Shown: positions 1 through 64,000 of the stretch, in pieces | Numbering within the stretch: the first letter of the stretch is position 1 | Layout of the letters: each line of letters begins with the position of its first letter | Virus record (IMG/VR): IMGVR_UViG_3300050144_000109 | Location: 84,451-148,450 of that record | Direction: 5' to 3' (one strand) | Length of the DNA: 64,000 nt | DNA from: a virus | Notes under the pieces: model-generated | The model's input: only the letters and a program-made list of their open reading frames with translations | What the model was told of the DNA's origin: nothing | Databases searched by the model: none | Translations under genes and position numbers: made by a program

Positions 1-1
1 A

Positions 2-1207
2 GGTGCATTGAAAATCTATGGCTGCTTCAATCATAGGCAGCTGGGTAAGAGTGACGAATGGGTGAAAGCACAGATTGAGCGTTCTGGACAAACACCAGAC
101 GAAGCCAATCGCGATTACTTCTGTATTTGGACAGCCGGTACAGAGTCTTCACCGCTGAGCTTAGACATTCTAGAAAAGCTCGTCAAGTATAAAACTCCAG
201 AATGCTTCCAACAGATCCATCCAATTGGAAGTTACATTCTGCGTTGGTACTTGATTGAAAGTGTGATCAAGAAGTACATGAGCGAAACACCCATTGTGGT
301 GGGTATTGACACTAGTGATGCCTCTGGTGGGGATGATATCTCTATTGTTGGCACAGACGCTACCAATGGCGCAGTGGTGTTCACAGGCACCTACAATGAA
401 ACCAACCTCATCACATTCTCGCAGTGGTTGGTGCACTTGCTGGAGAAGTATCCCAACATCACCATGAACATTGAGCGTAGAAGCTCAGGCATCACAATCC
501 TAGACTATCTGTTATTGTTCTTACCCCAAAAGGGAATTGATCCTTTTGCACGACTGTTCAACTGGGTCATCAATGACCCCATGGAACACAAAGCGCTCTA
601 TGATGAAGTCAGACTGCCTATGCGCAGGCGCAGCGAAGACCTGTACGTCAGAGCAAAGAAGTATTTCGGATTTGCTACTTCGGGTGGCGGTCAGACGAAC
701 CGTGCGGATTTGTATTCAAAGACGCTAGTGAATGCATGCAGGCGTTGTGCGCACTTGGTGAGAGACCAATACCTGATTGATCAGATCACTGGACTGGTTA
801 TTAAGAATGGTCGTGTTGACCATGAGGACGGTAAACATGATGACTTGGTGATTGGATTCTTGCTTTGTCACTGGCTGCTCACCATGGGGAAGAATTTAAA
901 CTACTACGGTATTTCACCTGCTGAAGTGTTGGTAGAGCACCGCACGCAAGCTGCAATCAGTGCTGAGAAAGCTTACTCACATTACGAACAGCAAATGATC
1001 AGAGAGCGTATGCAGCGTGTCTATGAAGACATGAGTGCAGAGTCTGATGAAACAATTCTTTACAAGCTAGAGTCTGAGTTGAGGTTTTTGGATTCTAGAA
1101 GAGTCATGGAAGACGGGGAAGACTTCTCTGTTGACTCTGCTTTGGAAGAACTAAAAAAGAAAAAGAAAACAGCAAAGTCCCAATACGGGTACTACAACTT
1201 TAATTAA
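2..1207 (+). CDS. terL: Terminase large subunit, C-terminal nuclease part (phiKZ gp25-like); 5'-truncated by the window edge
   Basis: Frame is open back to the window start (GGT GCA TTG...). RNase H-like nuclease motifs VGIDTSDASGGD and HDDLVIG; precedes the gp26-gp30-like block. Confidence 0.85.
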   Translation, partial: GALKIYGCFNHRQLGKSDEWVKAQIERSGQTPDEANRDYFCIWTAGTESSPLSLDILEKLVKYKTPECFQQIHPIGSYILRWYLIESVIKKYMSETPIVVGIDTSDASGGDDISIVGTDATNGAVVFTGTYNETNLITFSQWLVHLLEKYPNITMNIERRSSGITILDYLLLFLPQKGIDPFARLFNWVINDPMEHKALYDEVRLPMRRRSEDLYVRAKKYFGFATSGGGQTNRADLYSKTLVNACRRCAHLVRDQYLIDQITGLVIKNGRVDHEDGKHDDLVIGFLLCHWLLTMGKNLNYYGISPAEVLVEHRTQAAISAEKAYSHYEQQMIRERMQRVYEDMSAESDETILYKLESELRFLDSRRVMEDGEDFSVDSALEELKKKKKTAKSQYGYYNFN

Positions 1208-1213
1208 AAACTA

Positions 1214-1259
1214 AGCATAGTGAGGAGTAGACGGCGCGTTTCTGCGCCGTCTACTCCTC
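1214..1259. terminator. Hairpin between convergent genes
   Basis: 16-bp stem GAGGAGTAGACGGCGC/GCGCCGTCTACTCCTC; minus-strand tail CTATGCT. Confidence 0.75.
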
Positions 1260-1278
1260 CAATCACTGTGACAAAATC

Positions 1279-1851
1279 TTAACTATCAAATCCAAACACA
1301 AAACGGATTTCACCATGCGTTTCTTTGAGCCGCTTAACCTCATCAAAGAAGTATTTGACTCCTTCTTTTAGATTTTCAACCCATTCAATATGAACATCTG
1401 TGTAGTCTGGAAACATCTCTTTTTCTACAGCACTATCGTTGATCACTCTGATGCCAGGCCCACTGCGACTATAACAATAGTCATCAGGGGGTGTTTTTCC
1501 ATCCCATGCAATGTAAGCTTTTCTGGAAATAATCCCACACCGCCCGACAGTAATTTCAGGGCCGTTATACCAGTCCAGCATTTCTTTATCACTTAACCAA
1601 GAAAATGAATGATCCCCAAAATCACACATCTCTTCCATTTCCATGATTCTTTTTTCTTTAGGGAGTCCTTTTGGCTCTGAGATTGGAACTACTGCATCAC
1701 CAGTGGGTATTCCTGCGAAACCATATCCGTTTCGAACATCTGCCAAAATGGCAAATAACTGGTAGTGTCGGTTAAATTCAAATTCAGTTTCAACAGTTTC
1801 CCACTTGTTATCGATCTTTGCTTGGAAAACGCCATGAATGTCGGTACCCAT
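1279..1851 (-). CDS. Hypothetical phage protein (MGxDIH...RxYxLF...RFVFGFDS type), probable early gene
   Basis: 190-aa ORF with AAGGAG SD, downstream of the promoter motif at 1906-1932. Confidence 0.7.
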   Translation of the reverse strand: MGTDIHGVFQAKIDNKWETVETEFEFNRHYQLFAILADVRNGYGFAGIPTGDAVVPISEPKGLPKEKRIMEMEEMCDFGDHSFSWLSDKEMLDWYNGPEITVGRCGIISRKAYIAWDGKTPPDDYCYSRSGPGIRVINDSAVEKEMFPDYTDVHIEWVENLKEGVKYFFDEVKRLKETHGEIRFVFGFDS

Positions 1852-1905
1852 TTAACTACTCCTTTGTGCTTTTGCACGTGGTTGATAAAGCCATACTTCA
1901 GATTA

Positions 1906-1932
1906 GTGATATGTGACTATGATTTTTTGCAA
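1906..1932 (-). promoter_or_regulatory. Putative early (virion RNAP) promoter, 27-nt motif
   Basis: Minus strand TTGCAAAAAATCATAGTCACATATCAC; one of 7-8 same-length copies. Confidence 0.7.
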
Positions 1933-1948
1933 TCTGGTTTGAGATAAA

Positions 1949-2003
1949 GGACATAAAGGACACAGAGCTTCCAGCAACGGAAAGCTCTGTGTCCTTCTGC
2001 CGT
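1949..2003 (-). terminator. Hairpin terminator after the gp26-like gene
   Basis: Stem AAGGACACAGAGCTT/AAGCTCTGTGTCCTT; tails TTTATGTCC (minus) and TTCTGCCG (plus). Confidence 0.7.
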
Positions 2004-2010
2004 CTAAAGT

Positions 2011-3729
2011 TTAAACAATCACATTTCCTGACACGTCCACGTAGTAGACTGGCATGCCTGCAATCGAGAGCTGCAAGTCTTGTGTCGGTGTTCTCTTGAT
2101 GAACTGTACAAACACAGTCGATGAGTTCGCTACATTCGCACTGATGGTCAAGTTGTCTGACCATTGTGCAATTGAGTATTCAGTTCTAACACTTCCCACC
2201 ATCACTACAAAATGTGTAGGTGTCAGCGGACCAGTTTCTGTCGTTGGGTTGTACAAAGGCTGTGTCTTCAGATAAACCTTGTTCAACCAATCGTTCAAAT
2301 TAGTTTGCTTGTTTGCTAAATTCAAGCGATACGTGTTTGAGCCGATGAAGTATGCAGCAGCGTAAGTGTCTTGACCATAACGTGGAGACTGGTCAGGACT
2401 GAACCCAATCAGCCAATTGGTCAGTCTTTCAGTACCCTGCCTTGCAATGACCACGTCCACAGTTTGTGTGTGGATATAGCTCTTGTAGATGCCGTTGACA
2501 TCCTTCAAGTTCACCGACACACTCAAGTGTTGCAGCACACCGTAAGCGATCGGGTCATACGGCGTGACTGCAGTATTGATGACCACATTCGTTGTCACAT
2601 CGTAGAAGATATCTCGACTCAGGTTATACATGTACCACTTCAGACGGTAGCCTGAGACAGAATCAACCCAAACTGGGTACGGGAACAACTTGACTCCGTA
2701 CGTACCGTCTGCACTGAGCGTCACAGCCTCATAAGCTGCTGAGATGTGTGTATCTGCGCCAGCAATGGCTGAGTAGTTGTACTCATTTGGAGCCAAAGAA
2801 TACTTCAGCACCAATTTGATTCTTTGACCAATCACCGTAGCCACATATTGATCCAAGCCAAACAACGTGAACTTGGTGCCGTCGACTGGATACTCTTTGA
2901 CTTCACCATTGGAGTAAGTCACGACTCCAATCAAGTTCAAGCTGTTCAGAGGAACATTGATCGGATACTGAATCAGCCTAGCGTTGGTGGATGCGATGAA
3001 AGGTGACCTCAGCGAGATACCGATGATGTACTTCATGTCCGCATCCGCTGAGCGAATGTAGGCAGTGTTCTCGACCAGCAATTGCCTCTTAGAGACGACA
3101 AAACCAGCCGCATCATAGAAGATTGCTGTAACAAGTTCTCCGTCGTCTAGGGGGGCTGTGGTATAGGCTGGTGCGACTGTCTTGATGGTCTTGTTGTCCA
3201 GCAGTTGAGTCGCTGCAAGCTCCAGCGCAATGTTTTCACTGACCAACTGACCACTCGTGTCATACACACGAGAGATCACATTGCCTGTATCTGAAGAAAC
3301 ATCAGAGCCCCTGAAGATCTTACAATAGTTACACATGCTGCCAGCCACCTTCAGCCTAGCATCCACACTCATGCGGTAAGGGCTTACAGACTGGTCCACA
3401 TACACCCGGTACGTGTCCGACTGCTGGCCAGGACCCACCCCAATCAAGACGTCATCTGGAGTGAAGTATGCATTGGGGGAGTTTACCTCCTCTGCCAAGA
3501 ACACAGGCACCATGGTACTGGGGTTGATGTCCTTGACAATGAACTTGGCAATGTGAACGCCAGTGATCTCAATGACAAGATCCCCGATCTTTGGAACGTA
3601 TTTGTTTTCTGCAACGTGACCTAAGTAAATTTCACTCATATTCCAGATTTGCCACTTAGCATCTGGATTGTAAATCGGAGAGATGTTGTCAATGCCGACA
3701 ACGCCCCCTACGTTCAAAGGAGTTGGCAT
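2011..3729 (-). CDS. Virion structural protein (phiKZ gp26-like, probably tail/baseplate)
   Basis: 572 aa, beta-rich; size and position between terminase and sheath match the phiKZ-like core block. Confidence 0.6.
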   Translation of the reverse strand: MPTPLNVGGVVGIDNISPIYNPDAKWQIWNMSEIYLGHVAENKYVPKIGDLVIEITGVHIAKFIVKDINPSTMVPVFLAEEVNSPNAYFTPDDVLIGVGPGQQSDTYRVYVDQSVSPYRMSVDARLKVAGSMCNYCKIFRGSDVSSDTGNVISRVYDTSGQLVSENIALELAATQLLDNKTIKTVAPAYTTAPLDDGELVTAIFYDAAGFVVSKRQLLVENTAYIRSADADMKYIIGISLRSPFIASTNARLIQYPINVPLNSLNLIGVVTYSNGEVKEYPVDGTKFTLFGLDQYVATVIGQRIKLVLKYSLAPNEYNYSAIAGADTHISAAYEAVTLSADGTYGVKLFPYPVWVDSVSGYRLKWYMYNLSRDIFYDVTTNVVINTAVTPYDPIAYGVLQHLSVSVNLKDVNGIYKSYIHTQTVDVVIARQGTERLTNWLIGFSPDQSPRYGQDTYAAAYFIGSNTYRLNLANKQTNLNDWLNKVYLKTQPLYNPTTETGPLTPTHFVVMVGSVRTEYSIAQWSDNLTISANVANSSTVFVQFIKRTPTQDLQLSIAGMPVYYVDVSGNVIV

Positions 3730-3765
3730 GGTGTTTGGTCCTAAAGAAGAAAACAGTTATTCTAA

Positions 3766-6342
3766 TCAAACAATTTTAGCATAGTTGGACAGTTCTGTCA
3801 AACCCTTGGCATAAATCAGGATGACTCTGTTCATGAAAGCATACTGTTGAATCGTGAGATTGACTTCTGTAGAAAAACAATGTGGGTGAATGATCACGTA
3901 TTGCTGGTCAGGCAGATTGTCTGCAATGATGGGGTCAAATGACAGGAGGTAAGTGTATTCTTTCAAGCAATCACTGACTTGTGCGTTCGAATATTGCTTG
4001 TTTAAGAAGTCAGGCACTAGGACACCCAACTTCAAATCCATCATGACCTTGCAAATGAAAGGGGAATAGACTTTGTAGTAATTGACAATCGGCGATAAAC
4101 CCGTTGGATTGACTGTGCCTAGCTTAGCAGTCATGTAGTTGCCGATGACCGTATCAATGTCCCTAGAACGTTCTCTGATGGCGTACGAATCTTCTCCAGT
4201 GATGTCTTTCAAAGGAACAATCACGTCCTTGATCAGGTATGGTTTACCGTTGAGTGCGTTCAGTGTAGAGAAGGTACCGGCATCCTCATTGAAAACCAAA
4301 TCTTCTTTGACTCTGATGCCACCATTGACTTGAATCTTGATGACTTTGTCATCACGGATGTCATATTGGTGGTCCACAGAAAGTACACCCCCCATGACAA
4401 ACCCAAACTCATTGGCATCTGTCAGTTCTAGGGTGCTCTTACAGAGTCCTTTGAACCGAACAACCACGGTTTGCTTGCCCGTACTTCGAATGTATTCCTT
4501 GTTGGTGATGATGACTGCTGGGTACTTGACAAAGTAGTCCAAGTTCTGAATCAGGAGTCTACCATTCAGGAAAATATCCAACTCCCCCATGGGGACTTCG
4601 AGCACACGCATGGTGTTGACGCCATTGATCAAGCGCCTGCTATACAGGTTGAACTCCATGAGGCCATCTACCAAGTCAAACTCTTGGGTATAGAGCAGTG
4701 CTGCCTTGTTGGTGCGCACTAAAGTCTGACTCATCGAGTTGACAGCCCAGGTGGCTACACCGTCTACAATGGAGTACTTGCTAAAATCATTGGTAACGTC
4801 TGTCCAAGTCTGAGCCTGGGCATTTGAAGTCTTCGGACAGGTATAAAAACGGTAATCATAACGATCGTCAATGATGATAGTTCTCACATTGAGGTAGTCA
4901 TCTAGAATTTCTTTGCATTCGCCACGAATAAACTCCACGTACTTGGCACCAGGGTTCACACAGTTGTAATAGCTGCCAGCCACATGGTAGCTCCATCCCA
5001 AAAGCAGCCCATTCACATCGTATTCAAACCCAGTACAGTCTGTTTGATAGGCAAATGGCTGTTTGGTGACGACCTGGCCACTGAAAACATACGTCTTCAG
5101 AACAGGTTCAGCCACTAGTTTTGCAATAGCATTGTATCCATAAGCACCAGTCACTAAACTCTTGCTGACATTGAAGTAATTCGACCCCATGAGTCCCACA
5201 TAAGGACTGGCTTCAAGTGTAGAAGCTTTCCACATGGGTACGGTAGAGTCAACGCCCAGCATGGCTGACTGGATATTGGTGTCTGCAAGCTTATAGAGTT
5301 CTTTGATTCTCAGATTCTCGTCAATAAGAGCACGAGAAAATCCAGAGTTTCTGAACTTCAACTGAATCACTGCGTTCTGTACCGTCAGTACCGCAGGGTT
5401 TGCTTCAATGATGGCTCTGACTTGACTCACTGGGGTCGAGTAGTCACGATGTGTGACATTCCTGAGTGTCAGTGGATTGTTCTTGTGGTAATAAACGCCT
5501 TCGTTCGTATTCTTATCGATAATGAAGCAGTCAATGTCGTCTTGAAAATCAATTGTGCCGACATCAGCACCTGGATAATGCAGAAGGTACTTCCCAACGG
5601 AATGCACCGATGAGTTGAATGTATTCAAATCCGACACAGTGTAGCGCACGGTCTTGTACACTGAGGTATCACGCACCATCTCTACAACATCACCTGGCTT
5701 GCAAGTCACCAAAGATAGCGTATTGATTTTATAGCCATTCCTGTAGACTGTTACATCCCCAAGCAAAGCGACTTTCTGGTTATAATCCACCTGCATTGAC
5801 AGTATGTCTGCAGTCGCTGCAGTCACCATGCCGCGAATATAGATTTCTTGCGCAGCAGCGTTGCTTCGCACACTGTTAAAGTATGCGTTTCTATATACCC
5901 GCATATACACAGGCACTCTGCCAAACTCAATTGTAGAAGCCGTCGTGTTATACTTCCCAATCTGACGCAATTCCTTGATTGCAACAATGATGTTTCTCTC
6001 TTCTGTCACCATGTAGTACGCTTGTGACAAAGGAAAGCAAACCCCAGTGCTGGTGTAGAGCTGACACACGACACTCACACGCATGCAAGCGTCACTGAGC
6101 TTAGTCCAAGTATACATGCGTGGAAACAAATCCACAATGGCAGGATGCACTTGCCCAATTTGAAACAAATGGAACCGGACACCGGGCTCAGGTACCACAA
6201 ATGAAGTCATCAAAGCCTTCCAGCTTCTAGACACTCCGGAGTACCCGGTGAGCCTAGCCAACTGGAAGATGATCTGGTTGTCTTGATCAGGCACACACCA
6301 CACATTCTTCAGTGCATGGTCAACCAAATAGTCTTGACTCAT
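3766..6342 (-). CDS. Virion structural protein (phiKZ gp27-like)
   Basis: 858 aa; N-terminus YLVDHALKNVWCVPDQD; synteny. Confidence 0.65.
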   Translation of the reverse strand: MSQDYLVDHALKNVWCVPDQDNQIIFQLARLTGYSGVSRSWKALMTSFVVPEPGVRFHLFQIGQVHPAIVDLFPRMYTWTKLSDACMRVSVVCQLYTSTGVCFPLSQAYYMVTEERNIIVAIKELRQIGKYNTTASTIEFGRVPVYMRVYRNAYFNSVRSNAAAQEIYIRGMVTAATADILSMQVDYNQKVALLGDVTVYRNGYKINTLSLVTCKPGDVVEMVRDTSVYKTVRYTVSDLNTFNSSVHSVGKYLLHYPGADVGTIDFQDDIDCFIIDKNTNEGVYYHKNNPLTLRNVTHRDYSTPVSQVRAIIEANPAVLTVQNAVIQLKFRNSGFSRALIDENLRIKELYKLADTNIQSAMLGVDSTVPMWKASTLEASPYVGLMGSNYFNVSKSLVTGAYGYNAIAKLVAEPVLKTYVFSGQVVTKQPFAYQTDCTGFEYDVNGLLLGWSYHVAGSYYNCVNPGAKYVEFIRGECKEILDDYLNVRTIIIDDRYDYRFYTCPKTSNAQAQTWTDVTNDFSKYSIVDGVATWAVNSMSQTLVRTNKAALLYTQEFDLVDGLMEFNLYSRRLINGVNTMRVLEVPMGELDIFLNGRLLIQNLDYFVKYPAVIITNKEYIRSTGKQTVVVRFKGLCKSTLELTDANEFGFVMGGVLSVDHQYDIRDDKVIKIQVNGGIRVKEDLVFNEDAGTFSTLNALNGKPYLIKDVIVPLKDITGEDSYAIRERSRDIDTVIGNYMTAKLGTVNPTGLSPIVNYYKVYSPFICKVMMDLKLGVLVPDFLNKQYSNAQVSDCLKEYTYLLSFDPIIADNLPDQQYVIIHPHCFSTEVNLTIQQYAFMNRVILIYAKGLTELSNYAKIV

Positions 6343-6348
6343 AGCGGC

Positions 6349-7338
6349 TTACCTCACGTGTTGGGAAGGGTCAAACTCTTGCAGCACACGCTTGGCATCC
6401 AGAAGAGACTCCACGCTGCGTGCAAAGGACAGACCAGTACCCCCCTTGGCATACCGATCTACCAGCTTGGCAATGATAGATTTCTTGAATGTGGCTTCTG
6501 TGATTGATGCATAACAAATCATCAGCCATGTAGGGATGTGTTCTAGTCCCACGGAGAGGATTTCCCGTGCATTGGTACCATACCAGTTACCACCCACAAT
6601 CGCCAGCAGCACGCCATGGTTAAAGTCCTGCAAGCGAACAGATCCAGTGGCTTGTTTGATGACTTCACAGAAGTGCGTCAAACCTGTGATGACAGGAAGT
6701 GCTTCCAGAATGTCCACCACCTTGTTAGCAGGCGCACGTGTCATCTGTGCGATCTTACCAGCAATCTTCAACTGATGGTCCTTGTCAAACTCCACCTCAT
6801 CAGTGAACAAGCAGTAGTAGAAATAGATCGATACCATCATAATGATCAGCTGCTCACCAGGATCAAGTGCATACTTCCTGGAGATAGCTTCACTCATCAA
6901 GGACCCATAGACTTGGGCCGGCATTGTGCTCAAGTCCTTGAACAGATCAGCGCGCTCTGTGATCCATAAATGGTTGAGCACAGACCTCAATACAGCCCAG
7001 TTGTACTCTGGGTAGTTTCTCACTACAAAAACGTTTTGAGGAAGAACCACTTTGCCATAGTTGCGCACATCAATGTAAGTCGTGACAACACCGTGCGCCC
7101 CAGCTTCATCATGTTTCATGAAGACAGGATGGCCAAAGTAAGGAATAGAGTCTGCAGTATGACTGCCGCCTTCAACAGAAGACACACCGACCGCATAACC
7201 GTAGTTCTTGATATCGAAGACATGTTGGTGCAAAGCACCTGTGATCTTGGCAGCCTTGAGCTTGTCCTCAACTGAGCGCAAGCCAGACTGGTAAGGAGAA
7301 CCTGCCAGCGTATCGTAAGCGGTATAGAAAATAGTCAC
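6349..7338 (-). CDS. Virion protein (phiKZ gp28-like)
   Basis: ORF track gives 6349..7413; the GTG at 7338 (MTIFYTAYDT) has a GAGGGG SD and lies downstream of a terminator hairpin; synteny. Confidence 0.6.
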   Translation of the reverse strand: MTIFYTAYDTLAGSPYQSGLRSVEDKLKAAKITGALHQHVFDIKNYGYAVGVSSVEGGSHTADSIPYFGHPVFMKHDEAGAHGVVTTYIDVRNYGKVVLPQNVFVVRNYPEYNWAVLRSVLNHLWITERADLFKDLSTMPAQVYGSLMSEAISRKYALDPGEQLIIMMVSIYFYYCLFTDEVEFDKDHQLKIAGKIAQMTRAPANKVVDILEALPVITGLTHFCEVIKQATGSVRLQDFNHGVLLAIVGGNWYGTNAREILSVGLEHIPTWLMICYASITEATFKKSIIAKLVDRYAKGGTGLSFARSVESLLDAKRVLQEFDPSQHVR

Positions 7339-7389
7339 GACAAAAATCCCCTCAAAAGGAAAGAAACAAAAAAATAAAGAGAAGCTTAG

Positions 7390-7420
7390 AGGGTGGATGA
7401 GCATCGTGCTCATCCACCCT
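7390..7420 (-). terminator. Hairpin terminator
   Basis: Perfect 14-bp stem AGGGTGGATGAGCA/TGCTCATCCACCCT followed on minus by a T-rich tract. Confidence 0.7.
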
Positions 7421-7436
7421 ACAGAAGTGCTGTTGT

Positions 7437-7793
7437 TTAGTTCAGAATTTCCCCAAGCTGCCGGTTCACACTGTACGTAAGTTCAAGCTTGCAAAAATTC
7501 CGGACTTTTCGATTTGGAAAAATAGGACGACCTTTCGCCATTCCACTTTTCTTTGAACGACTTGAGAATTCCAGGAGCCAATCATGGAGCTCCATCAGCT
7601 TACCGTGACACGGGTCCGCGATTGAGAAATTAGCTATCATTTCGCTTACAGCGACTGCAGCCATTTTACCACTTACCGTAAATCCGTATGCCATCATGCG
7701 GAATTTCACTTGCTTAGCGCGACGAATCATTTCGATGTTTCCTATTGACTTGGTTGAGGATTTGATTTGAATTGGACTCAAAGAGATAAGCAC
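7437..7793 (-). CDS. Hypothetical basic protein, probable early gene (true start probably downstream of 7793)
   Basis: ORF flanked by the promoter motif at 7805-7831 and the terminator at 7390-7420. Confidence 0.45.
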   Translation of the reverse strand: MLISLSPIQIKSSTKSIGNIEMIRRAKQVKFRMMAYGFTVSGKMAAVAVSEMIANFSIADPCHGKLMELHDWLLEFSSRSKKSGMAKGRPIFPNRKVRNFCKLELTYSVNRQLGEILN

Positions 7794-7804
7794 AATCCAA
7801 ATCA

Positions 7805-7831
7805 GTGATATACGACCATATTAAATTGCAT
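7805..7831 (-). promoter_or_regulatory. Putative early promoter, 27-nt motif
   Basis: Minus strand ATGCAATTTAATATGGTCGTATATCAC. Confidence 0.6.
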
Positions 7832-7867
7832 TCTTATTCTGTACTTTTACCTCCTTCACAATCGTAT

Positions 7868-7909
7868 GCATAACACCTGCTGGCCTTAAAAAAGCCAGCA
7901 GGTGTGACG
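7868..7909. terminator. Hairpin in divergent intergenic region
   Basis: 12-bp stem ACACCTGCTGGC/GCCAGCAGGTGT; minus tail TATGCA. Confidence 0.55.
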
Positions 7910-8105
7910 AGTATACTGGGTGTGTAAAAAAAGATTGTGCAATCAGGTACTTTGTATATTCTGAGCATAGTAATCTTTTTTTTACTTATTGTGTTTGGCT
8001 TGTGACTTCAGCAACGCTGAGCAGTCAATGAAACTGTACTTTTCTCCAAGTTCACGTGTAAGTAATATTTGATTTTTCATTTCTCTTTTTCTTGAGGACT
8101 TTAAC

Positions 8106-10208
8106 ATGGCATCGACCACGATTTTAAATGCCGCGCCAATGACCATCATGCGCGGTGTTCAGGACCTGTCTGCCCGTACGCTGAATGCGGACACGGACCA
8201 GATCCCGACCCACCTTCCGAAGGTGTACATCTACGCGGAAAAGGGACCTACCTCCCCCCAGCTCGTGGCAGGTTCGTCGCGCACCAACATCTACGGCAGC
8301 AACACGTTTGATCTGCGCAAGCCCTATGCAAACCACCAGACCGTTCTCTCGAACGTGCTGGCTGGTGCTGGAAATGCTCAAATGATTGAGCGGATCCTAC
8401 CCGGTGACGTGGGTCCTCGCTCCAATCTGTTGTTGTCGTTGGATGTGCTGCCGACTGAGATTGTTCAGTATGAACGCAATGCCAATGGTTCGATCCAGAA
8501 GGATCCTGTCACCGGTCTTCCAGTGCCTGTGGTGCCTGCAGCCACCATGCCCGGTTACAGTGTGAAGTGGGTCATCACGAACATCACGGACATTGCCGAT
8601 GAAGAAAACTTCGGTAACGCGCAAGTGGGTCCTGGCGACCGTACGACTACGGGTGTCGATCCGACGCAATCAACTCGCTACCCGATCCTTGAGCTGCAAG
8701 CTTCTAGCTACGGTCAAGCGTTCGACAACAGCGGTATTCGCCTGTCTGCTCCTACGGAAACTTCAGCTGTCCCGCTGAACGTGCATGCCATGGCTGGCAC
8801 CACGACGTACCCGTTCCGTCTGAGCGTGATTCGCCGTGCTACTGCCAGCGACACGCCGCGTCCGGTGGAAACCCAATTCGCAGAACAGTACATCGACTTC
8901 ACGTTCAAGCCGGGCACCATCAACCCGATCACGGATGCTCGTTTCACGCTGTCGGACATCTTCCTCAAGAGCTATCAAAACATCGAAAACAATGGTTATC
9001 CGATTGACTTCGGTGACTTTGGCGCCATCAAGGTTTATGAGGACAACATCGGCGAACTGCTGCAAAGCTTCTACCTGTCAGAGTCCCTGGCTGGAGGAAT
9101 GAACACTGACTTCTTGGGCGGTGCTGACGAGCAATGGCTGTTCAACTTTGTTAGTGGTATCTCGTCCAAGGGCGAGCCGTACTACACCTATGAGATCGAC
9201 ACTTCGTCGGAAGATTCAGTTCGTCTGACCGAGTCCACCAACCTGTTCGCCAAGGGTGGTTTTGATGGCACGATGACCGATGCTGACTTCGCTTCTGCTG
9301 TGGCGCAATCGGTGGCCGAATACGCCAACCCGAACAGTCCGCTGCTGAACTCGGCTGTCAACGTTGAATCGATCATCTACGACACCGGCTTCCCGCTGGC
9401 CACCAAGCGTGAACTGTGCAAGTTCATCTCGGAGCGCAAGGACACCTTTGTGGTGCTGTCGACCTATGACGTCAACGGTGGCGACATGTCTGCTGCTGAT
9501 GAGCACTCTGTGGCCATCGCACTGAAGACGTACCTGCAGATGTTCCCGGAATCGGACTACTTCGGCACATCGACGATGCGTGGTCTCATCATGGGTCGTT
9601 ATGGTTCGATGACCAGCTCACAGTACCAGAAGAAGCTTCCCCTGACAATCGAGCTGGCCTACAAGGCTGCCAAGATGATGGGTTCAAGCGACGGCAAGTG
9701 GCGTGAAGGTGCGGTGTTTGACCGTGCTCCGAACAATGAAATCTCGTTGTTCGAAAAGGTCAACGTCACTTACACTCCGGCTGCTGTGCGCAACAAGGAC
9801 TGGACGCTGGGCCTGAACTGGGTGCAAGCCTTCAGTCGCTCGGAGCTGTTCTTCCCGGCTCTGAAGACCGTCTATGACGAGGACACTTCGGTTCTGAACA
9901 GCTTCTTTGTGGCTATGTGCTGTGTCGAGCTGCAAAAGGTGGGTGAGCGTGTCTGGCGTGAATACACGGGTTCAGTTCGTCTGACGAATGCTCAGCTCGT
10001 GGACCGGGTGAATAGCTCTGTGCAATCCAAGACCATTGGTCGCTTCTGCGACATGTTCAAGGTGGTGCCTGCTGCTTACTTCACGGCTGCTGACACGCTG
10101 CGTGGCTACTCGTGGACGCTGCCGATCAAGCTGTACGCCAACAACATGGAAACGGTCATGACGCTGGATATCCAGACGTATCGCATGGCTGACTTCAATC
10201 GCACGTAA
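8106..10208 (+). CDS. Contractile tail sheath protein (phiKZ gp29-like)
   Basis: 700 aa; motifs IPTHLPKVYIYAEKGP, YDTGFPLATK, GYSWTLPIKLYANNM; strong codon bias; GAGGA SD. Confidence 0.9.
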   Translation: MASTTILNAAPMTIMRGVQDLSARTLNADTDQIPTHLPKVYIYAEKGPTSPQLVAGSSRTNIYGSNTFDLRKPYANHQTVLSNVLAGAGNAQMIERILPGDVGPRSNLLLSLDVLPTEIVQYERNANGSIQKDPVTGLPVPVVPAATMPGYSVKWVITNITDIADEENFGNAQVGPGDRTTTGVDPTQSTRYPILELQASSYGQAFDNSGIRLSAPTETSAVPLNVHAMAGTTTYPFRLSVIRRATASDTPRPVETQFAEQYIDFTFKPGTINPITDARFTLSDIFLKSYQNIENNGYPIDFGDFGAIKVYEDNIGELLQSFYLSESLAGGMNTDFLGGADEQWLFNFVSGISSKGEPYYTYEIDTSSEDSVRLTESTNLFAKGGFDGTMTDADFASAVAQSVAEYANPNSPLLNSAVNVESIIYDTGFPLATKRELCKFISERKDTFVVLSTYDVNGGDMSAADEHSVAIALKTYLQMFPESDYFGTSTMRGLIMGRYGSMTSSQYQKKLPLTIELAYKAAKMMGSSDGKWREGAVFDRAPNNEISLFEKVNVTYTPAAVRNKDWTLGLNWVQAFSRSELFFPALKTVYDEDTSVLNSFFVAMCCVELQKVGERVWREYTGSVRLTNAQLVDRVNSSVQSKTIGRFCDMFKVVPAAYFTAADTLRGYSWTLPIKLYANNMETVMTLDIQTYRMADFNRT

Positions 10209-10215
10209 GACAAAG

Positions 10216-10253
10216 AAGGGGTTAGAGGAGATAGTCTATTTCTCTAACCCTTT
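10216..10253 (+). terminator. Hairpin between sheath and tube (attenuator or processing site)
   Basis: AAGGGGTTAGAG/CTCTAACCCTTT stem. Confidence 0.45.
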
Positions 10254-10298
10254 ACTCTTGAATCAGTTTTTCTTCTTTTCGTTTTAAGGATTTTTAAA

Positions 10299-11171
10299 AT
10301 GCCTCGTCTTACTGATGCGTTACTGACTGGCCAGGCGCAAAGCCGTGGTCGTCAAGTGCCGTTGATTGACATCCAGTATGGTGGTCAGAACGGTTATGCG
10401 CCGAACATGGGTGAGTGGGCCAGTACCACCCACTACGTCCGTCGCAACTTGGTGTGTCTGCTGCTGGAAGCCCCCAAGGGTTTCAAGGACATGCCGGATC
10501 CCACCTTCTGGGTGTCGGCTCTGAAGTCCATGGTGGAAGTGCACGCCAAGTCGTGGGATGGTTTCACGTCCGGCCTGACGGTGGATGTCGGTGCTGAAAC
10601 GGCTGTGGGTGGTGGTGGTGAGAAGTTCCATGACTTCACCAACGTGACCCGTGCACAGACTGTTCCTGTGGCAACCTTCACGGATTTGTATGGTCGCCCG
10701 ATTCAGCAATTCCTGCATGACTGGATCACGTACCTGATCGCTGATCCGGACACCAAGGTGCCAATGCTTTCGACGGTCTCTGGTAAGGCTCCTACGGACC
10801 TGCTGGCGGACATGTACTCGGCAACGATGCTGTTCTATGAGCCGGACCCCACCCACACCAAGGTGGCCAAGGCTTGGCTGACCACCAACATGTACCCGAA
10901 GACGACCGGTGACATTCTGGGTAAGCGCGACCTGACGGCCGCTGGTGAAGCGCTGGAGCTGTCGGTGGAGTGGACTGGTCTGACCCAAACGGGCATGGGT
11001 GTGGTCAACTTCGCTCAGCAACTGGTGGACAACATCATCCTGACGAATGCCAATCCGAACCTGCGTCAAGCGTTCATGCAAGCCATTGACTCGGATGTGG
11101 ACGGTAACTTCGCTGCTGCTTACCACGGTGGCGTGACCACCATTGGTGCTGAAGCTGTCCAGCCGAGCTGA
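10299..11171 (+). CDS. Tail tube protein (phiKZ gp30-like)
   Basis: 290 aa directly after the sheath; GGQNGY, LLEAPKGF, FYEPDPT and AWLTTNMYP motifs. Confidence 0.85.
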   Translation: MPRLTDALLTGQAQSRGRQVPLIDIQYGGQNGYAPNMGEWASTTHYVRRNLVCLLLEAPKGFKDMPDPTFWVSALKSMVEVHAKSWDGFTSGLTVDVGAETAVGGGGEKFHDFTNVTRAQTVPVATFTDLYGRPIQQFLHDWITYLIADPDTKVPMLSTVSGKAPTDLLADMYSATMLFYEPDPTHTKVAKAWLTTNMYPKTTGDILGKRDLTAAGEALELSVEWTGLTQTGMGVVNFAQQLVDNIILTNANPNLRQAFMQAIDSDVDGNFAAAYHGGVTTIGAEAVQPS

Positions 11172-11181
11172 CCTTTGACTT

Positions 11182-11251
11182 AACGTCATAACTCTCCATC
11201 TACTCCTCAAGGGTTTAAAAGCCCTGAAGGAGTAGATGGAGTCTTTATGAA
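11182..11251. terminator. Bidirectional hairpin between convergent units
   Basis: CTCCATCTACTCCT/AGGAGTAGATGGAG stem; TTATGA tail on both strands. Confidence 0.75.
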
Positions 11252-11464
11252 GTAAAAAAGAAAGCGGTTACTTTCTTTTGACCATCTGGCCCAGTCGTTC
11301 ACATAAGTGACCGTAGCTGAGAATGCTGAGTGCAATCCAGTTGACGATGACTATTGTGATTTTTTGAGATCGGGAAAGTTGGCACATTTGTTTTGTTCAT
11401 GTTTGGGTGCAGCTTGCGAATTCCTTTTAAAGTTACTCGCAAGCTGCACTCATCAAAACAACGT

Positions 11465-12013
11465 TCAGCTGTTGTCCTTGAGGAAGGTTTCTTCTGCCAG
11501 CTTGGCCAGGAACTGGTGCGTCGGTGTCATCACACTGGTCGCACCTTTCATGCCAGTGTTCACCATCTTGATGGTGGTGTATCCGTTCTTCACGATGTCC
11601 TTGCCACCGTCCTTGATGGCGGGGAACGTGCGCTGACGCTCGAAGGTGGCCTCCACATGACCGCCGATCAGGGATGCTTTCATGAAGGCGTCCTTGGTGC
11701 CCGGTTCACTGGCCAGGTACTCGAATGCCAACATACCTACGGCACGGGTGCTGGCAGACGCAAAGTCGTTGCCGTAGTTGATCGCGGCCTTGTAGGACTC
11801 TGGTGTCACATCGTCCGGCATGTTCTTGGTGAACACTTCCTTGTGGATGTTGAACTGGTTGCCGTCCTGGATGACGTCCGGCTTGATCTTCTCTGCCAGA
11901 GAGACGATGCTCTCCAGGCGCAACAGGTGCTTGGCCTTGGTGGCGGAAGCTTGTTCGACAGCGCTCTTTTGAGCGATTTCAGCTGCAGCAGGGTTGTTGT
12001 TGCTCGTGGTCAT
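11465..12013 (-). CDS. Hypothetical protein, probably highly expressed early protein
   Basis: 182 aa, AGGAG SD, codon bias like the sheath and tube genes. Confidence 0.7.
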   Translation of the reverse strand: MTTSNNNPAAAEIAQKSAVEQASATKAKHLLRLESIVSLAEKIKPDVIQDGNQFNIHKEVFTKNMPDDVTPESYKAAINYGNDFASASTRAVGMLAFEYLASEPGTKDAFMKASLIGGHVEATFERQRTFPAIKDGGKDIVKNGYTTIKMVNTGMKGATSVMTPTHQFLAKLAEETFLKDNS

Positions 12014-12049
12014 TTGTTCACTCCTAGTGGTTGTGGTTCGTGGATTTGG

Positions 12050-12388
12050 TCAGTACCGACGACCGTTGAACCCGCGGTCTTGGCTGTAGCTGTTGTAACC
12101 ATTCGGCTGGTACTGCCTGGGTGCTTGCTGCACCTCTTCGATCACTTCGCACTTCTTGAGGAGATGCTTTGTGATCACACGCACCTTGACATTGACGGCA
12201 TCAGGCATGATGCTGCCAACGAGCAGGTACTTCTTTCCAGCAAACTCGTACGCCACCTTGGTGATGACATCTGGGACTGCTAGACTGGTGTCGAGTTCAC
12301 CCACACTGACAAGGGCTTCAAACCCTTGTCGGGACTGGTTGATGATGGTTTGGCTTTCGTAATTCTTGCCATTGAAAACGAGGATCAA
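12050..12388 (-). CDS. Hypothetical protein with Q/N/Y/G-rich C-terminal tail
   Basis: 112 aa, TTG start with AGGAG SD, downstream of the promoter at 12419-12445. Confidence 0.65.
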   Translation of the reverse strand: MILVFNGKNYESQTIINQSRQGFEALVSVGELDTSLAVPDVITKVAYEFAGKKYLLVGSIMPDAVNVKVRVITKHLLKKCEVIEEVQQAPRQYQPNGYNSYSQDRGFNGRRY

Positions 12389-12418
12389 TTCGAGTACTCC
12401 TGTAGGTGATACACATTG

Positions 12419-12445
12419 ATGATCTATGACTATAAAAATTTGGAA
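12419..12445 (-). promoter_or_regulatory. Putative early promoter, 27-nt motif
   Basis: Minus strand TTCCAAATTTTTATAGTCATAGATCAT. Confidence 0.7.
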
Positions 12446-12450
12446 TGAGA

Positions 12451-12834
12451 TTACCGCAAACGCGCCAGTACAGATTCCAAACCTTTGAGACTATGTTGCT
12501 GGTCTTTGATTTGACTTGTGGTTTCCAGGATGAGTTTGTTGATGACAGATTTGATGGTCTGTGCAATGTCTACGTAAAGATCCTGTTGCCTGCCGTACTG
12601 AATGTAAAAACGCAGAGGGTTTGTACCTTGTACGTCAATCTGAAGAGGTGCACTCAAGTTCATTTCTTTGATGAACTCTAGAAAGATCAAACTTCTAGTG
12701 TCGTCATCTTTTCGATTCCCTACAATTTGTAGATCAACCACACCAGATATTTTAACAGCATCTACGCGGTCTGGTGTGAACAACAGCGCGGCAGCACTGG
12801 TGACAATGGTTTCTAAATCACAATACGAACTCAT
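12451..12834 (-). CDS. Hypothetical protein
   Basis: 127-aa ORF in the minus-strand early cluster. Confidence 0.6.
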   Translation of the reverse strand: MSSYCDLETIVTSAAALLFTPDRVDAVKISGVVDLQIVGNRKDDDTRSLIFLEFIKEMNLSAPLQIDVQGTNPLRFYIQYGRQQDLYVDIAQTIKSVINKLILETTSQIKDQQHSLKGLESVLARLR

Positions 12835-12933
12835 GGAAATCTACCCTAAACAAAAAAAAAGAATGAAAGACTAGACCATGAGCAAAAAAGAAGGGACTCT
12901 GCCGAATCCCCTCTCTTTCATTCCCCTACTAGC

Positions 12934-13182
12934 TCAAGCATTCAGGGAGGCAATGGCTGTGCGCGCTGTCTCCCAGCGAAACTGTTCCAGCTCTTCCGGG
13001 TTAGAGAAGCTGAAGTGGTGTTGCTCGCCTTGCTTGGTGAATACGGTCGCTACGTTAGGAGCGTAACGAATCTGTTCGATCTCGACGAAGTGGACGGACT
13101 TGGATTGCACCAGCCCAGTGCCCCACTTCATCTTGGATGGATGCAATTCCACCTCGACGTTTCCTGCTGTGACTGTTTTCAT
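12934..13182 (-). CDS. Hypothetical protein, possible stand-alone PH-like domain
   Basis: 82 aa, GAGGA SD, ATGA overlap with the upstream gene; C-terminal strand-helix HHFSFSNPEELEQF. Confidence 0.6.
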   Translation of the reverse strand: MKTVTAGNVEVELHPSKMKWGTGLVQSKSVHFVEIEQIRYAPNVATVFTKQGEQHHFSFSNPEELEQFRWETARTAIASLNA

Positions 13183-13622
13183 TTCTGTTCCTCCGAGAAC
13201 CTGCGACAGAAAGCGATGACCTTTTCCGATTTGGTGGTCATCGGACGAAGCCTACACATCTCGTCAATTTGTGTTTTCTGAATATGTGCAAGCCAAAACT
13301 TTTTCAGATCTTCCTCTTCAGTGAAAGGCATGTGCGGAATCGCACTGACCTTGAAGGCCATTGTAATACTTCTTCTACCAAGAATATCACTACTCCTGGT
13401 GACTCTGATCCCAAGCATCTCCTTGGAGAACTCGGCGATCATATCCAGTTTCAACTGGACGTCGTGGTCTTCATCTGTCTGGCGGATGATGGCATTTGCG
13501 AACCTGCCATCATCCGCAATCGAGACGATGAGGTCTGCCTCACCTCTCTTGAAGACTCTGGCAGAAATCCAGCGCAAGCACTGGATTTCATTGTAGTTCT
13601 TGATTTCTTTCTTTTCACTCAT
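13179..13622 (-). CDS. Hypothetical protein
   Basis: ORF track 13179..13637; ATG at 13622 with GGAGG SD. Confidence 0.6.
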   Translation of the reverse strand: MSEKKEIKNYNEIQCLRWISARVFKRGEADLIVSIADDGRFANAIIRQTDEDHDVQLKLDMIAEFSKEMLGIRVTRSSDILGRRSITMAFKVSAIPHMPFTEEEDLKKFWLAHIQKTQIDEMCRLRPMTTKSEKVIAFCRRFSEEQK

Positions 13623-13623
13623 T

Positions 13624-14025
13624 TCAAACCCTCCCAATCAGTGACGAGATGTCTTCGAGTTCGTCTGAGGTCTCGCCAATGTGCCGTTGAAGGTTGGTGA
13701 TCTTTGCCGTTCGCGCCATGATGGAGTTACGTATTGCGGCGTTGATGAGTGCGTCAACATCCTTCACTTCCGAAGAGCTCTTCCAGTCGGTAACACCCAC
13801 TACGATTTTCTCATTCTCATGGATGATGAAGGCGTTTGCCACGAGGTTCATCATCTCGACCCAAATAATCTTGATCGGTTTGAATGCTACACTGTGTTCA
13901 ACTACTACCTCGAACATGTATTTAAACACAGACCCTTCGGGGTTTTCGACTTCTTTGACTTCAGCACTAAAGCCTTTCATGAGGCGCTCGGTCCCTTGGA
14001 CCAGGAGTTCTTGTTGCTTGTTCAT
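13624..14025 (-). CDS. Hypothetical protein with C-terminal coiled coil
   Basis: 133 aa, AAGGA SD, first gene after the promoter at 14091-14117. Confidence 0.65.
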   Translation of the reverse strand: MNKQQELLVQGTERLMKGFSAEVKEVENPEGSVFKYMFEVVVEHSVAFKPIKIIWVEMMNLVANAFIIHENEKIVVGVTDWKSSSEVKDVDALINAAIRNSIMARTAKITNLQRHIGETSDELEDISSLIGRV

Positions 14026-14090
14026 TTTGGTTCCTTCTTACTGGTTGCGCAAACAAAGAGTACTGAGAATTCAATACTCCATTCGTTATT

Positions 14091-14117
14091 GTGATATGTG
14101 ACTATAAAAAAATGCAA
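14091..14117 (-). promoter_or_regulatory. Putative early promoter, 27-nt motif
   Basis: Minus strand TTGCATTTTTTTATAGTCACATATCAC. Confidence 0.72.
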
Positions 14118-14179
14118 GTAGATTTATAAGTAAGGGTGAGAAGACTGGATCCACCCACCCTTACCTTGTCTGAATTACT

Positions 14180-14818
14180 TCAAGATGCCGCTAGGTTCAA
14201 AGCGTTGATCAACTTACCCATTGCGATGCTGGCACTGCGATTGGTCGAGTAGAACACTAAAATGAATGTAGGCTGACAGCCGTCAGTCACTATGCGCACA
14301 TTGATGCTTCTGCCCAGGAGCCAGAAGTCAGTGACATCTTTGGCCTTGAAGTAGTGCGCCTTGCGGTCTTCCATCAGACCGTTCGGATAGCCTTCCAGTT
14401 TCACAAACCCAATGCAGTGGTTCTCGCCCGGTTTACCTTTAACCAATGAAATAGGCGCCTCTTCTTTGACAGCCGGTTCTTCCTTTGCTGGGCGTTCGGG
14501 GGTATCTTCTCGGAACCGGATGTACATTCCGCTAGGGTACCCTCTGAGTGTGAGGTCGCCAATATAACGACTATCATTTAGCTTCATCCGAAGTTGTTCA
14601 GCAGGTCGCCCGGTGTCAGCGTTGTACTGGATCGAGTATTCAATTGCCGAGTAGTTGTTCGCATCCTTGATCCGAGCAATGTGAATCAGCGACGAGCCAC
14701 TTAGAGTCTGGGTCAGTATCTCGTTGATTTCTTTGAACACTGGTCCATTGAGTTTGTCATTGTTCAGGAGGTCAGCGATGCTGGCACCAGTGAGAATCGG
14801 TTCGATTTCTTTAGACAT
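14180..14818 (-). CDS. Hypothetical protein with C-terminal PH-like domain
   Basis: 212 aa, own promoter at 14889-14915. Confidence 0.65.
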   Translation of the reverse strand: MSKEIEPILTGASIADLLNNDKLNGPVFKEINEILTQTLSGSSLIHIARIKDANNYSAIEYSIQYNADTGRPAEQLRMKLNDSRYIGDLTLRGYPSGMYIRFREDTPERPAKEEPAVKEEAPISLVKGKPGENHCIGFVKLEGYPNGLMEDRKAHYFKAKDVTDFWLLGRSINVRIVTDGCQPTFILVFYSTNRSASIAMGKLINALNLAAS

Positions 14819-14888
14819 GGTTCTTCTTTCTTATTTACTATTTAACTGTGCTTGCTTTGTAACAGGATATTGTTAGACATCCTAATCA

Positions 14889-14915
14889 ATGATCTGTGAC
14901 TATAATTTTTTGCAA
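14889..14915 (-). promoter_or_regulatory. Putative early promoter, 27-nt motif
   Basis: Minus strand TTGCAAAAAATTATAGTCACAGATCAT. Confidence 0.72.
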
Positions 14916-14925
14916 TTAGAGCACT

Positions 14926-14983
14926 GACGGCATAAGACCCTGTTGCAATGGCCTCTTAAAGCCACGCAACAGGGTCTTAGACG
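14926..14983 (-). terminator. Hairpin with TTATGCCG tail
   Basis: TAAGACCCTGTTGC/GCAACAGGGTCTTA stem. Confidence 0.7.
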
Positions 14984-14995
14984 AGTTTAAACGTC

Positions 14996-15625
14996 TCAGT
15001 AGGGGATAGCTTCCAGCAAGTCGAAGTAAGCCGCTTCAGCAGCGTTACGCGTCTTGTAGTAAAGCGAGATCTTCTTCTCGCCATAGTCGAAGTCAATCTG
15101 GGCAGGCACCAGCGGAGTCGCGCCATTGCTCTGAGCAAAGCAGTCGATGAAGACGATGTTGTCGATGAATGAGCGGCGCAGGTTGTACACCTTGCCGACG
15201 ACATGTCCTGCGCCAACAACGTCGCCTACATTGGCGGTCTTCGGAATGGCTTCTTGACGAAGCTCAATCCACTGGTTGTAGCTAACGTCATGGTCATCTT
15301 GCGCCCGGATGTCTTCAGCAGCCTGGGTCAGCTCGCGCTTGCTGACGCCCATGGTGATCCAAACGAAGCCTGGCGTGTAGTACGACACAGCTGTCATACT
15401 GTTGGCCAGGAACTGGTCCAGGCGAACCTTTGCGTCTAGGCCAATATCCTTCAGGCGAATGCGGTGCACGATGAAGTCGCCAGACGCCCAAACGCAAAGC
15501 TTAGTGGATTGATGGAAGGTGATGGCAATCTGCTTGGCGACAGCCAGATCAGCAGCGGGAGCGATCGAAAGTACGGTGGCTGCGAGATTGCCCGAGGTGG
15601 TCGGATACTTGATGTACGTGGTCAT
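14996..15625 (-). CDS. Hypothetical protein with C-terminal PH-like domain
   Basis: 209 aa, AAGGA SD. Confidence 0.65.
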   Translation of the reverse strand: MTTYIKYPTTSGNLAATVLSIAPAADLAVAKQIAITFHQSTKLCVWASGDFIVHRIRLKDIGLDAKVRLDQFLANSMTAVSYYTPGFVWITMGVSKRELTQAAEDIRAQDDHDVSYNQWIELRQEAIPKTANVGDVVGAGHVVGKVYNLRRSFIDNIVFIDCFAQSNGATPLVPAQIDFDYGEKKISLYYKTRNAAEAAYFDLLEAIPY

Positions 15626-15715
15626 GTGAGATTCGAGTCCTTGTTTGGGAGAGAAGGTGAGTAGTGCGAGAAATGCTTTTGGTCTTGAAAACCGCTCACA
15701 CTATTTGACGATGGT

Positions 15716-16570
15716 TCAAATCGTCTTTGTACTAACGTACTTCTTGCAGATCCGGTTGAGTGTATTCTTTGCTTTTTGAAGACTACTGAAACTCAACTCA
15801 AATTCCTTGCTAAGCTGCTCGCTGAAGATGAGCAGCTGTATTCCAGCAGTTGTGGTATTTTCAATCCTGATGTTTGTTAAGGTGAGAAGTACCTCTTCTG
15901 GGAATACCGAGACTTCTCCGGTGTCAGACTGAATCTTGACAAACTTTGGTTTGTCTGAAAGAGTCTCTGTTTTAGGGATAGAGGCAGAGAACGGTTGGAT
16001 AGAAAAGTCGCGACTGTGCCCAACGACATTGTTAAACGCATCGTCATTTGCCTGCGTTGTACTGTCTTCTAATTGTAGCGTAATCTTAACAGATTCAGAT
16101 GATCCAGCGGATTCTGACAGATTAAAAATATACTTATCCGCACGAAGCTTTTCTACAACCTCTTCATAAGTCACGCCGTTCTTACCAGGGACACCCATCA
16201 TTCCCATAGAGCCTGGAATGCAAATAACATCCGTCTGCGATATTTCAAATGTGGTCCTGAGTTCATGGTTGCCAGAATAATTGGTCATGGCAATCTGAAC
16301 ATTCTGATTTTTCTTCAGGGTTTCTTCCCTGAGGAGAGCCACACTGTTATGTGAGCCGGAGTCGTACGCGACCTCGTAGGTTCGGGTCCCTCCATTGAGG
16401 TCTGTTCGAACCTTGATAGAGTGTCCAGCAATGAATATCCTTTTAAGTTCGGAGATGAAACTAATCTCGCCATCAGACACTCCTAGGTTTTGAAATGCAT
16501 TGACGCAAGATGCCAGGGTGCTGATAGAAAATGTCTGAAGCATTGTTGTGTATTTTTGTTCGGAAGACAT
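15716..16570 (-). CDS. Hypothetical protein with a short Gly-X-Y stretch and C-terminal PH-like domain
   Basis: 284 aa; GSMGMMGVPGKNG segment. Confidence 0.65.
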   Translation of the reverse strand: MSSEQKYTTMLQTFSISTLASCVNAFQNLGVSDGEISFISELKRIFIAGHSIKVRTDLNGGTRTYEVAYDSGSHNSVALLREETLKKNQNVQIAMTNYSGNHELRTTFEISQTDVICIPGSMGMMGVPGKNGVTYEEVVEKLRADKYIFNLSESAGSSESVKITLQLEDSTTQANDDAFNNVVGHSRDFSIQPFSASIPKTETLSDKPKFVKIQSDTGEVSVFPEEVLLTLTNIRIENTTTAGIQLLIFSEQLSKEFELSFSSLQKAKNTLNRICKKYVSTKTI

Positions 16571-16611
16571 GAGAGAGAAGATCCCGGTGCTGTGGCTGAT
16601 GAAGAGAGATG

Positions 16612-17559
16612 TTAGACCAAATGGTCTTTGAGGAAACGATTGATTCGTTTGTATGTTTTTAATTTAATCTCCGGGTCTTCAATATTAAACTCGATTGCAT
16701 CTTTATTCTTCCTGTGAATCCAGATGCTATTCTCGCGCATTTCTACTATTTCAATGTCTTGGGCCATTGATTTAGTGAGTACGACTCTTTCCGAGTTCTG
16801 CTTAAGGTTTTTAACTATCTCGATGATTGAGGGGACCCTCCTTTTGCGTGCTATTTTTTTAGGAGCTTCTAAATCATCGATTACTTTTTGACTTTCAGCA
16901 GGAAGTAACATTAATTCTTTCTTGTTAATGACCAGGGTCTGTGAATCAGGATAGACCACAGCGTGAACATCAGTGTCATCAAGCGCATCAAAGAACGATT
17001 TCAAATTTGAGATCTCTTGACCAGTGCCCTTGACTGTGAACGTGAGATTTGATCCAGTGCTGGATTTTTCACAAGTCACTTGAGTAGCTTCTGTGCAAAG
17101 CGCAAGCAGTATCTTGGCTGTGGACTTTGTCCAAGCATCACACTGGTCAGTAGACTGTGCGATTGTTTTTAGAATAGACATGGTCATGTTGTAATCTTGA
17201 GCTTTAGGGGCAGTGTCTTTCTTTGGATTTGGGATTATCTTTGAAAATGAAAACTGGTTACCGCCGAACACCAATGTCCAAGAAACGTACTCATACCGAG
17301 CGTAAATCTCCAATATGTCTTTGTATAGATATCCATTTAGATTCTTAAACTTAAACGTAATTTCTTGGTAGTCATGGTTAACATCTTCCTGAGTGATTTC
17401 AACAACTCGTTCTTCAGGAGCCCCAAGGTGCTCTTGGTCTAAATATAAAACAAACTCTGTTATGACGTTAACTAAACTTTTGTCATACGGAATATTACTC
17501 ACCATGAAGTTGAGTAGGTTGCCGCGCATCAGCGTGATCGAAGTATGCGGTTTGGTCAT
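16612..17559 (-). CDS. Hypothetical protein with C-terminal PH-like domain
   Basis: 315 aa, ATGA overlap with the upstream ORF. Confidence 0.65.
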   Translation of the reverse strand: MTKPHTSITLMRGNLLNFMVSNIPYDKSLVNVITEFVLYLDQEHLGAPEERVVEITQEDVNHDYQEITFKFKNLNGYLYKDILEIYARYEYVSWTLVFGGNQFSFSKIIPNPKKDTAPKAQDYNMTMSILKTIAQSTDQCDAWTKSTAKILLALCTEATQVTCEKSSTGSNLTFTVKGTGQEISNLKSFFDALDDTDVHAVVYPDSQTLVINKKELMLLPAESQKVIDDLEAPKKIARKRRVPSIIEIVKNLKQNSERVVLTKSMAQDIEIVEMRENSIWIHRKNKDAIEFNIEDPEIKLKTYKRINRFLKDHLV

Positions 17560-17795
17560 TTCATGGCTTCCAGTTGTGAGAGTATGGTCATCAGTTGTTC
17601 TTTCATCATTTCTGTTTTTCCAGCATAGTGACAGATTCCTTTCCGATCGTTTATGTTCCCCGGTGTAATGACAGCTTCACTGATCAATCCGATTTTAATT
17701 CCAAGATTAGTGATATCTTGTAAATTCTGCGCTAGTTCTACTGCGCATCTTTCTTGATCAGAAGACGCATCATCAACAAAGTAGGTTAATGCCAT
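17556..17795 (-). CDS. Hypothetical protein
   Basis: 79 aa, overlaps the start of the next gene. Confidence 0.45.
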   Translation of the reverse strand: MALTYFVDDASSDQERCAVELAQNLQDITNLGIKIGLISEAVITPGNINDRKGICHYAGKTEMMKEQLMTILSQLEAMK

Positions 17796-17992
17796 TTTGC
17801 ATTACGCTAAACAACACAGCGTGTGTTTAAAGCCCGACTTTGTTTACTGAAATAGACAATGCGCAATACCACCTAAGCATTTCTTCATGGCTAATCCCTT
17901 TTGACTAATGTGGCTATATGTGTGGATAATAAACAAAAAAGTGTTTCCTCTATCAATCTAATATTGAGAAGTTTTAAATTTATTTAACTATT

Positions 17993-18065
17993 GACGTCAG
18001 AAAAAAAGAAAGTACGTTCTGAACTATAATGGAGTTACCCACTACAAACAGAACGTACTTTCTTT
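17993..18065 (-). terminator. Hairpin with T-tract and CTGACGT tail
   Basis: AAAGAAAGTACGTTCTG/CAGAACGTACTTTCTTT stem. Confidence 0.7.
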
Positions 18066-18132
18066 AAACAATAGAGCGCAGCATAGAAAACACTAGCTCA
18101 AATACTTACAATAGTTCTTTAGAAGCCATGTT

Positions 18133-19872
18133 TTAATAAACTCTAGAAGTTGCCCCAATTGTCACAGACACGGTTCCATTTTGGTTGATGGTACATCTCG
18201 TAATCGGACCACTGGTAAGAAACTCGATCATGGTGTTCCATGTGTCAGCGTCTGATTGCGTGAAGAAATCGACCCCATTGTCAAAGCCATACCAGACAAT
18301 TCCAGCATGGTAAGGATCCCCTAACAGAAGTGTGATGACTGAACGCTGCATGTAAGCTAAGCGAGTAGGTGTGGCCAGAGAAGCATAATTCGGATTCTCT
18401 GAGGTCATCTCAGTCATGTACAGTGGTTTTGTAGGAAATCCCAATTGCGTCAAGATAGATCGTAAATTACGAGTGAAGCCGTAGGCTGCCAATGGACTAG
18501 GCAAAGCATTGCCGATATTGATTGGATAGGTATGGTACCCAATATAATCCACCGCGTTGATCATTGCGTTCGAGTTGGCGCTCAAGCAAGCACGCACATA
18601 ATCCGCACCCGCAGCACTGCCTCGATTTATCACATTAATGAAAGAAGGGCCTATGATTTTTGCTGAGGAATCTACAGACCGAATAGCTTCGGCAGCCTGA
18701 ACGACCATCTGAGACAACTCGGCCGGGGTTCCTGTGAAACCGATGAATGTAGTGCGTGCACTGGCATAGTTCACAAAAGGCCCAGTGCCTACAGTTGGAT
18801 AAGGTTCGTTGTAAATTTCATAGTGAATTCCTTGCCCAGCGTAACGCAGAGCGATTTCTCGGCACGCAATATACCAGCTACCCGTTGTGTTATTTGCCAA
18901 ATCAACCGGCGGTGTGTTGATGGCGCCTACTGCTGAGTGGAGTCCTGATTGTCCATACAAAGGAATTATCATTCGCTTACCAGCATGTCTAGCTACAAAG
19001 TAGTCTAAGACGGACCAGTCCCCTGCAGTGCTCTGACGTTGAGCACTTGTGAGCGGTAACCAATTCGTCTTCTCAATGAAGTGCATCATTGCAGCTAGAT
19101 TATTGCCGGTGGGACCATCATAGTTCAGAGAACGTACAGCCCCATAGTTCACTCCTAAGGGAACAGTAGCTGTCGTAGCAGGCTGCGGCCAACGATGCCA
19201 GTGTGCCCCGAACATGGCACTGGTCAGTGTACGTGGGGCTGTTGAGTTTACCAAAGTGGTAGAGGTTCCTGGAACAACTTCTAACGATGAAGAAACAACC
19301 TTCATAATCTTGCCAGCAACATAAGTATTTTCCCAAGAAAAGAATACTACGACGCGTAAGCCATTGGTGGAATACTGGTCGTACCAGTGATTGAGAGCTT
19401 GTGCACTTTGTAAGTACTCACTTTGTGCAGCATACATCGCAGATATGCGGACGTCATTGCCCCCACTACCAGCTACCGCAGCAAGCGTTACTGAGAACTG
19501 CCCGCCTATAGAAGTCGCATATTCAGCAGGTGCCGCTACTGCAATCGTATTACTGGGGTTGGTTGGATCAGATCCGTCAATCGTGCCAATACGTACATTG
19601 AATCGGCGTTCTAGGTTCGTGGTGGCCGTTGGCTTGTCATCAGGAGTTACTCCGCCGTAGGTGCCCGACTCATAGAGCGCAGTGAATCGAGCACGCCAAT
19701 CGGTGGTAAGACCACTGAGGGGCCCTGGTGGGATATCCACATGCCCCATATATTGCAGCGCACTATCCGTAGCAGCAATGCCCGTGCTAATTCTCGAATA
19801 TAGATTGTTATTGGTTACCGAATACCCTTGGGCGACTTGCGGGGATTGTGTGGCAAGTAGAGAATGAAACAT
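18133..19872 (-). CDS. Clan GH-A glycoside hydrolase (GH39/GH5-like), putative virion-associated depolymerase
   Basis: Acid/base motif YEIYNEP, nucleophile KPLYMTE, AKIIGPS and VDYIGYHTY; extra N-terminal beta domain; directly follows a collagen gene. Confidence 0.75.
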   Translation of the reverse strand: MFHSLLATQSPQVAQGYSVTNNNLYSRISTGIAATDSALQYMGHVDIPPGPLSGLTTDWRARFTALYESGTYGGVTPDDKPTATTNLERRFNVRIGTIDGSDPTNPSNTIAVAAPAEYATSIGGQFSVTLAAVAGSGGNDVRISAMYAAQSEYLQSAQALNHWYDQYSTNGLRVVVFFSWENTYVAGKIMKVVSSSLEVVPGTSTTLVNSTAPRTLTSAMFGAHWHRWPQPATTATVPLGVNYGAVRSLNYDGPTGNNLAAMMHFIEKTNWLPLTSAQRQSTAGDWSVLDYFVARHAGKRMIIPLYGQSGLHSAVGAINTPPVDLANNTTGSWYIACREIALRYAGQGIHYEIYNEPYPTVGTGPFVNYASARTTFIGFTGTPAELSQMVVQAAEAIRSVDSSAKIIGPSFINVINRGSAAGADYVRACLSANSNAMINAVDYIGYHTYPINIGNALPSPLAAYGFTRNLRSILTQLGFPTKPLYMTEMTSENPNYASLATPTRLAYMQRSVITLLLGDPYHAGIVWYGFDNGVDFFTQSDADTWNTMIEFLTSGPITRCTINQNGTVSVTIGATSRVY

Positions 19873-19890
19873 GATTTATTTATCTTTCTA

Positions 19891-20466
19891 TTAAGCAACG
19901 GTGCGAAGAGGTCTATTGATGACGGCGCCAATTGCATTTCTAGTTACAGCAGATTGAGTAACTGTCTTTGTGCCGTTTGGTCCTACATAAGTTACCGTAT
20001 ACGCATCTGTTGATCCTGGGAACAAGTCGCTGGCGAGCGTCATACTGTAAGATCCTGCGCTGCCGTCAGGCCATTGTACCGCATAAGAAATCATGTTGCC
20101 ATTGGCATCGTAAAGAATGGGGCCGGCCACCATATTGCTCGGATCTCCAGACCATGCAATGAGGTAACTATCTCCACCCACACTAGAAGCCCCGGTAAGA
20201 CCTGCTGGTCCTTGAGGACCTGTGTCACCCTTGACACCAGTAAGACCTTGAGGGCCGGTTGCACCTACTGCACCATTGGTGCCGTTAGTTCCTGCAGGGC
20301 CTGTAAGGCCCTGTGCGCCTTGAGGTCCAGTTAAACCAGTAGGGCCCTGAGGTCCTTGTGCGCCTTGAGGGCCTGTAGGTCCGGGTGTTCCTACAAGAGT
20401 CCCAGTGACAGGGTCTACTGATAAATTGAAATTAGTGACTTCCACTAATTGAATTGTGTTTGGCAT
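19891..20466 (-). CDS. Collagen-like (Gly-X-Y) fibre/adaptor protein
   Basis: More than 20 Gly-X-Y triplets followed by a beta-rich C-terminal domain; ATG at 20466 with AAGGGA SD. Confidence 0.75.
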
Positions 20467-20527
20467 ATGGGAATCCCTTGTGGAAATGGTAGAGAATATT
20501 TGATCACAAAATAACAACTTGAATATT

Positions 20528-20594
20528 AACGTCAGAAAAGAAATAGTTAATTGACTTGTATGGCGCTAAAAACGTGTATACGAGTCAATTAACT
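20528..20594 (-). terminator. Hairpin with TTCTGACGT tail
   Basis: AGTTAATTGACT/AGTCAATTAACT stem. Confidence 0.65.
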
Positions 20595-20614
20595 GCAGAT
20601 CGAATATCAATCTT

Positions 20615-20983
20615 TTACCAATGACCACCACCACCAATTCGAATACCCAACCACATCATCCAAGCTTTCCACTTAGGAACCCCTTCTTCCACACACGCTT
20701 TGTAGAAGATGTCGTCTGCCAAGGCTCTGTATGCAACTGGATGCTTGCCATTCTTATCAACAGTATAGAGCCAATCGTGCAACGTGGCAGGAGGTCTTGC
20801 CATGTCACCAAAGAAAAGCCAAATGAAAGGCAGCCTAGGAACAGAAGCAAAATCAGTCACGAACCCAACGGGGACTGTGTATTTTTCATAATGCAAATGT
20901 GCTTTGAGTTTCCAAGAGCCTCTGTCAGAATTGGAAGTATCGCTGATGTCTTCAACAATGAGGGGTGAGAACTTAGACGACAT
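20615..20983 (-). CDS. DUF1353 family protein
   Basis: VPVGFVTDFASVPR, ATLHDWLY and ADDIFY motifs. Confidence 0.8.
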   Translation of the reverse strand: MSSKFSPLIVEDISDTSNSDRGSWKLKAHLHYEKYTVPVGFVTDFASVPRLPFIWLFFGDMARPPATLHDWLYTVDKNGKHPVAYRALADDIFYKACVEEGVPKWKAWMMWLGIRIGGGGHW

Positions 20984-21245
20984 GATTAGTCACTTCTGCA
21001 GATGCTGTTGGTTTCTTAGAGAAGATACCCAACATATTGAATAAACTAACGCCAGTAGAAATAACGCCGTCAATAGCCCCTACGGTTGGGTTAAGAACAC
21101 TCACGACAGTCATTGCAGCTTTGAGTTTGTCAACGCTACTCATCTTAACGGGCGACTGCGAAGAAATGTTCTCTACGAACTGTACAGCCGTCACTGCGGC
21201 TGAAAGCTTGTCAGAAGCCAGATTGAGTTTGTCTAGGAACGACAT
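20973..21245 (-). CDS. Small hypothetical protein of the type found beside DUF1353 and lysis genes
   Basis: 90 aa, AGGAG SD, amphipathic/hydrophobic C-terminus VSLFNMLGIFSKK. Confidence 0.6.
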   Translation of the reverse strand: MSFLDKLNLASDKLSAAVTAVQFVENISSQSPVKMSSVDKLKAAMTVVSVLNPTVGAIDGVISTGVSLFNMLGIFSKKPTASAEVTNHVV

Positions 21246-21293
21246 GAAACTTACTCCTACTTAGTTAAAGGATGGGGTAAAATAAATATTCAT

Positions 21294-21337
21294 AGCATAA
21301 ATATCAACAGGATTTGACGCCTGTTGATATTTATGTG
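21294..21337 (-). terminator. Hairpin with TTTATG on both flanks
   Basis: CATAAATATCAACAGG/CCTGTTGATATTTATG stem. Confidence 0.7.
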
Positions 21338-21356
21338 GTTGTTGGTTTAATCTTTA

Positions 21357-22591
21357 TTAACTGGGAGATTTGATATACTTGCTCGGTTTGACTCTCCATG
21401 ACCAATCTAAATACTGCGCCATATATGCTGCAATAGCTGTCTTTGCTGCGCCAACGTAGTGCGTGCCATCGCCCATGATGGCACCGTACAGATCTTTACC
21501 CGTAGCTGGATCCGTTACAACCGTAGCAATGTCAGCCACCTGTGTTCCGTACGTAGCGATTAACCATGTGTTGTATTGTTTTCTTAGCGCTTCTTTGACT
21601 GCATCAGTAGATGCTACACTAAATGGAGTAATGGTTGTGTAGTAGCGATAGGTGAACCCATCTGCAATTGCTTTTGCAGTCATGCTTTGTGTGCTAGCGC
21701 ACATCTGCGCAAAGGTTCTTCCTTGACCAATGTCATTAATGCCGCCCTGAATGATTACAGCGTTACATCTTGGCTTCAAAGTTGTGATGTCCGTAGACCA
21801 ACGGGTATCCATATCAGCAAGCGTCTGCCCACCAATCGCCCGATTGAATAAGCTCAGTGAGAGTTCTGAGCCAAGAACTGTCGTAATTTCTCTGTTAGCA
21901 ACAACGTTGAAATCGTACATTCGATCATTAAAACCACTGGAACCAGCGAAAGTGGAGTCCCCAATGACTGCTACACCATCTAAGTAATTGGAGTTAACCG
22001 GCTCAACCATGAACCCTCCAATGTACGGTGCAGAGCCAGTGGCCATAATACCACCCCAATTATTATTGGTACTAATTAGGGGCAGACCACCGCCATTCGT
22101 AGTGCCTGGCGCAGTTGCCGGGGTTGTACCAACATCTAGAGTTGTAGTAGAAAAAGCGGTTGCCAAATACCAAACTCTAGTTAACTCACCAGCCTTGCAC
22201 CAAATAGCACCATGTCCATTAGAGGCCGCAGCAGGGCAAGATTTCTGATTCCACCAAAAGTCAACGGGGGACCAAACATAAAGACTGACCAAATATTTTT
22301 TACCAACAACATAGGGTGTTAAACCTGATGCAGTGATGTTTGTTGTGATCCCACCATAGACAGAACTGAAAGATACTTCGCTGAGTGTAATAATCCGTCC
22401 ATCTACAAACGCTTGTTTTGTAAGGCCCGTTTTGTACTGCCAATAGCAGCAATGTAATAAGCCCATGCCAAGTCTTCTGAATGAACTGCAATGTTCATTG
22501 AAACTGGAAGGGTTGTTCTAACTAAAGAGATACCTTGATTTGCTACTTGAGCCTGGTATAACGTAGAAAGATCATTCGTTGGGAGTCCCAT
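21357..22591 (-). pseudogene. SGNH/GDSL esterase (tailspike-like), split by a -1 frameshift near 22430 (ORFs 22403..22591 and 21357..22466)
   Basis: SGNH blocks IGDST, AIGG, GGINDI and DGTH. One extra A in ACAAAACGG joins the frames (...IGSTK-TGLTKQ...) into a protein of about 411 aa starting right after the collagen gene. Confidence 0.7.
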
Positions 22592-22594
22592 GAT

Positions 22595-23224
22595 TTATCC
22601 TTGATATTGTGCTTGCGGATACAGATCCCAACACCACACAGGAGCAGCAACTCCAGTAGGTTGGAACCAGCGAACTTTAGCGCCAGCGTTGATACCGTTC
22701 GATAAATATCGAACCTCTCCAACTAAGACGCCTTGAATTGAATTGCTTATCGCCTGCGAATCAGTGATGGTGTCTGAGATCAGCCCTGATTGAAAGGTGG
22801 CCTTTTCAATAACAGTACCTGAAGTGAATGCAGTTTGCATTCCAGCGAGTGTTGCAAGAGCATTCGTACCGTTAGTCCCTACAGGACCGGTAGCCCCAGT
22901 ATCGCCCTTAGGACCGGTAGCGCCAGTAGCGCCTACTGCACCAGGGGTGCCATTCGTGCCTGCTGGCCCTGGTGCACCTGTATCGCCTTTGAGTCCTTGA
23001 ATGCCTTGGGGTCCCGTGGGTCCTACAGGTCCTTGAATGCCTTGGGGTCCTTGAGGACCCGTGCCTCCGACACCAGTCAAGCCTGTGATCTGAGACGCTG
23101 GCAAGCGCAGGTCAGAGAGCTTGAGCAAGTAAGGAGGCTTGCCAGTACGGACAGCGTAAATCTTATCCGGTTGGATCAGACTAACTCGGCCCCGGTGGGC
23201 TCCGGGGGGGGGGGGGGTTGCCAC
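22595..23224 (-). CDS. Collagen-like fibre protein with a C14 tract after the start codon; paralog of the 27710..29377 N-terminus
   Basis: Gly-X-Y repeats; [36 protein letters not shown] identical to the paralog; GTG start with AAGGA SD. Confidence 0.8.
23204..23217. repeat. G14/C14 homopolymer
   Basis: 14 consecutive G on the plus strand, covering codons 3-7 of the collagen gene. Confidence 0.9.
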
Positions 23225-23273
23225 TGATGAAAAGTCCTTTAAATGAAGTTATGTATTGTGTCAAACAATATAA

Positions 23274-23335
23274 AAACATAAAACCCTCTCTGTACACCAC
23301 TCCTGATATTCACGGGAGTGGTGTACAGAGAGGGT
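23274..23335 (-). terminator. Long hairpin with TTTTATG tail
   Basis: 21-bp stem ACCCTCTCTGTACACCACTCC/GGAGTGGTGTACAGAGAGGGT. Confidence 0.75.
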
Positions 23336-23367
23336 AAATTCGAATTAACTTTTCTTCACAACATGAT

Positions 23368-23790
23368 TCATGTATGATCGATTATTTTCCATTTCTTTCC
23401 ACAAGGGGCGAGTCCTTCTTCATCAATGATGAAGTCTAGCCAAGGCGCATTGTCGTCGGCTTGCCTGACATAACACCAGCCTTTCATGTAACTTTCTGTG
23501 CAAATGCCAAGCACACCATCGACTTCGACGATGTCACCCACTTGAGGGCATCGAATAGGTTTACTTAACCCAAACGTTTTCCTGAGTAAAGCGATTGTTT
23601 CTTCATCTTGAGTTTGCTTGCACTTTTCATCGAGACCTGAGCTCCTTTCGATAATGGGGACGTCTCTCCATTCTTCAGAATGATCATCAAAATTCTTACG
23701 AATGTGCCAGAGCTGTTGTAGAACTATTTTGTTACTCGCATGAACTTGTCTGAGTTGATTTGTCAAAGTCTCTTCATTTGCCATGTACAT
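23368..23790 (-). CDS. Hypothetical protein
   Basis: 140 aa, AGGA SD. Confidence 0.6.
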   Translation of the reverse strand: MYMANEETLTNQLRQVHASNKIVLQQLWHIRKNFDDHSEEWRDVPIIERSSGLDEKCKQTQDEETIALLRKTFGLSKPIRCPQVGDIVEVDGVLGICTESYMKGWCYVRQADDNAPWLDFIIDEEGLAPCGKKWKIIDHT

Positions 23791-23806
23791 GATAATTCCT
23801 AACGAC

Positions 23807-24121
23807 TTAAAAAGAGACTGATTTCTTCAGGTCTTCACGTGTCTCAGCCGCCAAGAGCTTCATCTGCGCATGCATGAGTTTCTTAGCTTGCCTTCTTTCT
23901 GTACACCAAACAACATCGTCTTCACAGGAATACCAGTGCGACTTCATCTGTCGTGCAGCGTTGATACTTGAAACCTCAGAAACGACTGCATACTGAGACT
24001 GCATAACTGTGTTCAACAAGCGCACCACACTGACACGTTTACGAAGAATGTACTTGACACCTCCAGGTCGGATTTCATCAAAGTTCACTTGAAGAGTGTG
24101 GAGGCGTTTATTATTTTTCAT
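23807..24121 (-). CDS. Hypothetical basic protein
   Basis: 104 aa, ATGA overlap. Confidence 0.6.
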   Translation of the reverse strand: MKNNKRLHTLQVNFDEIRPGGVKYILRKRVSVVRLLNTVMQSQYAVVSEVSSINAARQMKSHWYSCEDDVVWCTERRQAKKLMHAQMKLLAAETREDLKKSVSF

Positions 24122-24417
24122 TTTGTTTGGTCTTTCTTATAAGCAGCCAAAGAATCCTTGTAGATCTTATTGAGTAGCTTCTGTGCAATACGTTTAGCAA
24201 CTCGTTTGTCTGAGAATCCGTGGGGGTGTACTTCCGGCCCAAACTCATTCCACCTGCTACTCATTTTCTTTTTGATGTTGTAGGAGCGCATCCCTTTTTC
24301 TATGTAGTAATACCCATCGTCGTTTGACATTACTCGGACACGTACAAAGATGTTGTACGGGAAGTCCGGCACTGCAATACTCAGGTATTGCTTTTGAAAC
24401 GTATGAATGTTTTTCAC
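24118..24417 (-). CDS. Hypothetical basic protein
   Basis: 99 aa, GTG start with GGAG SD. Confidence 0.6.
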   Translation of the reverse strand: MKNIHTFQKQYLSIAVPDFPYNIFVRVRVMSNDDGYYYIEKGMRSYNIKKKMSSRWNEFGPEVHPHGFSDKRVAKRIAQKLLNKIYKDSLAAYKKDQTK

Positions 24418-24480
24418 TTAGTTACTCCAAAGAAGAAAAAAAGAAACCGGGTGAGGGTTTCTTTCTCGACCATTGATCCC

Positions 24481-24579
24481 TTAGAATCCCAGGCCGATGA
24501 TAACACCGATGAGTCCAAAGACTACGACGATGAGTAAGACTTCCCAACGCTTGGGCTGATGATTGAGGAACGAATTCAT
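24481..24579 (-). CDS. Small single-pass membrane protein (32 aa), absent from the ORF track
   Basis: AGGAG SD; MNSFLNHQPKRWEVLLIVVVFGLIGVIIGLGF; fills a gap in the operon. Confidence 0.65.
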   Translation of the reverse strand: MNSFLNHQPKRWEVLLIVVVFGLIGVIIGLGF

Positions 24580-24589
24580 TTGTGACTCC

Positions 24590-24904
24590 TTACTTAAGAA
24601 CTTGCCGAGCTGTGGCTCGATCCGAAAAGTAACCAGCTACTCTATTGGCAAATGTGAGACGTGCAATTGCTTCATCGCGCTCGCGTGAGGTGAACGTAAA
24701 TTTGGGGCCGCCGAGAATCTCTTCGCTCAACTTCTGAATCGAGCAAGGGTCAGCAAAATCCCACTCTTCAGCAGCATCATACATCTCCTCCGGCAGCTTA
24801 TCTGCTTCGAGTTCAGGAGAATGGGCGAGCCATTCTTCGACATGACTTTGATGATCGTGGTTTACACAATTGATATGTGCCGGGATACGTGCGTCCATTT
24901 TCAT
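24590..24904 (-). CDS. Hypothetical protein
   Basis: 104 aa, AAGGA SD. Confidence 0.6.
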   Translation of the reverse strand: MKMDARIPAHINCVNHDHQSHVEEWLAHSPELEADKLPEEMYDAAEEWDFADPCSIQKLSEEILGGPKFTFTSRERDEAIARLTFANRVAGYFSDRATARQVLK

Positions 24905-24993
24905 TTCCTTCTGCTCTTTTGAGCGCTGATTAAATCAAAGTACCGACGACTACCCACTGCTTGGCTGGCAATGGGTAGAGGGTCGAGACTCTT

Positions 24994-25257
24994 TTACTCA
25001 GCTGGGAAGACGTCCTTCTCTCCGTTCAGGATGCGCAGAGCTAGTGTTTTGGCCTTCTCCAATTGGACTGGGTCCTGGTGATCGGCGTCTGCCACCGATC
25101 CTTTTTTGGGGATCCAGTAGCTACCGTCTTCGATCACAGAGATTCTCCCCCAAGGTCCGGAGAAAGAGATTCCTATGAGAGTTCCTCCTTCAAGTTTACC
25201 GACTTGGTAGTACGCGTGCTTCTTGGCCGATTGAACCAGTTGTTGATTCGTCTTCAT
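24994..25257 (-). CDS. Hypothetical protein, first gene after an early promoter
   Basis: ATG at 25257 with AAGGAG SD. Confidence 0.65.
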   Translation of the reverse strand: MKTNQQLVQSAKKHAYYQVGKLEGGTLIGISFSGPWGRISVIEDGSYWIPKKGSVADADHQDPVQLEKAKTLALRILNGEKDVFPAE

Positions 25258-25331
25258 GATAAAGCTCCTTGTGCTTTGCACAGTGGTTGAAAAGAGGTTT
25301 AGAAACTTGATGCAGTTTCCTATTCACATTG

Positions 25332-25358
25332 GTTATATGTGACTGTAGAAATTTGGAA
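25332..25358 (-). promoter_or_regulatory. Putative early promoter, 27-nt motif
   Basis: Minus strand TTCCAAATTTCTACAGTCACATATAAC. Confidence 0.68.
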
Positions 25359-25420
25359 TGTGATTTATTAGTTTCTCATACTAGTTTGTTACTTTTATAA
25401 ATTAATGGAGGTCAAGGTCT

Positions 25421-25475
25421 AACGCCAGAAAAGAGCTGTACTCCTTTGATGCTTTTATAGCCCAAAGGAGTACAG
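25421..25475 (-). terminator. Hairpin with TTTTCTGGCGT tail
   Basis: CTGTACTCCTTTG/CAAAGGAGTACAG stem. Confidence 0.65.
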
Positions 25476-25480
25476 ACTGC

Positions 25481-25669
25481 TCACTTAATTCCCAAAGCTT
25501 CTCTCAATTCCTTCAATACTTCTTGGATAGTACTCTCTGCCAAACAGAGCTCCGCTGTCGTATTGTCAAACTTGAGCTGGTCCTGTACATATGGGAGAAC
25601 ATCATCTTCCAACTGTCCTACCAACTTTTTAGCAAGGTCAGTGGAAATGGCTGTTTTACCTTTAAACAT
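25481..25669 (-). CDS. Small helical hypothetical protein
   Basis: 62 aa, between the OmpA gene and a terminator. Confidence 0.5.
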   Translation of the reverse strand: MFKGKTAISTDLAKKLVGQLEDDVLPYVQDQLKFDNTTAELCLAESTIQEVLKELREALGIK

Positions 25670-25689
25670 ACTGTATCGATCTTGTAGAC

Positions 25690-26682
25690 TTACTTCACGT
25701 TCACAACTTCAGTGGTCTCTTGTGTAGAGATTTGCAGAGTGACTCTGCGGTTACGGGTGCGACCTTCAGCAGTTGCATTCGTGTCCGCAGGCTTGTGGTA
25801 GCCAGACCCCTTCACATTTCCTACACCGAACCCAAGACTTTTGAGCTCAGCCGCCACCTCATTAGCGCGCCGCAGTGACAATTCCATGTTGTACTTGTCA
25901 CTGCCTCGGTTGTCCGTGTGTCCCTCTACAGAGCTCACGCTATCCTTGGTCTTGCCAAACTTTGACATAGCGTCCATTAGTGCAACGCGACCAGTTCCAG
26001 TGAGTGCATGTTTCCCAGTAGAGAAGAAGACATCAGAAGCCAAATCCACAGACTTGGTAGTCGTCTTTGTTTCCTTGTCTTTTCCAGGAACCACCACTTC
26101 TCTGACCGGGCCAGGTACTTCTACTTTCTTTTCTACCGTTTTCACTTCTGTAGGAGGCACTGTTTTTGATTCAGCACATTCCTTATAGGTCAGGTCTTTG
26201 AAGTTTGCATTGAGATACTGTTCATACGTCATAGAAGCACCCTCAGGCGCTCTGTACGCATCTTCAGGCTTGATCTTGTATGTGTCAGAAACAAACTTGT
26301 CTAATAGACGTTTGACTGTGTTGTACTGGCACAGTGCAGCAAAGCGGTCTATCGTCTTTTGGAGCGCACATTCCTTATTGAAGTCATGCACTGGCTTGCT
26401 CCAGGAGATGAAGTTCCAACCTCCTGCGTAAGACTCAGTACCATGTAGAATACAATTGCTCTCAGAAGACAAACCTGCTTGTACGGTGGGAGGGAAAAGA
26501 ACGCTGATTTGTTTGGAGTTGCTGGTATTGCCGCCAGCATTAAGCGCTACACCTTGGTTACTGGCGTCAGACGTAGAGGTCTGGTCTACAGTGGCGGCTG
26601 CTCCACTCGGGGTAGCAGTCTGTGCTTGTACAGAGATTACGAACGTGAATGCAGTGATGAAAGAAAATATTTTGATTTTCAT
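25690..26682 (-). CDS. Secreted protein with C-terminal OmpA-like peptidoglycan-binding domain
   Basis: Signal peptide (VQA-Q); VEGHTDNRGSDKYNMELSLRRA and NATAEGRTRNRRV; Cys-containing N-terminal domain. Confidence 0.85.
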   Translation of the reverse strand: MKIKIFSFITAFTFVISVQAQTATPSGAAATVDQTSTSDASNQGVALNAGGNTSNSKQISVLFPPTVQAGLSSESNCILHGTESYAGGWNFISWSKPVHDFNKECALQKTIDRFAALCQYNTVKRLLDKFVSDTYKIKPEDAYRAPEGASMTYEQYLNANFKDLTYKECAESKTVPPTEVKTVEKKVEVPGPVREVVVPGKDKETKTTTKSVDLASDVFFSTGKHALTGTGRVALMDAMSKFGKTKDSVSSVEGHTDNRGSDKYNMELSLRRANEVAAELKSLGFGVGNVKGSGYHKPADTNATAEGRTRNRRVTLQISTQETTEVVNVK

Positions 26683-26716
26683 GATTCATAGCTCCTGGTA
26701 TTTCTTGGGTGTTACT

Positions 26717-27450
26717 TCAGCGAGGATCAGAACCATCAAACCAGATGGAGGTTGTGTTACTTGTACTCGTGCTAGCTTTGACGCCGTCCACGCTCATGGG
26801 TATAGCCGGAGTTGCACTGTTGAAGAGTGCTTGCACAGACGACCAAGACCTGGACGTGTTCTCAGTAACGGTGGCTTTGAGATTGCTGTTGAAGTACTCT
26901 GACGAATTGGTAGTTGACCAAACACGGTCTACCGTAGCGAACCCTTTGGCAATGGAAGTGTTCCCAATGTTGATTCCTACGCCTGTGTTGATAGGTGTAA
27001 AGATGTTGGCGTACATACCGCTGTTCTTGTCGAACATTCCGCCATCAATGTTGCCACCACCATTGAGAACTTGCCCTGGCCCTGTATAGTTGTTTCCACC
27101 TTGTGTGCCGTAAGTACCTTTGACAGTGTTGGAAGCCCAACCAGTGGCTGCTCCTGTGGAGGTATTCCAAGCTTGTGCCATGTAGTTAGAACCTCCACTC
27201 ATGTCGATGTTGAGCTTACCCGCTAAGGGTGTGTTCGTGAATGTAAAATTGACATCATTCACATTAGCGAATACATTTCCTTTTCCTGAGGAGAAAGACT
27301 CTGCAATACCAATCCCAATGTCTTGGCAGAGGTGGAGGCGTCTGATTTGATGTAGACTGTGTTACCTGTAAGACCCAGGTAACCTGACTGTTGCGCCATG
27401 ACGTTGGTGGAGATAATAACAGCGAGTAAAAGTGTAGAACGGTAATGCAT
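26717..27450 (-). pseudogene. Secreted Gly/Asn/Ser/Thr-rich beta protein, apparently split by a -1 frameshift near 27320 (ORFs 27259..27450 and 26717..27262)
   Basis: Signal peptide only in the upstream fragment; the downstream frame is open about 33 codons before its GTG and reads GIGIAESFSSGKGNVFANV. Confidence 0.55.
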
Positions 27451-27554
27451 GGATGAAAACTTCCTCTTTGGTTTAGTTAGAAAATGCCAACATTCATGAA
27501 AGTCAATTAAATTGTTAGCAAATAGATTGGTTGTTTTTATTACATTTAACTTTA

Positions 27555-27596
27555 GGCATCAGAAGGAGCAGGGGAATGTTCCCCTGCTCCTATGAC
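27555..27596 (-). terminator. Hairpin terminator
   Basis: AGGAGCAGGGGAA/TTCCCCTGCTCCT perfect stem; tails TTCTGATG (minus) and TATGAC (plus). Confidence 0.7.
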
Positions 27597-27709
27597 ATTT
27601 CTTTTTTATTTTAGATCACAGTTCTACAGCACGATTCAATTGCCACAAATTAAAACACCTGAGCTAGCTCTAACGCTGTCATGGAATTTCAATACTTACT
27701 GGCAGAAGA

Positions 27710-29377
27710 TCAGTAAATTATGGCAGCGGCCAGCATCGCAGCAGTCGGCACCGCGACCCTGCTCGCATCCGCCCCGGTGTCGTTCAGGTGAATGCCGTCA
27801 CCCGTGTACCCGGCTTTCCAATATCCGCCCGTGCCCGCCGTCTGTTGACCAGAGACGAGGATCAGCGGTGTTTCGTTGCTATTGACTTCAGATTGAATGC
27901 ATGGGTCCGACAGAAAAACTTTCACTCCTCGGCAGAATGTGGATACCCATGCGGTCAAGTCCGTCGCGCGCAGCCAGTTATTGATTGCCACGCGCGTCGT
28001 TTCCCAGGAACGAACCGTCTGGGCTGAAGCAGAAGTCCACGCTCCGGTGGTGCGAGGAAGGATCGTGGCTACGGAAAAATTCCGACATGCCGACATCCGT
28101 ATAATCCACTTCTTCAGCTCGTCTTGATACCCGGCAAGCGTCGTAATGGTGAGAGCCTCCAAGTCGTTTGTCGCGACGTGCAGAAAAATACCATCGACGT
28201 ATCGCGCCACGATTCCGCAGTACACGTCATAACGGTTTGTGTTGAAGAGGGCAGATCCGTCGATTCCATTTACAGAATACCCACACCCTCCCGCAGTATC
28301 GAGGGCGCGAGCAATATACCCGACGAGGCCAGTAGTTCCATAGCCGTTTGAGATACTATCGCCCATGATCCCAAAAACAGGAGTTGGGTTACGCATGATT
28401 CCGGTGATTAGTGATGGACCATAGCACCGAGCGCCCCCAGTGTTTGCACCAAGCGTATCCGAAAGTGTCGTTGTGGCGTCTGCGCCGGTCGTCACTGTGG
28501 TGCCGGTGACAAGGTCTGTAGTTTTTCCATTGCTCGGGAACGTATATGTGTACGGCCATTTGTTACCGCTGGCCGCAGCCTTATGAACTCTCAAAAAATA
28601 TGTTGTTCCCGCAAGTAGAGGATTAGATTGCGGCAACGACTCGATATAGCCGAATTCTCGAAGAACTGTCCCGCTCTTCGTCGAACCAGTAATTGGGTTC
28701 TCGGTGTACGACGGAAAACTGACCTGATTGAGTTGGCTCGAAGCTTCCAACGCAGCTCGGATCTTCAAATCTCCGGCAACACCTGGGAAGCCGGACGATA
28801 CAATGGTACCGTTGACAAATACATACGAGATGTCGCTGCAGTCAGCAAACACGGTAAATCCAATTCGGTCGGTGCTGCTGACTTGAGTCGTGCCGTTTGA
28901 CTGCGCTCCACCCTGAGGGCGGAAGCCACCGAGGCTTGAGACAATGCGACGGCGAGGTATAGTCCCTGCCACGCTCGATTGAAAAGCAACTTGTTGAGCA
29001 GCCGTGCCGGCAGCGAAAGCTGCCTGCATTGTCGACAGGTCACTGGGTCCTGTAGGTCCCACAGGTCCAGCAACACCCTGGATGCCTTGGACGCCCGCAG
29101 GACCAGTGAGGCCGATCGGACCTTGGGGACCTGTGGGACCCGTTGCACCACCGGCACCCTGAGCACCTGTGGCTCCCGTAGGGCCTTGTGGTCCAGCAGG
29201 TCCTACAGGGCCCTGCACGCCTTGCGGTCCTTGAGGACCGGTACCACTGACCCCAGTCAATCCGGTGATCTGTGACGCAGGCAAGCGCAGATCACTGAGC
29301 TTCAGCAAGTAGGGTGGCTTGCCTGTCCTGACGGCATAAATCTTGTCCGGTTGAATGATAGGGAGAGTCGTTGCCAT
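27710..29377 (-). CDS. Collagen-like fibre fused to an SGNH/GDSL esterase (putative tailspike/deacetylase)
   Basis: ATG at 29377 with AAGGA SD; more than 20 Gly-X-Y triplets; SGNH blocks MGDSI, GIDG, ATNDL and DGIHL. Confidence 0.8.
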
Positions 29378-29433
29378 GATAATAATTCCTTGAATAAAGA
29401 GAGAAATAAGAATACCCAAAAGATTGTTAAATC

Positions 29434-30189
29434 TTATTTCCACTTACTGAAGTGCGGCGCATTGTCCTGTGTGATTCTCCAACCCAATGACTGGAACAGC
29501 TCCAAACCAAAACCTTTGCTGGACTCAGTCGCCACATTGTTCACCAAAGGCTTCACCGTACTCATGAAGTGTGATTTCTCAAACTCCATGTCCACGTAAG
29601 ATTCCAGTCCAGGTGCTCGGTACTTGCGTGCCACTGCCAAGCCAGACTCAATCACTGCATCAAACGTCACAATCGTTCTCAGAATGCGCTGCTTGGTACC
29701 ACCTGTCCAAGAATCCTCAGTGAACGCACGAATAGAAAAACAAGTATTGTCTTTCGGGTTGTTGAACGAGTCCTCCAGAGCAGGACCAAACGGACCAGTC
29801 GGCCTCACTTTGGCCATGATCGCAATGATGGGCTTGCCACTCTCATCCTTGATGGAAGTCGCATCCAACCAAATCTCAGACAAGTGTGCTGCCACATTCT
29901 GCTCTTCAATGGTCATGACGCGGTTGGCATACTGCTCTTGTGTCATGCCAGGCAAAGGCTTCGGGTGCCCCATCTCGCTTTTCAAGACACCGGCTTTGAC
30001 ACGCCGCATGAACGTAGAAGAAGATTCAAACAAATCCTTGGCACCTTCATACGTGTAGTATTCACCAGACGAGTTGAACACATTCAAAGCACCCACAGGG
30101 AACTCACGGTAGCCGTTTTCGTCCTTAGGGAGAATGCCTTGCTTACCACCTTTCAGTGCGGTACAAGAGAATCGAACTTGGTTTTGCAT
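29434..30189 (-). CDS. Prohead/head maturation serine protease (phiKZ gp175-like)
   Basis: [28 protein letters not shown] and IVTFDAV motifs; synteny. Confidence 0.88.
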
Positions 30190-30256
30190 GACTGCGACTC
30201 ACAAAAAGTAAATGATAATAAATCAAACGGAAATACAGGTCATTTGATTAGTTTTC

Positions 30257-30303
30257 ACGGCATATACCCTCCTAGAGTGTAGAAACTCTAGGAGGGTATA
30301 TGT
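30257..30303 (-). terminator. Hairpin with TATGCCG tail
   Basis: CATATACCCTCCTAGAGT/ACTCTAGGAGGGTATATG stem. Confidence 0.7.
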
Positions 30304-30312
30304 TCTTCATAT

Positions 30313-31041
30313 TTACTTTCTGAGCAATGACTCAATACGTTCAGTTCGATCTGACGGGTTGTTCAAAGCCGCTACAATGCCAGTGGACATGTAACTACCA
30401 CCCATGCGGTTGGTCGTATTGGTAGGAGCAAACGTCACGTCTCTGAGTGAAATATAAGCAGGTGGTCTTGTCTTGACATCACTGGCTGACTTCACAGTCG
30501 AGCGATAGTACTTGGTCTTGTCTTTGGCGTCTCTGGCCACAATTGAAGCAATGAGTTCTGTGACTTCATTGTTGCTGCCGATGTTGGCACCAGCATAGTC
30601 TTTCGACGTATCAAAGATAAAAGCCAAGTCATCATAACTGAAATACCAAGGCACATTTCCCTTAGAGAAGACTTCGTCATAAATCTTAGAGACGAGGGAG
30701 TCTGTCTTCACAATAGACGTTGACTTCATTACCGTCGATCCAGCAGGGAAGATGAACTCGAAGTAATCGTCTTGATTGATCTTGACTCTCACTGTTTCAG
30801 TCGGGTCAATGTTCAACATGGCGTTCACCATGCTGATGGCATACTGAGCATCTCCCACAATGATGGCATAGAGTCCTACGATGTAGTTGTCCACACCAAT
30901 GTTGGCCAAGCCACGCTCAGCAAAGCGACAAGGCAGGTGAATCTTACAGCCTGTCTTGGTTACCACACGACCATCCGGTAGTGTCACCAGCGTCTGAATG
31001 ACCGCTTGTGGGTCTCTTTTGAGAGATGCAATATTGATCAT
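30313..31041 (-). CDS. phiKZ gp176-like virion protein (proposed vRNAP-associated)
   Basis: 242 aa; KGNVPWY and C-terminal ERIESLLR; located between protease and vRNAP beta. Confidence 0.65.
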   Translation of the reverse strand: MINIASLKRDPQAVIQTLVTLPDGRVVTKTGCKIHLPCRFAERGLANIGVDNYIVGLYAIIVGDAQYAISMVNAMLNIDPTETVRVKINQDDYFEFIFPAGSTVMKSTSIVKTDSLVSKIYDEVFSKGNVPWYFSYDDLAFIFDTSKDYAGANIGSNNEVTELIASIVARDAKDKTKYYRSTVKSASDVKTRPPAYISLRDVTFAPTNTTNRMGGSYMSTGIVAALNNPSDRTERIESLLRK

Positions 31042-31059
31042 TGTTTACTTAACCTTTTT

Positions 31060-32520
31060 TCAAAGTGACTTCACAGTCAATTGGTCTCGAACATAATCAG
31101 TGACGTACTCGATCAGTGAGAGCAGGGCTGCTTCTTTCACGTCCAGATCAGGATTCTTCGCACAAGCATCATCGATACCCTTCAGAATCTTACCAGCGTC
31201 CGTGTAGTAGAATACGCAGTCACACACCAATGTCGTTGAGAGTTCCCACAGATTGTCAAACGCTTTGTCTGAGATGTTCATGCAAACATCCACAATGCGT
31301 TTCTTGAACTCAGTGTACTCTGGCAGATTCTCATCCACTTCAGCACAGTCTTTCACTGTAGCGTAGCACCCCTTGAAGTTCTCAGCCACCAAGCGTCTAG
31401 TCCGGTTGATAGCAATCTCTCGGCAGTAGCTGTACTTCTTGTTGGCCAGCGTCGTCTGCAGCATAGCGGTGTACGCGTTCCAGCGACGCTCCAATGCAGG
31501 ACGATTCTCCTGGATCAAAGGCACGTGCAGAATCGGCGTAGGCATCAGTGTAGACGCCAGCACCATGGCATTGTTGCCACCATTCTCCACCCAAGAACGG
31601 TAGACTTCACCGATGACTGTGATCTGTGTGGGGTTGTACGTCTTGATGAGAAGCTGTGTCTTGACAAAAGACTCGTACTCTTCAATGGCAAACACCAGTC
31701 GCGCTGCTGCTTCTGACTTCAAAGCAAATAGATTTTGGTTGAAGTTACCGCGAGAGATTTGACTGCCAGCATCCGGCGTATCGTGCAGCTTTTCACACAG
31801 CAAGAACACGGCCAAACACACATCCAAACCATCTGCACCCAGCTTCAGAGATTGGAAATCACTTCCATTGGGCTGACCAGTAAAACAAGAAGTCCACACC
31901 AGTTGCAGGAAAGCATCCCCCTTGGTAGCATACCAGTTGGTAAGTTCTTTATCCAAACCAAACTGTGAAACCGTCATGAGTTCTTTGAGCTCAGTGGGTG
32001 ACTTATCACCAAACCCACACTGCACGTACCTGACGGTCGTGACCGGCTTGTTCTTATAAGCTTGCAGCTCTTCACGCAGACCAGCGTCTGTCAAAGGAAC
32101 AGGCAGATCGTACGTGACAATCTTGGTGTCTTTGTAGGGATCCAGTTGAATAGAAGAGACGTCCTTCTTGATTTCTTCAGCCAGCTCTTCAATCAGAGGG
32201 CGCACCACGTTCTTGGCAAACGAGATGTGTTGACGAACATACTTGGCGATGCTCATCTTCAGAGCATCCAGCTTCTCAGTATGTGGAACAACTTCACCGC
32301 GGCTACTACCACCAAAGTTGTTGGAAGCTCCCACGATCAAATTCACAGAAGGATCATACTGCTTGGCTGCGCCAGAAACAGACTGCTCTCCCAGCTTCAA
32401 GAAGTTGCAAGCAACCAGCTCTCCCACAGGCGTGCCAGCTTGTGCACCCACTTGCAGGCCACGTGCATCAAACTCTTGTGTCAGTAAAATAGCTGCAGTG
32501 ACAGCGGTGTCATGAATCAT
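31060..32520 (-). CDS. phiKZ gp177-like head/ejection protein
   Basis: 486 aa, helical; synteny. Confidence 0.6.
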   Translation of the reverse strand: MIHDTAVTAAILLTQEFDARGLQVGAQAGTPVGELVACNFLKLGEQSVSGAAKQYDPSVNLIVGASNNFGGSSRGEVVPHTEKLDALKMSIAKYVRQHISFAKNVVRPLIEELAEEIKKDVSSIQLDPYKDTKIVTYDLPVPLTDAGLREELQAYKNKPVTTVRYVQCGFGDKSPTELKELMTVSQFGLDKELTNWYATKGDAFLQLVWTSCFTGQPNGSDFQSLKLGADGLDVCLAVFLLCEKLHDTPDAGSQISRGNFNQNLFALKSEAAARLVFAIEEYESFVKTQLLIKTYNPTQITVIGEVYRSWVENGGNNAMVLASTLMPTPILHVPLIQENRPALERRWNAYTAMLQTTLANKKYSYCREIAINRTRRLVAENFKGCYATVKDCAEVDENLPEYTEFKKRIVDVCMNISDKAFDNLWELSTTLVCDCVFYYTDAGKILKGIDDACAKNPDLDVKEAALLSLIEYVTDYVRDQLTVKSL

Positions 32521-32557
32521 GATCAGTACTCTTTTCTTTTGGTTGATTTAAAAGGGA

Positions 32558-32761
32558 TTACTGCTTAGCAGACTGGCTAAGGTAAGTGGAGAAGTTGCGT
32601 GCCAGACGCGATGACACAATATTGTCCATGCTCGCACGACTCACCACGGAGCCGTTGAGCATGTCAGAGACTTCATTGCCAGCGACTTCACTGATGATTT
32701 CTGTGGCCAGCTCGATGGCATTGGCCAGCGCCATGACTGTGTTTTCACTTTGAGGAGACAT
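32558..32761 (-). CDS. Small hypothetical protein between the gp177-like and gp178-like genes
   Basis: 67 aa from ATG at 32761; the longer ORF-track start lies inside a terminator. Confidence 0.55.
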   Translation of the reverse strand: MSPQSENTVMALANAIELATEIISEVAGNEVSDMLNGSVVSRASMDNIVSSRLARNFSTYLSQSAKQ

Positions 32762-32841
32762 GGTAGTCGACTTTCTTGGATTGGAAAAAAGAGAAGATAG
32801 TTTGCCTGTAAAGCAGCTCAAAGAATGAACGCCTATATAAA

Positions 32842-32904
32842 AGACATAAAAGAAGTACTCCATGCTACCAGCCGCTTACACGGTTTGGTAGCATGGAGTA
32901 CTTT
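32842..32904 (-). terminator. Hairpin after vRNAP beta, with TTTTATGTC tail
   Basis: AAGTACTCCATGCTACCA/TGGTAGCATGGAGTACTT stem. Confidence 0.75.
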
Positions 32905-32915
32905 AAGTCAGTTTG

Positions 32916-34034
32916 TTATTTGTTGTAGATTTCAATCGCTCGCTTGGCAATCACTTCCAATAAGGTATTGGTCGTGCCAATCAGCGCAGGGGAGTTCACA
33001 ATCCGGTCGTCCACTGAACGAGCTCCGAAGATGGCATCGATGGTAGAGCCTTCTTCTGTGATGTAGTCACCTTCCATTACTTCAGAGAACACCGTCTTCA
33101 ACTGGTTTGCAAACACACCTTTATCACCCACACCAGCACTCACGTTGGAGGTGATGTAAACCTTGATGCACACGCAGTCCAATCCAAGAGGAGTGCCGTC
33201 GATTCTGAATCCACCGTCTACACTCCCGGTGAATGCTTTCCTGTTCAAAGACTTGGCTTTGTCTCTGAATTGCTTGTCACTGGCAGTACAGAGCGTCTGC
33301 AATGATTCACTCATGTCTTCTTTGTCACCATGGTAGTAGACTTCAATTCTCTCGATGATCCCCTTCACGCCTGCTTTTGGAGTTTGTGATCCCACCACCT
33401 TGAGGGTATCTAACGTGGCTTCGTCAAACACTTTGGCATTGGCTGTGATGCTGTCCTGAACGATGCAAAGAATAGAATCATAGTCTACTCGGTCACCAGG
33501 CTTCATGATTCTAGAAACAGTTTGTTCGAAATCCACCACGATCTGTTTGACTTTGGTGGTTTTGGTCTTGAGCTTTTCTGCAATTCTGGGAGAGATGCAA
33601 GAAGCGTCTTCTAGCGTCTGGGTAGACTCCCAAAGTGCTGTCTTGACGTTGACTGCATTCTTCCAGATCACTCGCTTGTTGTTGAAAGCATCAGGTTCAA
33701 AGAAACCTGTGTTGTAGAGAATAGCATCCCCTACTGCAATCTTGTCTCCTGCTTTTAAAGGGGAGTGGATCTCATGTGGAATGACCAAGCCTGCTGCGTT
33801 GCCGTAGCGCCTACCTAATTCATACCCTTTGACTTCCTTGTCATCGTATTCAACAATGATGCCCTTGTCTGTGATGGACTGCACCACACCTGGCTTCTTG
33901 GCAGTGATGGCAAACACGTCTTCACTGCGGTCAGCCACGATGTTCTCGTACCCCGTGCGCAGTGTAGGCTGATGGTACCCATCACAAGCAATCGAATGCG
34001 ATTGCTGAATGGCCACAAAGTTGACTCGTTTTCC
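32916..34034 (-). CDS. rpoB: Virion RNA polymerase beta subunit (phiKZ gp178-like), exon 3
   Basis: GKRVNFVAIQQSH, RTGYE, TLEDA, GVGDKGVFANQLKTV; in frame with exon 2 after intron removal. Confidence 0.88.
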   Translation of the reverse strand, partial: GKRVNFVAIQQSHSIACDGYHQPTLRTGYENIVADRSEDVFAITAKKPGVVQSITDKGIIVEYDDKEVKGYELGRRYGNAAGLVIPHEIHSPLKAGDKIAVGDAILYNTGFFEPDAFNNKRVIWKNAVNVKTALWESTQTLEDASCISPRIAEKLKTKTTKVKQIVVDFEQTVSRIMKPGDRVDYDSILCIVQDSITANAKVFDEATLDTLKVVGSQTPKAGVKGIIERIEVYYHGDKEDMSESLQTLCTASDKQFRDKAKSLNRKAFTGSVDGGFRIDGTPLGLDCVCIKVYITSNVSAGVGDKGVFANQLKTVFSEVMEGDYITEEGSTIDAIFGARSVDDRIVNSPALIGTTNTLLEVIAKRAIEIYNK

Positions 34035-34369
34035 CGTGGTGTTCAGCCGTGTTCGCTAGACACGACCCGTGCGTTTAAGCACCGCTCATGGGTTTCCCAT
34101 GAGACCAGACTATCTCTTCTTCCTTTTGTTCAAGGGAGCTTCCTGTTTCCTCGCCGCTTGGCAAGTACGGGGTGATAAATCCCCTAGTCGTTGAACTCGC
34201 ACCATAGACTTGTAGTCCTTAGGTGATCAGCTGCTGATTGCCCAATCTCGGTGATTTTCAAACCTTGGCTTTGTCTTTCGACTCGCAGTGGTTCACCAGA
34301 GCTCTACAGGACTTCCCAGCAATTAAGGAAGATTCACTGTACCTTCTCAAGTACAGCGGACTAATGTTA
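34035..34369 (-). ncRNA. Group I self-splicing intron (IA2-like), 335 nt, no ORF
   Basis: P AATTGCTGGGAA, Q CAATCAGCAG, R GTTCAACGACTA, S AAGAGATAGTCT; P3 CTTCCT/AGGAAG; 5' site GAT|TAA with U.G pair in P1 (GAUUA/UAGUC); terminal G. Confidence 0.92.
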
Positions 34370-35800
34370 ATCATCACGATCTGAAAATGGCGCCAGCAGT
34401 GCTGAGGTAGATACCAAGGAAGTGGCACCGTCCTTGGCCATGTCAAAGTCAGTAGACGTCCCTAACAATGAATTAAACTTAGGGTTTGCAGACAGGTACA
34501 CATTGATGGCCACGTCAGATGAGTCTACAGTAGACTCCGACACCGTACCCATGTCGTTTCTATGGTAAGCGCGTGTATGTTTGACCATGCTGACTTTACT
34601 GCGGCCACCCACACCTGCATACGTCACTGCTTCGACTTCTTTCAAAGCTTCAATTGGATTAATCTCGTTGGTCTGTGATTTAGAAGGATCTTCTACAATC
34701 TTCTTCCAGACTGCGTACGGGTTCATCTCAATCTTCTTATTAGACTTGCCCAATGATCCATTGTGTTGTCTGAGCGACTGGATGATCTCTGAGTACACAG
34801 CACCAGAGATTCTCTCATAACCCTTGATTCTCATCTCACGAGGATCCAGTTCATCAGGATGTTTGTCATCCAGCAGCATCTCGCAAGCTTTCAACAACAG
34901 GCCTTGGAATGTCTCTGGTAATTTCAATTGCTCCAAGAGTTGCTTGGTGATGGGATCAATGAACATCTGGTTCATCAAGTCCATCTCTCTCAAGTACCGT
35001 GCTGAAAGCTTATTCGATTCCAGCAAGTTCAAGTAAATCGCACGTTTGTCAAAACTGTACACTGAGAACAAACGAATGACTCTGTGGTAGTCTAAGAAGC
35101 CACCCAACACCATGGCAGCAATTCTGTCGTCTCTAGAGAACACCAAAGTCTCATCGGAGAACACCAGTGCATACTCACTAGGTTCCAGTGACACTCGCTT
35201 ACCTGCTTCTACCCGTCTAGGGGTTACACGCAAAGACTTCATGAGTTCTGTGAAACCCATGTAGTATGCCAACACCACGCCTACAGGAACATCCTTACCA
35301 AACACACCCACTTCAGCAAACTCAACAGGTGAGAAATCAGTAGGAATATTCAGAAACGATTCCAGTGTCCCAGCAGGCGTCATGGCTTCACCTACCAAAG
35401 TGTAGAGTGCGCCCATGCTGTCTAGTACCAAGTAAGCACCTTTCAAGTTCATGCCTACCAGCAAGTTGCCTTGCTTGATGGTTTTCTCATAGAGCACAGG
35501 GTCTGCCAACTTTTGCATGGTCTCTTGTTCAAAGTAAAGCGTGTACCCCTTTGTAACAATGGACTTGAAACTGGTCGAGATGGCAGTGTAAGCTCTGGGT
35601 GCTTTGAGAGAAGGATCAAACACATCTGCAGGTGTGACTTGTGACAAGTCCTTGTCTTCTTGAGACAAAGCTTTGGTCATGATCTTGGCATTGAGCCAAG
35701 CACCGTAGTCATGTGTCTTCTTTCTTCCTCTGGTCACAAACGTCTTGCCAAAGTAACTTGTCATGGCTACTCGGTTAGGCGCTAGTTTTCTTAAGGGGAG
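34370..35800 (-). CDS. rpoB: Virion RNA polymerase beta subunit (phiKZ gp178-like), exon 2
   Basis: LPLRKLAPNRVAMTSYFGK, RIKGYER, TYAGVGGRS, SESTVDSSDVA; ends SDRDD. Confidence 0.88.
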
Positions 35801-36245
35801 CATCCCTTACAATGGACCATATCACCACCCTCTCAAAATCTTTGAGTTAGGGTGCCTACCGTTTCGGCTGTTGAGTTTCATCAACAGAATCATTGCTGAT
35901 TACGCATATCGAGATGCGCCCTACTCTACTCGCTTTAATCGCTTCATTCAAGCAACCACCTGACTTTATACAGATGTGATTATCCAGCACCAAAAAGCAC
36001 CAGAATAGCTTTCGATGGCCTCTGAGCACACTCCGTATACCACAAGGATACCTTAGGAGCTTCGCTGCGGATCATGTCTTTTAACAACGTTTTAACCAAG
36101 CCTGATTGGATCATTACCCGACAGGTATTGCACTACGTTTCCATGTGCAAGTGGTAGCTGTTAAAATTTTAAGACGTTTTCCCGCACTTAGGTAGGTTTT
36201 CTTTTACCGTATTTCTACGAGTAAGGGGACCATGCTTGGCTTTTA
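35801..36245 (-). ncRNA. Group I self-splicing intron (IA-type), 445 nt, no ORF
   Basis: P1 GGGGAU/GUCCCC with U.G at the splice site; P AAGTGCGGGAA, Q GATCCGCAG, R CTCAGAGGCCA, S GATATGGTCC; P3 CCTACC/GGTAGG; terminal G. Confidence 0.9.
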
Positions 36246-38021
36246 ATCCCCGCGCTGTTTACGCATCCGGTACTTCGTACCAGAAGCTTCGAAGGTACCG
36301 TCCTCTTGAATCTTAGGAATCTTGAACTTGATCGTACTGGGAGCACCCTCCACAGGAATCAGCTTCACCGTGTGGTCCTCATAAGAGCCCATGATGTCTT
36401 CAGTCAGCTCAATCTGATAGTCTGCAACAGCCACCCCAGCTTTTTGAATCTGAGTGACCATGGATGCAGTATGTCTAGGCAGAATCTCTTTGATGTACTG
36501 CTTGTCAAACCCCACCAGTGTACTGGACAACATGGTCTTGTCCACCACTGTTTTCTCATCCAAGAAGCTCTGGGTCTTCTTCAGAATCAATTGCTCAGGA
36601 CTCACCTGAATCTGCTCACCCAAAGTCCCTTCACCATAAGGGTTCTTGATGTTCTTATAAGCCCCAGCCAAAGCAGTGAAGCGCTTGTACTCACCAGCCG
36701 TCAGTAAGCCGTCATCAGCCAATCTTTCACATACATCCAACACCCCCTTCTCCAAAGGGGCGTCCTTGACTGCCATGATGGTTCTAAAGTCCACACCGGA
36801 AGACTCCACTTCTAAGTCAGACTTGTGGGCAATCTCGTTGAGCGCAGCAAGTTCCTCATCGAGAATTCGTTCTTCCTCAACCATCCTCGCTTTCTTCTGC
36901 TCAGGCGTTTCGTCTTCTTCCTCTTTGTCTAACTCTTCCACTGATTTGAGTTGTACATCAAACGCAGTATTGAGCTGCTTCTTACCCAAGATAGAGTTAC
37001 TGTCTTCATCAACGGCAGGAAAGTCAAACTCTCCATTGTCCATTGCATCAGTCTCCATGTCAGACTTGTTCTGCAAGACGCCTGCGACTCCTTTGGCGTC
37101 CTGAGCGTCAGAGGTGTTCGCAGTCGCAGTGCGCGCTTCCATGACCCGCATCAGAAAACGAAGAAAGCGTTTCTGTACTTGCTCAGCCCCTACAGCACCG
37201 GGCAATACCACTTGAGCTGTATTCTCAGGCGTGTTCTCTTTGTTCTCATCTAGCGCATTCAGTCTGAAAGCATCCAGATACCCTAGATTGATCAACGTCC
37301 ACTTGCCAGTTTCTTGGTGCACCAAGTTGATCAGGTGAAGTTTGTTCCGAGGAATCTTAGAGAACAGACTCGTCTCACGGTCAGGACCTAACCACTTCCA
37401 AAGCTCCAATACCATCCAAGAGTTGACATCGTTGAAAATCTTCAGCAAAGGCTGAGATATGTTCTTGCTGGCAGCGTCTAGCTGAGCGATGCTAGGAAGG
37501 ATCTTAGGAATGCCGCAGAGCAGGTACTGGTTCGATTCTACCAATGAAGCTACATTCGCCATCTCACGTGTGATCGCAGCGAATGTGTTGTGCCACTTGT
37601 AATACTCCGTGAAGACAGCCCGCACGTAGCGGTAGTTCTTTGCAATGAGACAGTAGTTGTAGCAGATGAGAGTCTGCTGGTCTTTGGCTGTAGACTCTAG
37701 TGCACGCAACTGTCGCAGTCTGCGGTTCTTGTTGAGAAGCTCTCTCAGGAGTGTGCCTTCTGAGATGACTAGTTTTCTAGGAGGGCCTAACTCATCACCA
37801 ACTTCATTGACGTTGTGCAGGAAGATGGATTTGGTCTGCCCGTTGAAGATGAACTCGTCTGGTTCAGGACCCAGTGCAATTCCGTCGTAAGTGACATGGT
37901 GGTAGAGACTTCTGAGGGGCAAGCTCAAGTCTTTCAGGTCGTGCAAGATAGGTGTCATCAACAGTGAGAGCGTGCGGACACCGTACTTTCTAAAGTAGAT
38001 GGCTTGATTCAGAGTGGTCAT
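36246..38021 (-). CDS. rpoB: Virion RNA polymerase beta subunit (phiKZ gp178-like), exon 1
   Basis: 592 aa ending DGTFEASGTKYRMRKQRGD; spliced product is 592+477+372 = 1441 aa. Confidence 0.85.
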
Positions 38022-38022
38022 T

Positions 38023-39645
38023 TCATTCTCCTGTCAGGTTGTGTAAAACATAAGTGATCGTATCTGTGGACAAGTCTGATGTGAACTGTCCATTTGATCC
38101 TACGTAAAAAGACTTCTTTTTCAGCAGTTCATCGACCTCTTTGATGCTGTCTTCTGAGTACAAAATGATGCCACTGCTCGTGTCCCCGTCAAAATCAGCC
38201 TTCAACTTACTTAACCGACACGGGTGCGGCGATTGTGAATCAAAGGTACTGGAGCCCTTCATTGGGAATTGGTACGCTGTATGTGTGTCTCCAATGGGTT
38301 TCCAGTCCATCCCCAACTCCTTCCTGATCTCCGCCTTGATGGTACTCTTCAGATACACTTTCGAAGGATACGTACTGCGATCAGATTCAATCGGGTAGCG
38401 TGTCACCAGCATGGGGTACCGTGAAGACGTCTGGTACACACTCGCATAAAAGAACTCTGTGAACGTCGTCGGTGTGCAGTGCTCAGCACTCCTACCCTCA
38501 GGCAAGTCAGAAATACCATGGATCAACTTGAACGTACCGTCTGGTCCCCGGTAGGTCAATCCTAAGTAATACCCATAAATCACAATGGGCTCATCCCGCA
38601 CAGAAGGCTCACGGTAAATGTTGATGAGCTTTTCAATGCCTTCGTTGGTCATCCATCTGTCAAAGATGTCATAACTCAAATGCACACGCTCTGACTCCAG
38701 TGTCTTTTTGTTCACCAAGAGTGCAGGTGCTGAAGGTGAGGAGAATACTTCAGAGAGGAATCCGTTTCTCAGCAAGGTGCGTGCTACAGGAAGAATGCCT
38801 TTGAGGTATTGGAAGATACCGATCGCTGTATCGTTGATGCCAATGTTGCCAGGCGCTCCCACCACAGAGACAGTGGTGTCCATGGCTGTGATCACGTTTC
38901 TGGTGGTATTGAAGATCTTTCTAGACGCCCACTTGCCCATGAACAGATTGGATTTACCTTCTACGAGTTTGAGGAACGCATCGTAGATCTGGTTGAAGGT
39001 GTTTTGCATGCCCATGCGCTGGCCATTGTAGGCTTCTGGAGCAGCTTTGAGTGCACCTTCATTGATGGTATTGGCTGTGGCCAGGAGTTTATAGTAAAGA
39101 GAATTGACTTCATCCGAAGACTCTCTACCATTGTCATCAATTTCTATGTCACGGTAGCCTGCTGGGATGACATAGATCTTGTCCAGTAAAGCTTTGTCTT
39201 GATACGTTTTGATGAGTTTGATGTTTTCTTGTCGTTGCTGAGAAGGCGTAGTTTGATATTGGATTTCTTTGAAATGGTCAATGAAGAATTGATAGCCTGT
39301 TTGACCTTCTAGTGCATTGGACTTGACGAAGTCTTTGGTTTGCTTATCGAAGACTGCAAACTCTCTACCGGAGAGGATGTCCAGGTAGAGGGATTTGATC
39401 TGTCCTAAAGCTTTGAAGATGATTGGATGGATGATGGATACCTTGATGTTGATCCAAGAGTATTTGATGTAGCGCGCATCGGTACCGACGACTCCGTAGA
39501 TTTCTGTGGAGTAGAGACCGTCTTTGTGGAAGTTTTTGGTCGCACCGTCGTAGATGTCGAGACTGGTGGTGGGTCTGACCATCTTGAGCACGTCTGGTGG
39601 GATGACGAGCAGATCAATGTTGAATGGGATGTCGCTGGACTTCAT
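38023..39645 (-). CDS. rpoC: Virion RNA polymerase beta' subunit, catalytic part (phiKZ gp180-like)
   Basis: Catalytic ADFDGD motif; GLYSTEIYG, GKWASR, TRNVIT and VTRYP. Confidence 0.92.
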   Translation of the reverse strand: MKSSDIPFNIDLLVIPPDVLKMVRPTTSLDIYDGATKNFHKDGLYSTEIYGVVGTDARYIKYSWINIKVSIIHPIIFKALGQIKSLYLDILSGREFAVFDKQTKDFVKSNALEGQTGYQFFIDHFKEIQYQTTPSQQRQENIKLIKTYQDKALLDKIYVIPAGYRDIEIDDNGRESSDEVNSLYYKLLATANTINEGALKAAPEAYNGQRMGMQNTFNQIYDAFLKLVEGKSNLFMGKWASRKIFNTTRNVITAMDTTVSVVGAPGNIGINDTAIGIFQYLKGILPVARTLLRNGFLSEVFSSPSAPALLVNKKTLESERVHLSYDIFDRWMTNEGIEKLINIYREPSVRDEPIVIYGYYLGLTYRGPDGTFKLIHGISDLPEGRSAEHCTPTTFTEFFYASVYQTSSRYPMLVTRYPIESDRSTYPSKVYLKSTIKAEIRKELGMDWKPIGDTHTAYQFPMKGSSTFDSQSPHPCRLSKLKADFDGDTSSGIILYSEDSIKEVDELLKKKSFYVGSNGQFTSDLSTDTITYVLHNLTGE

Positions 39646-39799
39646 GGCTGTGGAAGGGGGAAAGGGGGGTTGGGCGGAGGATAGTGGTGGTGCTACCCGA
39701 CCATGAGTTGATCAGCACTCCGAAGATCAGCCTGCTACATTGGCGATCTTTTGGTAGAGTGCTTTAACTGTTTTTACTAGCTGGTAAGGAGCGCGAGCA

Positions 39800-42700
39800 A
39801 TGTTTGGATTTGGAAAGAAAGCCAGAGTAGAGAATGAGTCGATTGACAGTGAGTTCAATCTGGATGACGGCTTGGACATGGGGGGGTTTGATTTTGATGC
39901 TGACCCCATGAAAGACGACAGAAAGCCAGTGACGAAGGTGCTGGATGGTGCACTGACTGGTTTCAAGGCTGGGGTGTCGGATACCAGCTTTTTAAAGAAG
40001 ACCGTCAAGGACATCTTGCCTGAAGGGTATGGCAAGACGTTAGATCTGCATGACAAAGTCAATGGCAGCATTCGTGACCTATACGATGAAACCGCCAAGG
40101 AAGTCAAACCAGCGATCAAAGAGTTCAAGAAAATCAGTGCAAGACTGATTCCTTCTGACTCTAAATTCATCCCGACTCCTGTGCAAGACTTGCTGCAGAA
40201 GTGGAGAGATGAGAAAGAAGAGGAGAAGCGGGACTCTTCTTTGGATGAGAATACACAAAAAGAACAGTTCTTGTCTGTGCAGATGGCAGACATCTTTCAA
40301 GCGCAGTCAGAAGACAAGCAAAGCGAGAAGAAAGAGAAAGACGCCAAAGACAACATCCAACAAGGCATAGACTTAGAGCGTCACCGGGACTTGCTGGGCA
40401 TTGTTTCTAACATGGATCAATCCGTCTCTCGGATTGACCAGTATGGCCGCTCAGTGGGTTTGAACTACCAGAAGAAGACGTTGGAGTTGATGTACCGTCA
40501 GCTCTTTGCTTTGCAAGACTTGGTGAAGCTGGGTGAGAAGGGGTTTGGCGTGATGGCCAACGAACTCCCTGCCATCAAGAAGAACACTGCATTGCCTGAG
40601 TTTGTCAAGCAAACCAATACCGAGTTCTTGAAAGAATACAACAAGAAGAAACTGGTCGAGACGATTGGTCGTAACTTGTTTGGCACGGGTGCTGAGTATC
40701 TGGACAAAGTGCTTGGGAACTTCAATAAGAATCTGAAAGCCAAGTTCAAGGAAGGCATTGGTCAGTTCAAAGACACGCTCACCCAAGCTGGCGAGATGCA
40801 CGACAGCATGAAAGACATGGGGGACATGCCTGGCATGGACAAAGCCACCATGGGTGGCAGCATGGTTGGTGACGCTGCTGCCAAAGGCATTGGCGGCAAG
40901 GCTGCGAAGTGGGTACAGAGCAACGTACTGAACAAGAGCGAGCGCGTCAACAAGCTGGGCTCTAAGTTACTCAACGCCAGTGTGGATGCGCCACGCGCCA
41001 TCAATGAATTCAGAGAGAAGAATGCAAACAGCTATTCAGATACTCTTTGGGGAAAAGCAAAGTCTGCTGCAGCCAGTCTGATCAGTCCGTTTGAGGAGAG
41101 CAAAAGCATTGAAGGGCAAGATGCTACCAAGCTAGGAAGTCCTGGTGTATTCTCCAAGAGAACAGACAGGTCCATCAATGAAGTCATTCCTGGATTCCTG
41201 GCTAGAATCTTGAGAGAGGTTCAAGTCTTCAGAACTGGAGATGAAAGCATTGAACTGCAAGCCTTTGACCATGTGAAGAACACTTTCACAGACAAGGGCA
41301 AGCTAGAGAAAAGAATTCAAGACTCTGTGATTGATTCTGGCGCTAAAGAGAACATGCACGGGCAGCTTGATGAGATGATCAAGCATACCGAAGGGCAGGA
41401 TCTCTCTCCAGAAGCCAAGAAAGCACTGAAGAAACGCTTGACCATGACCAGCGCTTCTGGCAAGCGCATGAGTCAGGAGAACTTTGATCAAGAAGACCAC
41501 TACGAAGGTGAGGGTGCTGCAGAAGCTGCAGCACACATGAAGAAGTACTTTGAAAAGAACAAAGACAACCAGGCGCACCAAACTGCAATCAAGCGCAGGC
41601 ACGACAACCTAGGTTCTTACGTCACCAACACCATGGGACAAGTAGAGACCAACGCTGAGCTTGGCTACACTGAGGAGTTGCAAAAGGCTGGCTTCTTGGA
41701 GAAAGACGGTAGAACAATTTCCAGAGACAAGATTCTGGAACATTACTTAAACCGCGAAGAGAAGAAAAAAGAAAATGGTGAGGGTGGATCTGATCCGTCA
41801 AATGAGCCAGGCAATCCCCCTGGTCCTGTGCCGCCTGGTCCAACGCCTCCGATTCCAGGAGCTGTTCCCCCGATCAATCCACATGGTGGTCCTGGTCCAG
41901 GAGGCCCCACACCGCCTCCGAACGTTGACTCTGGCTTAGGCGGTGGAGCTCCCAACCCTGTATCGGATACTTCAGCCGCTGGTGGCGCAGATCCGACGGT
42001 TGGACCACCAAAGCCAAAGACCAAGCTCCAACGTCTGGCGGGTTCTATTTCAACAGACATCGGTAACTTGCTAGAAGGTGCTTATAACAAAGGCTCGGAT
42101 GCTGTCAAGGGAACCATCGAAGTTTTGGACAGCAAAGACCCAAAAGAAAAACTCATTGAAAAGCTAGTCCCTAAGAAGTACAGAAGACTCTACAAAGACG
42201 GTTTACTTGATCGACACATGGTCGTTCAAGAACTGAAGAACGCGGCTAAGAAAGGTGGCCGTGATCTACAAGTCAAGATTGATGAAATCAAACAGCTCAA
42301 CAAGGACGGTGCCCTCAACATTGAGAATCTGGCACTGATCGCGCAAGGTAAGTCAGTCAAATCTGATTCAACACAGCCTGCTGAGCAGAATACTGAAACA
42401 GCTTCGATTGATGCTGGTGCTGACAAACCCAAAGCCTTCGCTAAAGGTGGCGTGTTTTCCAACTCCGTGCTGAACAAGCCGACTCCGTTTAGCTTTGAGC
42501 AAGGCGGCAAACCACACGCTGCAGTCGCTGGTGAAGCTGGCCCTGAAGCGGTCATGCCACTCACTGCACAAGGTGTGCGTGCAGTCGATGAGAAAGGGAA
42601 CGTACAAGCACACTTGCCACTGACGAGAGATAAGAACGGTATCCTTTCAGTTGAGCATGCCAACTCTATCAAGGATACTGGAAAGAAAGTTCTAGACGCT

Positions 42701-45700
42701 GTGGGTGGCTTCTTCACCAACACACGCGAAGCACTCCAGGACATCATTGCGGATAAAGCACACGAGCTGAAGAGTAAGCCTGTAGAGGCCAAGTCTTCTG
42801 CTAAGCCTTCTGCGCTGCCTGCAACTCCAAAGCCAGCCATGCGCAAGGACATGTCGGACAACGACAAGCTACTGTCCAAGTTGGATGAGTTGATCGATAC
42901 AGTCAAGAGTGCTTGGTCGGGTTCCTCTGTTGGCTCTACGGTAGGCAGTGTCGCACAGTCCGCAACTGCTTTGGCTGGAAGAGCCAGGAATGCTGCAACT
43001 GAGTTCATGGGGAGTCCGAAAGCGCAAGTGATGAAGACCCGTGCAACCGAAGGCTTCTCTGTAGCACAAAAGAAAGTAGAAGAACTCAAAGCATCACCTA
43101 AGCTGACTGCGTTACAGACAGCCGCTACCAAGAAGTTAGAGCAAGCTAAGAAAGTAGTCTCACAAACGAAGCTCCCCAGCATGGAGGAGATGGGTGCGCA
43201 TGTAAGCAGTGCAAAGAAGAGCGCCACTGGCTTTGCAGAGCAGTTGAAGACGCACGCTATTCTAGGCGCTGGGAAGCTTCAACAGCATTTGGAGAATATC
43301 CAGAAGACTCCTTCTGACCCTACTACACCAGTCAGTGTATTGGACCAGCTTAAAGCACATGCAAGTTCTGGCGTTCAAGCAGTACAACAAAAGATCCAAC
43401 AGAGTCAAGGCAATCTGGATCCAAAGACCAAAGAAAAGATCAGCGGTCTGCTGTCTGGAGCTGCTTCCAAAGCCAGCGCCGTAAAGAAGCAGCTGCATGC
43501 AGCTACGACTAAAGTCAAAGAACAAACACAAGGGTTCTTAGAGCAGCAGCCTGCACTGGCTAAGCACATTGAAGCTGGTCGTGAGACGGTGGGTAAGTTG
43601 CTAGGCACTGCACAAGCAACGACTCCGCTAGAGCCGGTAGTTACTCCCCAAGCAGCTGCCAGTAATGCCACTAGCATGGGTAAGAAAGATACGCTTAAAG
43701 CGCGTTTAAATGCTGCACATGCAGATTTATCTGGCCATCTGGAAAGTGTGTTAACACCAGCACCCACATTGTCTACAAAGATGGACGATGTGAAACAAAG
43801 CAGTGGCGGCGTATTCCAGATGCTGCGCAACAAGCTGGACAAGAAGTCGACCCAAAATGTTCAAGTAACGCAAACCAATGAGAAGCCCACGCCTGAAGAA
43901 GCGAAAGAGCATTCAAAGGTCCTGCAATACGCACAGACTCTGATTACCAAGAAACAAACCACGACTGAAGAAGTCAAGACCATCCTCAACTCACTGGTAG
44001 AGAAGAAAGCACTGACGCTGGAGAACTTTAAGAAAGTGCTGAAGGGCGAAGAAGTAGTCTCTAACAAGGTTGAAGAAGTTCAGTCCGCTACTCAAGACAA
44101 GAAACTCACACTGAAAGAACAACTCAAGGCAGGTGCGCAGTCTCTGCGAGTGTTCGGTGAAGACCAACTCATTAAAACCAAGCAAGCCTATACACAACAC
44201 CGCCAAGCCTCTTTAGACAAGGCTGAAGAAAATAAGCCGCCTGCACAAAACGACAAGCTGAAGAAAACCATTGCTGCTGCACAGGCGTACGCCCCTACAC
44301 TCAAGGGTAATGTTCAAGACAAGTTGGAGTCCGGCAAGAAGAACGTTCTGGGTTTCATGAACGTAGTCGCTGAGCAAGCCAAGAAACTGGCTGAACAAGT
44401 CCATGAGAAGGGATCTAAAGCTGTCGAGACTGGGAAAGCATTTGTCAATGAGAAACTGGAGAGTCGCAAGAGCAAAGAGTCTGGAAGTGCTTTCAAAGAA
44501 CGCGATGAAATCACTGGTGATCTTGAAACCGTACTGAGGAAGAACTTACACGGGATTCAGATCACGCTGGACAAGTCAGAAGACCACTTGTCTAAGATCT
44601 TGGAAGCCATCCGCGAAGGTGGCGGTGGTGGCAATGGAAAAGCCAAGGGTTCTTGGTGGTCATTTGGTAAGAAGGGTAATGAGGAAAAGGCGAACCATGG
44701 AAGTGGTGTGTCTGGTCTGGTAGGTAGAGCTGCATCGAGCGCTACTTCTCTGGCAGGCAAAGGCCTAGGCTTGGCAGCACGCACCTTCGGCAAGACTGCC
44801 ATGATGAATGTCAGTGCGATCAAGTGGGCGGGTAAGAAACTGATGCCTGGAGGCCCTAAAGAGCCTAAAGACATTTATGTTGAAGGTGAGTCTAGACCGC
44901 GCCTGTACGCTGCAAGACTTAAAGAGGGTATGTACATTAAGAAGATCAGCAAGAAACCCCTGACCGATATCAAGGACTTGAACGAACCAATCATTGACCA
45001 AGAAGGCAATGAGCTACTGACAGAAGAAGACTTGAAGAAGGTCTACGTCAAGAGCATCGGTGGGAAAGCCAAGAAGTTATTAGGCGGCATTGGGAAAGTC
45101 GGTGGAGCCGTTGGTCGTGGTCTGGGCTCTTATGCTGGTCTGGCCAAGAAAATCATTGGCTTTGAAGTCGACATGGTGCGTGGCGGTCTGGGACTGGCTA
45201 AGAAAGCAGTGACTGGCGCTTACGGCCTCATGAATGGTCCTGCAGATGTCTACACACTAGGAATTGAAGAACCCGTCATGGTCGCTACTGTGATGAAGCA
45301 TGGCGGTTACGCTTCCAAGCTCACAGGCAAAGTCATCAAGAAGCCAACAGACATCGACGGTCCAGTCGTAGACAAAGAGGGCAACACGGTCCTGACCACG
45401 GATCAATTGAGAAAAGGTATTTTCAACGCAAAGGGAAAGAAGTTCAAAACACCTTTGGGTAAGCTACTTGGTGTGGCTGGTAAAGTCGCAGGCACTGTTT
45501 GGGGCGTACAGAAAGCAGCTTGGGGACTGACCAAGCAAATTGGTAAGAAGATGCTAGGTGGTCTGAAAGGACTGACTGGTGGGCTCTTTGATGGCTTGTC
45601 TGTAGAGATCAATGGTGCCAAAAGCGTCTCTGTACTCACTGAGATCAAAGAGATGCTCAAAACGTACTTTAGTGGAAAAGGAAAAAATGAGGATAAAAAC

Positions 45701-48700
45701 AACAAGCCAGACATTACCAAGGATGAAAAAGGTTTCAAGATAGGTTCTTGGCAAGACTTGAAGCTCAAAGCTGAGGAGCGGATGAAGGAGAAGAAAGAAA
45801 AACTAAAGAATGGATTGGCTAATTTGAAGGACGGTGCCGGTAAAGTCAAGAACAAGTTGCTGAATCCATTTGAGCTGTTCAAGGACTTGAAGGGCTTGGT
45901 CACTGGGACCTTGGGGAAGATCACTGGGCTTATTTCTGGCGTCAAGGGTCTGTTCTCGATGGGTAAAGGCGCCATTGGCATGCTGGGTAAACTGGGCAAG
46001 GTCGGAGGTTTGGCTGCAAGGCTGTTGCCAATGGCTGGTGGTTTGGCCGGTAGTGCAGTCGGCGCTTTGGGTACACTGGGCTCTGGCGCTGCTGCTGCGG
46101 CTACTGGCATTGCTGGGGCTGCCGGTACAGTGGTCAGTGCAGGCGCTGGCATGATGGGTGCAGCCGCTGGTGGTGCAGGTGCTTTGGGAGCTGGGTTGCT
46201 GAGCTTCTTAGCGTCGCCTGTGGTACTTGGTGTGGCTGCCGCTGCAGTTGTCGGCTATGGCGGCTATAAACTTTATAAACACTTCAAGAACAAACTCACC
46301 CCTTTGGACAGTGTTCGTTTTGTGCAATATGGTTTCAAGAAAGATGACAAAGACAGCTTCAAGAAGGTGTTGGAGCTAGAAGAATACTGCATGGATTTTG
46401 TTGCTTACAGCAAAGGACAAGCCAGCATCAGCGAAAAGAAAATGACCATGAAGAAACTCATGGGTCCATTTGGATTTGACTGTGAGAATAAAGAAGACTT
46501 CAAACTCTTCTTTGAATGGTACCAAAGAAGATTCAAGCCTGTGTTCTTGACGCACTGCTCTGTCATTGCACAAGTCATGGACCAGTCTAAACCAGACCTG
46601 AGCGTCATCTCGGATTTGAAGAAAGAAAAAGCAGCAGAATACTTGGAGAAGGCATCGTTCTCTGGCGGCCCTTACGATTTGAATAAGTTGCCGTTGAAGG
46701 AAGATACTTACCAAGCCAGTACCGCCAAAGACGTCGCTGACAACATTGCGGCTGTCAAGGAAGAATTAGGTCTGGATAAACTGGATAAGAAAGAAACTGG
46801 CTCTAAACTAGGCAGCATCGCTGGAGCTGCTGGTGTAGCCAGTGTGGCAGGCAAGTCCAACAAGAATGAGGAAGTAAAGCCGGGTGAGAAACCTGAGAAA
46901 TCTAAAGAAAATAAATCTGTTTTAGAATCTGTCTCCAGTGGCTTGAAAGCGATGCTGACGGGTACAGTAGGTAAAGTAGGTGCAGTAGCTACTGCTGGGA
47001 TGGTGGGCGGCCCCATGGCTGCTTTGCTGGCGACTGCGGGCATTGCCGGCTACACTCTGATCAAGTCGTTCGGTAAAACTAAACTCATGCCAGTCGACAA
47101 TGTGCGCCTGGTGCAATATGGATTTAAGAAAGACGATCAAGAGAACTTTGATAAGGTTGCCAAATTAGAAGCATACTGTAAATCGTTCCTCACCTACAGT
47201 GAAGGAAAGATGACCATCGATGAAACCAAGATGCAAATGAAGGAGCTGCTGGGTCCGTTTGGATTAGACCCCAGCAACAAAGAGGAGTTAGAGCAGTTCT
47301 TCGAATGGTACCAGAAGCGCTTCAAGGTGGTTTACTTGACCCACTGCGCCGTCATGGCGCAACTCAAGAAGACTGCCAAGCCAGATACCAAAGACATCAA
47401 TGCGTTAAAGTTGGATGAGCAGGGCGACTACTTGACTGGCGTTGCTTTGGAGGATGGTCCTTACAACATCACAACACTGCCGCTCACAGACAAGAAATAC
47501 AAAGCGTCTACTGCAAAAGACGTGAAAGAAGTCATTGCTGAAATGAAGAAGATGCTGGGCAAGTTTGCAAAGTCTAGCAAGCCCAGTCTCTTGAAAAATG
47601 CTGCAAAACCTGCGGCCATTCAAACTGAAATGGAAACAGAAGAAGTCGATCCTTCTACAGAGAAACAGGCAAGCGATGCGCCAGTCAATCTGGGCGGGTT
47701 TACACTGAAGGGCAAACAAACCCCTACAGCAGCGACTGTTTCCAGCATCAGCAAGATCAACAAGAATCTAGAGACTAAAGATGATGAAGAGTACGGTGAC
47801 GATGTTCAGATGCAAGAGCTGGTGGATTTATCCACACTCAAGCAGGACGGCAAACTCAGCGCACTCGAAGCCATCAAGTTCAAAACGTACGGTTTGAAAG
47901 AACTGGACAAATCCAGGATGAAAGCCATTGAAGTCGTGGAAGCGGTTGTGGCAAAGACGATGGTTTATAAGAGTGGTACGACAGACTGGGCTGGAAGTCC
48001 ATTGGCGACACTGGATGAAGTCAAGGGTCACTTCGGAATCACAGACAAGATTGGGGTTGATGCCAACAACTGGATCACCTGGTTCATGAAACGGTTCTTA
48101 CCCGTTTACTTGAAGTACGTGAGTCTGTGGTGTGCTTACTCGGGTCAGAAGACCTACACTGGGAACTTGGGGATGATCAAGGTTTCTCAGCAACAAGACA
48201 TGGCCAAGCAAATTGCTGCGATGTCCGTTTGGAGCGAGAACAAGACGCCATTCCCGAACTATATTCTCAACACTGATTCTGACAGCGTCAAAGAGAATTT
48301 AGAGTTCTTAGAGAAAACTGTCAAGCAAGAAAAAGCACTGGAAGAGAAGGTAACAGTTGCCAAACAGCAGCAGCCGATCAGCCCCAATGACGACAAGGAA
48401 AAGCAGGCTAAAGAAGCTGCTACCAAAAACAACGATGAAAACAAAACACTGTTTGGGAAAACGCTTAATCAAGACGCTACACAAACTGGGCAATCTGCCA
48501 ACAAACCAGAAGAAGAAAAACCAACTGCTTCTACCTCTAGTTCTACGGGCCAGGCTGCTGGAGGAGGAGGTGGAGGGGGTGCTAGCCCTACTGGATTGAA
48601 ACTTGCGGAAGGCGCTCCACTGGACGGCTCCAACGGTTTTCAATTCATCAACAAACAAGACAATGGTGTCAAGACAGACGGCGTTAACCCCGCATTCTTG

Positions 48701-50842
48701 AAGCAGTTCCTAGGAATGACAGAGGAGTATAATAAACTCACTGGTAAGAAAATCACAGTGACAGACGGTTTTAGATCGTACGACGATCAGATGGCTAGAA
48801 AGAAGAAGTATGGGGCACGGGCTGCTGCTCCAGGAACCTCTATGCACGAGTTTGGTCTGGCCATGGACGCTGACTCCAAGACGTTGGATGAAGTTGACAA
48901 GCTAGGCCTGATGCGCAAGTACGGGTTCACCCGTCCAGTGGGCGGTGAACCATGGCACGTAGAAGCCATTGGTACTGCATCCAGTGCTGAGAAAGACAAG
49001 TACAAGAAAGACCCTAATGCTGCGCTGGCAGCCATTGAGTCTGGGATGGGACGAGGTGGTGGTGGTCAGGGTACCATTGCTGGAGCCCCTAAGAATTCCA
49101 GAAATGATGAATTGGTTAAAAGCATCATGGGCGCTAAGGTAGAACCCACCGTAGCCAAGGCAGATAAAGCATCTGATCCAGGCGCTGGTGCACCCGCTGG
49201 TGTACAAGCCAAAACACCTGGCGCTGCTGGGGAAGACAGTAAAAGCAGTCCGACTGGGCTGGGTGCTCAAGGTGGTGTTACTGATGCCGCCAAGAAAGAT
49301 CCAAAGGCAGTTGCAGCTAATGCTGGTGGCGGTGCGGTAGGAGGTAGTGCAATGGGTGGCGGAGCTACATCTAGCGGAGCAGATGTCAGGCCTGTTGCAG
49401 ATGAGACTAAACCAAAAGTAACCGCTACGCCAACTGGTGCGCCCAACACAGCATCCAAGGACTTGAATACCAAGATGGCTGACAACAGCTCAAATGGTAA
49501 AGCTTTGGGTGGAGTGAAAACAGATCTTCCTAATGACCCCAGCGTCAAGGTTCCTAAGCCCAATGGCAGTGTAGACAGTGTAAAGAAAACTGTGGAGAGT
49601 GCAGCGCAGATGGTGGGTGTCAAACCAGATGTGGCTACTTCTACTGTGGCCATTGAGTCTGGATTTGATGTCAATGCAAAAGCAAAGGGCACGACGGCTT
49701 CGGGTCTGTTCCAATTCCTGAATGGAACTTGGAGAGAAATGCTGAACAAACATGGCTCTAAGCTCGGTGTGTTGCCTGGGACGTCTCCCTTTGATGCTTC
49801 TGCAAACGCCATCATGGGTGCACAATACATCAAGGACAATGAGAAGATTCTCAAGAGCTCTAGTGGTGTGTCAGAAGTGGGTCCTACCGACATCTACGCT
49901 GCACACTTCTTGGGTCCTTATGGAGCAGGTAAATTACTCAAGGCCATTAAGAATAATCCTGACCAATCAGCGCAAGCGTTACTGCCTAGTGCTGCGGCCA
50001 GCAATGCTTCTATTTTCTATGAGAATGGCAACACCAGTGCACCTAAATCCGTGAAGGGTGTCTACGATGTCTTGGACAAGAAAGTCAAGACCAAGGCTTC
50101 TCAATTCGGAATCAAGGTGGATTTGAAGGGATCCGTCACAGGGGATGCCAAGGCAAAAGAAGGTGACAAGCCTGTAGACTACGGCACTGCAACAGGTGGA
50201 GGAAGTCCTACGGGACAGCCTGGAACCAAGCCTGCAGATGCTCCTCAGGGTGCTGCTGCTGGAGCTAAGCTAGCTGCTGGAAGCTCTACCGATAAGAACG
50301 CTGCTCCTGCTCCCAGCAATGGGGCTACTCCAAGCACTGGGAATAATAACTCCATAATGCCTCCTGCAGGCCCTAAAACAGCCAAGGCAGAGCCTCTAAC
50401 CAGTCAGCAGCCGCAGAGCTACAACGACTCAAATAAAACGCCTCAGAAAGCCGATACTGGAACTCAAGGGAAACCAAGTCAGAAAACAAATGGCATGTTC
50501 AACATGGGTCAAAACCCAATTGACAACGTCTACGGGTTCTCACCAAAGACAGTGGACTACAATGCCAGCAACCAAATGCAGAATGCACAGAGCTTTGATG
50601 CGAAACTATTGCAACCTACAGAGAAGCTGCTCACTGATTCTCTGAAAGCACAAAACTCCATGGTGGAGATTCTGAACAATATCTTTGGATTGATGAGTAA
50701 CAACTCCAAGGAAAAAGAACAATCTGCTGCAGACAGCACAAAGTCAGAACAGAAAAGTGGGGAAGATACACAGAGTAAAACACCTGCTTCCATCACACAC
50801 AAGCAAACCGATGTTCCAGTGAAGATGAGAAGAAATATGTAA
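39800..50842 (+). CDS. Tape-measure-like tail protein with peptidoglycan hydrolase domains (phiKZ gp181-like)
   Basis: 3680 aa; M15/VanY-like peptidase (GFRSYDDQ, PGTSMHEFGLAMD, EPWHVE); SLT lytic transglycosylase (AIESGF, ASGLFQF, YAAHFLG); Gly/Ala-rich hydrophobic segments; divergent from the gp180-like gene. Confidence 0.88.
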   Translation: MFGFGKKARVENESIDSEFNLDDGLDMGGFDFDADPMKDDRKPVTKVLDGALTGFKAGVSDTSFLKKTVKDILPEGYGKTLDLHDKVNGSIRDLYDETAKEVKPAIKEFKKISARLIPSDSKFIPTPVQDLLQKWRDEKEEEKRDSSLDENTQKEQFLSVQMADIFQAQSEDKQSEKKEKDAKDNIQQGIDLERHRDLLGIVSNMDQSVSRIDQYGRSVGLNYQKKTLELMYRQLFALQDLVKLGEKGFGVMANELPAIKKNTALPEFVKQTNTEFLKEYNKKKLVETIGRNLFGTGAEYLDKVLGNFNKNLKAKFKEGIGQFKDTLTQAGEMHDSMKDMGDMPGMDKATMGGSMVGDAAAKGIGGKAAKWVQSNVLNKSERVNKLGSKLLNASVDAPRAINEFREKNANSYSDTLWGKAKSAAASLISPFEESKSIEGQDATKLGSPGVFSKRTDRSINEVIPGFLARILREVQVFRTGDESIELQAFDHVKNTFTDKGKLEKRIQDSVIDSGAKENMHGQLDEMIKHTEGQDLSPEAKKALKKRLTMTSASGKRMSQENFDQEDHYEGEGAAEAAAHMKKYFEKNKDNQAHQTAIKRRHDNLGSYVTNTMGQVETNAELGYTEELQKAGFLEKDGRTISRDKILEHYLNREEKKKENGEGGSDPSNEPGNPPGPVPPGPTPPIPGAVPPINPHGGPGPGGPTPPPNVDSGLGGGAPNPVSDTSAAGGADPTVGPPKPKTKLQRLAGSISTDIGNLLEGAYNKGSDAVKGTIEVLDSKDPKEKLIEKLVPKKYRRLYKDGLLDRHMVVQELKNAAKKGGRDLQVKIDEIKQLNKDGALNIENLALIAQGKSVKSDSTQPAEQNTETASIDAGADKPKAFAKGGVFSNSVLNKPTPFSFEQGGKPHAAVAGEAGPEAVMPLTAQGVRAVDEKGNVQAHLPLTRDKNGILSVEHANSIKDTGKKVLDAVGGFFTNTREALQDIIADKAHELKSKPVEAKSSAKPSALPATPKPAMRKDMSDNDKLLSKLDELIDTVKSAWSGSSVGSTVGSVAQSATALAGRARNAATEFMGSPKAQVMKTRATEGFSVAQKKVEELKASPKLTALQTAATKKLEQAKKVVSQTKLPSMEEMGAHVSSAKKSATGFAEQLKTHAILGAGKLQQHLENIQKTPSDPTTPVSVLDQLKAHASSGVQAVQQKIQQSQGNLDPKTKEKISGLLSGAASKASAVKKQLHAATTKVKEQTQGFLEQQPALAKHIEAGRETVGKLLGTAQATTPLEPVVTPQAAASNATSMGKKDTLKARLNAAHADLSGHLESVLTPAPTLSTKMDDVKQSSGGVFQMLRNKLDKKSTQNVQVTQTNEKPTPEEAKEHSKVLQYAQTLITKKQTTTEEVKTILNSLVEKKALTLENFKKVLKGEEVVSNKVEEVQSATQDKKLTLKEQLKAGAQSLRVFGEDQLIKTKQAYTQHRQASLDKAEENKPPAQNDKLKKTIAAAQAYAPTLKGNVQDKLESGKKNVLGFMNVVAEQAKKLAEQVHEKGSKAVETGKAFVNEKLESRKSKESGSAFKERDEITGDLETVLRKNLHGIQITLDKSEDHLSKILEAIREGGGGGNGKAKGSWWSFGKKGNEEKANHGSGVSGLVGRAASSATSLAGKGLGLAARTFGKTAMMNVSAIKWAGKKLMPGGPKEPKDIYVEGESRPRLYAARLKEGMYIKKISKKPLTDIKDLNEPIIDQEGNELLTEEDLKKVYVKSIGGKAKKLLGGIGKVGGAVGRGLGSYAGLAKKIIGFEVDMVRGGLGLAKKAVTGAYGLMNGPADVYTLGIEEPVMVATVMKHGGYASKLTGKVIKKPTDIDGPVVDKEGNTVLTTDQLRKGIFNAKGKKFKTPLGKLLGVAGKVAGTVWGVQKAAWGLTKQIGKKMLGGLKGLTGGLFDGLSVEINGAKSVSVLTEIKEMLKTYFSGKGKNEDKNNKPDITKDEKGFKIGSWQDLKLKAEERMKEKKEKLKNGLANLKDGAGKVKNKLLNPFELFKDLKGLVTGTLGKITGLISGVKGLFSMGKGAIGMLGKLGKVGGLAARLLPMAGGLAGSAVGALGTLGSGAAAAATGIAGAAGTVVSAGAGMMGAAAGGAGALGAGLLSFLASPVVLGVAAAAVVGYGGYKLYKHFKNKLTPLDSVRFVQYGFKKDDKDSFKKVLELEEYCMDFVAYSKGQASISEKKMTMKKLMGPFGFDCENKEDFKLFFEWYQRRFKPVFLTHCSVIAQVMDQSKPDLSVISDLKKEKAAEYLEKASFSGGPYDLNKLPLKEDTYQASTAKDVADNIAAVKEELGLDKLDKKETGSKLGSIAGAAGVASVAGKSNKNEEVKPGEKPEKSKENKSVLESVSSGLKAMLTGTVGKVGAVATAGMVGGPMAALLATAGIAGYTLIKSFGKTKLMPVDNVRLVQYGFKKDDQENFDKVAKLEAYCKSFLTYSEGKMTIDETKMQMKELLGPFGLDPSNKEELEQFFEWYQKRFKVVYLTHCAVMAQLKKTAKPDTKDINALKLDEQGDYLTGVALEDGPYNITTLPLTDKKYKASTAKDVKEVIAEMKKMLGKFAKSSKPSLLKNAAKPAAIQTEMETEEVDPSTEKQASDAPVNLGGFTLKGKQTPTAATVSSISKINKNLETKDDEEYGDDVQMQELVDLSTLKQDGKLSALEAIKFKTYGLKELDKSRMKAIEVVEAVVAKTMVYKSGTTDWAGSPLATLDEVKGHFGITDKIGVDANNWITWFMKRFLPVYLKYVSLWCAYSGQKTYTGNLGMIKVSQQQDMAKQIAAMSVWSENKTPFPNYILNTDSDSVKENLEFLEKTVKQEKALEEKVTVAKQQQPISPNDDKEKQAKEAATKNNDENKTLFGKTLNQDATQTGQSANKPEEEKPTASTSSSTGQAAGGGGGGGASPTGLKLAEGAPLDGSNGFQFINKQDNGVKTDGVNPAFLKQFLGMTEEYNKLTGKKITVTDGFRSYDDQMARKKKYGARAAAPGTSMHEFGLAMDADSKTLDEVDKLGLMRKYGFTRPVGGEPWHVEAIGTASSAEKDKYKKDPNAALAAIESGMGRGGGGQGTIAGAPKNSRNDELVKSIMGAKVEPTVAKADKASDPGAGAPAGVQAKTPGAAGEDSKSSPTGLGAQGGVTDAAKKDPKAVAANAGGGAVGGSAMGGGATSSGADVRPVADETKPKVTATPTGAPNTASKDLNTKMADNSSNGKALGGVKTDLPNDPSVKVPKPNGSVDSVKKTVESAAQMVGVKPDVATSTVAIESGFDVNAKAKGTTASGLFQFLNGTWREMLNKHGSKLGVLPGTSPFDASANAIMGAQYIKDNEKILKSSSGVSEVGPTDIYAAHFLGPYGAGKLLKAIKNNPDQSAQALLPSAAASNASIFYENGNTSAPKSVKGVYDVLDKKVKTKASQFGIKVDLKGSVTGDAKAKEGDKPVDYGTATGGGSPTGQPGTKPADAPQGAAAGAKLAAGSSTDKNAAPAPSNGATPSTGNNNSIMPPAGPKTAKAEPLTSQQPQSYNDSNKTPQKADTGTQGKPSQKTNGMFNMGQNPIDNVYGFSPKTVDYNASNQMQNAQSFDAKLLQPTEKLLTDSLKAQNSMVEILNNIFGLMSNNSKEKEQSAADSTKSEQKSGEDTQSKTPASITHKQTDVPVKMRRNM

Positions 50843-50853
50843 CTGTCAAACAT

Positions 50854-50905
50854 GACGTCATAATGGCACGGTACCCCGCAAAGGGTACCGTGCTACTTAT
50901 GACGT
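50854..50905. terminator. Bidirectional hairpin with TTATGACGT on both strands
   Basis: GCACGGTACCC/GGGTACCGTGC stem between convergent genes. Confidence 0.8.
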
Positions 50906-50909
50906 TTAC

Positions 50910-53003
50910 TTATTGCTTGTCAGTTCCTGTTGTGAATAATCCGGTCAGAATGTCTGGCGTCATAGAGCCAAGGTCCATGGCCAGTCTAGACGCACTCCAA
51001 TAAGTGCTCCAGTTAGCCATCTTGGTGTCCAATTGTCTTTTCAGGATAGGAAGTCTATCGTTGGAGTCTCTCAAGGACATGCCTGAGAGTGCCATCAAGT
51101 AATCTGTGAAAGCATTTTCACTGTCGAATAAACCTTGGGTGGGGCTGAGTGAGAGCCCTTGCTGAATAGGCATGGACATAATGGAAGACAAGTCTTTGAC
51201 ACTGAAAGAAATGTCCAGCGCCATGGTTTTGCCTTCTGTGTTGAAACCGAAGTTACCAGTGCCGCGCGTGATCGAGAGTGAATCAATTACGCCGAGTCGG
51301 TTGATACAACGTCCTCTGTCATAAATCTCGCACAAGAAAGGACTGGTGTAAGATTGTTTACCCGTCATGAGCGGGAGAGTGCCTGCCAGCAACATGCACA
51401 GAGGCACATAGAGATTGAACAGTTGGGAGACTGGATTGCCGTAAGGTGAGACTAGCTGGATGGTGTAGGTGGATCTTGGCAGTGAGGCTTGGTGAGACTC
51501 CCAGTGGTCAGGAATGTCTACGAAGCAGTTACCTGCAAATGCTGCAAGACCACCTAAACCTACGGAGTCGGCAGCAGACTGTAGAACACTACCTACACCA
51601 GAAAGCACTGAGCTCACAATGCCTAATGGATCTACATTCCCGCCAGCCATGTCGATTTTAATGTCTCTGGCAGCCGCTGAAGAACTGTTGACCTTCTGCG
51701 CCATGGCTGAAGGTGATGTAGAATTAGAAAATGATTCTTGAACTGTACCGGTATAATCTACTCTGAAGGATGCCCAGTCTGCACCATCTGATTTATTGGC
51801 CATGAAGAACTTGAAGAAGCTATCCTTGACTTCTGGCTCATAAGGAGACTCTAGAACTGTCTTGGCTTGCTCTGGTGACATTCCAGAAACATCTGGCCCT
51901 TTTCTAGGGTCTTTTTCAATTTCACCATTGTTGTCACCAGCTGAAAGATCGGGCGCTCCCATCCATCGATCCCAAATGGACTTCAAGGTTCTTGGAATGG
52001 TTTCATCGGCATCTTGTTGTTGGATGCCTAGTTTTTCATCATAGACTTTCTTGACTTTACCGTACCAGCCATCAGCGCCTTTTTGACTGAGTTGCTTGAC
52101 AAGGTAGGCACGGTGTCTAGACTCCAGCATCTTGGATCTATTGGCAATTGCATAGATGTCCAATGTACCATTTGGATTGAAGTCTGGGAACAACTGACTA
52201 AAGATGTTTTTGTCAGTATTGTCTACCCGCATCGGACCGCCAATAAAACTCTCATAAACCTCAGGCTGCATCCAGGTGGATAAGCCCATATTCACTGAAA
52301 GTTGGTTGACCATCGAGCTCACCGTTTGCCAGTACACTGGCATGGTTGCTTTCAAGTAGTAAAATTTACTGGCAGGGATCTTCAAAAAGAATCTAACTGC
52401 AGCGCCTACTTGCATGAACATGATCGGGATAATGGTCAGTGGAAGAATAGCTGCTTCCACAATCGCCATAGCCACGCCTAGGAACTTCTCAAAGAAAGTA
52501 GAATCTACCCGTCCTGTTCTGGCCAGTGTTGCTGCACCACTGTTGTAAAAGCCAGTGAAGAATTGGGTCAATGAGTTATAGCTGGGTACACCAAATCTAA
52601 GGTGGATGATTTGGTTCTTGTCATCAATGGCTTCCGAGTAATACATGCCCTGACCAATGGGGCCGCCATGGTAGTTCACGGTGGTCTCTACTGCGTCTGG
52701 GAGCAATCCCTTGTCTCGAACATCGGCGTACCGTGTGAACTGAGGGGGTGGATTGATGCAATGGTTACCGCCTAAGCTAGAATCCGTGTATTTGAAAGCG
52801 GCTGAGGAGAAGTGGCGATTAGCAAGATCAGTTGGCTCTAGCAGAGGTGCGCCAGATCCATTAGTACCAACAATGAACGATTGCCTGATCCAAGAATCGT
52901 CCTTTCTAAAGCTTGCACGCTCATAACTGGTGTCTCGGTTCGTATTGAGCAAGTCAGCGGCTAAGCCATTGATCTGCCCTTTGACATAACTGGCCATGGT
53001 CAA
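50910..53003 (-). CDS. Virion tail/baseplate protein (phiKZ gp182-like)
   Basis: 697 aa; SLGGNHCINPPPQFTRYAD, RFGVPSYNSL, SPYGN, YTSPFLC; convergent with the gp181-like gene. Confidence 0.75.
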   Translation of the reverse strand: MTMASYVKGQINGLAADLLNTNRDTSYERASFRKDDSWIRQSFIVGTNGSGAPLLEPTDLANRHFSSAAFKYTDSSLGGNHCINPPPQFTRYADVRDKGLLPDAVETTVNYHGGPIGQGMYYSEAIDDKNQIIHLRFGVPSYNSLTQFFTGFYNSGAATLARTGRVDSTFFEKFLGVAMAIVEAAILPLTIIPIMFMQVGAAVRFFLKIPASKFYYLKATMPVYWQTVSSMVNQLSVNMGLSTWMQPEVYESFIGGPMRVDNTDKNIFSQLFPDFNPNGTLDIYAIANRSKMLESRHRAYLVKQLSQKGADGWYGKVKKVYDEKLGIQQQDADETIPRTLKSIWDRWMGAPDLSAGDNNGEIEKDPRKGPDVSGMSPEQAKTVLESPYEPEVKDSFFKFFMANKSDGADWASFRVDYTGTVQESFSNSTSPSAMAQKVNSSSAAARDIKIDMAGGNVDPLGIVSSVLSGVGSVLQSAADSVGLGGLAAFAGNCFVDIPDHWESHQASLPRSTYTIQLVSPYGNPVSQLFNLYVPLCMLLAGTLPLMTGKQSYTSPFLCEIYDRGRCINRLGVIDSLSITRGTGNFGFNTEGKTMALDISFSVKDLSSIMSMPIQQGLSLSPTQGLFDSENAFTDYLMALSGMSLRDSNDRLPILKRQLDTKMANWSTYWSASRLAMDLGSMTPDILTGLFTTGTDKQ

Positions 53004-53043
53004 TATACCTTTTGTTTATAAGTAAAAATAAAACAGTCCAAAC

Positions 53044-54153
53044 TCAAGCCATCATCACAGCAGGAATCTCCCCTGCAATGGCGGTCTCTACACTGGTCAC
53101 TGGCACATTTGCAGCCATCAACATATAAGCTTCGTTTGCTGTGTTGGGGGTGGTGTTGAGATTTTTATAGCTATTGTTCACAGCGGCGACTGCCAAGCCT
53201 ACTGCAATGTTGTTGGCATTGGCACTGACGTTGGCTTTGATAGAAGCCACAGCTTGCTTGCTGGCAGTCGTAAAAGCTTTTGCATTCAGTACTGACTTTA
53301 AGTTTCTCTTTGTTTGTTGCCACTGAGGTGAGATGGCGTTGAACGCAGTCTTCATCTGCGCATAGTTAGACTTCAGTGTCGTCTGTGTATCTTTGATTTG
53401 TTTCTTGAGGGAAGTGAATGGTTGTTTAAAGTTGGTGAGAAATTGACCGATGAGGTTTGGCTTCATCAAGTTAACCTTGAAAGCAACTGGGCCTAAGGCT
53501 ACCTCTGTCAGCAATTTAATATTAGAAGTGGCGATGATGTTGGGTAGAATGTTGCTGGTAATTTTCTCCAGCATTGGGAGTGTTGTACTGGCGGCAGAGG
53601 CAATGGCAGTATAGACTCCGGAGATCCCCACCTTAGCGGCTTCTACAATTGTGTTAGACGCCGTCTGCACGTATGCGCTGACGTCCTTGACAATGCCTGC
53701 TGCTGTATTTGTGAGTCCAGCAACAATCCCAGTGATACCAGAGACGGTACTCATGGCAGCAGCACTGACTGTGCTGACCACGCCGTTGATGGTGGTTGTA
53801 ACTTCGTTGACGATTGAGCCGACTTGCGTGACTGCACTCTTGACCGTGTCCGTGAGCATCCCAATGGAGCTCATGATGCCTGGCGCGCTAATCGATAAAC
53901 TAGAAGTCAGATCAGGAGGCCCTACGAATTCGGAGCTAGGAATGCCATTCACAAACTCATCGATGGCAGAGTTAATGCCGTCCATATTGAACGGGACATC
54001 AATGGTTTCCATCAACGACAATGCACTGACATCCGCACTGACTTCTTGCAAGAAACCATTGATAATGTCAATACCAGTTTGCGTGTAGACGTCGACTGCT
54101 ACCAGCGTTTCATCAATGCCTGTCTGAAACGTCGTTGGTGCTAAGCTAGGCAT
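53044..54153 (-). CDS. Putative virion structural protein, Ser/Thr/Ala-rich
   Basis: ATG at 54153 (MPSLAPTTFQTG..LVAVDVY); upstream of the gp182-like gene. Confidence 0.55.
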   Translation of the reverse strand: MPSLAPTTFQTGIDETLVAVDVYTQTGIDIINGFLQEVSADVSALSLMETIDVPFNMDGINSAIDEFVNGIPSSEFVGPPDLTSSLSISAPGIMSSIGMLTDTVKSAVTQVGSIVNEVTTTINGVVSTVSAAAMSTVSGITGIVAGLTNTAAGIVKDVSAYVQTASNTIVEAAKVGISGVYTAIASAASTTLPMLEKITSNILPNIIATSNIKLLTEVALGPVAFKVNLMKPNLIGQFLTNFKQPFTSLKKQIKDTQTTLKSNYAQMKTAFNAISPQWQQTKRNLKSVLNAKAFTTASKQAVASIKANVSANANNIAVGLAVAAVNNSYKNLNTTPNTANEAYMLMAANVPVTSVETAIAGEIPAVMMA

Positions 54154-54187
54154 GTTTATATACTCTCTGAATGAAGTCAAAAAAGAA

Positions 54188-54253
54188 AACGTCAAAATAA
54201 ATGGACTCGCTACACGCCTTGGCCCCGTTAAGAGCTTGGCGTGTAGTGAGTCT
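54188..54253 (-). terminator. Hairpin with TTTTGACGT tail
   Basis: GACTCGCTACACGCC/GGCGTGTAGTGAGTC stem. Confidence 0.65.
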
Positions 54254-54271
54254 CATCTCATGTCAGTTCAT

Positions 54272-55003
54272 TCAATGGCGATTGCGGAACATGTTGTTCG
54301 GGCTCAGTGACGAGAAGTCGGGCTCGATTGTAGCCTTCTTTTCTTCATCAGTTTCATTCTCACGCATCTTCAGCGTGTCTCGGATTTCCTCCAGGATCAT
54401 GACGAACCAAGACGATTCCGGCGTGCTGGAGGTGAGAGTCGCGCCACCAGGACCACGGCGATAGTAGTAGTTGGTGAAGGCGGCATTGGTTTCTGCCATC
54501 TTCTTGGCCATGTCGGGATATGACAGAACCTTGTACCAAACTGCTTCAGCGATGGCTTGACGGAAGTTCGGGATGAACTCGCGGTCTTTGATCTCGAAGA
54601 TGGCATTGCGGCATGCTGCGCCACTGGAGCGACGGAAGAAGTCCAGGCGGGCAGGGTCCTTGATGGCACCGTAAATGCCACGGATGGATTCGAACGTGCA
54701 TGCGAAGTCTGGGTGGTAGAACGGAGTCGCTGAGTCGATGCCCAGGAAATGTCCTAGTTCTTGTTCAATGCCGGTGCTGGTCTTCTCCAATGCATTGATG
54801 TGATCGGTCTTGGGAGTGGCCATCACAACTTCTGCCATGGCTGCAGACACGCTCTTGCTGAGCGGCTTTAGAATGGCGGGAGACGGCTTTTGGCGACTTT
54901 GGAAGCTGCGGCGGATCGGAGCAGGAGCAGCTTCATGGCGATTGACAACAGCGTCAATCATGTCTTGGGTTTGAACGTCGTCGGAGGTCATGGTCGCGGT
55001 CAT
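54272..55003 (-). CDS. Hypothetical protein, possibly NADAR-related jumbo-phage family
   Basis: DHIN...ELG..L...TPFYHPDF..FESIRG pattern; strong codon bias. Confidence 0.5.
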   Translation of the reverse strand: MTATMTSDDVQTQDMIDAVVNRHEAAPAPIRRSFQSRQKPSPAILKPLSKSVSAAMAEVVMATPKTDHINALEKTSTGIEQELGHFLGIDSATPFYHPDFACTFESIRGIYGAIKDPARLDFFRRSSGAACRNAIFEIKDREFIPNFRQAIAEAVWYKVLSYPDMAKKMAETNAAFTNYYYRRGPGGATLTSSTPESSWFVMILEEIRDTLKMRENETDEEKKATIEPDFSSLSPNNMFRNRH

Positions 55004-55016
55004 TGTGGAATCCAGT

Positions 55017-55640
55017 TTACTTAGGAGATTGAGGGGTTTGAGTTTCAACTAGCTCAGTGAGCTTTGCAATGATTTCTTCTGCTGTGAGCAGTATCAGTGC
55101 AGAGAATATAAGGTGTCGATTATTTCTTAAGAAAATATGCAGCACCTCAGCTTGGTTAATTCTTGGCTTGAATAAACCGAACAGGGATTGGATGGGAGAA
55201 ACGGTGCGCTTCCATGCCAGTGCTTCCATCATGGTGTTGTTGGCCGATGAAAGCGAAATGATTCTGGGCACACTACCAACGCCTTTGTCTGGGCCAGAAT
55301 ACTGCAAGCTTTCTACCAGTCTGGCACAGAGCTTGTCTGACCAGTTTGACTCATCACCCGTATTGGCGTAGAAGAAGTACAGCGTATCAGCAAAGAAGGC
55401 TGCAGCAATTGGGTCTCTACAAATCTTTTCTGTGAACTCCTGGTTGAATTCATTTCTGAACTGCATGGACGGGGAAAGCGTGGCGACTTCCTGAACATAC
55501 TTGAGAAGTTCTCCTATGTGTTCTGGTTGTCTGGCGCACGCTTTGAATGTGCTGTCAATGAAGCAGCGCTGGTGTGCCAGCATCTGCGCACTGGTGCACT
55601 TGTCTTTACTCCGAAGTGGTTTTACTCCGAACAGTTTCAT
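55017..55640 (-). CDS. Hypothetical protein
   Basis: ATG at 55640 overlapping the upstream gene. Confidence 0.6.
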   Translation of the reverse strand: MKLFGVKPLRSKDKCTSAQMLAHQRCFIDSTFKACARQPEHIGELLKYVQEVATLSPSMQFRNEFNQEFTEKICRDPIAAAFFADTLYFFYANTGDESNWSDKLCARLVESLQYSGPDKGVGSVPRIISLSSANNTMMEALAWKRTVSPIQSLFGLFKPRINQAEVLHIFLRNNRHLIFSALILLTAEEIIAKLTELVETQTPQSPK

Positions 55641-56076
55641 CGTCTTCACCTTCTGAGAAATGGAGAGCACCTAGGTCCACATCGGTGTGGTAGGTTGCTT
55701 TTCTTCCTGACTTCCACGTGCACTCTACTGAGAAGCGCACGTGTCTGACCTTGAGCATCTTGAGCCCTTTCAAGAATACCTTGATGGTCATGGTGGGTCG
55801 CTCAAACTCACGCCTGAGGTTCCCGATACTGAGTGCCTTGATGTACCGGTTCTCTTTGGCTCCGTTCTTGAGCTCGAACACGTAGTCCATCAGCAAGGAC
55901 TGCAATCGACCCTTCTCGTCGACCTTCTCTTGCTTGAGAATGTTTCTCCAGAGCTTGACGAGTATGCCACCACTGCCTCTGGCTTCAGAGATGGCTTGAC
56001 TTGGATTGGCCAGTGAACGTTCACTGTCCGGCGTTGTGAATTCCACCTCAGGAGGCGGCTGTTTGTCTTTGGTCAT
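55606..56076 (-). CDS. Hypothetical protein
   Basis: 156 aa; GNLRREFERPTMTIKVFLKGL. Confidence 0.65.
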   Translation of the reverse strand: MTKDKQPPPEVEFTTPDSERSLANPSQAISEARGSGGILVKLWRNILKQEKVDEKGRLQSLLMDYVFELKNGAKENRYIKALSIGNLRREFERPTMTIKVFLKGLKMLKVRHVRFSVECTWKSGRKATYHTDVDLGALHFSEGEDDETVRSKTTSE

Positions 56077-56169
56077 TTTGGTTTACTTTCATTTCATTGA
56101 TTTGCTTACTGTTTGGTTATCGGTTTTGCTTGTTATGGAATGACGATTTCGTAACGATCATTCACTTTA

Positions 56170-56196
56170 ATAATAAGTGATTGTATATTTTTGCAT
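56170..56196 (-). promoter_or_regulatory. Degenerate copy of the 27-nt promoter motif
   Basis: Minus strand ATGCAAAAATATACAATCACTTATTAT. Confidence 0.4.
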
Positions 56197-56211
56197 TGTG
56201 TTTAGGAGAAG

Positions 56212-56613
56212 ATGATGTCGGATATGGACGATGTGGACCGTGACTTGGAGTACGTGCGCGGCAAGCGTATTCAGATTGTATCCACCCTCATGGAAAATGG
56301 GAAGGTGCCTGAGGACTTCAAGCAACTGGCTTTGTTGAAAGATGTGTTGTCTGACATGGATTCTACTTCCATGGCGAAGAAGCGCATCAAGGTGGATGCT
56401 AAACTGGGTAACGTGCAGGCGCAAGCTGCTATGCTGATTGCTGAATTATTCACGAGGCCTGACTTGAAGCAAGTGGGTACAGGTGGTGTGCGTACTGTGG
56501 AGCCTGAGCTTCCGAAGGATCTGATAGAGATTACCTTTGCTCCTGGGGAGAAGGACGACTACGCAGTCCAGGAGGACTATGAGACGTTCATGGGTAGGAC
56601 AAGTAAAAAATAA
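56212..56613 (+). CDS. Hypothetical helical protein
   Basis: 133 aa, AGGAG SD. Confidence 0.7.
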   Translation: MMSDMDDVDRDLEYVRGKRIQIVSTLMENGKVPEDFKQLALLKDVLSDMDSTSMAKKRIKVDAKLGNVQAQAAMLIAELFTRPDLKQVGTGGVRTVEPELPKDLIEITFAPGEKDDYAVQEDYETFMGRTSKK

Positions 56614-56622
56614 AGGAAGAGC

Positions 56623-56672
56623 ACAGACCACCCACTACCTTTGGATGACTCCTCGGGTAGTGGGTGGTCTGT
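56623..56672. terminator. Hairpin between convergent genes
   Basis: ACAGACCACCCACTACC/GGTAGTGGGTGGTCTGT stem. Confidence 0.75.
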
Positions 56673-56683
56673 AACATTAAGAA

Positions 56684-56872
56684 TCAGCCAATCGGATTTT
56701 GAAGGGCTGGTTGGTTAGTCTCTAGTTTTTTCAATGCATCAGCAAGATCTTTGGTCGAGACTCCAAGAATTACTGATGCAAGTGCTATTTTCTTTTCGGT
56801 CGAGTAGTGTTTGTGCTTGTGACCACAAGCACACGGAGTTTCCCAACAGTGTTTGCAATCTGACATGGCCAT
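56684..56872 (-). CDS. Small Cys/His (zinc-binding-like) protein
   Basis: MSDCKHCWETPCACG; AAGGA SD. Confidence 0.6.
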   Translation of the reverse strand: MAMSDCKHCWETPCACGHKHKHYSTEKKIALASVILGVSTKDLADALKKLETNQPALQNPIG

Positions 56873-56875
56873 TTT

Positions 56876-57523
56876 TCAGTTTCCTTCAGTTTCTTCTTGG
56901 GTTTGGAAATGAGCCAGGTTGTAAAACCCAGCCTTGGTGAGAATCTCGTTGATCTGCGGGTAATGTAAGCCTGCATAAACCCACTGATCCATCACCTCTT
57001 GTTTGACTACCAATCGGTCATACTCTACAACCAGTCCGGTGCTCCACAGGCTAGCGCGTTGTTCAGGACTCAGTCGACACACTGCCATCAGGCGCACCTG
57101 TGAGAATACATAGGTCGCACCATAGAACTCAACTTCTTCTCCAGTGATGTAATCCTGAATCATGAGTCCTGGGTGGATAGCAAAGGGGGAAGACTGGTCT
57201 CTGGTCAAGACACGCTTGAGAATGCCTACAACCGGATGCGCTCTATGCTGACTAATGCCGATGACTGGGTAGCCGATATGCATCAGGGCCAGAGTACGCT
57301 CAAAGTCCAGTCTGGCTTTCTTGGAGTCTGCCTGAGCCTTGGTGTACCCGAGATCGTAGTGGTACTTTTCTTCTCTGGACTGGTTGAAGTCCTTGTCTTT
57401 CTTATTGCGGAATTTGGCGACTCTGCTCGCCACCATTCTCCCGAGTATTATGAACCAGAAGATCGAAAGGATCCCTCCGAAGAAGACAATGGCTACCATT
57501 TTGTAATACTGTTCGTCTGACAT
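56876..57523 (-). CDS. Hypothetical membrane-anchored protein
   Basis: N-terminal transmembrane segment VAIVFFGGILSIFWFIILG. Confidence 0.65.
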   Translation of the reverse strand: MSDEQYYKMVAIVFFGGILSIFWFIILGRMVASRVAKFRNKKDKDFNQSREEKYHYDLGYTKAQADSKKARLDFERTLALMHIGYPVIGISQHRAHPVVGILKRVLTRDQSSPFAIHPGLMIQDYITGEEVEFYGATYVFSQVRLMAVCRLSPEQRASLWSTGLVVEYDRLVVKQEVMDQWVYAGLHYPQINEILTKAGFYNLAHFQTQEETEGN

Positions 57524-57543
57524 CTCTGTTTCCTTCTTTCGTT

Positions 57544-57957
57544 TCAGTTGAATAAAAACCCGTAGGCTTTTTTGAAGAACACTTTGACTGGGTGCTTTTC
57601 CAGGTCTCGAATAGATTTGTATTTCTGAACGAGTTCTTTGATCTGCTCTTTTTCAACACCGTGCAGCATGATTGCATTCATTTCTGTCATCTTCCAAACA
57701 GAAAGCGCTATGCACGGTGCTTGAAACACAGTTGAGTATCTGTGCGCATGCGCTTGGAAATAATGCGCGTCATCTTGTCTCCAAGAAAGTTCGTGCAACA
57801 CATCACACAACACGTAGACTTCTTCTTGGTCACATGTGAAGACTTTGAAGTTCAGCTTGTCTTTGGATGCGATGACCATGGTGCCTGGCCAGATCTCTTT
57901 CAAGATCATTTCGATCTTGATGGCTGCGTTTGCTCTGATTGCTTCACTCAAGCTCAT
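57544..57957 (-). CDS. Hypothetical protein
   Basis: 137 aa, AGGAG SD. Confidence 0.65.
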   Translation of the reverse strand: MSLSEAIRANAAIKIEMILKEIWPGTMVIASKDKLNFKVFTCDQEEVYVLCDVLHELSWRQDDAHYFQAHAHRYSTVFQAPCIALSVWKMTEMNAIMLHGVEKEQIKELVQKYKSIRDLEKHPVKVFFKKAYGFLFN

Positions 57958-57987
57958 TTTCTTACTCCTGTGATTAATTGCAGTTTT

Positions 57988-58305
57988 TTAAAAGTAAGTC
58001 CACTTTAATTTATTACATACGCACACTAGCTTTGTTTGAACACCATTCACAAAGAAGTACTCATACTCTTTCCAATCAAGCTCTTCTCCATCTTTCGAAA
58101 ACTCGCCGATTACTTCAAAAGAGCCCGTGAAGCTAAACTTCTCCTGCGGTTTATTTTGGCGAGTGATGTAGAGTGTTTTATTCTTTATTTCAAAAACATC
58201 ACCGGGTTGCGTACGTTGATCTTCTCCGAATTCTCTCGTCTGACCATCGGTTAAAGCGATGCCGTCATCATTAACCTCTGTGATCACTTTGTTTACTTGA
58301 GTCAT
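57988..58305 (-). CDS. Hypothetical protein, first gene after an early promoter
   Basis: ATG at 58305 with AAGGA SD. Confidence 0.6.
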   Translation of the reverse strand: MTQVNKVITEVNDDGIALTDGQTREFGEDQRTQPGDVFEIKNKTLYITRQNKPQEKFSFTGSFEVIGEFSKDGEELDWKEYEYFFVNGVQTKLVCVCNKLKWTYF

Positions 58306-58372
58306 TTCAGTTTCCTTCTGTTTCATGCAGTTGGTTTGGGATGGAAGCAAGGGTCTAAACCGTTACACGAAA

Positions 58373-58399
58373 GTAATATAGAACCATAAAAAATTGGAA
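58373..58399 (-). promoter_or_regulatory. Putative early promoter, 27-nt motif ending in TATATTAC
   Basis: Minus strand TTCCAATTTTTTATGGTTCTATATTAC; TATATTAC is the phiKZ early promoter consensus. Confidence 0.72.
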
Positions 58400-59137
58400 T
58401 CAGATTAGCTCCAGTTTCCGATTGGTGTCCGTGTCCACACAAAACACGCTCATGTGAATGTACTCGATTCCGATTGCTGGAGCTAATGCCAGCTTTGTGA
58501 TTTCAAATAGATCTTGACCAGTCCTCTTGAGTTGTTTGTTTTCTTCTTCTGTGAATTCACGAATATGATTTACACGCGGGGTATACAACTTGACATGTTT
58601 AGCAGATCCTCTTTGCAATACACGCGCATGCGCATCTAACCACGGCTTTGGATTATACATGACCATTGCCAAGTAGTTGTCTGCAATGTCGCTCACGCTG
58701 AGGTTTTTCAAGTCTGTACAGTTGACCGTGATTGCAAAGATGTTGCCTAGGTATTGGGTCAGGCACAAAATAAGTTCATTGATTTCTTTTTGTGTGAACG
58801 CATACGGGTATGTATTTACACTGATCTCAATAGGGACTGCTGTGGGTGTACCCATTTCCTTTTCAGCAAAGGTGCAGCAAAGGTCCAGTACAAACAGGTG
58901 TGCTTTTGTGAGTATGGAGTTCTTGAGTATTTCTGTTTTGTATTTGTTACAAACTGCGTCGTAATTCTTCTTGTCCAAGTACCCTAGAGACTCACTGCCA
59001 AACTTCTCTACCTTTCTATCGTAATAGGAGAAGTCTTCTGAGAGCGCAAATGCAAACTCTGGACTAATGGTTACCAGAGCACCCATGCGCAGATCCAGTA
59101 GACTCTGAATATCGACGTATACCTTTTTAGCATTCAT
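58400..59137 (-). CDS. Conserved jumbo-phage hypothetical protein adjacent to the gp149-like gene
   Basis: 245 aa; VYVDIQSLLDLRMG and VNTYPY. Confidence 0.6.
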   Translation of the reverse strand: MNAKKVYVDIQSLLDLRMGALVTISPEFAFALSEDFSYYDRKVEKFGSESLGYLDKKNYDAVCNKYKTEILKNSILTKAHLFVLDLCCTFAEKEMGTPTAVPIEISVNTYPYAFTQKEINELILCLTQYLGNIFAITVNCTDLKNLSVSDIADNYLAMVMYNPKPWLDAHARVLQRGSAKHVKLYTPRVNHIREFTEEENKQLKRTGQDLFEITKLALAPAIGIEYIHMSVFCVDTDTNRKLELI

Positions 59138-59142
59138 TTCGT

Positions 59143-59820
59143 TTACTTTTGGATGAGGGTAGATTTCAAGTGCGCACCACGAAGGAATTGGTTGAGCGTC
59201 TGTGTAGACTTCACGCCTCCCGCATACGGTGCAATGGTGGAGAGATCGACTTGTCCTGTTCTATCGATGACAACGTTCATGGCGTTGAATCCTTTCTCGT
59301 CACCACCACGGTACTTGAGAAGCTCTTCAAGCGTCTTGTCCAAGCCCATGGCTGCCAGTAGCTGTGTTTCTGGGAAAGAGATCTTAGCACCCTTTGACTT
59401 GCCTGTAGGCTGACCAGTGAAGTTGTCTACAGAGTTATTGTCTTCAGGAATGGAAATCTTCTTTGAAAGCAATTGCGCTTGACGGCGCAGGGGTAAGTCT
59501 ACAATCAGATAAGGCACTGGGCTCAGGTAAGAACGGTTTCCATTCTTGGCTGGGATCCAAATACGCTGGAAGAACTTGTGGTTGAGTTTCTTGGCAATTG
59601 CAAAGTTTCTCTTCAAGTTGATCTTTGTCTTTGCAAAGTTTGGCTCCACTACAGCCAAGCGTGTAGTGCCTTGCTTGAGTGCGGTCATGTACTCATCAAA
59701 TTGTTTGTCATCCATCTTAGAGAACAACTCTAAGTAGATTTCCTTATTAGGTCCACCTGGACACATCTCATCAATCATGTCAATAATGAAGCTTTGTGCT
59801 TCTTTTCTATTCTTAGGCAT
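59143..59820 (-). CDS. Virion RNA polymerase beta subunit, C-terminal part (phiKZ gp149-like)
   Basis: RRQAQLLSKK, DNFTGQPTGKSKGAKISFPE, ELLKYRGGD (RpoB C-terminal TxQP..G..G..E pattern). Confidence 0.82.
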   Translation of the reverse strand: MPKNRKEAQSFIIDMIDEMCPGGPNKEIYLELFSKMDDKQFDEYMTALKQGTTRLAVVEPNFAKTKINLKRNFAIAKKLNHKFFQRIWIPAKNGNRSYLSPVPYLIVDLPLRRQAQLLSKKISIPEDNNSVDNFTGQPTGKSKGAKISFPETQLLAAMGLDKTLEELLKYRGGDEKGFNAMNVVIDRTGQVDLSTIAPYAGGVKSTQTLNQFLRGAHLKSTLIQK

Positions 59821-59882
59821 GGCGGGTAAAGCTCCTGTGAGTGTTGGACGGCTGCGTCTGAAAAAGACTCAATTGATGACTA

Positions 59883-59947
59883 GACATCATAAAACAAACC
59901 CTTCCTCTTTGCTAGCCGCGATCAAACGGTTATGCAAAGAAGAAGGA
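59883..59947 (-). terminator. Imperfect hairpin with TTTTATGATG tail
   Basis: CCTTC-TCTTTGC...GCAAAGA-GAAGG. Confidence 0.5.
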
Positions 59948-59967
59948 GTATGGTGCTTGTCTGTAGT

Positions 59968-60294
59968 TCAGCCTAGTTGGTACGTGACAATGGTGGAAAC
60001 CACCACCTTGTCGAAGGTCTGCAACCAGCTGCTGTCAGGACCATCATCAAACAAGCAGTAGCGCTGCGTCGTGGTTTTAATCCCTAACAGACCCAGCTTC
60101 AGGCGCCAGTAGCGGTTGATGAGGAAGCGCTGTAGCTTTGGATTGGCACCGTGTGCTTCTACCAGTCTAGAGTCATTGGTCCAGTTACTTGGATTCGGGT
60201 GCCCTGCTTTTTCTAGCAGTGTGGTGATTTCTTTCAGGAGATCCAGATCGTCATTTTGACGAGGCGTCGTAAAAACATTGGTCACGAGGTCCAT
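59968..60294 (-). CDS. Conserved hypothetical protein
   Basis: 108 aa between the gp149-like and uvsX genes. Confidence 0.6.
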   Translation of the reverse strand: MDLVTNVFTTPRQNDDLDLLKEITTLLEKAGHPNPSNWTNDSRLVEAHGANPKLQRFLINRYWRLKLGLLGIKTTTQRYCLFDDGPDSSWLQTFDKVVVSTIVTYQLG

Positions 60295-60333
60295 GATGAA
60301 TGAAAGACTTTCTTTGGTAGAGATGAAAATGAA

Positions 60334-61842
60334 TTAAGCTAGGAACTCAGACTTGATTGTGACTTTGTCGTCTTCAAGCCAATAAGGGTGGTAAGTATCT
60401 ACCCGCATCTTGAGCATGTCCATGGTGGACAGGAACGGGATTGGATGGCGGTCGTTATTGACTGTCCACCAGCCACGTGTATTCAATAGAATATCCCACT
60501 TGTATCCTTTTGTGATCAGATCATCGTAGAGTTGTTTCGGAGTGCAAAGCAAATCATCGATGTGGTGCCAGAGATGTGTCATTTGACAAAGCTCTGAGGT
60601 GATGTTCAGTGCGCGCTGGAGCTGGGGTGTGTTGTCAATCTTGCTGCGCACAGAGGTACGCGAAAGCTTCACTCCTGGGAGCAAGTCCATCTCATAGTTT
60701 TGCAGCGTGCCATTGATACCAAAGCGCTCATTAGACTTCAGGTAATGGAACTCTGTCAGAGAAGGCAGTACCCCTTCTTGCTGGGAAACGATGTGTTGAA
60801 GTGCCATGCCAGTAGGACCATTCTTATTGCGAATGTTGACTAGCGTCACAACAATCAGATCCGTATCACCTTTGAGATTGTCATCTGAGTCCCGTGGGTA
60901 TTCTGGACCCTTGGTGGTGTCATTGAACAAAGGAGTGGCATTCTGACACTGCCAGCAGTTTGATGTGAGGAACAAGAACTTGCTGGACACACCCTTGATG
61001 ACATCACCGTTCTTCAAGAATTGCAATCGCTTCTCAGGAGCAGCACGCGTGTCCATTTGAATGGTCTTGCCAATGTGTGCAGTCATCAGCATGGGGTTGC
61101 ATGCGTTGGCGATGTACTTAGGGACATCAGCCAGAAATCTTGTTTTGATCATGCCGCCTTTCATGAACAAGGTATTGGCACCAGAATCGCCCAGATCGTT
61201 CTCGTCTTGCATCTTGGCGGCAGACTCATCTTCAAACTCTGTGAGTGAATCTACTTCATCAAAAGTAGGGTAGATGATCTTCAGTGGTTTGTTGTCTTTG
61301 TCCAAGAACGGTGTGTCAAACATCAGTTTGGAAGCATTAGCGACTTTGGCTTTGAGCTGGTCTTTCTTTTTGTCATACCACTCACCAGCAAAGTAATTGG
61401 TCTTGTCACAGACACTCCAGACACCTTCACTGATGAGGTCCCGGTCTTTGAAAGCTGGGAAGGACTGTGAGAGTTGTACGAGTCGCGGTGTATTGATTGT
61501 GATCTCAGTGTCGTAAGTGCCCATGCGTGCGTGTGGGAACTTAGACGCAGCTGAGAGCATCATGTAATGCATTTCAGTGGATTTGAAGTTGTTGGCAATG
61601 CCGACGACTCCTGTGATGGCGCCAAGGCCACCATTGAGAATACTTTCACCGTACTTGCCTGTGAGAAACTTACCCGTTGGGATGTCCAGGAGTGCACCGA
61701 TGTTGAAAGAGACACGGATACTGGGGACTTCTTCCATGGCCGGCATGAACGAAAAGAGTCCTGCAGGTGCAGCGGATTCTACTTTGAAAGAAGTCTTTTT
61801 GGTAGTAGGTTCTGACTTTATCATTTGAGCCTCATGCGACAA
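60334..61842 (-). CDS. uvsX: UvsX/RecA-like recombinase (phiKZ gp152-like)
   Basis: Walker A-like GIANNFKST, YDTE, Walker B-like DEVDSL, TAH, RNKNGPTG. Confidence 0.8.
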   Translation of the reverse strand: MSHEAQMIKSEPTTKKTSFKVESAAPAGLFSFMPAMEEVPSIRVSFNIGALLDIPTGKFLTGKYGESILNGGLGAITGVVGIANNFKSTEMHYMMLSAASKFPHARMGTYDTEITINTPRLVQLSQSFPAFKDRDLISEGVWSVCDKTNYFAGEWYDKKKDQLKAKVANASKLMFDTPFLDKDNKPLKIIYPTFDEVDSLTEFEDESAAKMQDENDLGDSGANTLFMKGGMIKTRFLADVPKYIANACNPMLMTAHIGKTIQMDTRAAPEKRLQFLKNGDVIKGVSSKFLFLTSNCWQCQNATPLFNDTTKGPEYPRDSDDNLKGDTDLIVVTLVNIRNKNGPTGMALQHIVSQQEGVLPSLTEFHYLKSNERFGINGTLQNYEMDLLPGVKLSRTSVRSKIDNTPQLQRALNITSELCQMTHLWHHIDDLLCTPKQLYDDLITKGYKWDILLNTRGWWTVNNDRHPIPFLSTMDMLKMRVDTYHPYWLEDDKVTIKSEFLA

Positions 61843-61944
61843 GTAGTGGGGATAAAAAAGGTTTACGCAGTCTACCTAAGTAGAGATCAGATGATCTTGC
61901 TTAGGTATAGTTTTTTCTTTTGTTTTGGTAGGGATTTATTTATC

Positions 61945-62784
61945 ATGAAGCTTCAAATTGTATCGAATGATCCTTTGTCTGATCTTGGCAGGACGGTTCG
62001 GCTGGTGGGGTTGGAATCGTTCAGTTCAATGAACGTGGCTGGAATGTTCAAGGGACTGGTGAGCGAAGTCTACGAGACCTTCAAGTTCACTTCTGGGCTG
62101 ACAGCAGTTGAGAAGATGGAACCTCTGCCTAAGGACCAGAGTAAGTTCTTGAAGATTCTCAGTGATGTTCCCTATACCAGTTTAGGTGAAGTCAAAGCGT
62201 ATGCGCCTGAAGGTTTGAAGTGCACGTACTTGGAATTCCTAGAAGTATTGCTGGACGCCAGTGAATACGTGATGAATATTCAGAAGGAGCTGGTAACACC
62301 TTACGCTTTGTTCTTGGGCAGATTCATCTCGGACAAGAAGTTCTCTGCAGATGTGTTTGATGACAAGAAGTATCTAGAAGGTTTGGAGAACAAGCGTGAG
62401 GAGTTCTATAAGCGTTTTGGTGCTTGCTATGAGAAAGAGAGCTACACTGCTGTCACCAAGGTGAAGAAGGTGGTGGAGAGAAACGCTGATTGGCCGAAGG
62501 TGTTCATTCAGTTGAATCTGGTGATCAAGAATCTGGAAGCTGTGGACCGTGCAGTGTTGAAGAACCAGATCAAGCAGTGTACGGACTACATTGAGATTAT
62601 TTTGAAAGAGTTCAGCAGTGAGACGGATAGAAAAGTCTCTCAGGAAGCTGCCTACAGGCTCTCTAACCACGCATACACGATTGGTCGTGAGTTAGAATTG
62701 TTCTCGACTACCTTCTACCGAGCACTCGCTCTGAAGGGCTGTATTGAGAACTCTATGGAAAGTGTGAAAGAAGCTTTGGGTTAA
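61945..62784 (+). CDS. Putative head protein (phiKZ gp153-like) with N-terminal propeptide
   Basis: ATG at 61945 with AGGGA SD; GLE-S protease-type site; divergent from uvsX. Confidence 0.55.
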   Translation: MKLQIVSNDPLSDLGRTVRLVGLESFSSMNVAGMFKGLVSEVYETFKFTSGLTAVEKMEPLPKDQSKFLKILSDVPYTSLGEVKAYAPEGLKCTYLEFLEVLLDASEYVMNIQKELVTPYALFLGRFISDKKFSADVFDDKKYLEGLENKREEFYKRFGACYEKESYTAVTKVKKVVERNADWPKVFIQLNLVIKNLEAVDRAVLKNQIKQCTDYIEIILKEFSSETDRKVSQEAAYRLSNHAYTIGRELELFSTTFYRALALKGCIENSMESVKEALG

Positions 62785-62786
62785 TA

Positions 62787-62855
62787 AACGTCAGAAAAAG
62801 ACTCCCGACTACTCTACATACCTTTTAGGGGTTGTAGAGTAGTCGGGAGTCTTGA
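62787..62855. terminator. Hairpin between convergent genes, TTTTTCTGACGT tail on minus
   Basis: 21-bp stem AAGACTCCCGACTACTCTACA/TGTAGAGTAGTCGGGAGTCTT. Confidence 0.78.
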
Positions 62856-62864
62856 CAATTCAAT

Positions 62865-63890
62865 TCACTTAATTCCTACATGTTTATACTCTTTAGAAGA
62901 CAATCCGCGATCATCTTCATAAATAGCAGTCATCTCAGAGTTCTTGTGCCCTAATAAAGTCTGTATGTCAATGCCTTGTTCCTTGTACATGCGAGCGGAT
63001 AGGCTCCTAACCTCATGTAAACTAGGCCACTCGTCAGCGGAGTAAGCACCCACTTCGCAAACTTCTCGAATACATTCAGCAAACCGAATAGAAAGTGAGG
63101 ACTCTTCTAACTGTTCGCCATTTGTTTTCCTAAGTAGTGTAAATCCAACATTGCCAGCGTCTTTACATATTTCTATCACATCACCAAGCGACATGTCAAT
63201 TGCGGCGAGTCTTAATGTAAGAGGGATAGAGATACGAGCACCATACCCCTTACCCGCTTGCTTTTGCTGTTCGATTAATAAACAACCACCCTTAACATCA
63301 TCAAACTTCATCTTGACTAAATCACCACGACGTTGACCAGTCAACAAAGCCAATAAAAGCAAAGGTAATAACCATTTCTGACGACTACTCTTTGCAACCT
63401 CTCTCATCTGTTTCCATGTTTCAAATGACAGACGCTTTCTTTTGACTCTGTGCGTAGGAAGTTTAACATGTAAAGCTGGATTAGTTACCGCCCAATCATT
63501 CACAATGGCTTCATTATAAGCGTCTCTTAGTTCTGCTAAGACTCTTTGTGCAGTAGAAGTTTTATCAGGTAAGAACTCGGCTCTTATTTTAGAACTAATC
63601 TCGTGTGCTTTGAGATTAGTGATTGGGAGCATACCCCATAGTCTTCTGATGTGGTTGATGTTTGCTTTTCTATTCCTAAGTGTTTGTATTTTATAACCTT
63701 TCTCCAGAATCTGCTTTTCATGAATATTCAGCCATTCTGAGAGAGTTTTAATTGCTGGTGCTGGAGTAATCACAGGTTGTTGTATTTGGGCAACAACCTG
63801 CTCTACTGCTTGACTATTGGTAACAATGCCTACAGAACGTAGTGCAACTGCCATCAATTCAAACACTTGCGCTAGTTCTGAAGGAGTCAT
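62865..63890 (-). CDS. int: Tyrosine recombinase, lambda Int-like catalytic domain
   Basis: TGQRRGD (R), HEVR (HxxR), LLGH, AIY; C-terminus SLHEVRSLSARMY...YEDDRG closely parallels lambda Int TFHELRSLSARLY...YRDDRG. Confidence 0.88.
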   Translation of the reverse strand: MTPSELAQVFELMAVALRSVGIVTNSQAVEQVVAQIQQPVITPAPAIKTLSEWLNIHEKQILEKGYKIQTLRNRKANINHIRRLWGMLPITNLKAHEISSKIRAEFLPDKTSTAQRVLAELRDAYNEAIVNDWAVTNPALHVKLPTHRVKRKRLSFETWKQMREVAKSSRQKWLLPLLLLALLTGQRRGDLVKMKFDDVKGGCLLIEQQKQAGKGYGARISIPLTLRLAAIDMSLGDVIEICKDAGNVGFTLLRKTNGEQLEESSLSIRFAECIREVCEVGAYSADEWPSLHEVRSLSARMYKEQGIDIQTLLGHKNSEMTAIYEDDRGLSSKEYKHVGIK

Positions 63891-64000
63891 AGTTCAATAC
63901 TTACCGGCAGGGGGGTGGGTCAGTATTGGTTCCCGGCGCCGCCTGCCGTTCCCAGCCGACGCCACGAGCCAACGGCGGTCCCGACGCATGCAAATGCGCC

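Follow-up and report, generated by a model that had tools for sequence, protein, structure and literature searches.

In an uncultured giant phage of the phiKZ-like group, the pattern first noted is largely real: there is a family of collagen-stalked proteins, most of which have the same conserved peptide at the N-terminus, and sugar-modifying enzymes are either fused to these proteins or encoded beside them. Phage receptor-binding proteins with swappable tips are familiar, and the proteins described here vary that design in a new way without being a new kind of system. In the overall explanation favoured here, with somewhat better than even confidence, the genes form a paralogous set of trimeric collagen-stalk enzyme fibres. 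The short N-terminal peptide would most likely plug each fibre into one common virion site, the Gly-X-Y stalk would serve as a spacer, and during adsorption a carbohydrate-active enzyme displayed at the distal end would modify or cleave polysaccharide on the host surface. The tips are SGNH domains of the O-acetyl-esterase type in gene A, in its paralog P0006 and beside gene B, and a GH39-like retaining glycosidase beside gene C. The enzyme appears as part of the stalk protein in A and P0006, and in B and C as a separate downstream product that probably docks on a small C-terminal domain of the stalk. Tail fibres with SGNH domains have proved in experiments to be active esterases, and they occur often among prophage receptor-binding proteins (PMC13123978); the combination of an N-terminal anchor and an exchangeable enzymatic domain is well established (PMC6872550, PMC8262889).

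Among the products of the window (the whole stretch of 64,000 nucleotides that was analysed) are a sheath of the phiKZ gp29 type, a tail tube, a vertex protein similar to gp28 and a prohead protease. The window resembles jumbo phages of the FLC9/RP12 type. The three stalk genes have uninterrupted Gly-X-Y runs (Table 1), and all exceed the Pfam Collagen (PF01391) gathering cut-off of 27.2 bits, with 28.2, 38.4 and 52.8 bits for A, B and C. These ORFs, all on the minus strand, lie at the coordinates given in the initial annotation, and its claim of one hairpin at the end of each module is confirmed; a continuous three-module array is not, the modules being separated by unrelated genes.

Table 1. 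Features of the collagen-stalk modules and their surroundings, in window positions
Feature	Position	Strand	Remarks
Gene A, 555 aa	27710..29377	-	Stalk and SGNH esterase in one ORF
Gene A, shared N-terminal peptide	29249-29356	-	
Gene A, collagen run	29042-29239	-	22 triplets
Gene A, MQAAF..AFQS motif	28976-29029	-	
Gene A, enzyme module	~28957 to 27713	-	Beta-rich region and SGNH esterase
Hairpin 3' of A	27564..27591	-	13-bp perfect, ~120 nt past A stop, without a T-run after it
Hairpin 5' of B stalk	23283..23335	-	21-bp perfect; between upstream gene stop (23368) and B stalk start
Gene B stalk, 209 aa	22595..23224	-	GTG start, then C14 tract
Gene B stalk, shared peptide	23069-23176	-	
Gene B stalk, collagen run	22862-23068	-	23 triplets
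Gene B stalk, MQTAF..TFQS motif	22787-22840	-	
Gene B stalk, C-terminal 40-aa domain	22601-22720	-	Conserved with the protein upstream of the L011 esterase
B esterase, 5' part, 62-aa ORF (MGLPTND...)	22403..22591	-	Premature end after frameshift
B esterase, main part, 369-aa ORF	21357..22466	-	-1 frame; beta-sandwich and SGNH domain
Hairpin 3' of B esterase	21296..21335	-	16-bp perfect, 21 nt past esterase stop
Two genes between B and C	20615..21245	-	90-aa ORF 20973-21245; 122-aa DUF1353 protein 20615-20983
Gene C stalk, 191 aa	19891..20466	-	Short divergent N-terminus; C-terminal beta-rich domain of ~95 aa
Gene C stalk, collagen run	20185-20391	-	23 triplets
Glycoside hydrolase, 579 aa	18133..19872	-	Starts 18 nt after C stalk stop
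Hairpin 3' of glycoside hydrolase	18001..18063	-	15-bp stem and 27-nt loop (18007-18063), then T6; terminator-like; ~70 nt past the hydrolase stop

Gene A had been read as a collagen stalk fused to an SGNH esterase, and this reading is upheld. Its C-terminal half matches Pfam Lipase_GDSL_2 at E 4.9e-6, with 27.6 bits below the gathering score of 32.9, and the GDS, ND and DxxH blocks are present as GDSIS at 339, TND at 403 and DGIH at 527, all invariant in family alignments; block III reads ATND, with Ala for the block III Gly. The sole INPHARED match of A is a weak one to a Gordonia phage 'minor tail protein', and besides this no sequence relative of A or of the B esterase was found among 50,697 deposited phage genomes.

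Module B had been described as a collagen gene followed 3 nt later by a separate SGNH gene. The collagen gene, the closely following ORF and the SGNH domain all exist; the ORF, which begins 3 nt after the stalk stop in the same frame as the stalk and is preceded by a Shine-Dalgarno-like AAGGA inside the end of the stalk gene, is however only 62 aa long. The SGNH domain is read in the -1 frame, and thus the enzyme gene is interrupted, by a 1-nt frameshift within the A4 run at 22430-22433. Because this frameshift is fixed in the phage lineage, the enzyme would either lack activity or be produced in small amounts only. The 369-aa ORF matches Lipase_GDSL_2 above the cut-off (E 1.2e-11) and carries the blocks GDST (169), GGIND (241) and DGTH (333), again invariant in family alignments; intact homologs have 412-416 aa. 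A model of the esterase family (P0015, pLDDT 80) consists of a beta-sandwich and an SGNH domain and matches many SGNH structures at Foldseek E values of 1e-8 to 1e-11, the best matches being two-domain carbohydrate acetyl-esterases, among them 7tog and CE2 enzymes. On this modelled fold the B product is a putative CE2-like SGNH esterase.

The collagen gene of module C is followed, as had been proposed, by a clan GH-A hydrolase, GH39-like by profile. The N-terminal ~215 aa of this 579-aa protein are beta-rich, and their likeness to a CBM is no more than a lead. Clan GH-A enzymes have a (beta/alpha)8 barrel with the acid/base Glu in NEP after strand 4 and the nucleophile Glu after strand 7; here such a barrel forms the C-terminal part, its NEP and TE motifs supplying E356 and E488, both invariant in the family alignment. 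The family profile matches the GH39 xylosidase 4ekj at E 5e-4, pairing YNEP with WNEP and MTEM with FTEW. A Pfam search for GH39 gave no match with the window protein itself and matched four of five family members (~48% identity to the window protein; best E 6.4e-7). A model of the protein has low confidence (pLDDT 46), and almost every Foldseek match listed for it is a barrel of clan GH-A. Between the B and C stalks, the C-terminal domains are only marginally similar (E 0.05).

The N-terminal segment of A and B, which the initial annotation had called identical despite many synonymous differences, is so in 36 of 36 residues, with 18 of 108 nucleotides differing (pS ~0.54); in the adjacent collagen, dN between the two genes is 0.39. 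The first Gly-X-Y triplets directly abut the peptide and are themselves conserved as GTGPQGPQG. The 18-residue motif said to follow the collagen in both genes is likewise present, as MQxAF..FQS. A 43-aa peptide search of 1.84 billion representatives returned only A, B and P0006 as credible carriers, and no phiKZ protein. The data support the view that at least three paralogs share the N-terminal peptide as a module on which purifying selection acts strongly. The putative docking peptide, proposed as common to the modules, is present in A and B, and also in P0006, but the C stalk lacks it. P0006 combines the peptide with a short collagen tract, a tail-fibre repeat and an SGNH domain; it is encoded outside this contig, and its longest recorded contig has 240,441 bp, as for A, B and the hydrolase. 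Its match to Pfam 'Phage tail fiber repeats' (E 4.6e-6, 26.7 bits) falls just under the 27-bit cut-off. A fourth match of the peptide search, at E 7.9e-4, was an unrelated repeat protein and was rejected.

The tips of the stalks are exchangeable cassettes, and the earlier proposal to this effect can be stated in terms of units with definable boundaries. The enzyme module of A starts at PRRRI, 7 residues past AFQS, and recurs on a non-collagen protein of 876 aa and on a signal-peptide protein (P0034, P0035). The stalk end and esterase of B recur in L011, a lambda-like contig with an unrelated phage backbone, where the last 40 aa of the stalk have 45% identity to those of B (E 2e-13), the stop-ATC-ATG junction is kept and the esterase is 60% identical. 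Thus the occurrence of the A module on other N-termini, together with the B cassette in L011, supports modular exchange. In L006, collagen is fused to an esterase homolog. As far as sequence goes, two marks of modular receptor-binding proteins are found together: a shared N-terminal module with differing downstream parts (A, B, P0006), and C-terminal modules exchanged between phages.

A further proposal, put forward only tentatively, is that the split modules are true two-component receptor-binding proteins. The 40-aa C-terminal domain of the stalk would dock the separate esterase non-covalently, via the conserved N-terminal peptide of the enzyme (and, by analogy, the glycosidase would be docked likewise); stalk tip, junction and enzyme would move as one cassette between unrelated phage lineages; and a jumbo phage of the nucleus-forming type would use one N-terminal peptide to attach at least four different enzymes to the same virion site. 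It is unlikely that the B and C stalks are instead plain adhesin or decoration fibres with C-terminal knobs of their own, the esterase and glycosidase being soluble proteins, merely co-transcribed and set free when the cell lyses, where they might loosen exopolysaccharide or remove receptors from cell debris. Both stand-alone enzymes do consist of a beta-sandwich and a catalytic domain, the self-sufficient build in which carbohydrate esterases and GH39 enzymes ordinarily work as free proteins, which counts against a place at the fibre tip; more distant esterase homologs in L010, L003 and L012 have other neighbours; and the C-terminal domain of the C stalk resembles small stand-alone viral proteins in an Atlas structure search (TM 0.83-0.87). 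Against free enzymes stand the tight spacing of 3 nt and 18 nt, with AAGGA lying within the stalk gene of B, and the joint conservation of stalk end, junction and esterase on the L011 backbone. The esterase N-terminal MG[LM]PxND also tracks the partner, being present in the two cases with a visible B-stalk-like protein and absent from L010, which has none, and the fused proteins A, P0006 and L006 show that this type of enzyme is carried on collagen stalks. Coming close to an even chance is the view that module B is a decaying cassette, the esterase being a pseudogene and the C14 tract with an indel at the stalk gene start reflecting relaxed or variable expression and not function. The frameshift parts the conserved N-terminal 50 aa from the rest and is found on all seven contigs that carry the same 369-aa ORF; no stimulatory RNA structure was found after the site (z = +1.05); the ribosome-binding site in front of the internal ATG is weak; and the B stalk occurs as 201-aa and 209-aa variants in different assemblies. 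Decay is harder to reconcile with the remaining 357 codons, which are open with all catalytic blocks intact, and the A AAA CGG context might permit low-level -1 slippage.

With regard to the common virion site of the favoured explanation, both the role of the peptide and the place of the fibres have alternatives. Collagen helices need a flanking trimerisation domain, and the peptide, abutting the first, conserved triplets, could be the trimerisation or registration nucleus of the helix rather than a docking element. This is quite improbable: in paralogs that are expressed together, a domain for self-association should diverge, so that no mixed trimers form, whereas here the protein sequence is identical with synonymous sites near saturation; C has an equally long collagen tract without the peptide; and the second conserved motif, after the collagen, could do that job. 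As to place, the fibres may be capsid or neck appendages (head fibres or whiskers) and not tail structures, the peptide binding a capsid or collar protein, a possibility that is viewed with some doubt. Gene A comes immediately after the genes for the prohead protease and virion proteins, and the homologous carrier-plus-esterase cassette of L011 directly follows the portal gene, in the head module; by these neighbours, head or neck fits as well as tail. P0006 further matches PHROGs labelled 'neck protein' and 'minor head protein', and gp12 of SPP1, a collagen-like protein, is known to bind the capsid as a trimer (PMC7602432). The tail is favoured by the tail-fibre repeat in P0006, by the minor tail protein that is the only cultured-phage match of A, and by the mostly tail-borne nature of the enzymatic receptor-binding proteins described so far (PMC5380687, PMC6872550). 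The sheath and tube genes are ~10 kb away, and gene order in this phage group is scrambled, so gene position carries little weight. The PHROG 'tail fiber' matches of the stalks likewise assign no location, since they cover little beyond the Gly-X-Y tract.

Parts of the arrangement have precedents. In phage G7C, carrier and enzyme are split into two interacting proteins, gp63.1, with an SGNH tip, and the adaptor gp66. HylP, the hyaluronidase of a streptococcal prophage, is a trimeric phage enzyme with a Gly-X-Y collagen-like stretch; it is one lyase into which a short collagen segment is inserted, whereas the proteins described here are paralogs that share an N-terminal peptide and bear different enzymes. 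Ouyang et al. are said to have described, in 2022, jumbo Klebsiella phages with hyperbranched multi-depolymerase fibres and many enzymatic receptor-binding proteins. Those phages belong to another lineage, with beta-helix depolymerases and protein-protein adaptors for branching in place of collagen stalks and one shared peptide. In phages Mu, P2 and the T-even phages, the 3' end of the fibre gene and the gene after it, which encodes an assembly chaperone, move together as a mosaic unit, much as the last 40 aa of the B stalk and the esterase do in L011; here, however, the downstream gene encodes an enzyme of ~411 aa and not a small chaperone.

The depolymerase receptor-binding proteins of the Klebsiella KP32/KP34 type (PMC6872550, PMC8262889) are similar in that one genome has several receptor-binding genes, their structural N-terminal module is conserved while the polysaccharide-active C-terminal domains vary, and parts are exchanged horizontally. 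They differ in that the spacer here is a collagen triple helix and not a T7 gp17-like or T4 gp10-like domain, and SGNH esterases and a GH-A barrel take the place of beta-helix lyases or hydrolases at the tips; the phage here is phiKZ-like, and attachment to its virion is presumed. A distal SGNH domain predicted or shown to deacetylate surface polysaccharide is found as well in receptor-binding proteins of Klebsiella prophages (PMC13123978) and in Acinetobacter phage fibres (PMC11058221), the B enzyme differing from known SGNH fibres by its layout of CE2-like beta-sandwich plus SGNH domain. HylP is listed in PMC5380687. SPP1 gp12 (PMC7602432) is a capsid decoration that binds the particle via a non-collagen end; unlike the stalks here, it is a single gene without an enzyme. 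The phiKZ-like phage fMGyn-Pae01 (PMC11877940) shares the collagen-like domain in a fibre protein, but this fibre is not similar to depolymerases, and the flagellum is what that phage uses.

The genes that separate the modules comprise, in the ~4.4 kb between A and B, small genes and a secreted pair. Of the two genes between B and C, the 90-aa ORF bears a hydrophobic stretch, and the 122-aa protein matches PHROG 1158 'tail assembly chaperone'; DUF1353, to which the latter belongs, is the family of the phospholipase A2 TtaP.

The sequence evidence supports a modular family of putative collagen-stalk proteins that carry polysaccharide-modifying tips and share a strongly constrained N-terminal module. 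All genes of modules A, B and C lie on the minus strand, and each module ends with its own downstream hairpin, as the initial annotation had stated. In gene A the collagen run is followed by an 18-residue motif, a beta-rich region and an SGNH domain with GDSIS, TND and DGIH blocks, in keeping with its description as a collagen stalk fused to an SGNH esterase. The post-collagen helical motif said to be common to A and B is found in each. Gene A gave only one weak match among phage genomes, to a 'minor tail protein', and a structure search with the C-terminus of the C stalk gave an RHS/YD-like Atlas lead with a score below 0.9.

Positions of the features discussed, in window coordinates
Feature	Position	Strand	Description
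Gene A	27710-29377	minus	555 aa; 22 uninterrupted Gly-X-Y triplets
B stalk gene	22595-23224	minus	209 aa, GTG start; 23 triplets; 18-residue motif; ~60-aa tail
B stalk gene, beginning	23185-23224		GTG GCA A, then C14
B stalk/esterase junction	22591-22597		TAA ATC ATG
B esterase, SGNH domain	21357-22466		-1 frame
B esterase, A4 run	22430-22433		1-nt frameshift
90-aa ORF and DUF1353 gene	20615-21245		overlapping; DUF1353 protein 122 aa
C stalk gene	19891-20466	minus	191 aa; 23 triplets; C-terminal domain ~95 aa
C stalk/GH junction	19873-19893		three stops
Giant ORF	39800-50842	plus	3680 aa
GC-rich contig end	63800-64000		final ~100 nt

A and B begin with the same 36 residues while 18 of the 108 underlying nucleotides differ (pS ~0.54, dS ~0.9), confirming the identity despite synonymous differences that had been noted for the two. 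Over the next 60 collagen codons dN between A and B is 0.39, and the comparison points to strong purifying selection on the peptide. The 18 nucleotide differences, none of which alters a residue, exclude a recent conversion event as the source of the identity. When 1.84 billion representatives were searched by phmmer with the 43-aa N-terminus, only four matches were returned: A, a 201-aa form of B, the fourth collagen-stalk protein P0006, and a marginal match to an unrelated repeat protein. Scanning metagenomes with the N-terminal peptide gave no match. The C stalk lacks the central part of the peptide, so the docking peptide proposed as common to all modules does not extend to C. A B-stalk variant on a 148,371-bp sister contig (P0012) carries two Ile-to-Phe changes within the peptide (LFQPDKFYAV), which means, barring sequencing errors, that the population is not strictly uniform for the peptide. 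The beginning of the B stalk gene also varies: here it encodes an 18-residue stretch of the 209-aa form, and on four other contigs it encodes VATTPPPLIQ, in a 201-aa form. Just downstream of the start codon the sequence is thus either polymorphic or difficult to assemble, differing by an in-frame 8-codon indel and a C/A change.

Exchange of the enzymatic tips, as originally proposed, is supported for both SGNH modules. The enzyme module of A starts at PRRRI, seven residues past the AFQS that ends the motif, and recurs at 33-34% identity in an 876-aa protein whose long N-terminal region is not collagen and in a 496-aa protein with a signal peptide. In L006 an esterase homolog is fused to collagen. 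The B esterase, a CE2-like SGNH enzyme, has a 60%-identical counterpart, starting MGMPVND, on the IMG/VR contig L011, which encodes a lambda-like terminase, gpW and portal and is the most informative case. Upstream of the L011 esterase lies a 162-aa ORF that over its final 40 residues matches the end of the B stalk at 45% identity (E 2e-13), and the carrier/esterase junction has the same form as in B: a stop, ATC, ATG. Conservation of the 40-residue end, the junction and the esterase argues that stalk tip and enzyme travel together onto different carriers, a pattern already familiar from fibre tips and the genes paired with them, and lends indirect support to a functional pairing of the two. 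The cassette (L011:4016-5449) lies directly after the portal gene, at the place occupied in lambda by the protease and scaffold genes. In L010, a more distant esterase homolog lacks both the N-terminal peptide of the esterase and a B-stalk-like partner; it adjoins a long ORF that looks tailspike-like and appears to belong to a structural module, a reading that family searches did not confirm.

The B enzyme had been described as a separate SGNH gene 3 nt after the stalk. An ORF beginning MGLPTND does start at 22591, 3 nt after the stalk stop, but the gene is not intact: the ORF ends after 62 aa and the SGNH domain follows in another frame. Three continuous homologs of 412-416 aa (P0015-P0017), which begin MGLPVND, locate the break in the A4 run, where the frameshift splits the esterase. 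Protein records give an identical 369-aa ORF on seven contigs, so the frameshift looks fixed in this population rather than a one-off error. RNA structure was sought downstream of the frameshift site and none was found, and a strong programmed -1 frameshift signal was rejected for this reason; the ribosome-binding site of the internal ATG is poor. In the AF2 model of the esterase family (pLDDT 80), an N-terminus of ~30 aa, disordered or helical, precedes a beta-sandwich and the SGNH domain; the best structural matches of the model are two-domain carbohydrate acetyl-esterases. Stalk and enzyme genes share a reading frame in both split modules, B being separated from its esterase by a single stop (TAA ATC ATG here, TGA ATC ATG in L011). 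The shared frame may reflect an earlier gene fission or fusion, or may be due to chance. Read-through fusing the C stalk to its enzyme was rejected, given the three in-frame stops between them.

The 579-aa protein encoded after the C stalk (GH) has no Pfam match of its own; relatives at ~48% identity match GH39, and the family profile matches the GH39 xylosidase 4ekj (E 5e-4), with NEP and TE aligned to the catalytic motifs. The AF2 model is poor (pLDDT 46) and counts as supporting evidence only, the listed Foldseek matches being nearly all clan GH-A barrels. On these grounds the clan GH-A assignment made at the outset is accepted, and the protein is a candidate GH39-like enzyme. Its N-terminus gave a CBM_4_9-like Atlas lead with a score below 0.9. 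Between modules B and C, a 90-aa ORF, hydrophobic over a long stretch, runs into the beginning of a DUF1353 gene, whose family carries the PHROGs label 'tail assembly chaperone'. TtaP, a member of the DUF1353 family, has been shown to be a phospholipase A2 (PMC11525133). The two genes could be an envelope-active pair.

P0006, or module D, is a 576-aa protein called from an internal GTG. Twenty-six identical residues of the shared peptide are followed by seven Gly-X-Y triplets, a match to 'Phage tail fiber repeats' (26.7 bits, slightly below the 27-bit cut-off), two repeated beta domains and an SGNH domain. Its gene is absent from the 148-kb contig. The longest contig recorded for P0006 is 240,441 bp, the same figure as for A, B and GH, and these records likely refer to one and the same contig; if they do, the stalk genes of this phage number at least four, and three of these carry the peptide.

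In the proposed arrangement, the shared peptide would dock the fibres to the virion and the split enzymes would ride on the stalks. Arrays of enzymatic receptor-binding proteins are not a known feature of phiKZ-like jumbo phages. PHROG 'tail fiber' labels were rejected as evidence of location, the matches being largely limited to the collagen tract. Placement at the head or neck rather than the tail is a serious alternative, favored by the position of gene A next to the protease gene and of the L011 cassette beside the portal gene; a precedent exists in SPP1 gp12 (PMC7602432). As for the proposed stalk-and-tip architecture itself, an N-terminal anchor with an enzymatic tip is an established design (PMC6872550, PMC8262889), SGNH fibres active as esterases are already known (PMC13123978), and a collagen-like tail fibre was described earlier in a phiKZ-like phage (PMC11877940). 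In the present phage, collagen stalks would provide a new framework for the 'anchor plus swappable enzyme' logic. Compact and strictly conserved, the 36-aa peptide is a candidate handle by which foreign tips could be attached to a jumbo phage, and the conserved stalk-tip/esterase junction would provide a natural fused-versus-split pair in which to study enzyme recruitment by phage fibres. Both the GH39-like enzyme and the CE2-like esterase could serve as tools against the exopolysaccharides of an environmental host.

The window, the final 64 kb of a 148,450-bp single-contig assembly, belongs to a phiKZ-like jumbo phage. Among its gene products are a phiKZ gp29-type sheath, a tail tube, a gp28-like vertex protein, a DUF7193 protein, a prohead protease and virion proteins assigned to PHROGs 3014, 2926 and 3841. 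A 486-aa window protein shares 21-26% identity with proteins from Burkholderia, Ralstonia and Xanthomonas jumbo phages, with PhiPA3 and 201phi2-1 as more distant relatives. The contig is probably partial, since protein records of the same phage list 240,441 bp as the longest contig. In FLC9 small genes follow the protease and collagen genes are not annotated at that place, which puts the modules in a variable part of the genome. Megablast of the module region against phages, and tblastn of the B esterase and of GH against deposited phage genomes, gave no match. Scans of genome contigs yielded only distant SGNH cores with the esterase alignment and no match with the GH alignment, and nothing close was found among viral contigs for GH, A, P0006, the GH alignment or the C-stalk C-terminus. 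The end of the contig is abruptly GC-rich, unlike the remaining genome, and could stem from misassembly or mark a chimeric end. The giant ORF has a strong AT skew and, as its sole Pfam match, a weak VanY (M15 peptidase) hit near residue 3000; it may encode a giant virion-associated cell-wall hydrolase.

Follow-up and report, generated by a model that had tools for sequence, protein, structure and literature searches.

The collagen fibre module and its poly-C tract

The DNA examined in this work (64,000 nucleotides, hereafter the window) is the final 64 kb of a 148,450-bp IMG/VR virus contig with a CheckV completeness of 55%. Its RNA polymerase beta-like protein (window 34367-35803) has 42-50% identity to that of Burkholderia phage FLC9 and Ralstonia phages RP12, RP31 and RSF1, and because the closest of these are FLC9 (50%) and then RP12 and RP31 (47%), a host within the Burkholderiales is suggested. 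Judging by its sequence, the virus is a phiKZ-like jumbo phage and its host is probably a beta-proteobacterium. The features on which our analysis centres, namely a small fibre gene (gene B), the module to which it belongs and a paralogous gene (paralog A), are the following.

27710..29377, minus strand: paralog A, 555 aa, with the same anchor domain and collagen stalk fused to another SGNH esterase, and with an N-terminus that lacks the tract
23283..23335, minus strand: terminator hairpin of the upstream gene, with a 21-bp stem, marking where the module B transcription unit begins
23222..23224, minus strand: GTG start codon of gene B
23204..23217, minus strand: C14 homopolymer, gene B codons 3-7 (ACC CCC CCC CCC CCC)
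23180..23203, minus strand: GC-rich segment of 24 nt (GAHRGRVS) directly after C14, without counterpart in paralog A or in the proteins of the sibling assemblies
22595..23224, minus strand: gene B, 209 aa, comprising an N-terminal anchor domain, a collagen Gly-X-Y stalk and a C-terminal domain of ~90 aa
22403..22591, minus strand: 62-aa ORF that begins 3 nt past the gene B stop; its last 64 nt are shared, in a different frame, with the next ORF
21357..22466, minus strand: 369-aa SGNH/GDSL esterase ORF (PF13472, E = 1e-11)
21295..21336, minus strand: hairpin closing the module B unit, 3' of the esterase
20615-20983: DUF1353 protein just downstream of module B, with a match to phrog_1158 (tail assembly chaperone)

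In the protein encoded by gene B the anchor domain (~45 aa) is followed by a stalk that matches PF01391 (E = 1e-9) and whose collagen part matches tail-fibre PHROGs. The 369-aa esterase is likely to be the enzymatic partner of stalk B, and a third collagen gene, followed by the gene for a 579-aa protein, lies just downstream of the module. The collagen stalk, the SGNH esterase and the chaperone-like neighbour together have the composition of a fibre/depolymerase module presumably located in the virion; we infer that the gene B protein is a virion fibre, and it is reasonable to treat gene B as a fibre gene of a jumbo phage. The terminator upstream of the gene is a strong one that shows a U-run directly after its stem and is followed by UUUUAUGUUUUU. 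The motif TTTATG follows both hairpins bounding the module (23268-23282 and 21285-21300, minus strand), and we take it to resemble the TATG motif that phiKZ late promoters are reported to carry. Inside the module, the 62-aa and 369-aa ORFs overlap at 22403-22466 (minus strand). As the 369-aa call is identical on 7 sibling contigs, this split is not a one-off error; the 62-aa ORF may be the frameshifted N-terminus of the esterase, whose gene may be frameshifted or recoded.

The anchor domain is shared by fibres A and B (window 29250-29360 and, on the minus strand, 23066-23182). Searching it by phmmer against 1.84 billion representative proteins yielded matches to this phage's own paralogs only, a search for related loci that took the entire fibre protein as query matched nothing but collagen repeats, and megablast of module B found no counterpart among 50,697 phage records. 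Because the anchor domain is confined to this phage lineage, no comparison beyond the lineage is possible. Within it, the start regions of the two genes are homologous (ATCA-GTG-GCAAC in B, ATC-ATG-GCAAC in A), which pairs the GTG of gene B with the ATG of paralog A, and the sibling gene calls likewise begin with V. An AAGGA motif resembling a Shine-Dalgarno sequence lies at 23235-23239, 10 nt upstream of the GTG, and its spacing class is alike for the two start codons. The conserved M-A-T start of gene B is joined to its anchor domain, likewise conserved, by an N-terminal linker, and it is in this linker that the tract is found, inside the ORF and near its 5' end.

On the coding strand the tract is C14 and on the plus strand it is G14 (window 23204-23217). 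Reading from the start codon, the minus strand gives GTG GCA A, the fourteen C's, GGAGCCCACCGGGGCCGAGTTAGT and then CTGATCCAACCGG, and gene B codons 1-18 are GTG GCA ACC, CCC four times, GGA GCC CAC CGG GGC CGA GTT AGT and CTG ATC CAA. The original prediction had described a C14 run right after the GTG start of a fibre gene, located in a 9-codon insertion missing from the paralog, in frame (ON) at present and longer than any other G/C run noticed in the window. All of this was borne out: the run is there in the sequence, the DNA alignment of A and B leaves a 27-nt (9-codon) gap in A, the translation of the 209-aa ORF passes through the tract in frame, and the next longest G/C run in the window is 7.

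Run-length counts over the entire 148,450-bp contig give 8 as the longest G/C run besides C14, and a G or C run of at least 14 would be expected by chance ~4e-4 times in the contig. C14 is therefore the only G/C run above 8 and lies well within the range of slippage-prone lengths of contingency loci (~8-9 or more G/C). CCC is the rarest proline codon (16.7%) and is used four times in the tract, while nine other poly-Pro runs in long ORFs use mixed codons and have no long C runs, from which we conclude that C14 is a DNA-level feature and not the by-product of a need for proline. As to other homopolymers, the second-longest G run of the window is a G7 at 39880-39886 (plus strand), 80 nt into an ORF of 3,680 codons (39800-50842). 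The remaining long homopolymers of the contig lie outside the window: at contig positions 81235-81255 a C8 is followed three bases on by a T10, outside any ORF of at least 100 aa, and at contig positions 28839-28848 there is a T10 on the coding strand, 25 nt into a 124-aa ORF.

Variation among sibling assemblies

Sibling assemblies were compared as proteins, in a protein collection in which fibre B forms a 90% cluster of three members on five contigs. The 209-aa allele of the window, with its C14 (P0006), is present on one contig only. A form of 201 aa (P0004) beginning VATTPPPLIQPDKI (VATTPPP..), whose last 194 residues are identical to those of the window allele, is carried by 3 contigs, among them one of 240,441 bp. 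The other 201-aa form (P0005), on one contig of 148,371 bp, resembles P0004 but reads LFQPDKF, with two I-to-F changes. Only one assembly thus shows the C14 allele, and the insertion is missing from the allele that predominates, which occurs on 3 contigs, the 240-kb contig among them. What distinguishes the alleles, by protein comparison, is a 24-nt indel, a T/P change and the two I-to-F changes, and not plain tract length; judging by the codons, a run of as many as 12 C's could underlie the TTPPPL of the siblings.

An exact-sequence look-up of nine neighbouring proteins found each of them as one single sequence on 6-10 sibling contigs, and paralog A is invariant among the sibling assemblies, its sole variant being a different start call. 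Among the proteins looked up in about ten assemblies of this essentially clonal phage, differences were seen at the few codons of the tract site and nowhere else. With sibling differences confined to these few codons, the tract site can be regarded as a local mutational hot spot; such confined variation would equally fit a spot at which sequencing or assembly is unreliable.

All five assemblies carrying gene B have it in frame. The protein collection held no OFF-type product of 114-366 aa with the C-terminal domain beyond the known cluster, no N-terminal fragment of 30-113 aa, and none of the OFF-type calls (177 aa from an internal TTG, ~234 aa from an upstream GTG). Together with the fact that the alleles differ by an indel and substitutions, these observations are counted against an active switch.

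One further fibre-type protein was met on sibling contigs only. It is a 576-aa SGNH esterase with two repeated domains and the same anchor (P0020), found on 4 sibling contigs, one of them the 240-kb contig, and absent from the contig of the window. Its gene call starts VRTGK, a start that is probably due to a contig edge falling in the repeated anchor, and on this ground the phage has at least four such fibre modules.

Tract length, reading frame and competing explanations

The region of gene B was rebuilt in silico with 8 to 19 C's. Over this range a full-length product was obtained only at lengths of 8, 11, 14 and 17, carrying 2 to 5 prolines, and all other lengths gave peptides of 12-17 aa; because every length outside this series truncates the protein, the tract has the ON/OFF geometry of a contingency locus. 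The gain or loss of one base in C14 leads to peptides of 14-15 aa, which, like the products of the other out-of-frame lengths, end at one of two stop codons.

23181-23183, minus strand: TAG closing one alternative frame, within the 24-nt segment
23176-23178, minus strand: TGA closing the other alternative frame, just downstream of the 24-nt segment

In the OFF state, only two start codons would allow the frame of the protein body to be called: a TTG within the gene (177 aa) and a GTG that falls in the upstream terminator (~234 aa).

The 24-nt segment after the tract preserves the reading frame and contains no in-frame stop. No second copy of it exists in the contig within 6 mismatches, which led us to reject a donor copy elsewhere in the contig as its source. 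Compared with 23156-23177, at an offset of 25 nt downstream, the segment (23180-23203) matches at 14/22 positions with every mismatch towards G or C, where ~0.04 such matches would be expected within 150 nt on either side. A degenerate duplication, error-prone repair or chance could each account for its origin. The hairpin proposed in the original prediction (CCCCGG-AGCCCA-CCGGGG) does form in the minimum-energy fold, but this fold is no more stable than that of shuffled sequence (z = -0.2), and the hairpin was therefore discarded as evidence. We also rejected a diversity-generating retroelement as the source of the variation, since the site is N-terminal and the differences between A and B are ordinary synonymous third-position changes that are not adenine-specific. 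Nor is a chimera of paralogous fibre genes needed, both alleles sharing the VAT start and the downstream sequence.

The original prediction interpreted the tract as a phase-variation switch, and this is partly supported: the position of the tract, its effects on the frame and its standing as the sole variable site among the siblings speak for the switch, whereas the five assemblies contain no allele of OFF length. In the mechanism that we propose, C14 would be a slippage-prone homopolymer in a length-tolerant N-terminal linker of the stalk of the module B fibre. Slippage during replication by 1 or 2 bases would lead into frames that end after 14-15 codons, leaving no stalk B, and slippage by three bases would add or remove one proline. 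The phage population would then be heritably and reversibly mixed, some particles having fibre B and others not, and the OFF particles would probably lack the SGNH esterase partner as well. This supposes a useful rate of slippage, the existence of OFF variants and a change in host recognition upon switching, all of which we infer. That C14 is a real, slippage-prone, switch-like locus of the contingency type, caught here at an ON length, is the explanation we favour, and it seems to us quite possible if somewhat short of probable.

The interpretation has to be weighed against an error, or a rare minority variant, in the window allele, the true or majority form being the MATTPPPL... of the siblings. 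The 209-aa form is known from one contig, compared with three for the 201-aa form, including the longest (240,441 bp), and the source is a metagenome assembly. A second singleton assembly has a pair of odd I-to-F substitutions no more than 8 codons from the site, as poor base calls near a homopolymer would produce, and the 24-nt segment, which has no other copy in the contig, has a 14/22 likeness to the DNA 25 nt downstream in which the mismatches all go towards G/C. Against an error, the run sits 107.6 kb into the 148-kb contig and not at its end, both of its flanks are homologous to the paralog, and the extra 24 nt keep the frame with no in-frame stop; a de Bruijn assembler, moreover, would have difficulty in setting a corrupted copy in tandem and returning to the true sequence afterwards, and the exact match of the remainder of the contig to the siblings at the protein level argues for the accuracy of the data. 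Two-colour poly-G artefacts, which the original prediction had named as a possible undoing of its proposal, arise at the ends of reads and contigs and not inside genes, and they are unlikely here because the run is internal, in frame and bridged by homologous sequence on both sides. Given that the allele is a singleton and that a second singleton has odd substitutions beside the same site, we grant real weight to the allele not being the majority form, while considering it unlikely.

The tract may otherwise be real and yet no functional switch, that is, a mutational by-product in an indel-tolerant, low-complexity linker in which selection keeps the frame and frameshifted progeny are defective. 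Every allele observed is in frame, the alleles vary in linker length and composition as an unconstrained linker would, paralog A has yet another linker (TTLPI), and the splitting of the esterase frame into 62-aa and 369-aa ORFs could mean that selection on module B is relaxed. Drift, on the other hand, is not expected to produce a 14-base run in the rarest proline codon when the other G/C runs of the genome stop at 8, both alternative frames close at once, and the location in a module of the host-recognition type is that of known contingency loci; we judge a functionless tract to be an unlikely account, though one to be taken seriously. Much more improbable, in our opinion, is that the tract tunes expression to a low and fixed dose of fibre B, through stalling at PPPPG with dependence on the EF-P of the host or through slippage of the RNA polymerase giving mixed-frame transcripts. 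It is established that EF-P relieves ribosome stalling at poly-proline and that transcription can slip on long homopolymers, and the ON allele does encode PPPPG at codons 4-8, directly after the start. In the sibling alleles, however, the prolines number just three and L comes next, the exclusive use of CCC is not accounted for by a need for proline, and the best-documented cases of transcriptional slippage concern A/T runs.

Comparison with known contingency systems

In bacteria, poly-G/C contingency loci are known from surface genes of Campylobacter jejuni, Neisseria and Haemophilus, where the ON and OFF states follow from tract length modulo 3 and slippage rates are high above a threshold of roughly 8-9 bases. 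The tract of gene B resembles these loci in standing just after the start codon of a gene for a surface structure and in being well above 8-9 bases; it differs from them in belonging to a virus genome that is presumably copied by the phage's own polymerase. With the invertible fibre segments of Mu and P1 and the diversity-generating retroelement of Bordetella phage BPP-1 it would share the outcome, mixed virions with alternative receptor-binding equipment, but no invertase or reverse transcriptase is involved at gene B.

Closer in kind are the Campylobacter phages (Fletchervirus), in which hypermutable polyG tracts lead to phase-variable expression of receptor-binding proteins (Sorensen 2021, Cell Rep 35:109214, as relayed in PMC10579305, PMC12823448 and PMC10877375). 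As these accounts present them, the two cases have in common a long G/C homopolymer in the coding region of a host-recognition gene, a large lytic phage of the myovirus type and a shift of frame with tract length. Neither the phmmer search of the anchor domain against 1.84 billion representatives nor the megablast against 50,697 phage records disclosed homology of gene B to the receptor-binding protein genes of Campylobacter phages (Fletchervirus and Firehammervirus); with this phage's own paralogs as the sole matches to the anchor domain, the two cases resemble each other in mechanism alone. The present phage is, in addition, phiKZ-like, with a host that is probably a beta-proteobacterium, a single tract in 148 kb, no OFF state seen among five assemblies and no length variation of the tract observed. 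Contingency loci made of simple sequence repeats of 6 bases or more have also been described in the coliphages T2 and T4 and in other phages (Gomez, Barrick and Waters, preprint, bioRxiv 10.1101/2025.10.21.683753). There, too, homopolymers lie in phage ORFs, and they bring about reversible frameshifts and population heterogeneity (bet-hedging); the repeats of T2/T4 measure 6-9 bases, consist mostly of A/T and occur in large numbers in genes of every class, in contrast to the one, much longer C run found here at the very 5' end of a fibre gene. As lytic Campylobacter myophages and, in the preprint, T2/T4 are reported to use such tracts, the original statement that a switch of this type would be unusual for a lytic phage loses some of its force. 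The class of contingency tracts is thus already known, and gene B would be a further, unproven case of it.

A more far-reaching proposal is that one poly-C contingency tract switches a single one of at least four alternative collagen-stalked esterase/glycosidase fibres, as the first such case in the phiKZ-like group, yielding mixed virions and bet-hedged host recognition; we put it forward tentatively and hold it to be rather doubtful. On this proposal the tract might be of very recent origin, the outcome of an expansion and an insertion in a linker rich in C. Should the tract not be a switch, the locus would serve as a warning against reading singleton homopolymer alleles in metagenome assemblies as switches. 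Should it be one, it would have been caught near its birth, given that the otherwise identical sibling genomes have a shorter and different linker. If tract length is truly mixed in the population, homopolymer switching of receptor-binding equipment would extend from Campylobacter and T-even phages to the phiKZ-like jumbo phages, a group that is of interest for the biocontrol of plant pathogens and in which the nearest cultured relatives of this phage infect Burkholderia and Ralstonia.

Follow-up and report, generated by a model that had tools for sequence, protein, structure and literature searches.

The minus-strand region 32916-38021 of the DNA analysed here (the window, a stretch of 64,000 nt from virus record IMGVR_UViG_3300050144_000109) probably represents a single virion RNA polymerase (vRNAP) beta gene in three exons, split by two group I introns that carry no open reading frame (ORF), a reading to which, from the sequence, a probability of roughly 0.88 can be given. 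The source is an uncultured, phiKZ-like jumbo phage that encodes chimallin, and the gene is the ortholog of phiKZ gp178, a beta subunit known to be packed in virions (PMC11620839); presence of the protein in the virion is predicted here from that orthology. Three minus-strand ORF pieces were found (36243-38021, 34367-35803 and 32916-34016), and excision of the two introns gave 4326 nt, specifying 1441 amino acids and a stop. The coordinates are collected in Table 1.

Table 1. Predicted features of the beta gene and its upstream neighbour, in window coordinates (a slash marks an exon junction; IGS, P, Q, R and S are elements of the ribozyme core).
Feature	Position	Strand	Details
N-terminal beta' piece	38023..39645	-	phiKZ gp180-like; 540 aa, uninterrupted; PHROG 2986, E 4.9e-190
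Exon 1	36246..38021	-	592 codons; ATG at 38021; ends ...CGC GGG GAT; PHROG 3148 positions 4-574, E 2.6e-129
Intron 1	35801..36245	-	445 nt; ORF-less group I; starts with in-frame UAA, ends in G
Intron 1 core	IGS 36225-36232; P 36178-36189; Q 36064-36073; R 36016-36027; S 35814-35825	-	
Hairpin over intron 1 3' splice site	35792..35809	-	intron tail UAAGGG pairs with exon 2 +4 to +9 (CCCUUA)
Exon 2	34370..35800	-	477 codons; LPLRK...SDRDD; PHROG 3148 positions 575-1050, E 8e-182
Intron 2	34035..34369	-	335 nt; ORF-less group I; starts with in-frame UAA, ends in G
Intron 2 core	IGS 34359-34364; P 34313-34324; Q 34230-34239; R 34185-34196; S 34107-34118	-	
Exon 3	32916..34034	-	372 codons plus stop; GKRVNFVAIQ...IYNK; PHROG 3148 positions 1052-1422, E 6.3e-151

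Identification of the gene relied on PHROGs and a custom profile because the beta family is too divergent for Pfam; a Pfam search with the exons and their neighbours gave no significant match, even at E values up to 10, and phmmer searches with single exons against PDB sequences gave no match. All three exons matched PHROG 3148, which is annotated as RNAP beta subunit, and together they cover it continuously from end to end. Identity to the phiKZ gp178 region was 38%. The closest cultured relative of exon 2 was Burkholderia phage FLC9 (50% identity, tblastn), with about 40% identity to the Pseudomonas jumbo phages listed, and a search of the representative library with exon 3 gave 1256 homologs at E<=0.001. 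To reach bacterial RpoB, a profile built from 43 homologs was required; it matched the Thermus protein with an E value of 4.8e-17 and spanned residues 515-1107 of E. coli RpoB.

The neighbourhood corresponds to phiKZ gp175-gp181, with a protease, a virion protein, a gp177-like protein, beta, the N-terminal beta' piece and a giant tail lysin, and this order fits the virion RNAP set (gp175 protease to gp181 lysin), unlike the non-virion set. The beta' piece lies directly upstream of beta, as gp180 does of gp178 in phiKZ, its gene ending a single base away from the ATG of beta. An initial annotation of the window, made without database searches, had proposed a virion RNAP beta gene, and this is borne out by PHROG 3148 and the phiKZ-like gene order; its statement that no nuclease lies between beta and beta' also stands, as the gene ends (38023 and 38021) nearly abut. 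A non-virion, gp55-like gene was located elsewhere in the contig, beside the chimallin homolog, and is itself intron-bearing.

Exons 1 and 2 each end in GAT, the spacer opening immediately with an in-frame TAA, and both introns begin right after the exon-final U of a P1 U.G pair. In the joined protein the junctions read KQRGD/LPLRK and SDRDD/GKRVNF, and both introns interrupt highly conserved motifs. Comparison with the uninterrupted genes of FLC9 (gp40) and RP12 (ORF041) was gapless through exon 1 up to KQRGD, and across both junctions. The three fragments, the GAT/TAA ends of the first two, and the 1441-aa product with these junctions had all been described in the initial annotation and were recovered unchanged. 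So was its placement of junction 2 in the HDDANRALM region of RpoB: in the 43-homolog profile DD/xKR aligned with HDD/ANR of Thermus and E. coli, at D675/A676 of the latter. HMM and profile-profile comparison reached only the C-terminal two thirds of bacterial RpoB, and so did not include junction 1, for which an ungapped motif scan (z 4.8; next best 3.4) gave a provisional equivalent at E. coli R151/S152.

Other boundaries were considered and rejected. The Rfam alignment ended intron 1 at 35790, because the hairpin spanning the splice site was read as P9; that end breaks the frame and loses the conserved LPLR residues, and homology backs the 3' boundary of the initial annotation, 35801. For intron 2, a terminal G at 34056, 34047 or 34044 would also keep the frame; these ends were discarded because they add 3 to 7 residues missing from every homolog. 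Alleles that bear an intron end in U (GAU or GCU). Among the intron-less alleles compared, all four at site 2 (DD/xKR) have GAC at this end, and at site 1 (RGD/LP) RP12 has GAC and FLC9 GAT.

Both spacers matched the group I intron model RF00028 over its full length, and the P, Q, R and S elements, the P3 and P7 pairings, the P1 U.G pair and the terminal G noted in the initial annotation reappear in the Rfam alignments. Intron 2 scored 50.7 bits (match 34085-34379, minus strand), reaching the curated threshold of 50. Intron 1 scored 46.4 bits (match 35790-36255, minus strand; local-search E 4.8e-10, per-genome E 6.8e-12), 3.6 bits below it, so that the group I assignment held for both introns in the full-length match and the threshold was passed by intron 2 alone. 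Since homologous introns at site 1 do pass (L012 with 65.1 bits and L021 with 61.1 bits), the family of intron 1 passes, though the present copy falls short. The claim that the introns are ORF-less also held: the longest sense ORF starting inside either has 57 aa, lies in intron 1, and gave no significant Pfam match.

In intron 1, GGGGAU/UA pairs with UGGUCCCC to form P1, and a long insert occupies the position of the P7.1/P7.2 hairpins of subgroup IA. Introns lie exactly at RGD/LP in the loci L012, L015, L021, L022 and L023 (confirmed by Rfam); alignment with those of L012 and L015 gave 74% mean column identity, with compensatory changes in 30 of the 97 predicted pairs. These relatives come from metagenomic contigs; a nucleotide search of cultured phages with intron 1 returned only one match, of 60 nt, and no description of a site-1 intron (RKQRGD/LP) was found in the literature searched. 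Intron 1 itself contains no P9 hairpin. Its tail pairs with exon 2, leaving the terminal G in the loop together with the splice site, and RNAfold predicted a hairpin of 6-9 bp at the same place in all six loci folded. The intron tails covary with synonymous exon changes, and a tail paired with its own exon had a mean energy of -10.9 kcal/mol, compared with -6.7 kcal/mol with the exon of another locus; per-sequence folds and all tail-exon pairings were used for this, as the MAFFT alignment put the helix out of register. In the site-1 family, then, P9 would be replaced by a covarying helix that the intron forms with its 3' exon, a small and testable change in the way in which the 3' splice site is marked out.

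Intron 2 forms P1 between GAU/UA and UUAGUC, and its P7.1 and P7.2 hairpins make it subgroup IA-like. Introns with homologous ribozymes were found exactly at DD/xKR in PhiPA3, in HPP-Temi and in the metagenomic loci L011 and L014; the site-2 ribozymes share 57-69% pairwise identity, and 34 of the 61 predicted pairs show compensatory changes.

The site of intron 2 is already known from PhiPA3, and the present introns are a solid but largely ordinary case of a type already described. In PhiPA3, a phage distant from the present one, the beta gene (gp211/gp209) is interrupted at the same point, after the second Asp of DD/xKR (D1072 of phiKZ gp178). Its ribozyme shares 63% identity with intron 2 in the multiple alignment (68% over 214 nt by blastn), and both have the same P5 extension and P7.1, P7.2, P9, P9.1 and P9.2 hairpins. 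Intron 2 lacks the HNH endonuclease gene of PhiPA3, and has 335 nt against about 1350 nt. That gene, gp210, has been shown experimentally to encode a homing endonuclease for the vRNAP beta site (PMC11620839, Birkholz 2024, Science), and PhiPA3 is the one phage whose endonuclease has been put to experiment. HPP-Temi (PP968062; CDS0210, CDS0212) carries an unannotated, ORF-less intron of about 348 nt at the same site (NDD/PKR), which scored 70.5 bits with RF00028 and shares 72% identity with intron 2 over 245 nt, including a 106-nt stretch at 85%; it is the only intron in that beta gene, compared with two here. The HPP-Temi record annotates two separate beta genes and a small hypothetical ORF.

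More distant parallels exist in other genes and phages. Small IA-type introns that lack a working endonuclease and lie in conserved motifs of essential genes are familiar from Staphylococcus phage Twort and from td, nrdB and nrdD of T4; these involve other host genes and other phage families than the beta introns. Twort has three introns in one gene, and two in nrdE (PMC113830; see also the citation in PMC12908238). For the RNAP genes of phiKZ, introns with the HNH genes gp56, gp72 and gp179 have been predicted (Mesyanzhinov 2002, as cited in PMC10914365). The ribozyme following gp56 scored 75.6 bits and shares 80% identity with intron 2 in the P4-P5 region, but the phiKZ introns carry endonucleases and occupy other genes and sites, gp178 itself being uninterrupted.

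In some relatives, endonuclease ORFs sit inside the introns at one or other of the two sites. Those at site 2 match phrog_59 and phrog_959, both annotated as HNH, and those at site 1 match phrog_681, phrog_559, phrog_9084 and Pfam DUF723, a different family from the I-HmuI-like HNH enzymes of site 2. Such introns fit the suggestion of the initial annotation that the present pair are homing remnants or are mobilised in trans. Its proposed search for endonucleases, carried out across the 148-kb contig (~55% of the genome), returned neither a full-length homing endonuclease nor any full-length member of the two intron endonuclease families, and no HNH (PF01844), GIY-YIG or LAGLIDADG_3 match; one weak candidate emerged, a 112-aa HNH-like ORF at about 37325-37663 (minus strand) of the contig (phrog_17657, E 4e-8; weakly phrog_959 and phrog_59), far from the beta gene and without DNA-binding modules of the I-HmuI type. 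Free-standing GIY-YIG genes occur near the vRNAP gene cluster of relatives. Sites with an ORF-bearing intron, an ORF-less intron or no intron are found in all combinations, and some close relatives have neither intron. Proteins that match only exon 2 turn up frequently in metagenomes, from which it follows that the two-intron layout is widespread there; this, and the location of intron 2 at the published PhiPA3 gp210 site, had been missed in the initial annotation.

If these introns are active, two guanosine-initiated splicing reactions would join the exons as GGGGAU/CUCCCC and GAUGAU/GGAAAA, and the spliced mRNA would specify the single 1441-aa protein, with unspliced RNA giving only truncated products. 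The introns would descend from mobile introns that homed to both sites and have since lost their endonuclease genes. Against splicing of the beta transcript stand the sub-threshold score of intron 1, its missing P9, and long-read transcriptomics of phiKZ, in which no spliced reads were seen for the predicted introns (PMC10914365), so that these phages already include one case where a bare prediction was not borne out. It is conceivable, if very improbable, that the introns have decayed beyond splicing and that beta consists of three separate polypeptides, assembling like the split RNAP subunits often found in jumbo phages, for which intron mobility followed by loss has been proposed as an origin (PMC7598289). 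Besides the phiKZ transcript data, the presence of ATG 35803 and GTG 34016 near where exons 2 and 3 begin would suit such an arrangement, but the ATG overlaps the terminal G of intron 1 and lacks a ribosome-binding site at the proper spacing, and the GTG would lose the conserved GKRVNF residues. Moreover, it is the most conserved motifs that are broken, not the domain borders, and both ribozyme cores are complete, their helices kept by compensatory changes across relatives.

Introns that splice and are still mobile, moved in trans by an endonuclease, intron-borne or free-standing, that is encoded elsewhere, are unlikely. The contig lacks about 45% of the genome, and the 112-aa ORF and the free-standing GIY-YIG genes of relatives are the kind of source this would need, yet the 148 kb available hold no full-length relative of the endonucleases and no GIY-YIG or LAGLIDADG match, and the 112-aa ORF is both remote from the beta gene and devoid of I-HmuI-type modules. 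In-frame stops at the start of the intron are common among phage group I introns. That both introns open in this way, and that in intron 1 the 3' splice site lies within a covarying hairpin, might otherwise suggest that splicing serves as control, the UAA codons and the hairpin tying output of the virion RNAP to splicing efficiency (for example through timing or GTP level), and splicing of phage T4 introns does depend on conditions (as cited in PMC10914365). This we regard as quite unlikely, as the in-frame stop requires no regulatory explanation and close relatives do without either intron.

Introns recur at two places in the beta gene, of which the PhiPA3 site is one, and each place has an endonuclease family of its own. 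Automatic gene prediction breaks the present gene up into three hypothetical proteins, and does likewise with HPP-Temi and many metagenomic contigs; exact junctions allow correct annotation of the essential vRNAP beta subunit across uncultured phiKZ-like phages. More tentatively, the beta gene of nucleus-forming jumbo phages may present two hot spots for homing, with a separate family of introns and of endonucleases at each, where ORF-less introns do more than decay and are kept as protection against the endonucleases of co-infecting relatives. Interference competition of this type has been shown for PhiPA3 against phiKZ (PMC11620839). If this were true, an occupied site would split the recognition sequence, and protection would be gained at both sites without the cost of a nuclease. 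The combinations of occupied and empty sites provide a natural series for the cycle of homing endonuclease gain and loss, and for intron-based competition between co-infecting phages.

The β gene of the virion RNA polymerase consists of three ORF pieces on the minus strand with two spacers between them, and excision of the proposed introns left 4326 nt, or 1441 codons plus a stop. The predicted joined product aligned without gaps across both junctions with the uninterrupted proteins FLC9 gp40 (46% identity) and RP12 ORF041 (42%), and the exons covered PHROG 3148 end to end (positions 4-574, 575-1050 and 1052-1422), which upholds the intron coordinates and 1441-aa product of the initial annotation. 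Other in-frame G positions taken as the end of intron 2 would add residues absent from every homolog. Exons 1 and 2 both end in GAT, followed by TAA. In both introns, the internal guide sequence provides the G that pairs with the last U of the upstream exon; each intron also has the P, Q, R and S elements and a terminal G, as first described from inspection. The Rfam group I intron model matched both spacers at full length, at 34085-34379 (50.7 bits; threshold 50) and at 35790-36255 (46.4 bits, E 4.8e-10, just below threshold), in agreement with the original group I assignment. Extra hairpins between the P7 5' strand and the P3 3' strand of both introns lie where subgroup IA introns typically have P7.1/P7.2, an informal classification read from the alignment. 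Splicing of the predicted phiKZ introns went undetected by long-read transcriptomics (PMC10914365). The sequence evidence indicates that a β gene with two ORF-less group I introns is a real finding, and that its initial interpretation was right.

The gene order from protease to tail protein is that of phiKZ gp175 to gp181, and exon 2 is 38% identical to gp178, the β subunit of the virion-packaged RNA polymerase of phiKZ (PMC11620839). Among cultured phages, the β gene is closest to its counterparts in Burkholderia phage FLC9 and in Ralstonia phages of the RP12 group. The contig (148,450 bp, completeness ~55% by CheckV, with the window as its final 64 kb) also encodes a homolog of chimallin, the phiKZ nuclear-shell protein (628-aa frame, E 1.4e-20), which points to a phiKZ-like, probably nucleus-forming phage. 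By homology (phrog_3201), the tail ORF is a phiKZ gp181-type tail protein; its transglycosylase domain lies near residues 3246-3437, and it is much longer than the phiKZ and FLC9 counterparts (~2240 aa). A free-standing GIY-YIG (I-TevI-like) gene lies between the virion structural and head protease genes of the metagenomic relatives L012 (7716-8756) and L015 (8535-9635); the window has none at the corresponding position. In phiKZ (L018), where gp180, gp179 and gp178 lie in order, gp180 falls ~50-60 aa short of the uninterrupted orthologs in the window and KEN51, and in another metagenomic relative, L021, the group I intron model matches strongly (1801-2105, 85.7 bits) directly after an HNH ORF downstream of the gp180-like gene. 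Some phages therefore seem to have a separate intron site towards the 3' end of the β' piece, for which positions 1-178 of relative L022 were also listed; the window's copy is uninterrupted.

Features of the β gene region (window positions) and of the rest of the contig (positions prefixed G000:C1)
Feature	Position	Strand	Remark
Head maturation protease	29434-30189		
Virion structural protein	30313-31041		
gp177-like gene	31060-32520		
Small ORF			between gp177-like gene and β gene
β gene, third ORF piece	32916-34016	-	
Intron 2	34035-34369	-	335 nt
β gene, second ORF piece	34367-35803	-	
Intron 1	35801-36245	-	445 nt
β gene, first ORF piece	36243-38021	-	
N-terminal β' piece	38023-39645		540 aa; next after β gene
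Tail protein	39800-50842	+	3680 aa; transglycosylase domain; strand opposite to β gene
Group I intron L001	G000:C1:34501-34814	+	in DNA polymerase gene (phrog_3011)
HNH-like ORF	G000:C1 ~37325-37663	-	112 aa; outside window, ~2.5 kb from DNA polymerase intron
Group I intron L002	G000:C1:68055-68417	-	in gp55-like non-virion RNAP gene (phrog_2987)

A profile built from 43 family members matched Thermus RpoB at E 4.8e-17 and paired DD/xKR (slash, junction) with LEHDD/ANRALM, which places junction 2 at E. coli D675/A676 and confirms its earlier assignment to the conserved HDDANRALM region of RpoB. Junction 1 (NG..YR.RKQRGD/LP) probably corresponds to E. coli INGTERVIVSQLHR151/S152PG, the top position of an ungapped motif scan (z 4.8).

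Among cultured phages, the only nucleotide relatives of intron 2 were other introns of Pseudomonas phages. The matching ribozyme of PhiPA3, located between gp211 and gp209, immediately follows the HNH gene gp210, whose product was shown to act as a homing endonuclease at precisely the intron-2 site and to damage the competing phage phiKZ (Birkholz et al., PMC11620839). The intron follows the second codon of the DD pair (DA in L011) in the window, PhiPA3, HPP-Temi and the metagenomic relatives L011 and L014; the exon ends in U in all five of these alleles, and in GAC in all four alleles without an intron that were used for comparison (phiKZ, KEN51, FLC9 and RP12). The whole architecture is common to the five ribozymes, with compensatory changes in 34 of 61 predicted pairs. 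Whereas the PhiPA3 intron comes with gp210, intron 2 of the window, at the same site and with the shared architecture, is ORF-less, as are the introns of HPP-Temi and L011, and from this comparison it is identified as a known intron minus its nuclease. L014, L021 and L023 carry I-HmuI-like HNH genes. In HPP-Temi (L007, PP968062) a single β gene contains the group I intron (5938-6285, 70.5 bits) at the PhiPA3 site; its GenBank record instead annotates two separate RNAP β genes and a 39-aa hypothetical ORF. From P4 to the P5 extension (34230-34335, minus strand), at the periphery of the ribozyme, intron 2 is 80-85% identical to Pseudomonas-phage introns in unrelated genes, including the phiKZ gp56 intron and those of N4-like phages such as LP14 and YH6, despite host proteins that are just ~40% identical or unrelated, which suggests a single intron pool common to phages of one host range.

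Cultured phages yielded no informative nucleotide match to intron 1, and no description of the RGD/LP intron site was found in the searchable literature. Group I introns were present at exactly this site in metagenomic L012, L015, L021, L022 and L023, and alignment of intron 1 with those of L012 and L015 gave 74% mean column identity, with compensatory changes in 30 of 97 predicted pairs; judged by these alignments, RGD/LP is a second recurrent intron site of the β gene. The site-1 introns of L015 and L022 contain a 434-488-aa ORF of an endonuclease family other than the site-2 HNH (matching phrog_681, phrog_559, phrog_9084, Pfam DUF723 and a treble-clef zinc finger). Past the P7 3' strand, 13 nt of intron 1 remain and, as throughout the site-1 family, its own P9 hairpin is absent; exon-2 bases +4 to +9 form a helix with the tail (35792-35809, minus strand), and the loop contains the terminal G and the splice site. 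This helix, of 6-9 bp, occurs in all six loci with a site-1 intron, the window included; changes in the tails are matched by synonymous substitutions in the Pro-Ile/Leu-Arg codons, and pairing with their own exon averaged -10.9 kcal/mol versus -6.7 with that of another locus. We infer that it may present the 3' splice site, replacing a clear P10 pairing. The Rfam 3' end of intron 1 (35790) is 11 nt off because the tail-exon helix was read as P9.

Two further ORF-less group I introns, L001 (65.9 bits) and L002 (53.2 bits), lie on the contig outside the window. The intron-split gp55-like gene adjoins the chimallin homolog, and its phiKZ counterpart carries the gp56 intron. The initial annotation had regarded the β gene introns as either homing remnants or elements mobilised in trans, and had called for an endonuclease search in the rest of the genome. 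As run on the 148-kb contig (~55% of the genome), this search found no full-length homing endonuclease, the sole nuclease-like candidate being the 112-aa HNH-like ORF (phrog_17657, E 4e-8). Of the two readings, nuclease-gene loss is the simpler; with 45% of the genome absent from the contig, the introns may also be mobilised in trans by an endonuclease encoded elsewhere.

Among the best 150 representatives in the exon-3 search, ~26 matches were of 349-434 aa and started within ~25 residues of junction 2, and ~7 to 9 were of ~800-875 aa and started near junction 1. The exon-2 search gave ~75 of 120 clusters, among the matches listed, with proteins of 464-515 aa covering at least 97% of exon 2, several of these clusters being on contigs of 200-280 kb, and Rfam introns were found at both boundaries in all three exon-2-only loci inspected. 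Since exon-2-sized proteins are common and these loci carry introns at both boundaries, the two-intron layout is, by this measure, widespread, and the window holds the version of it in which both introns are ORF-less.
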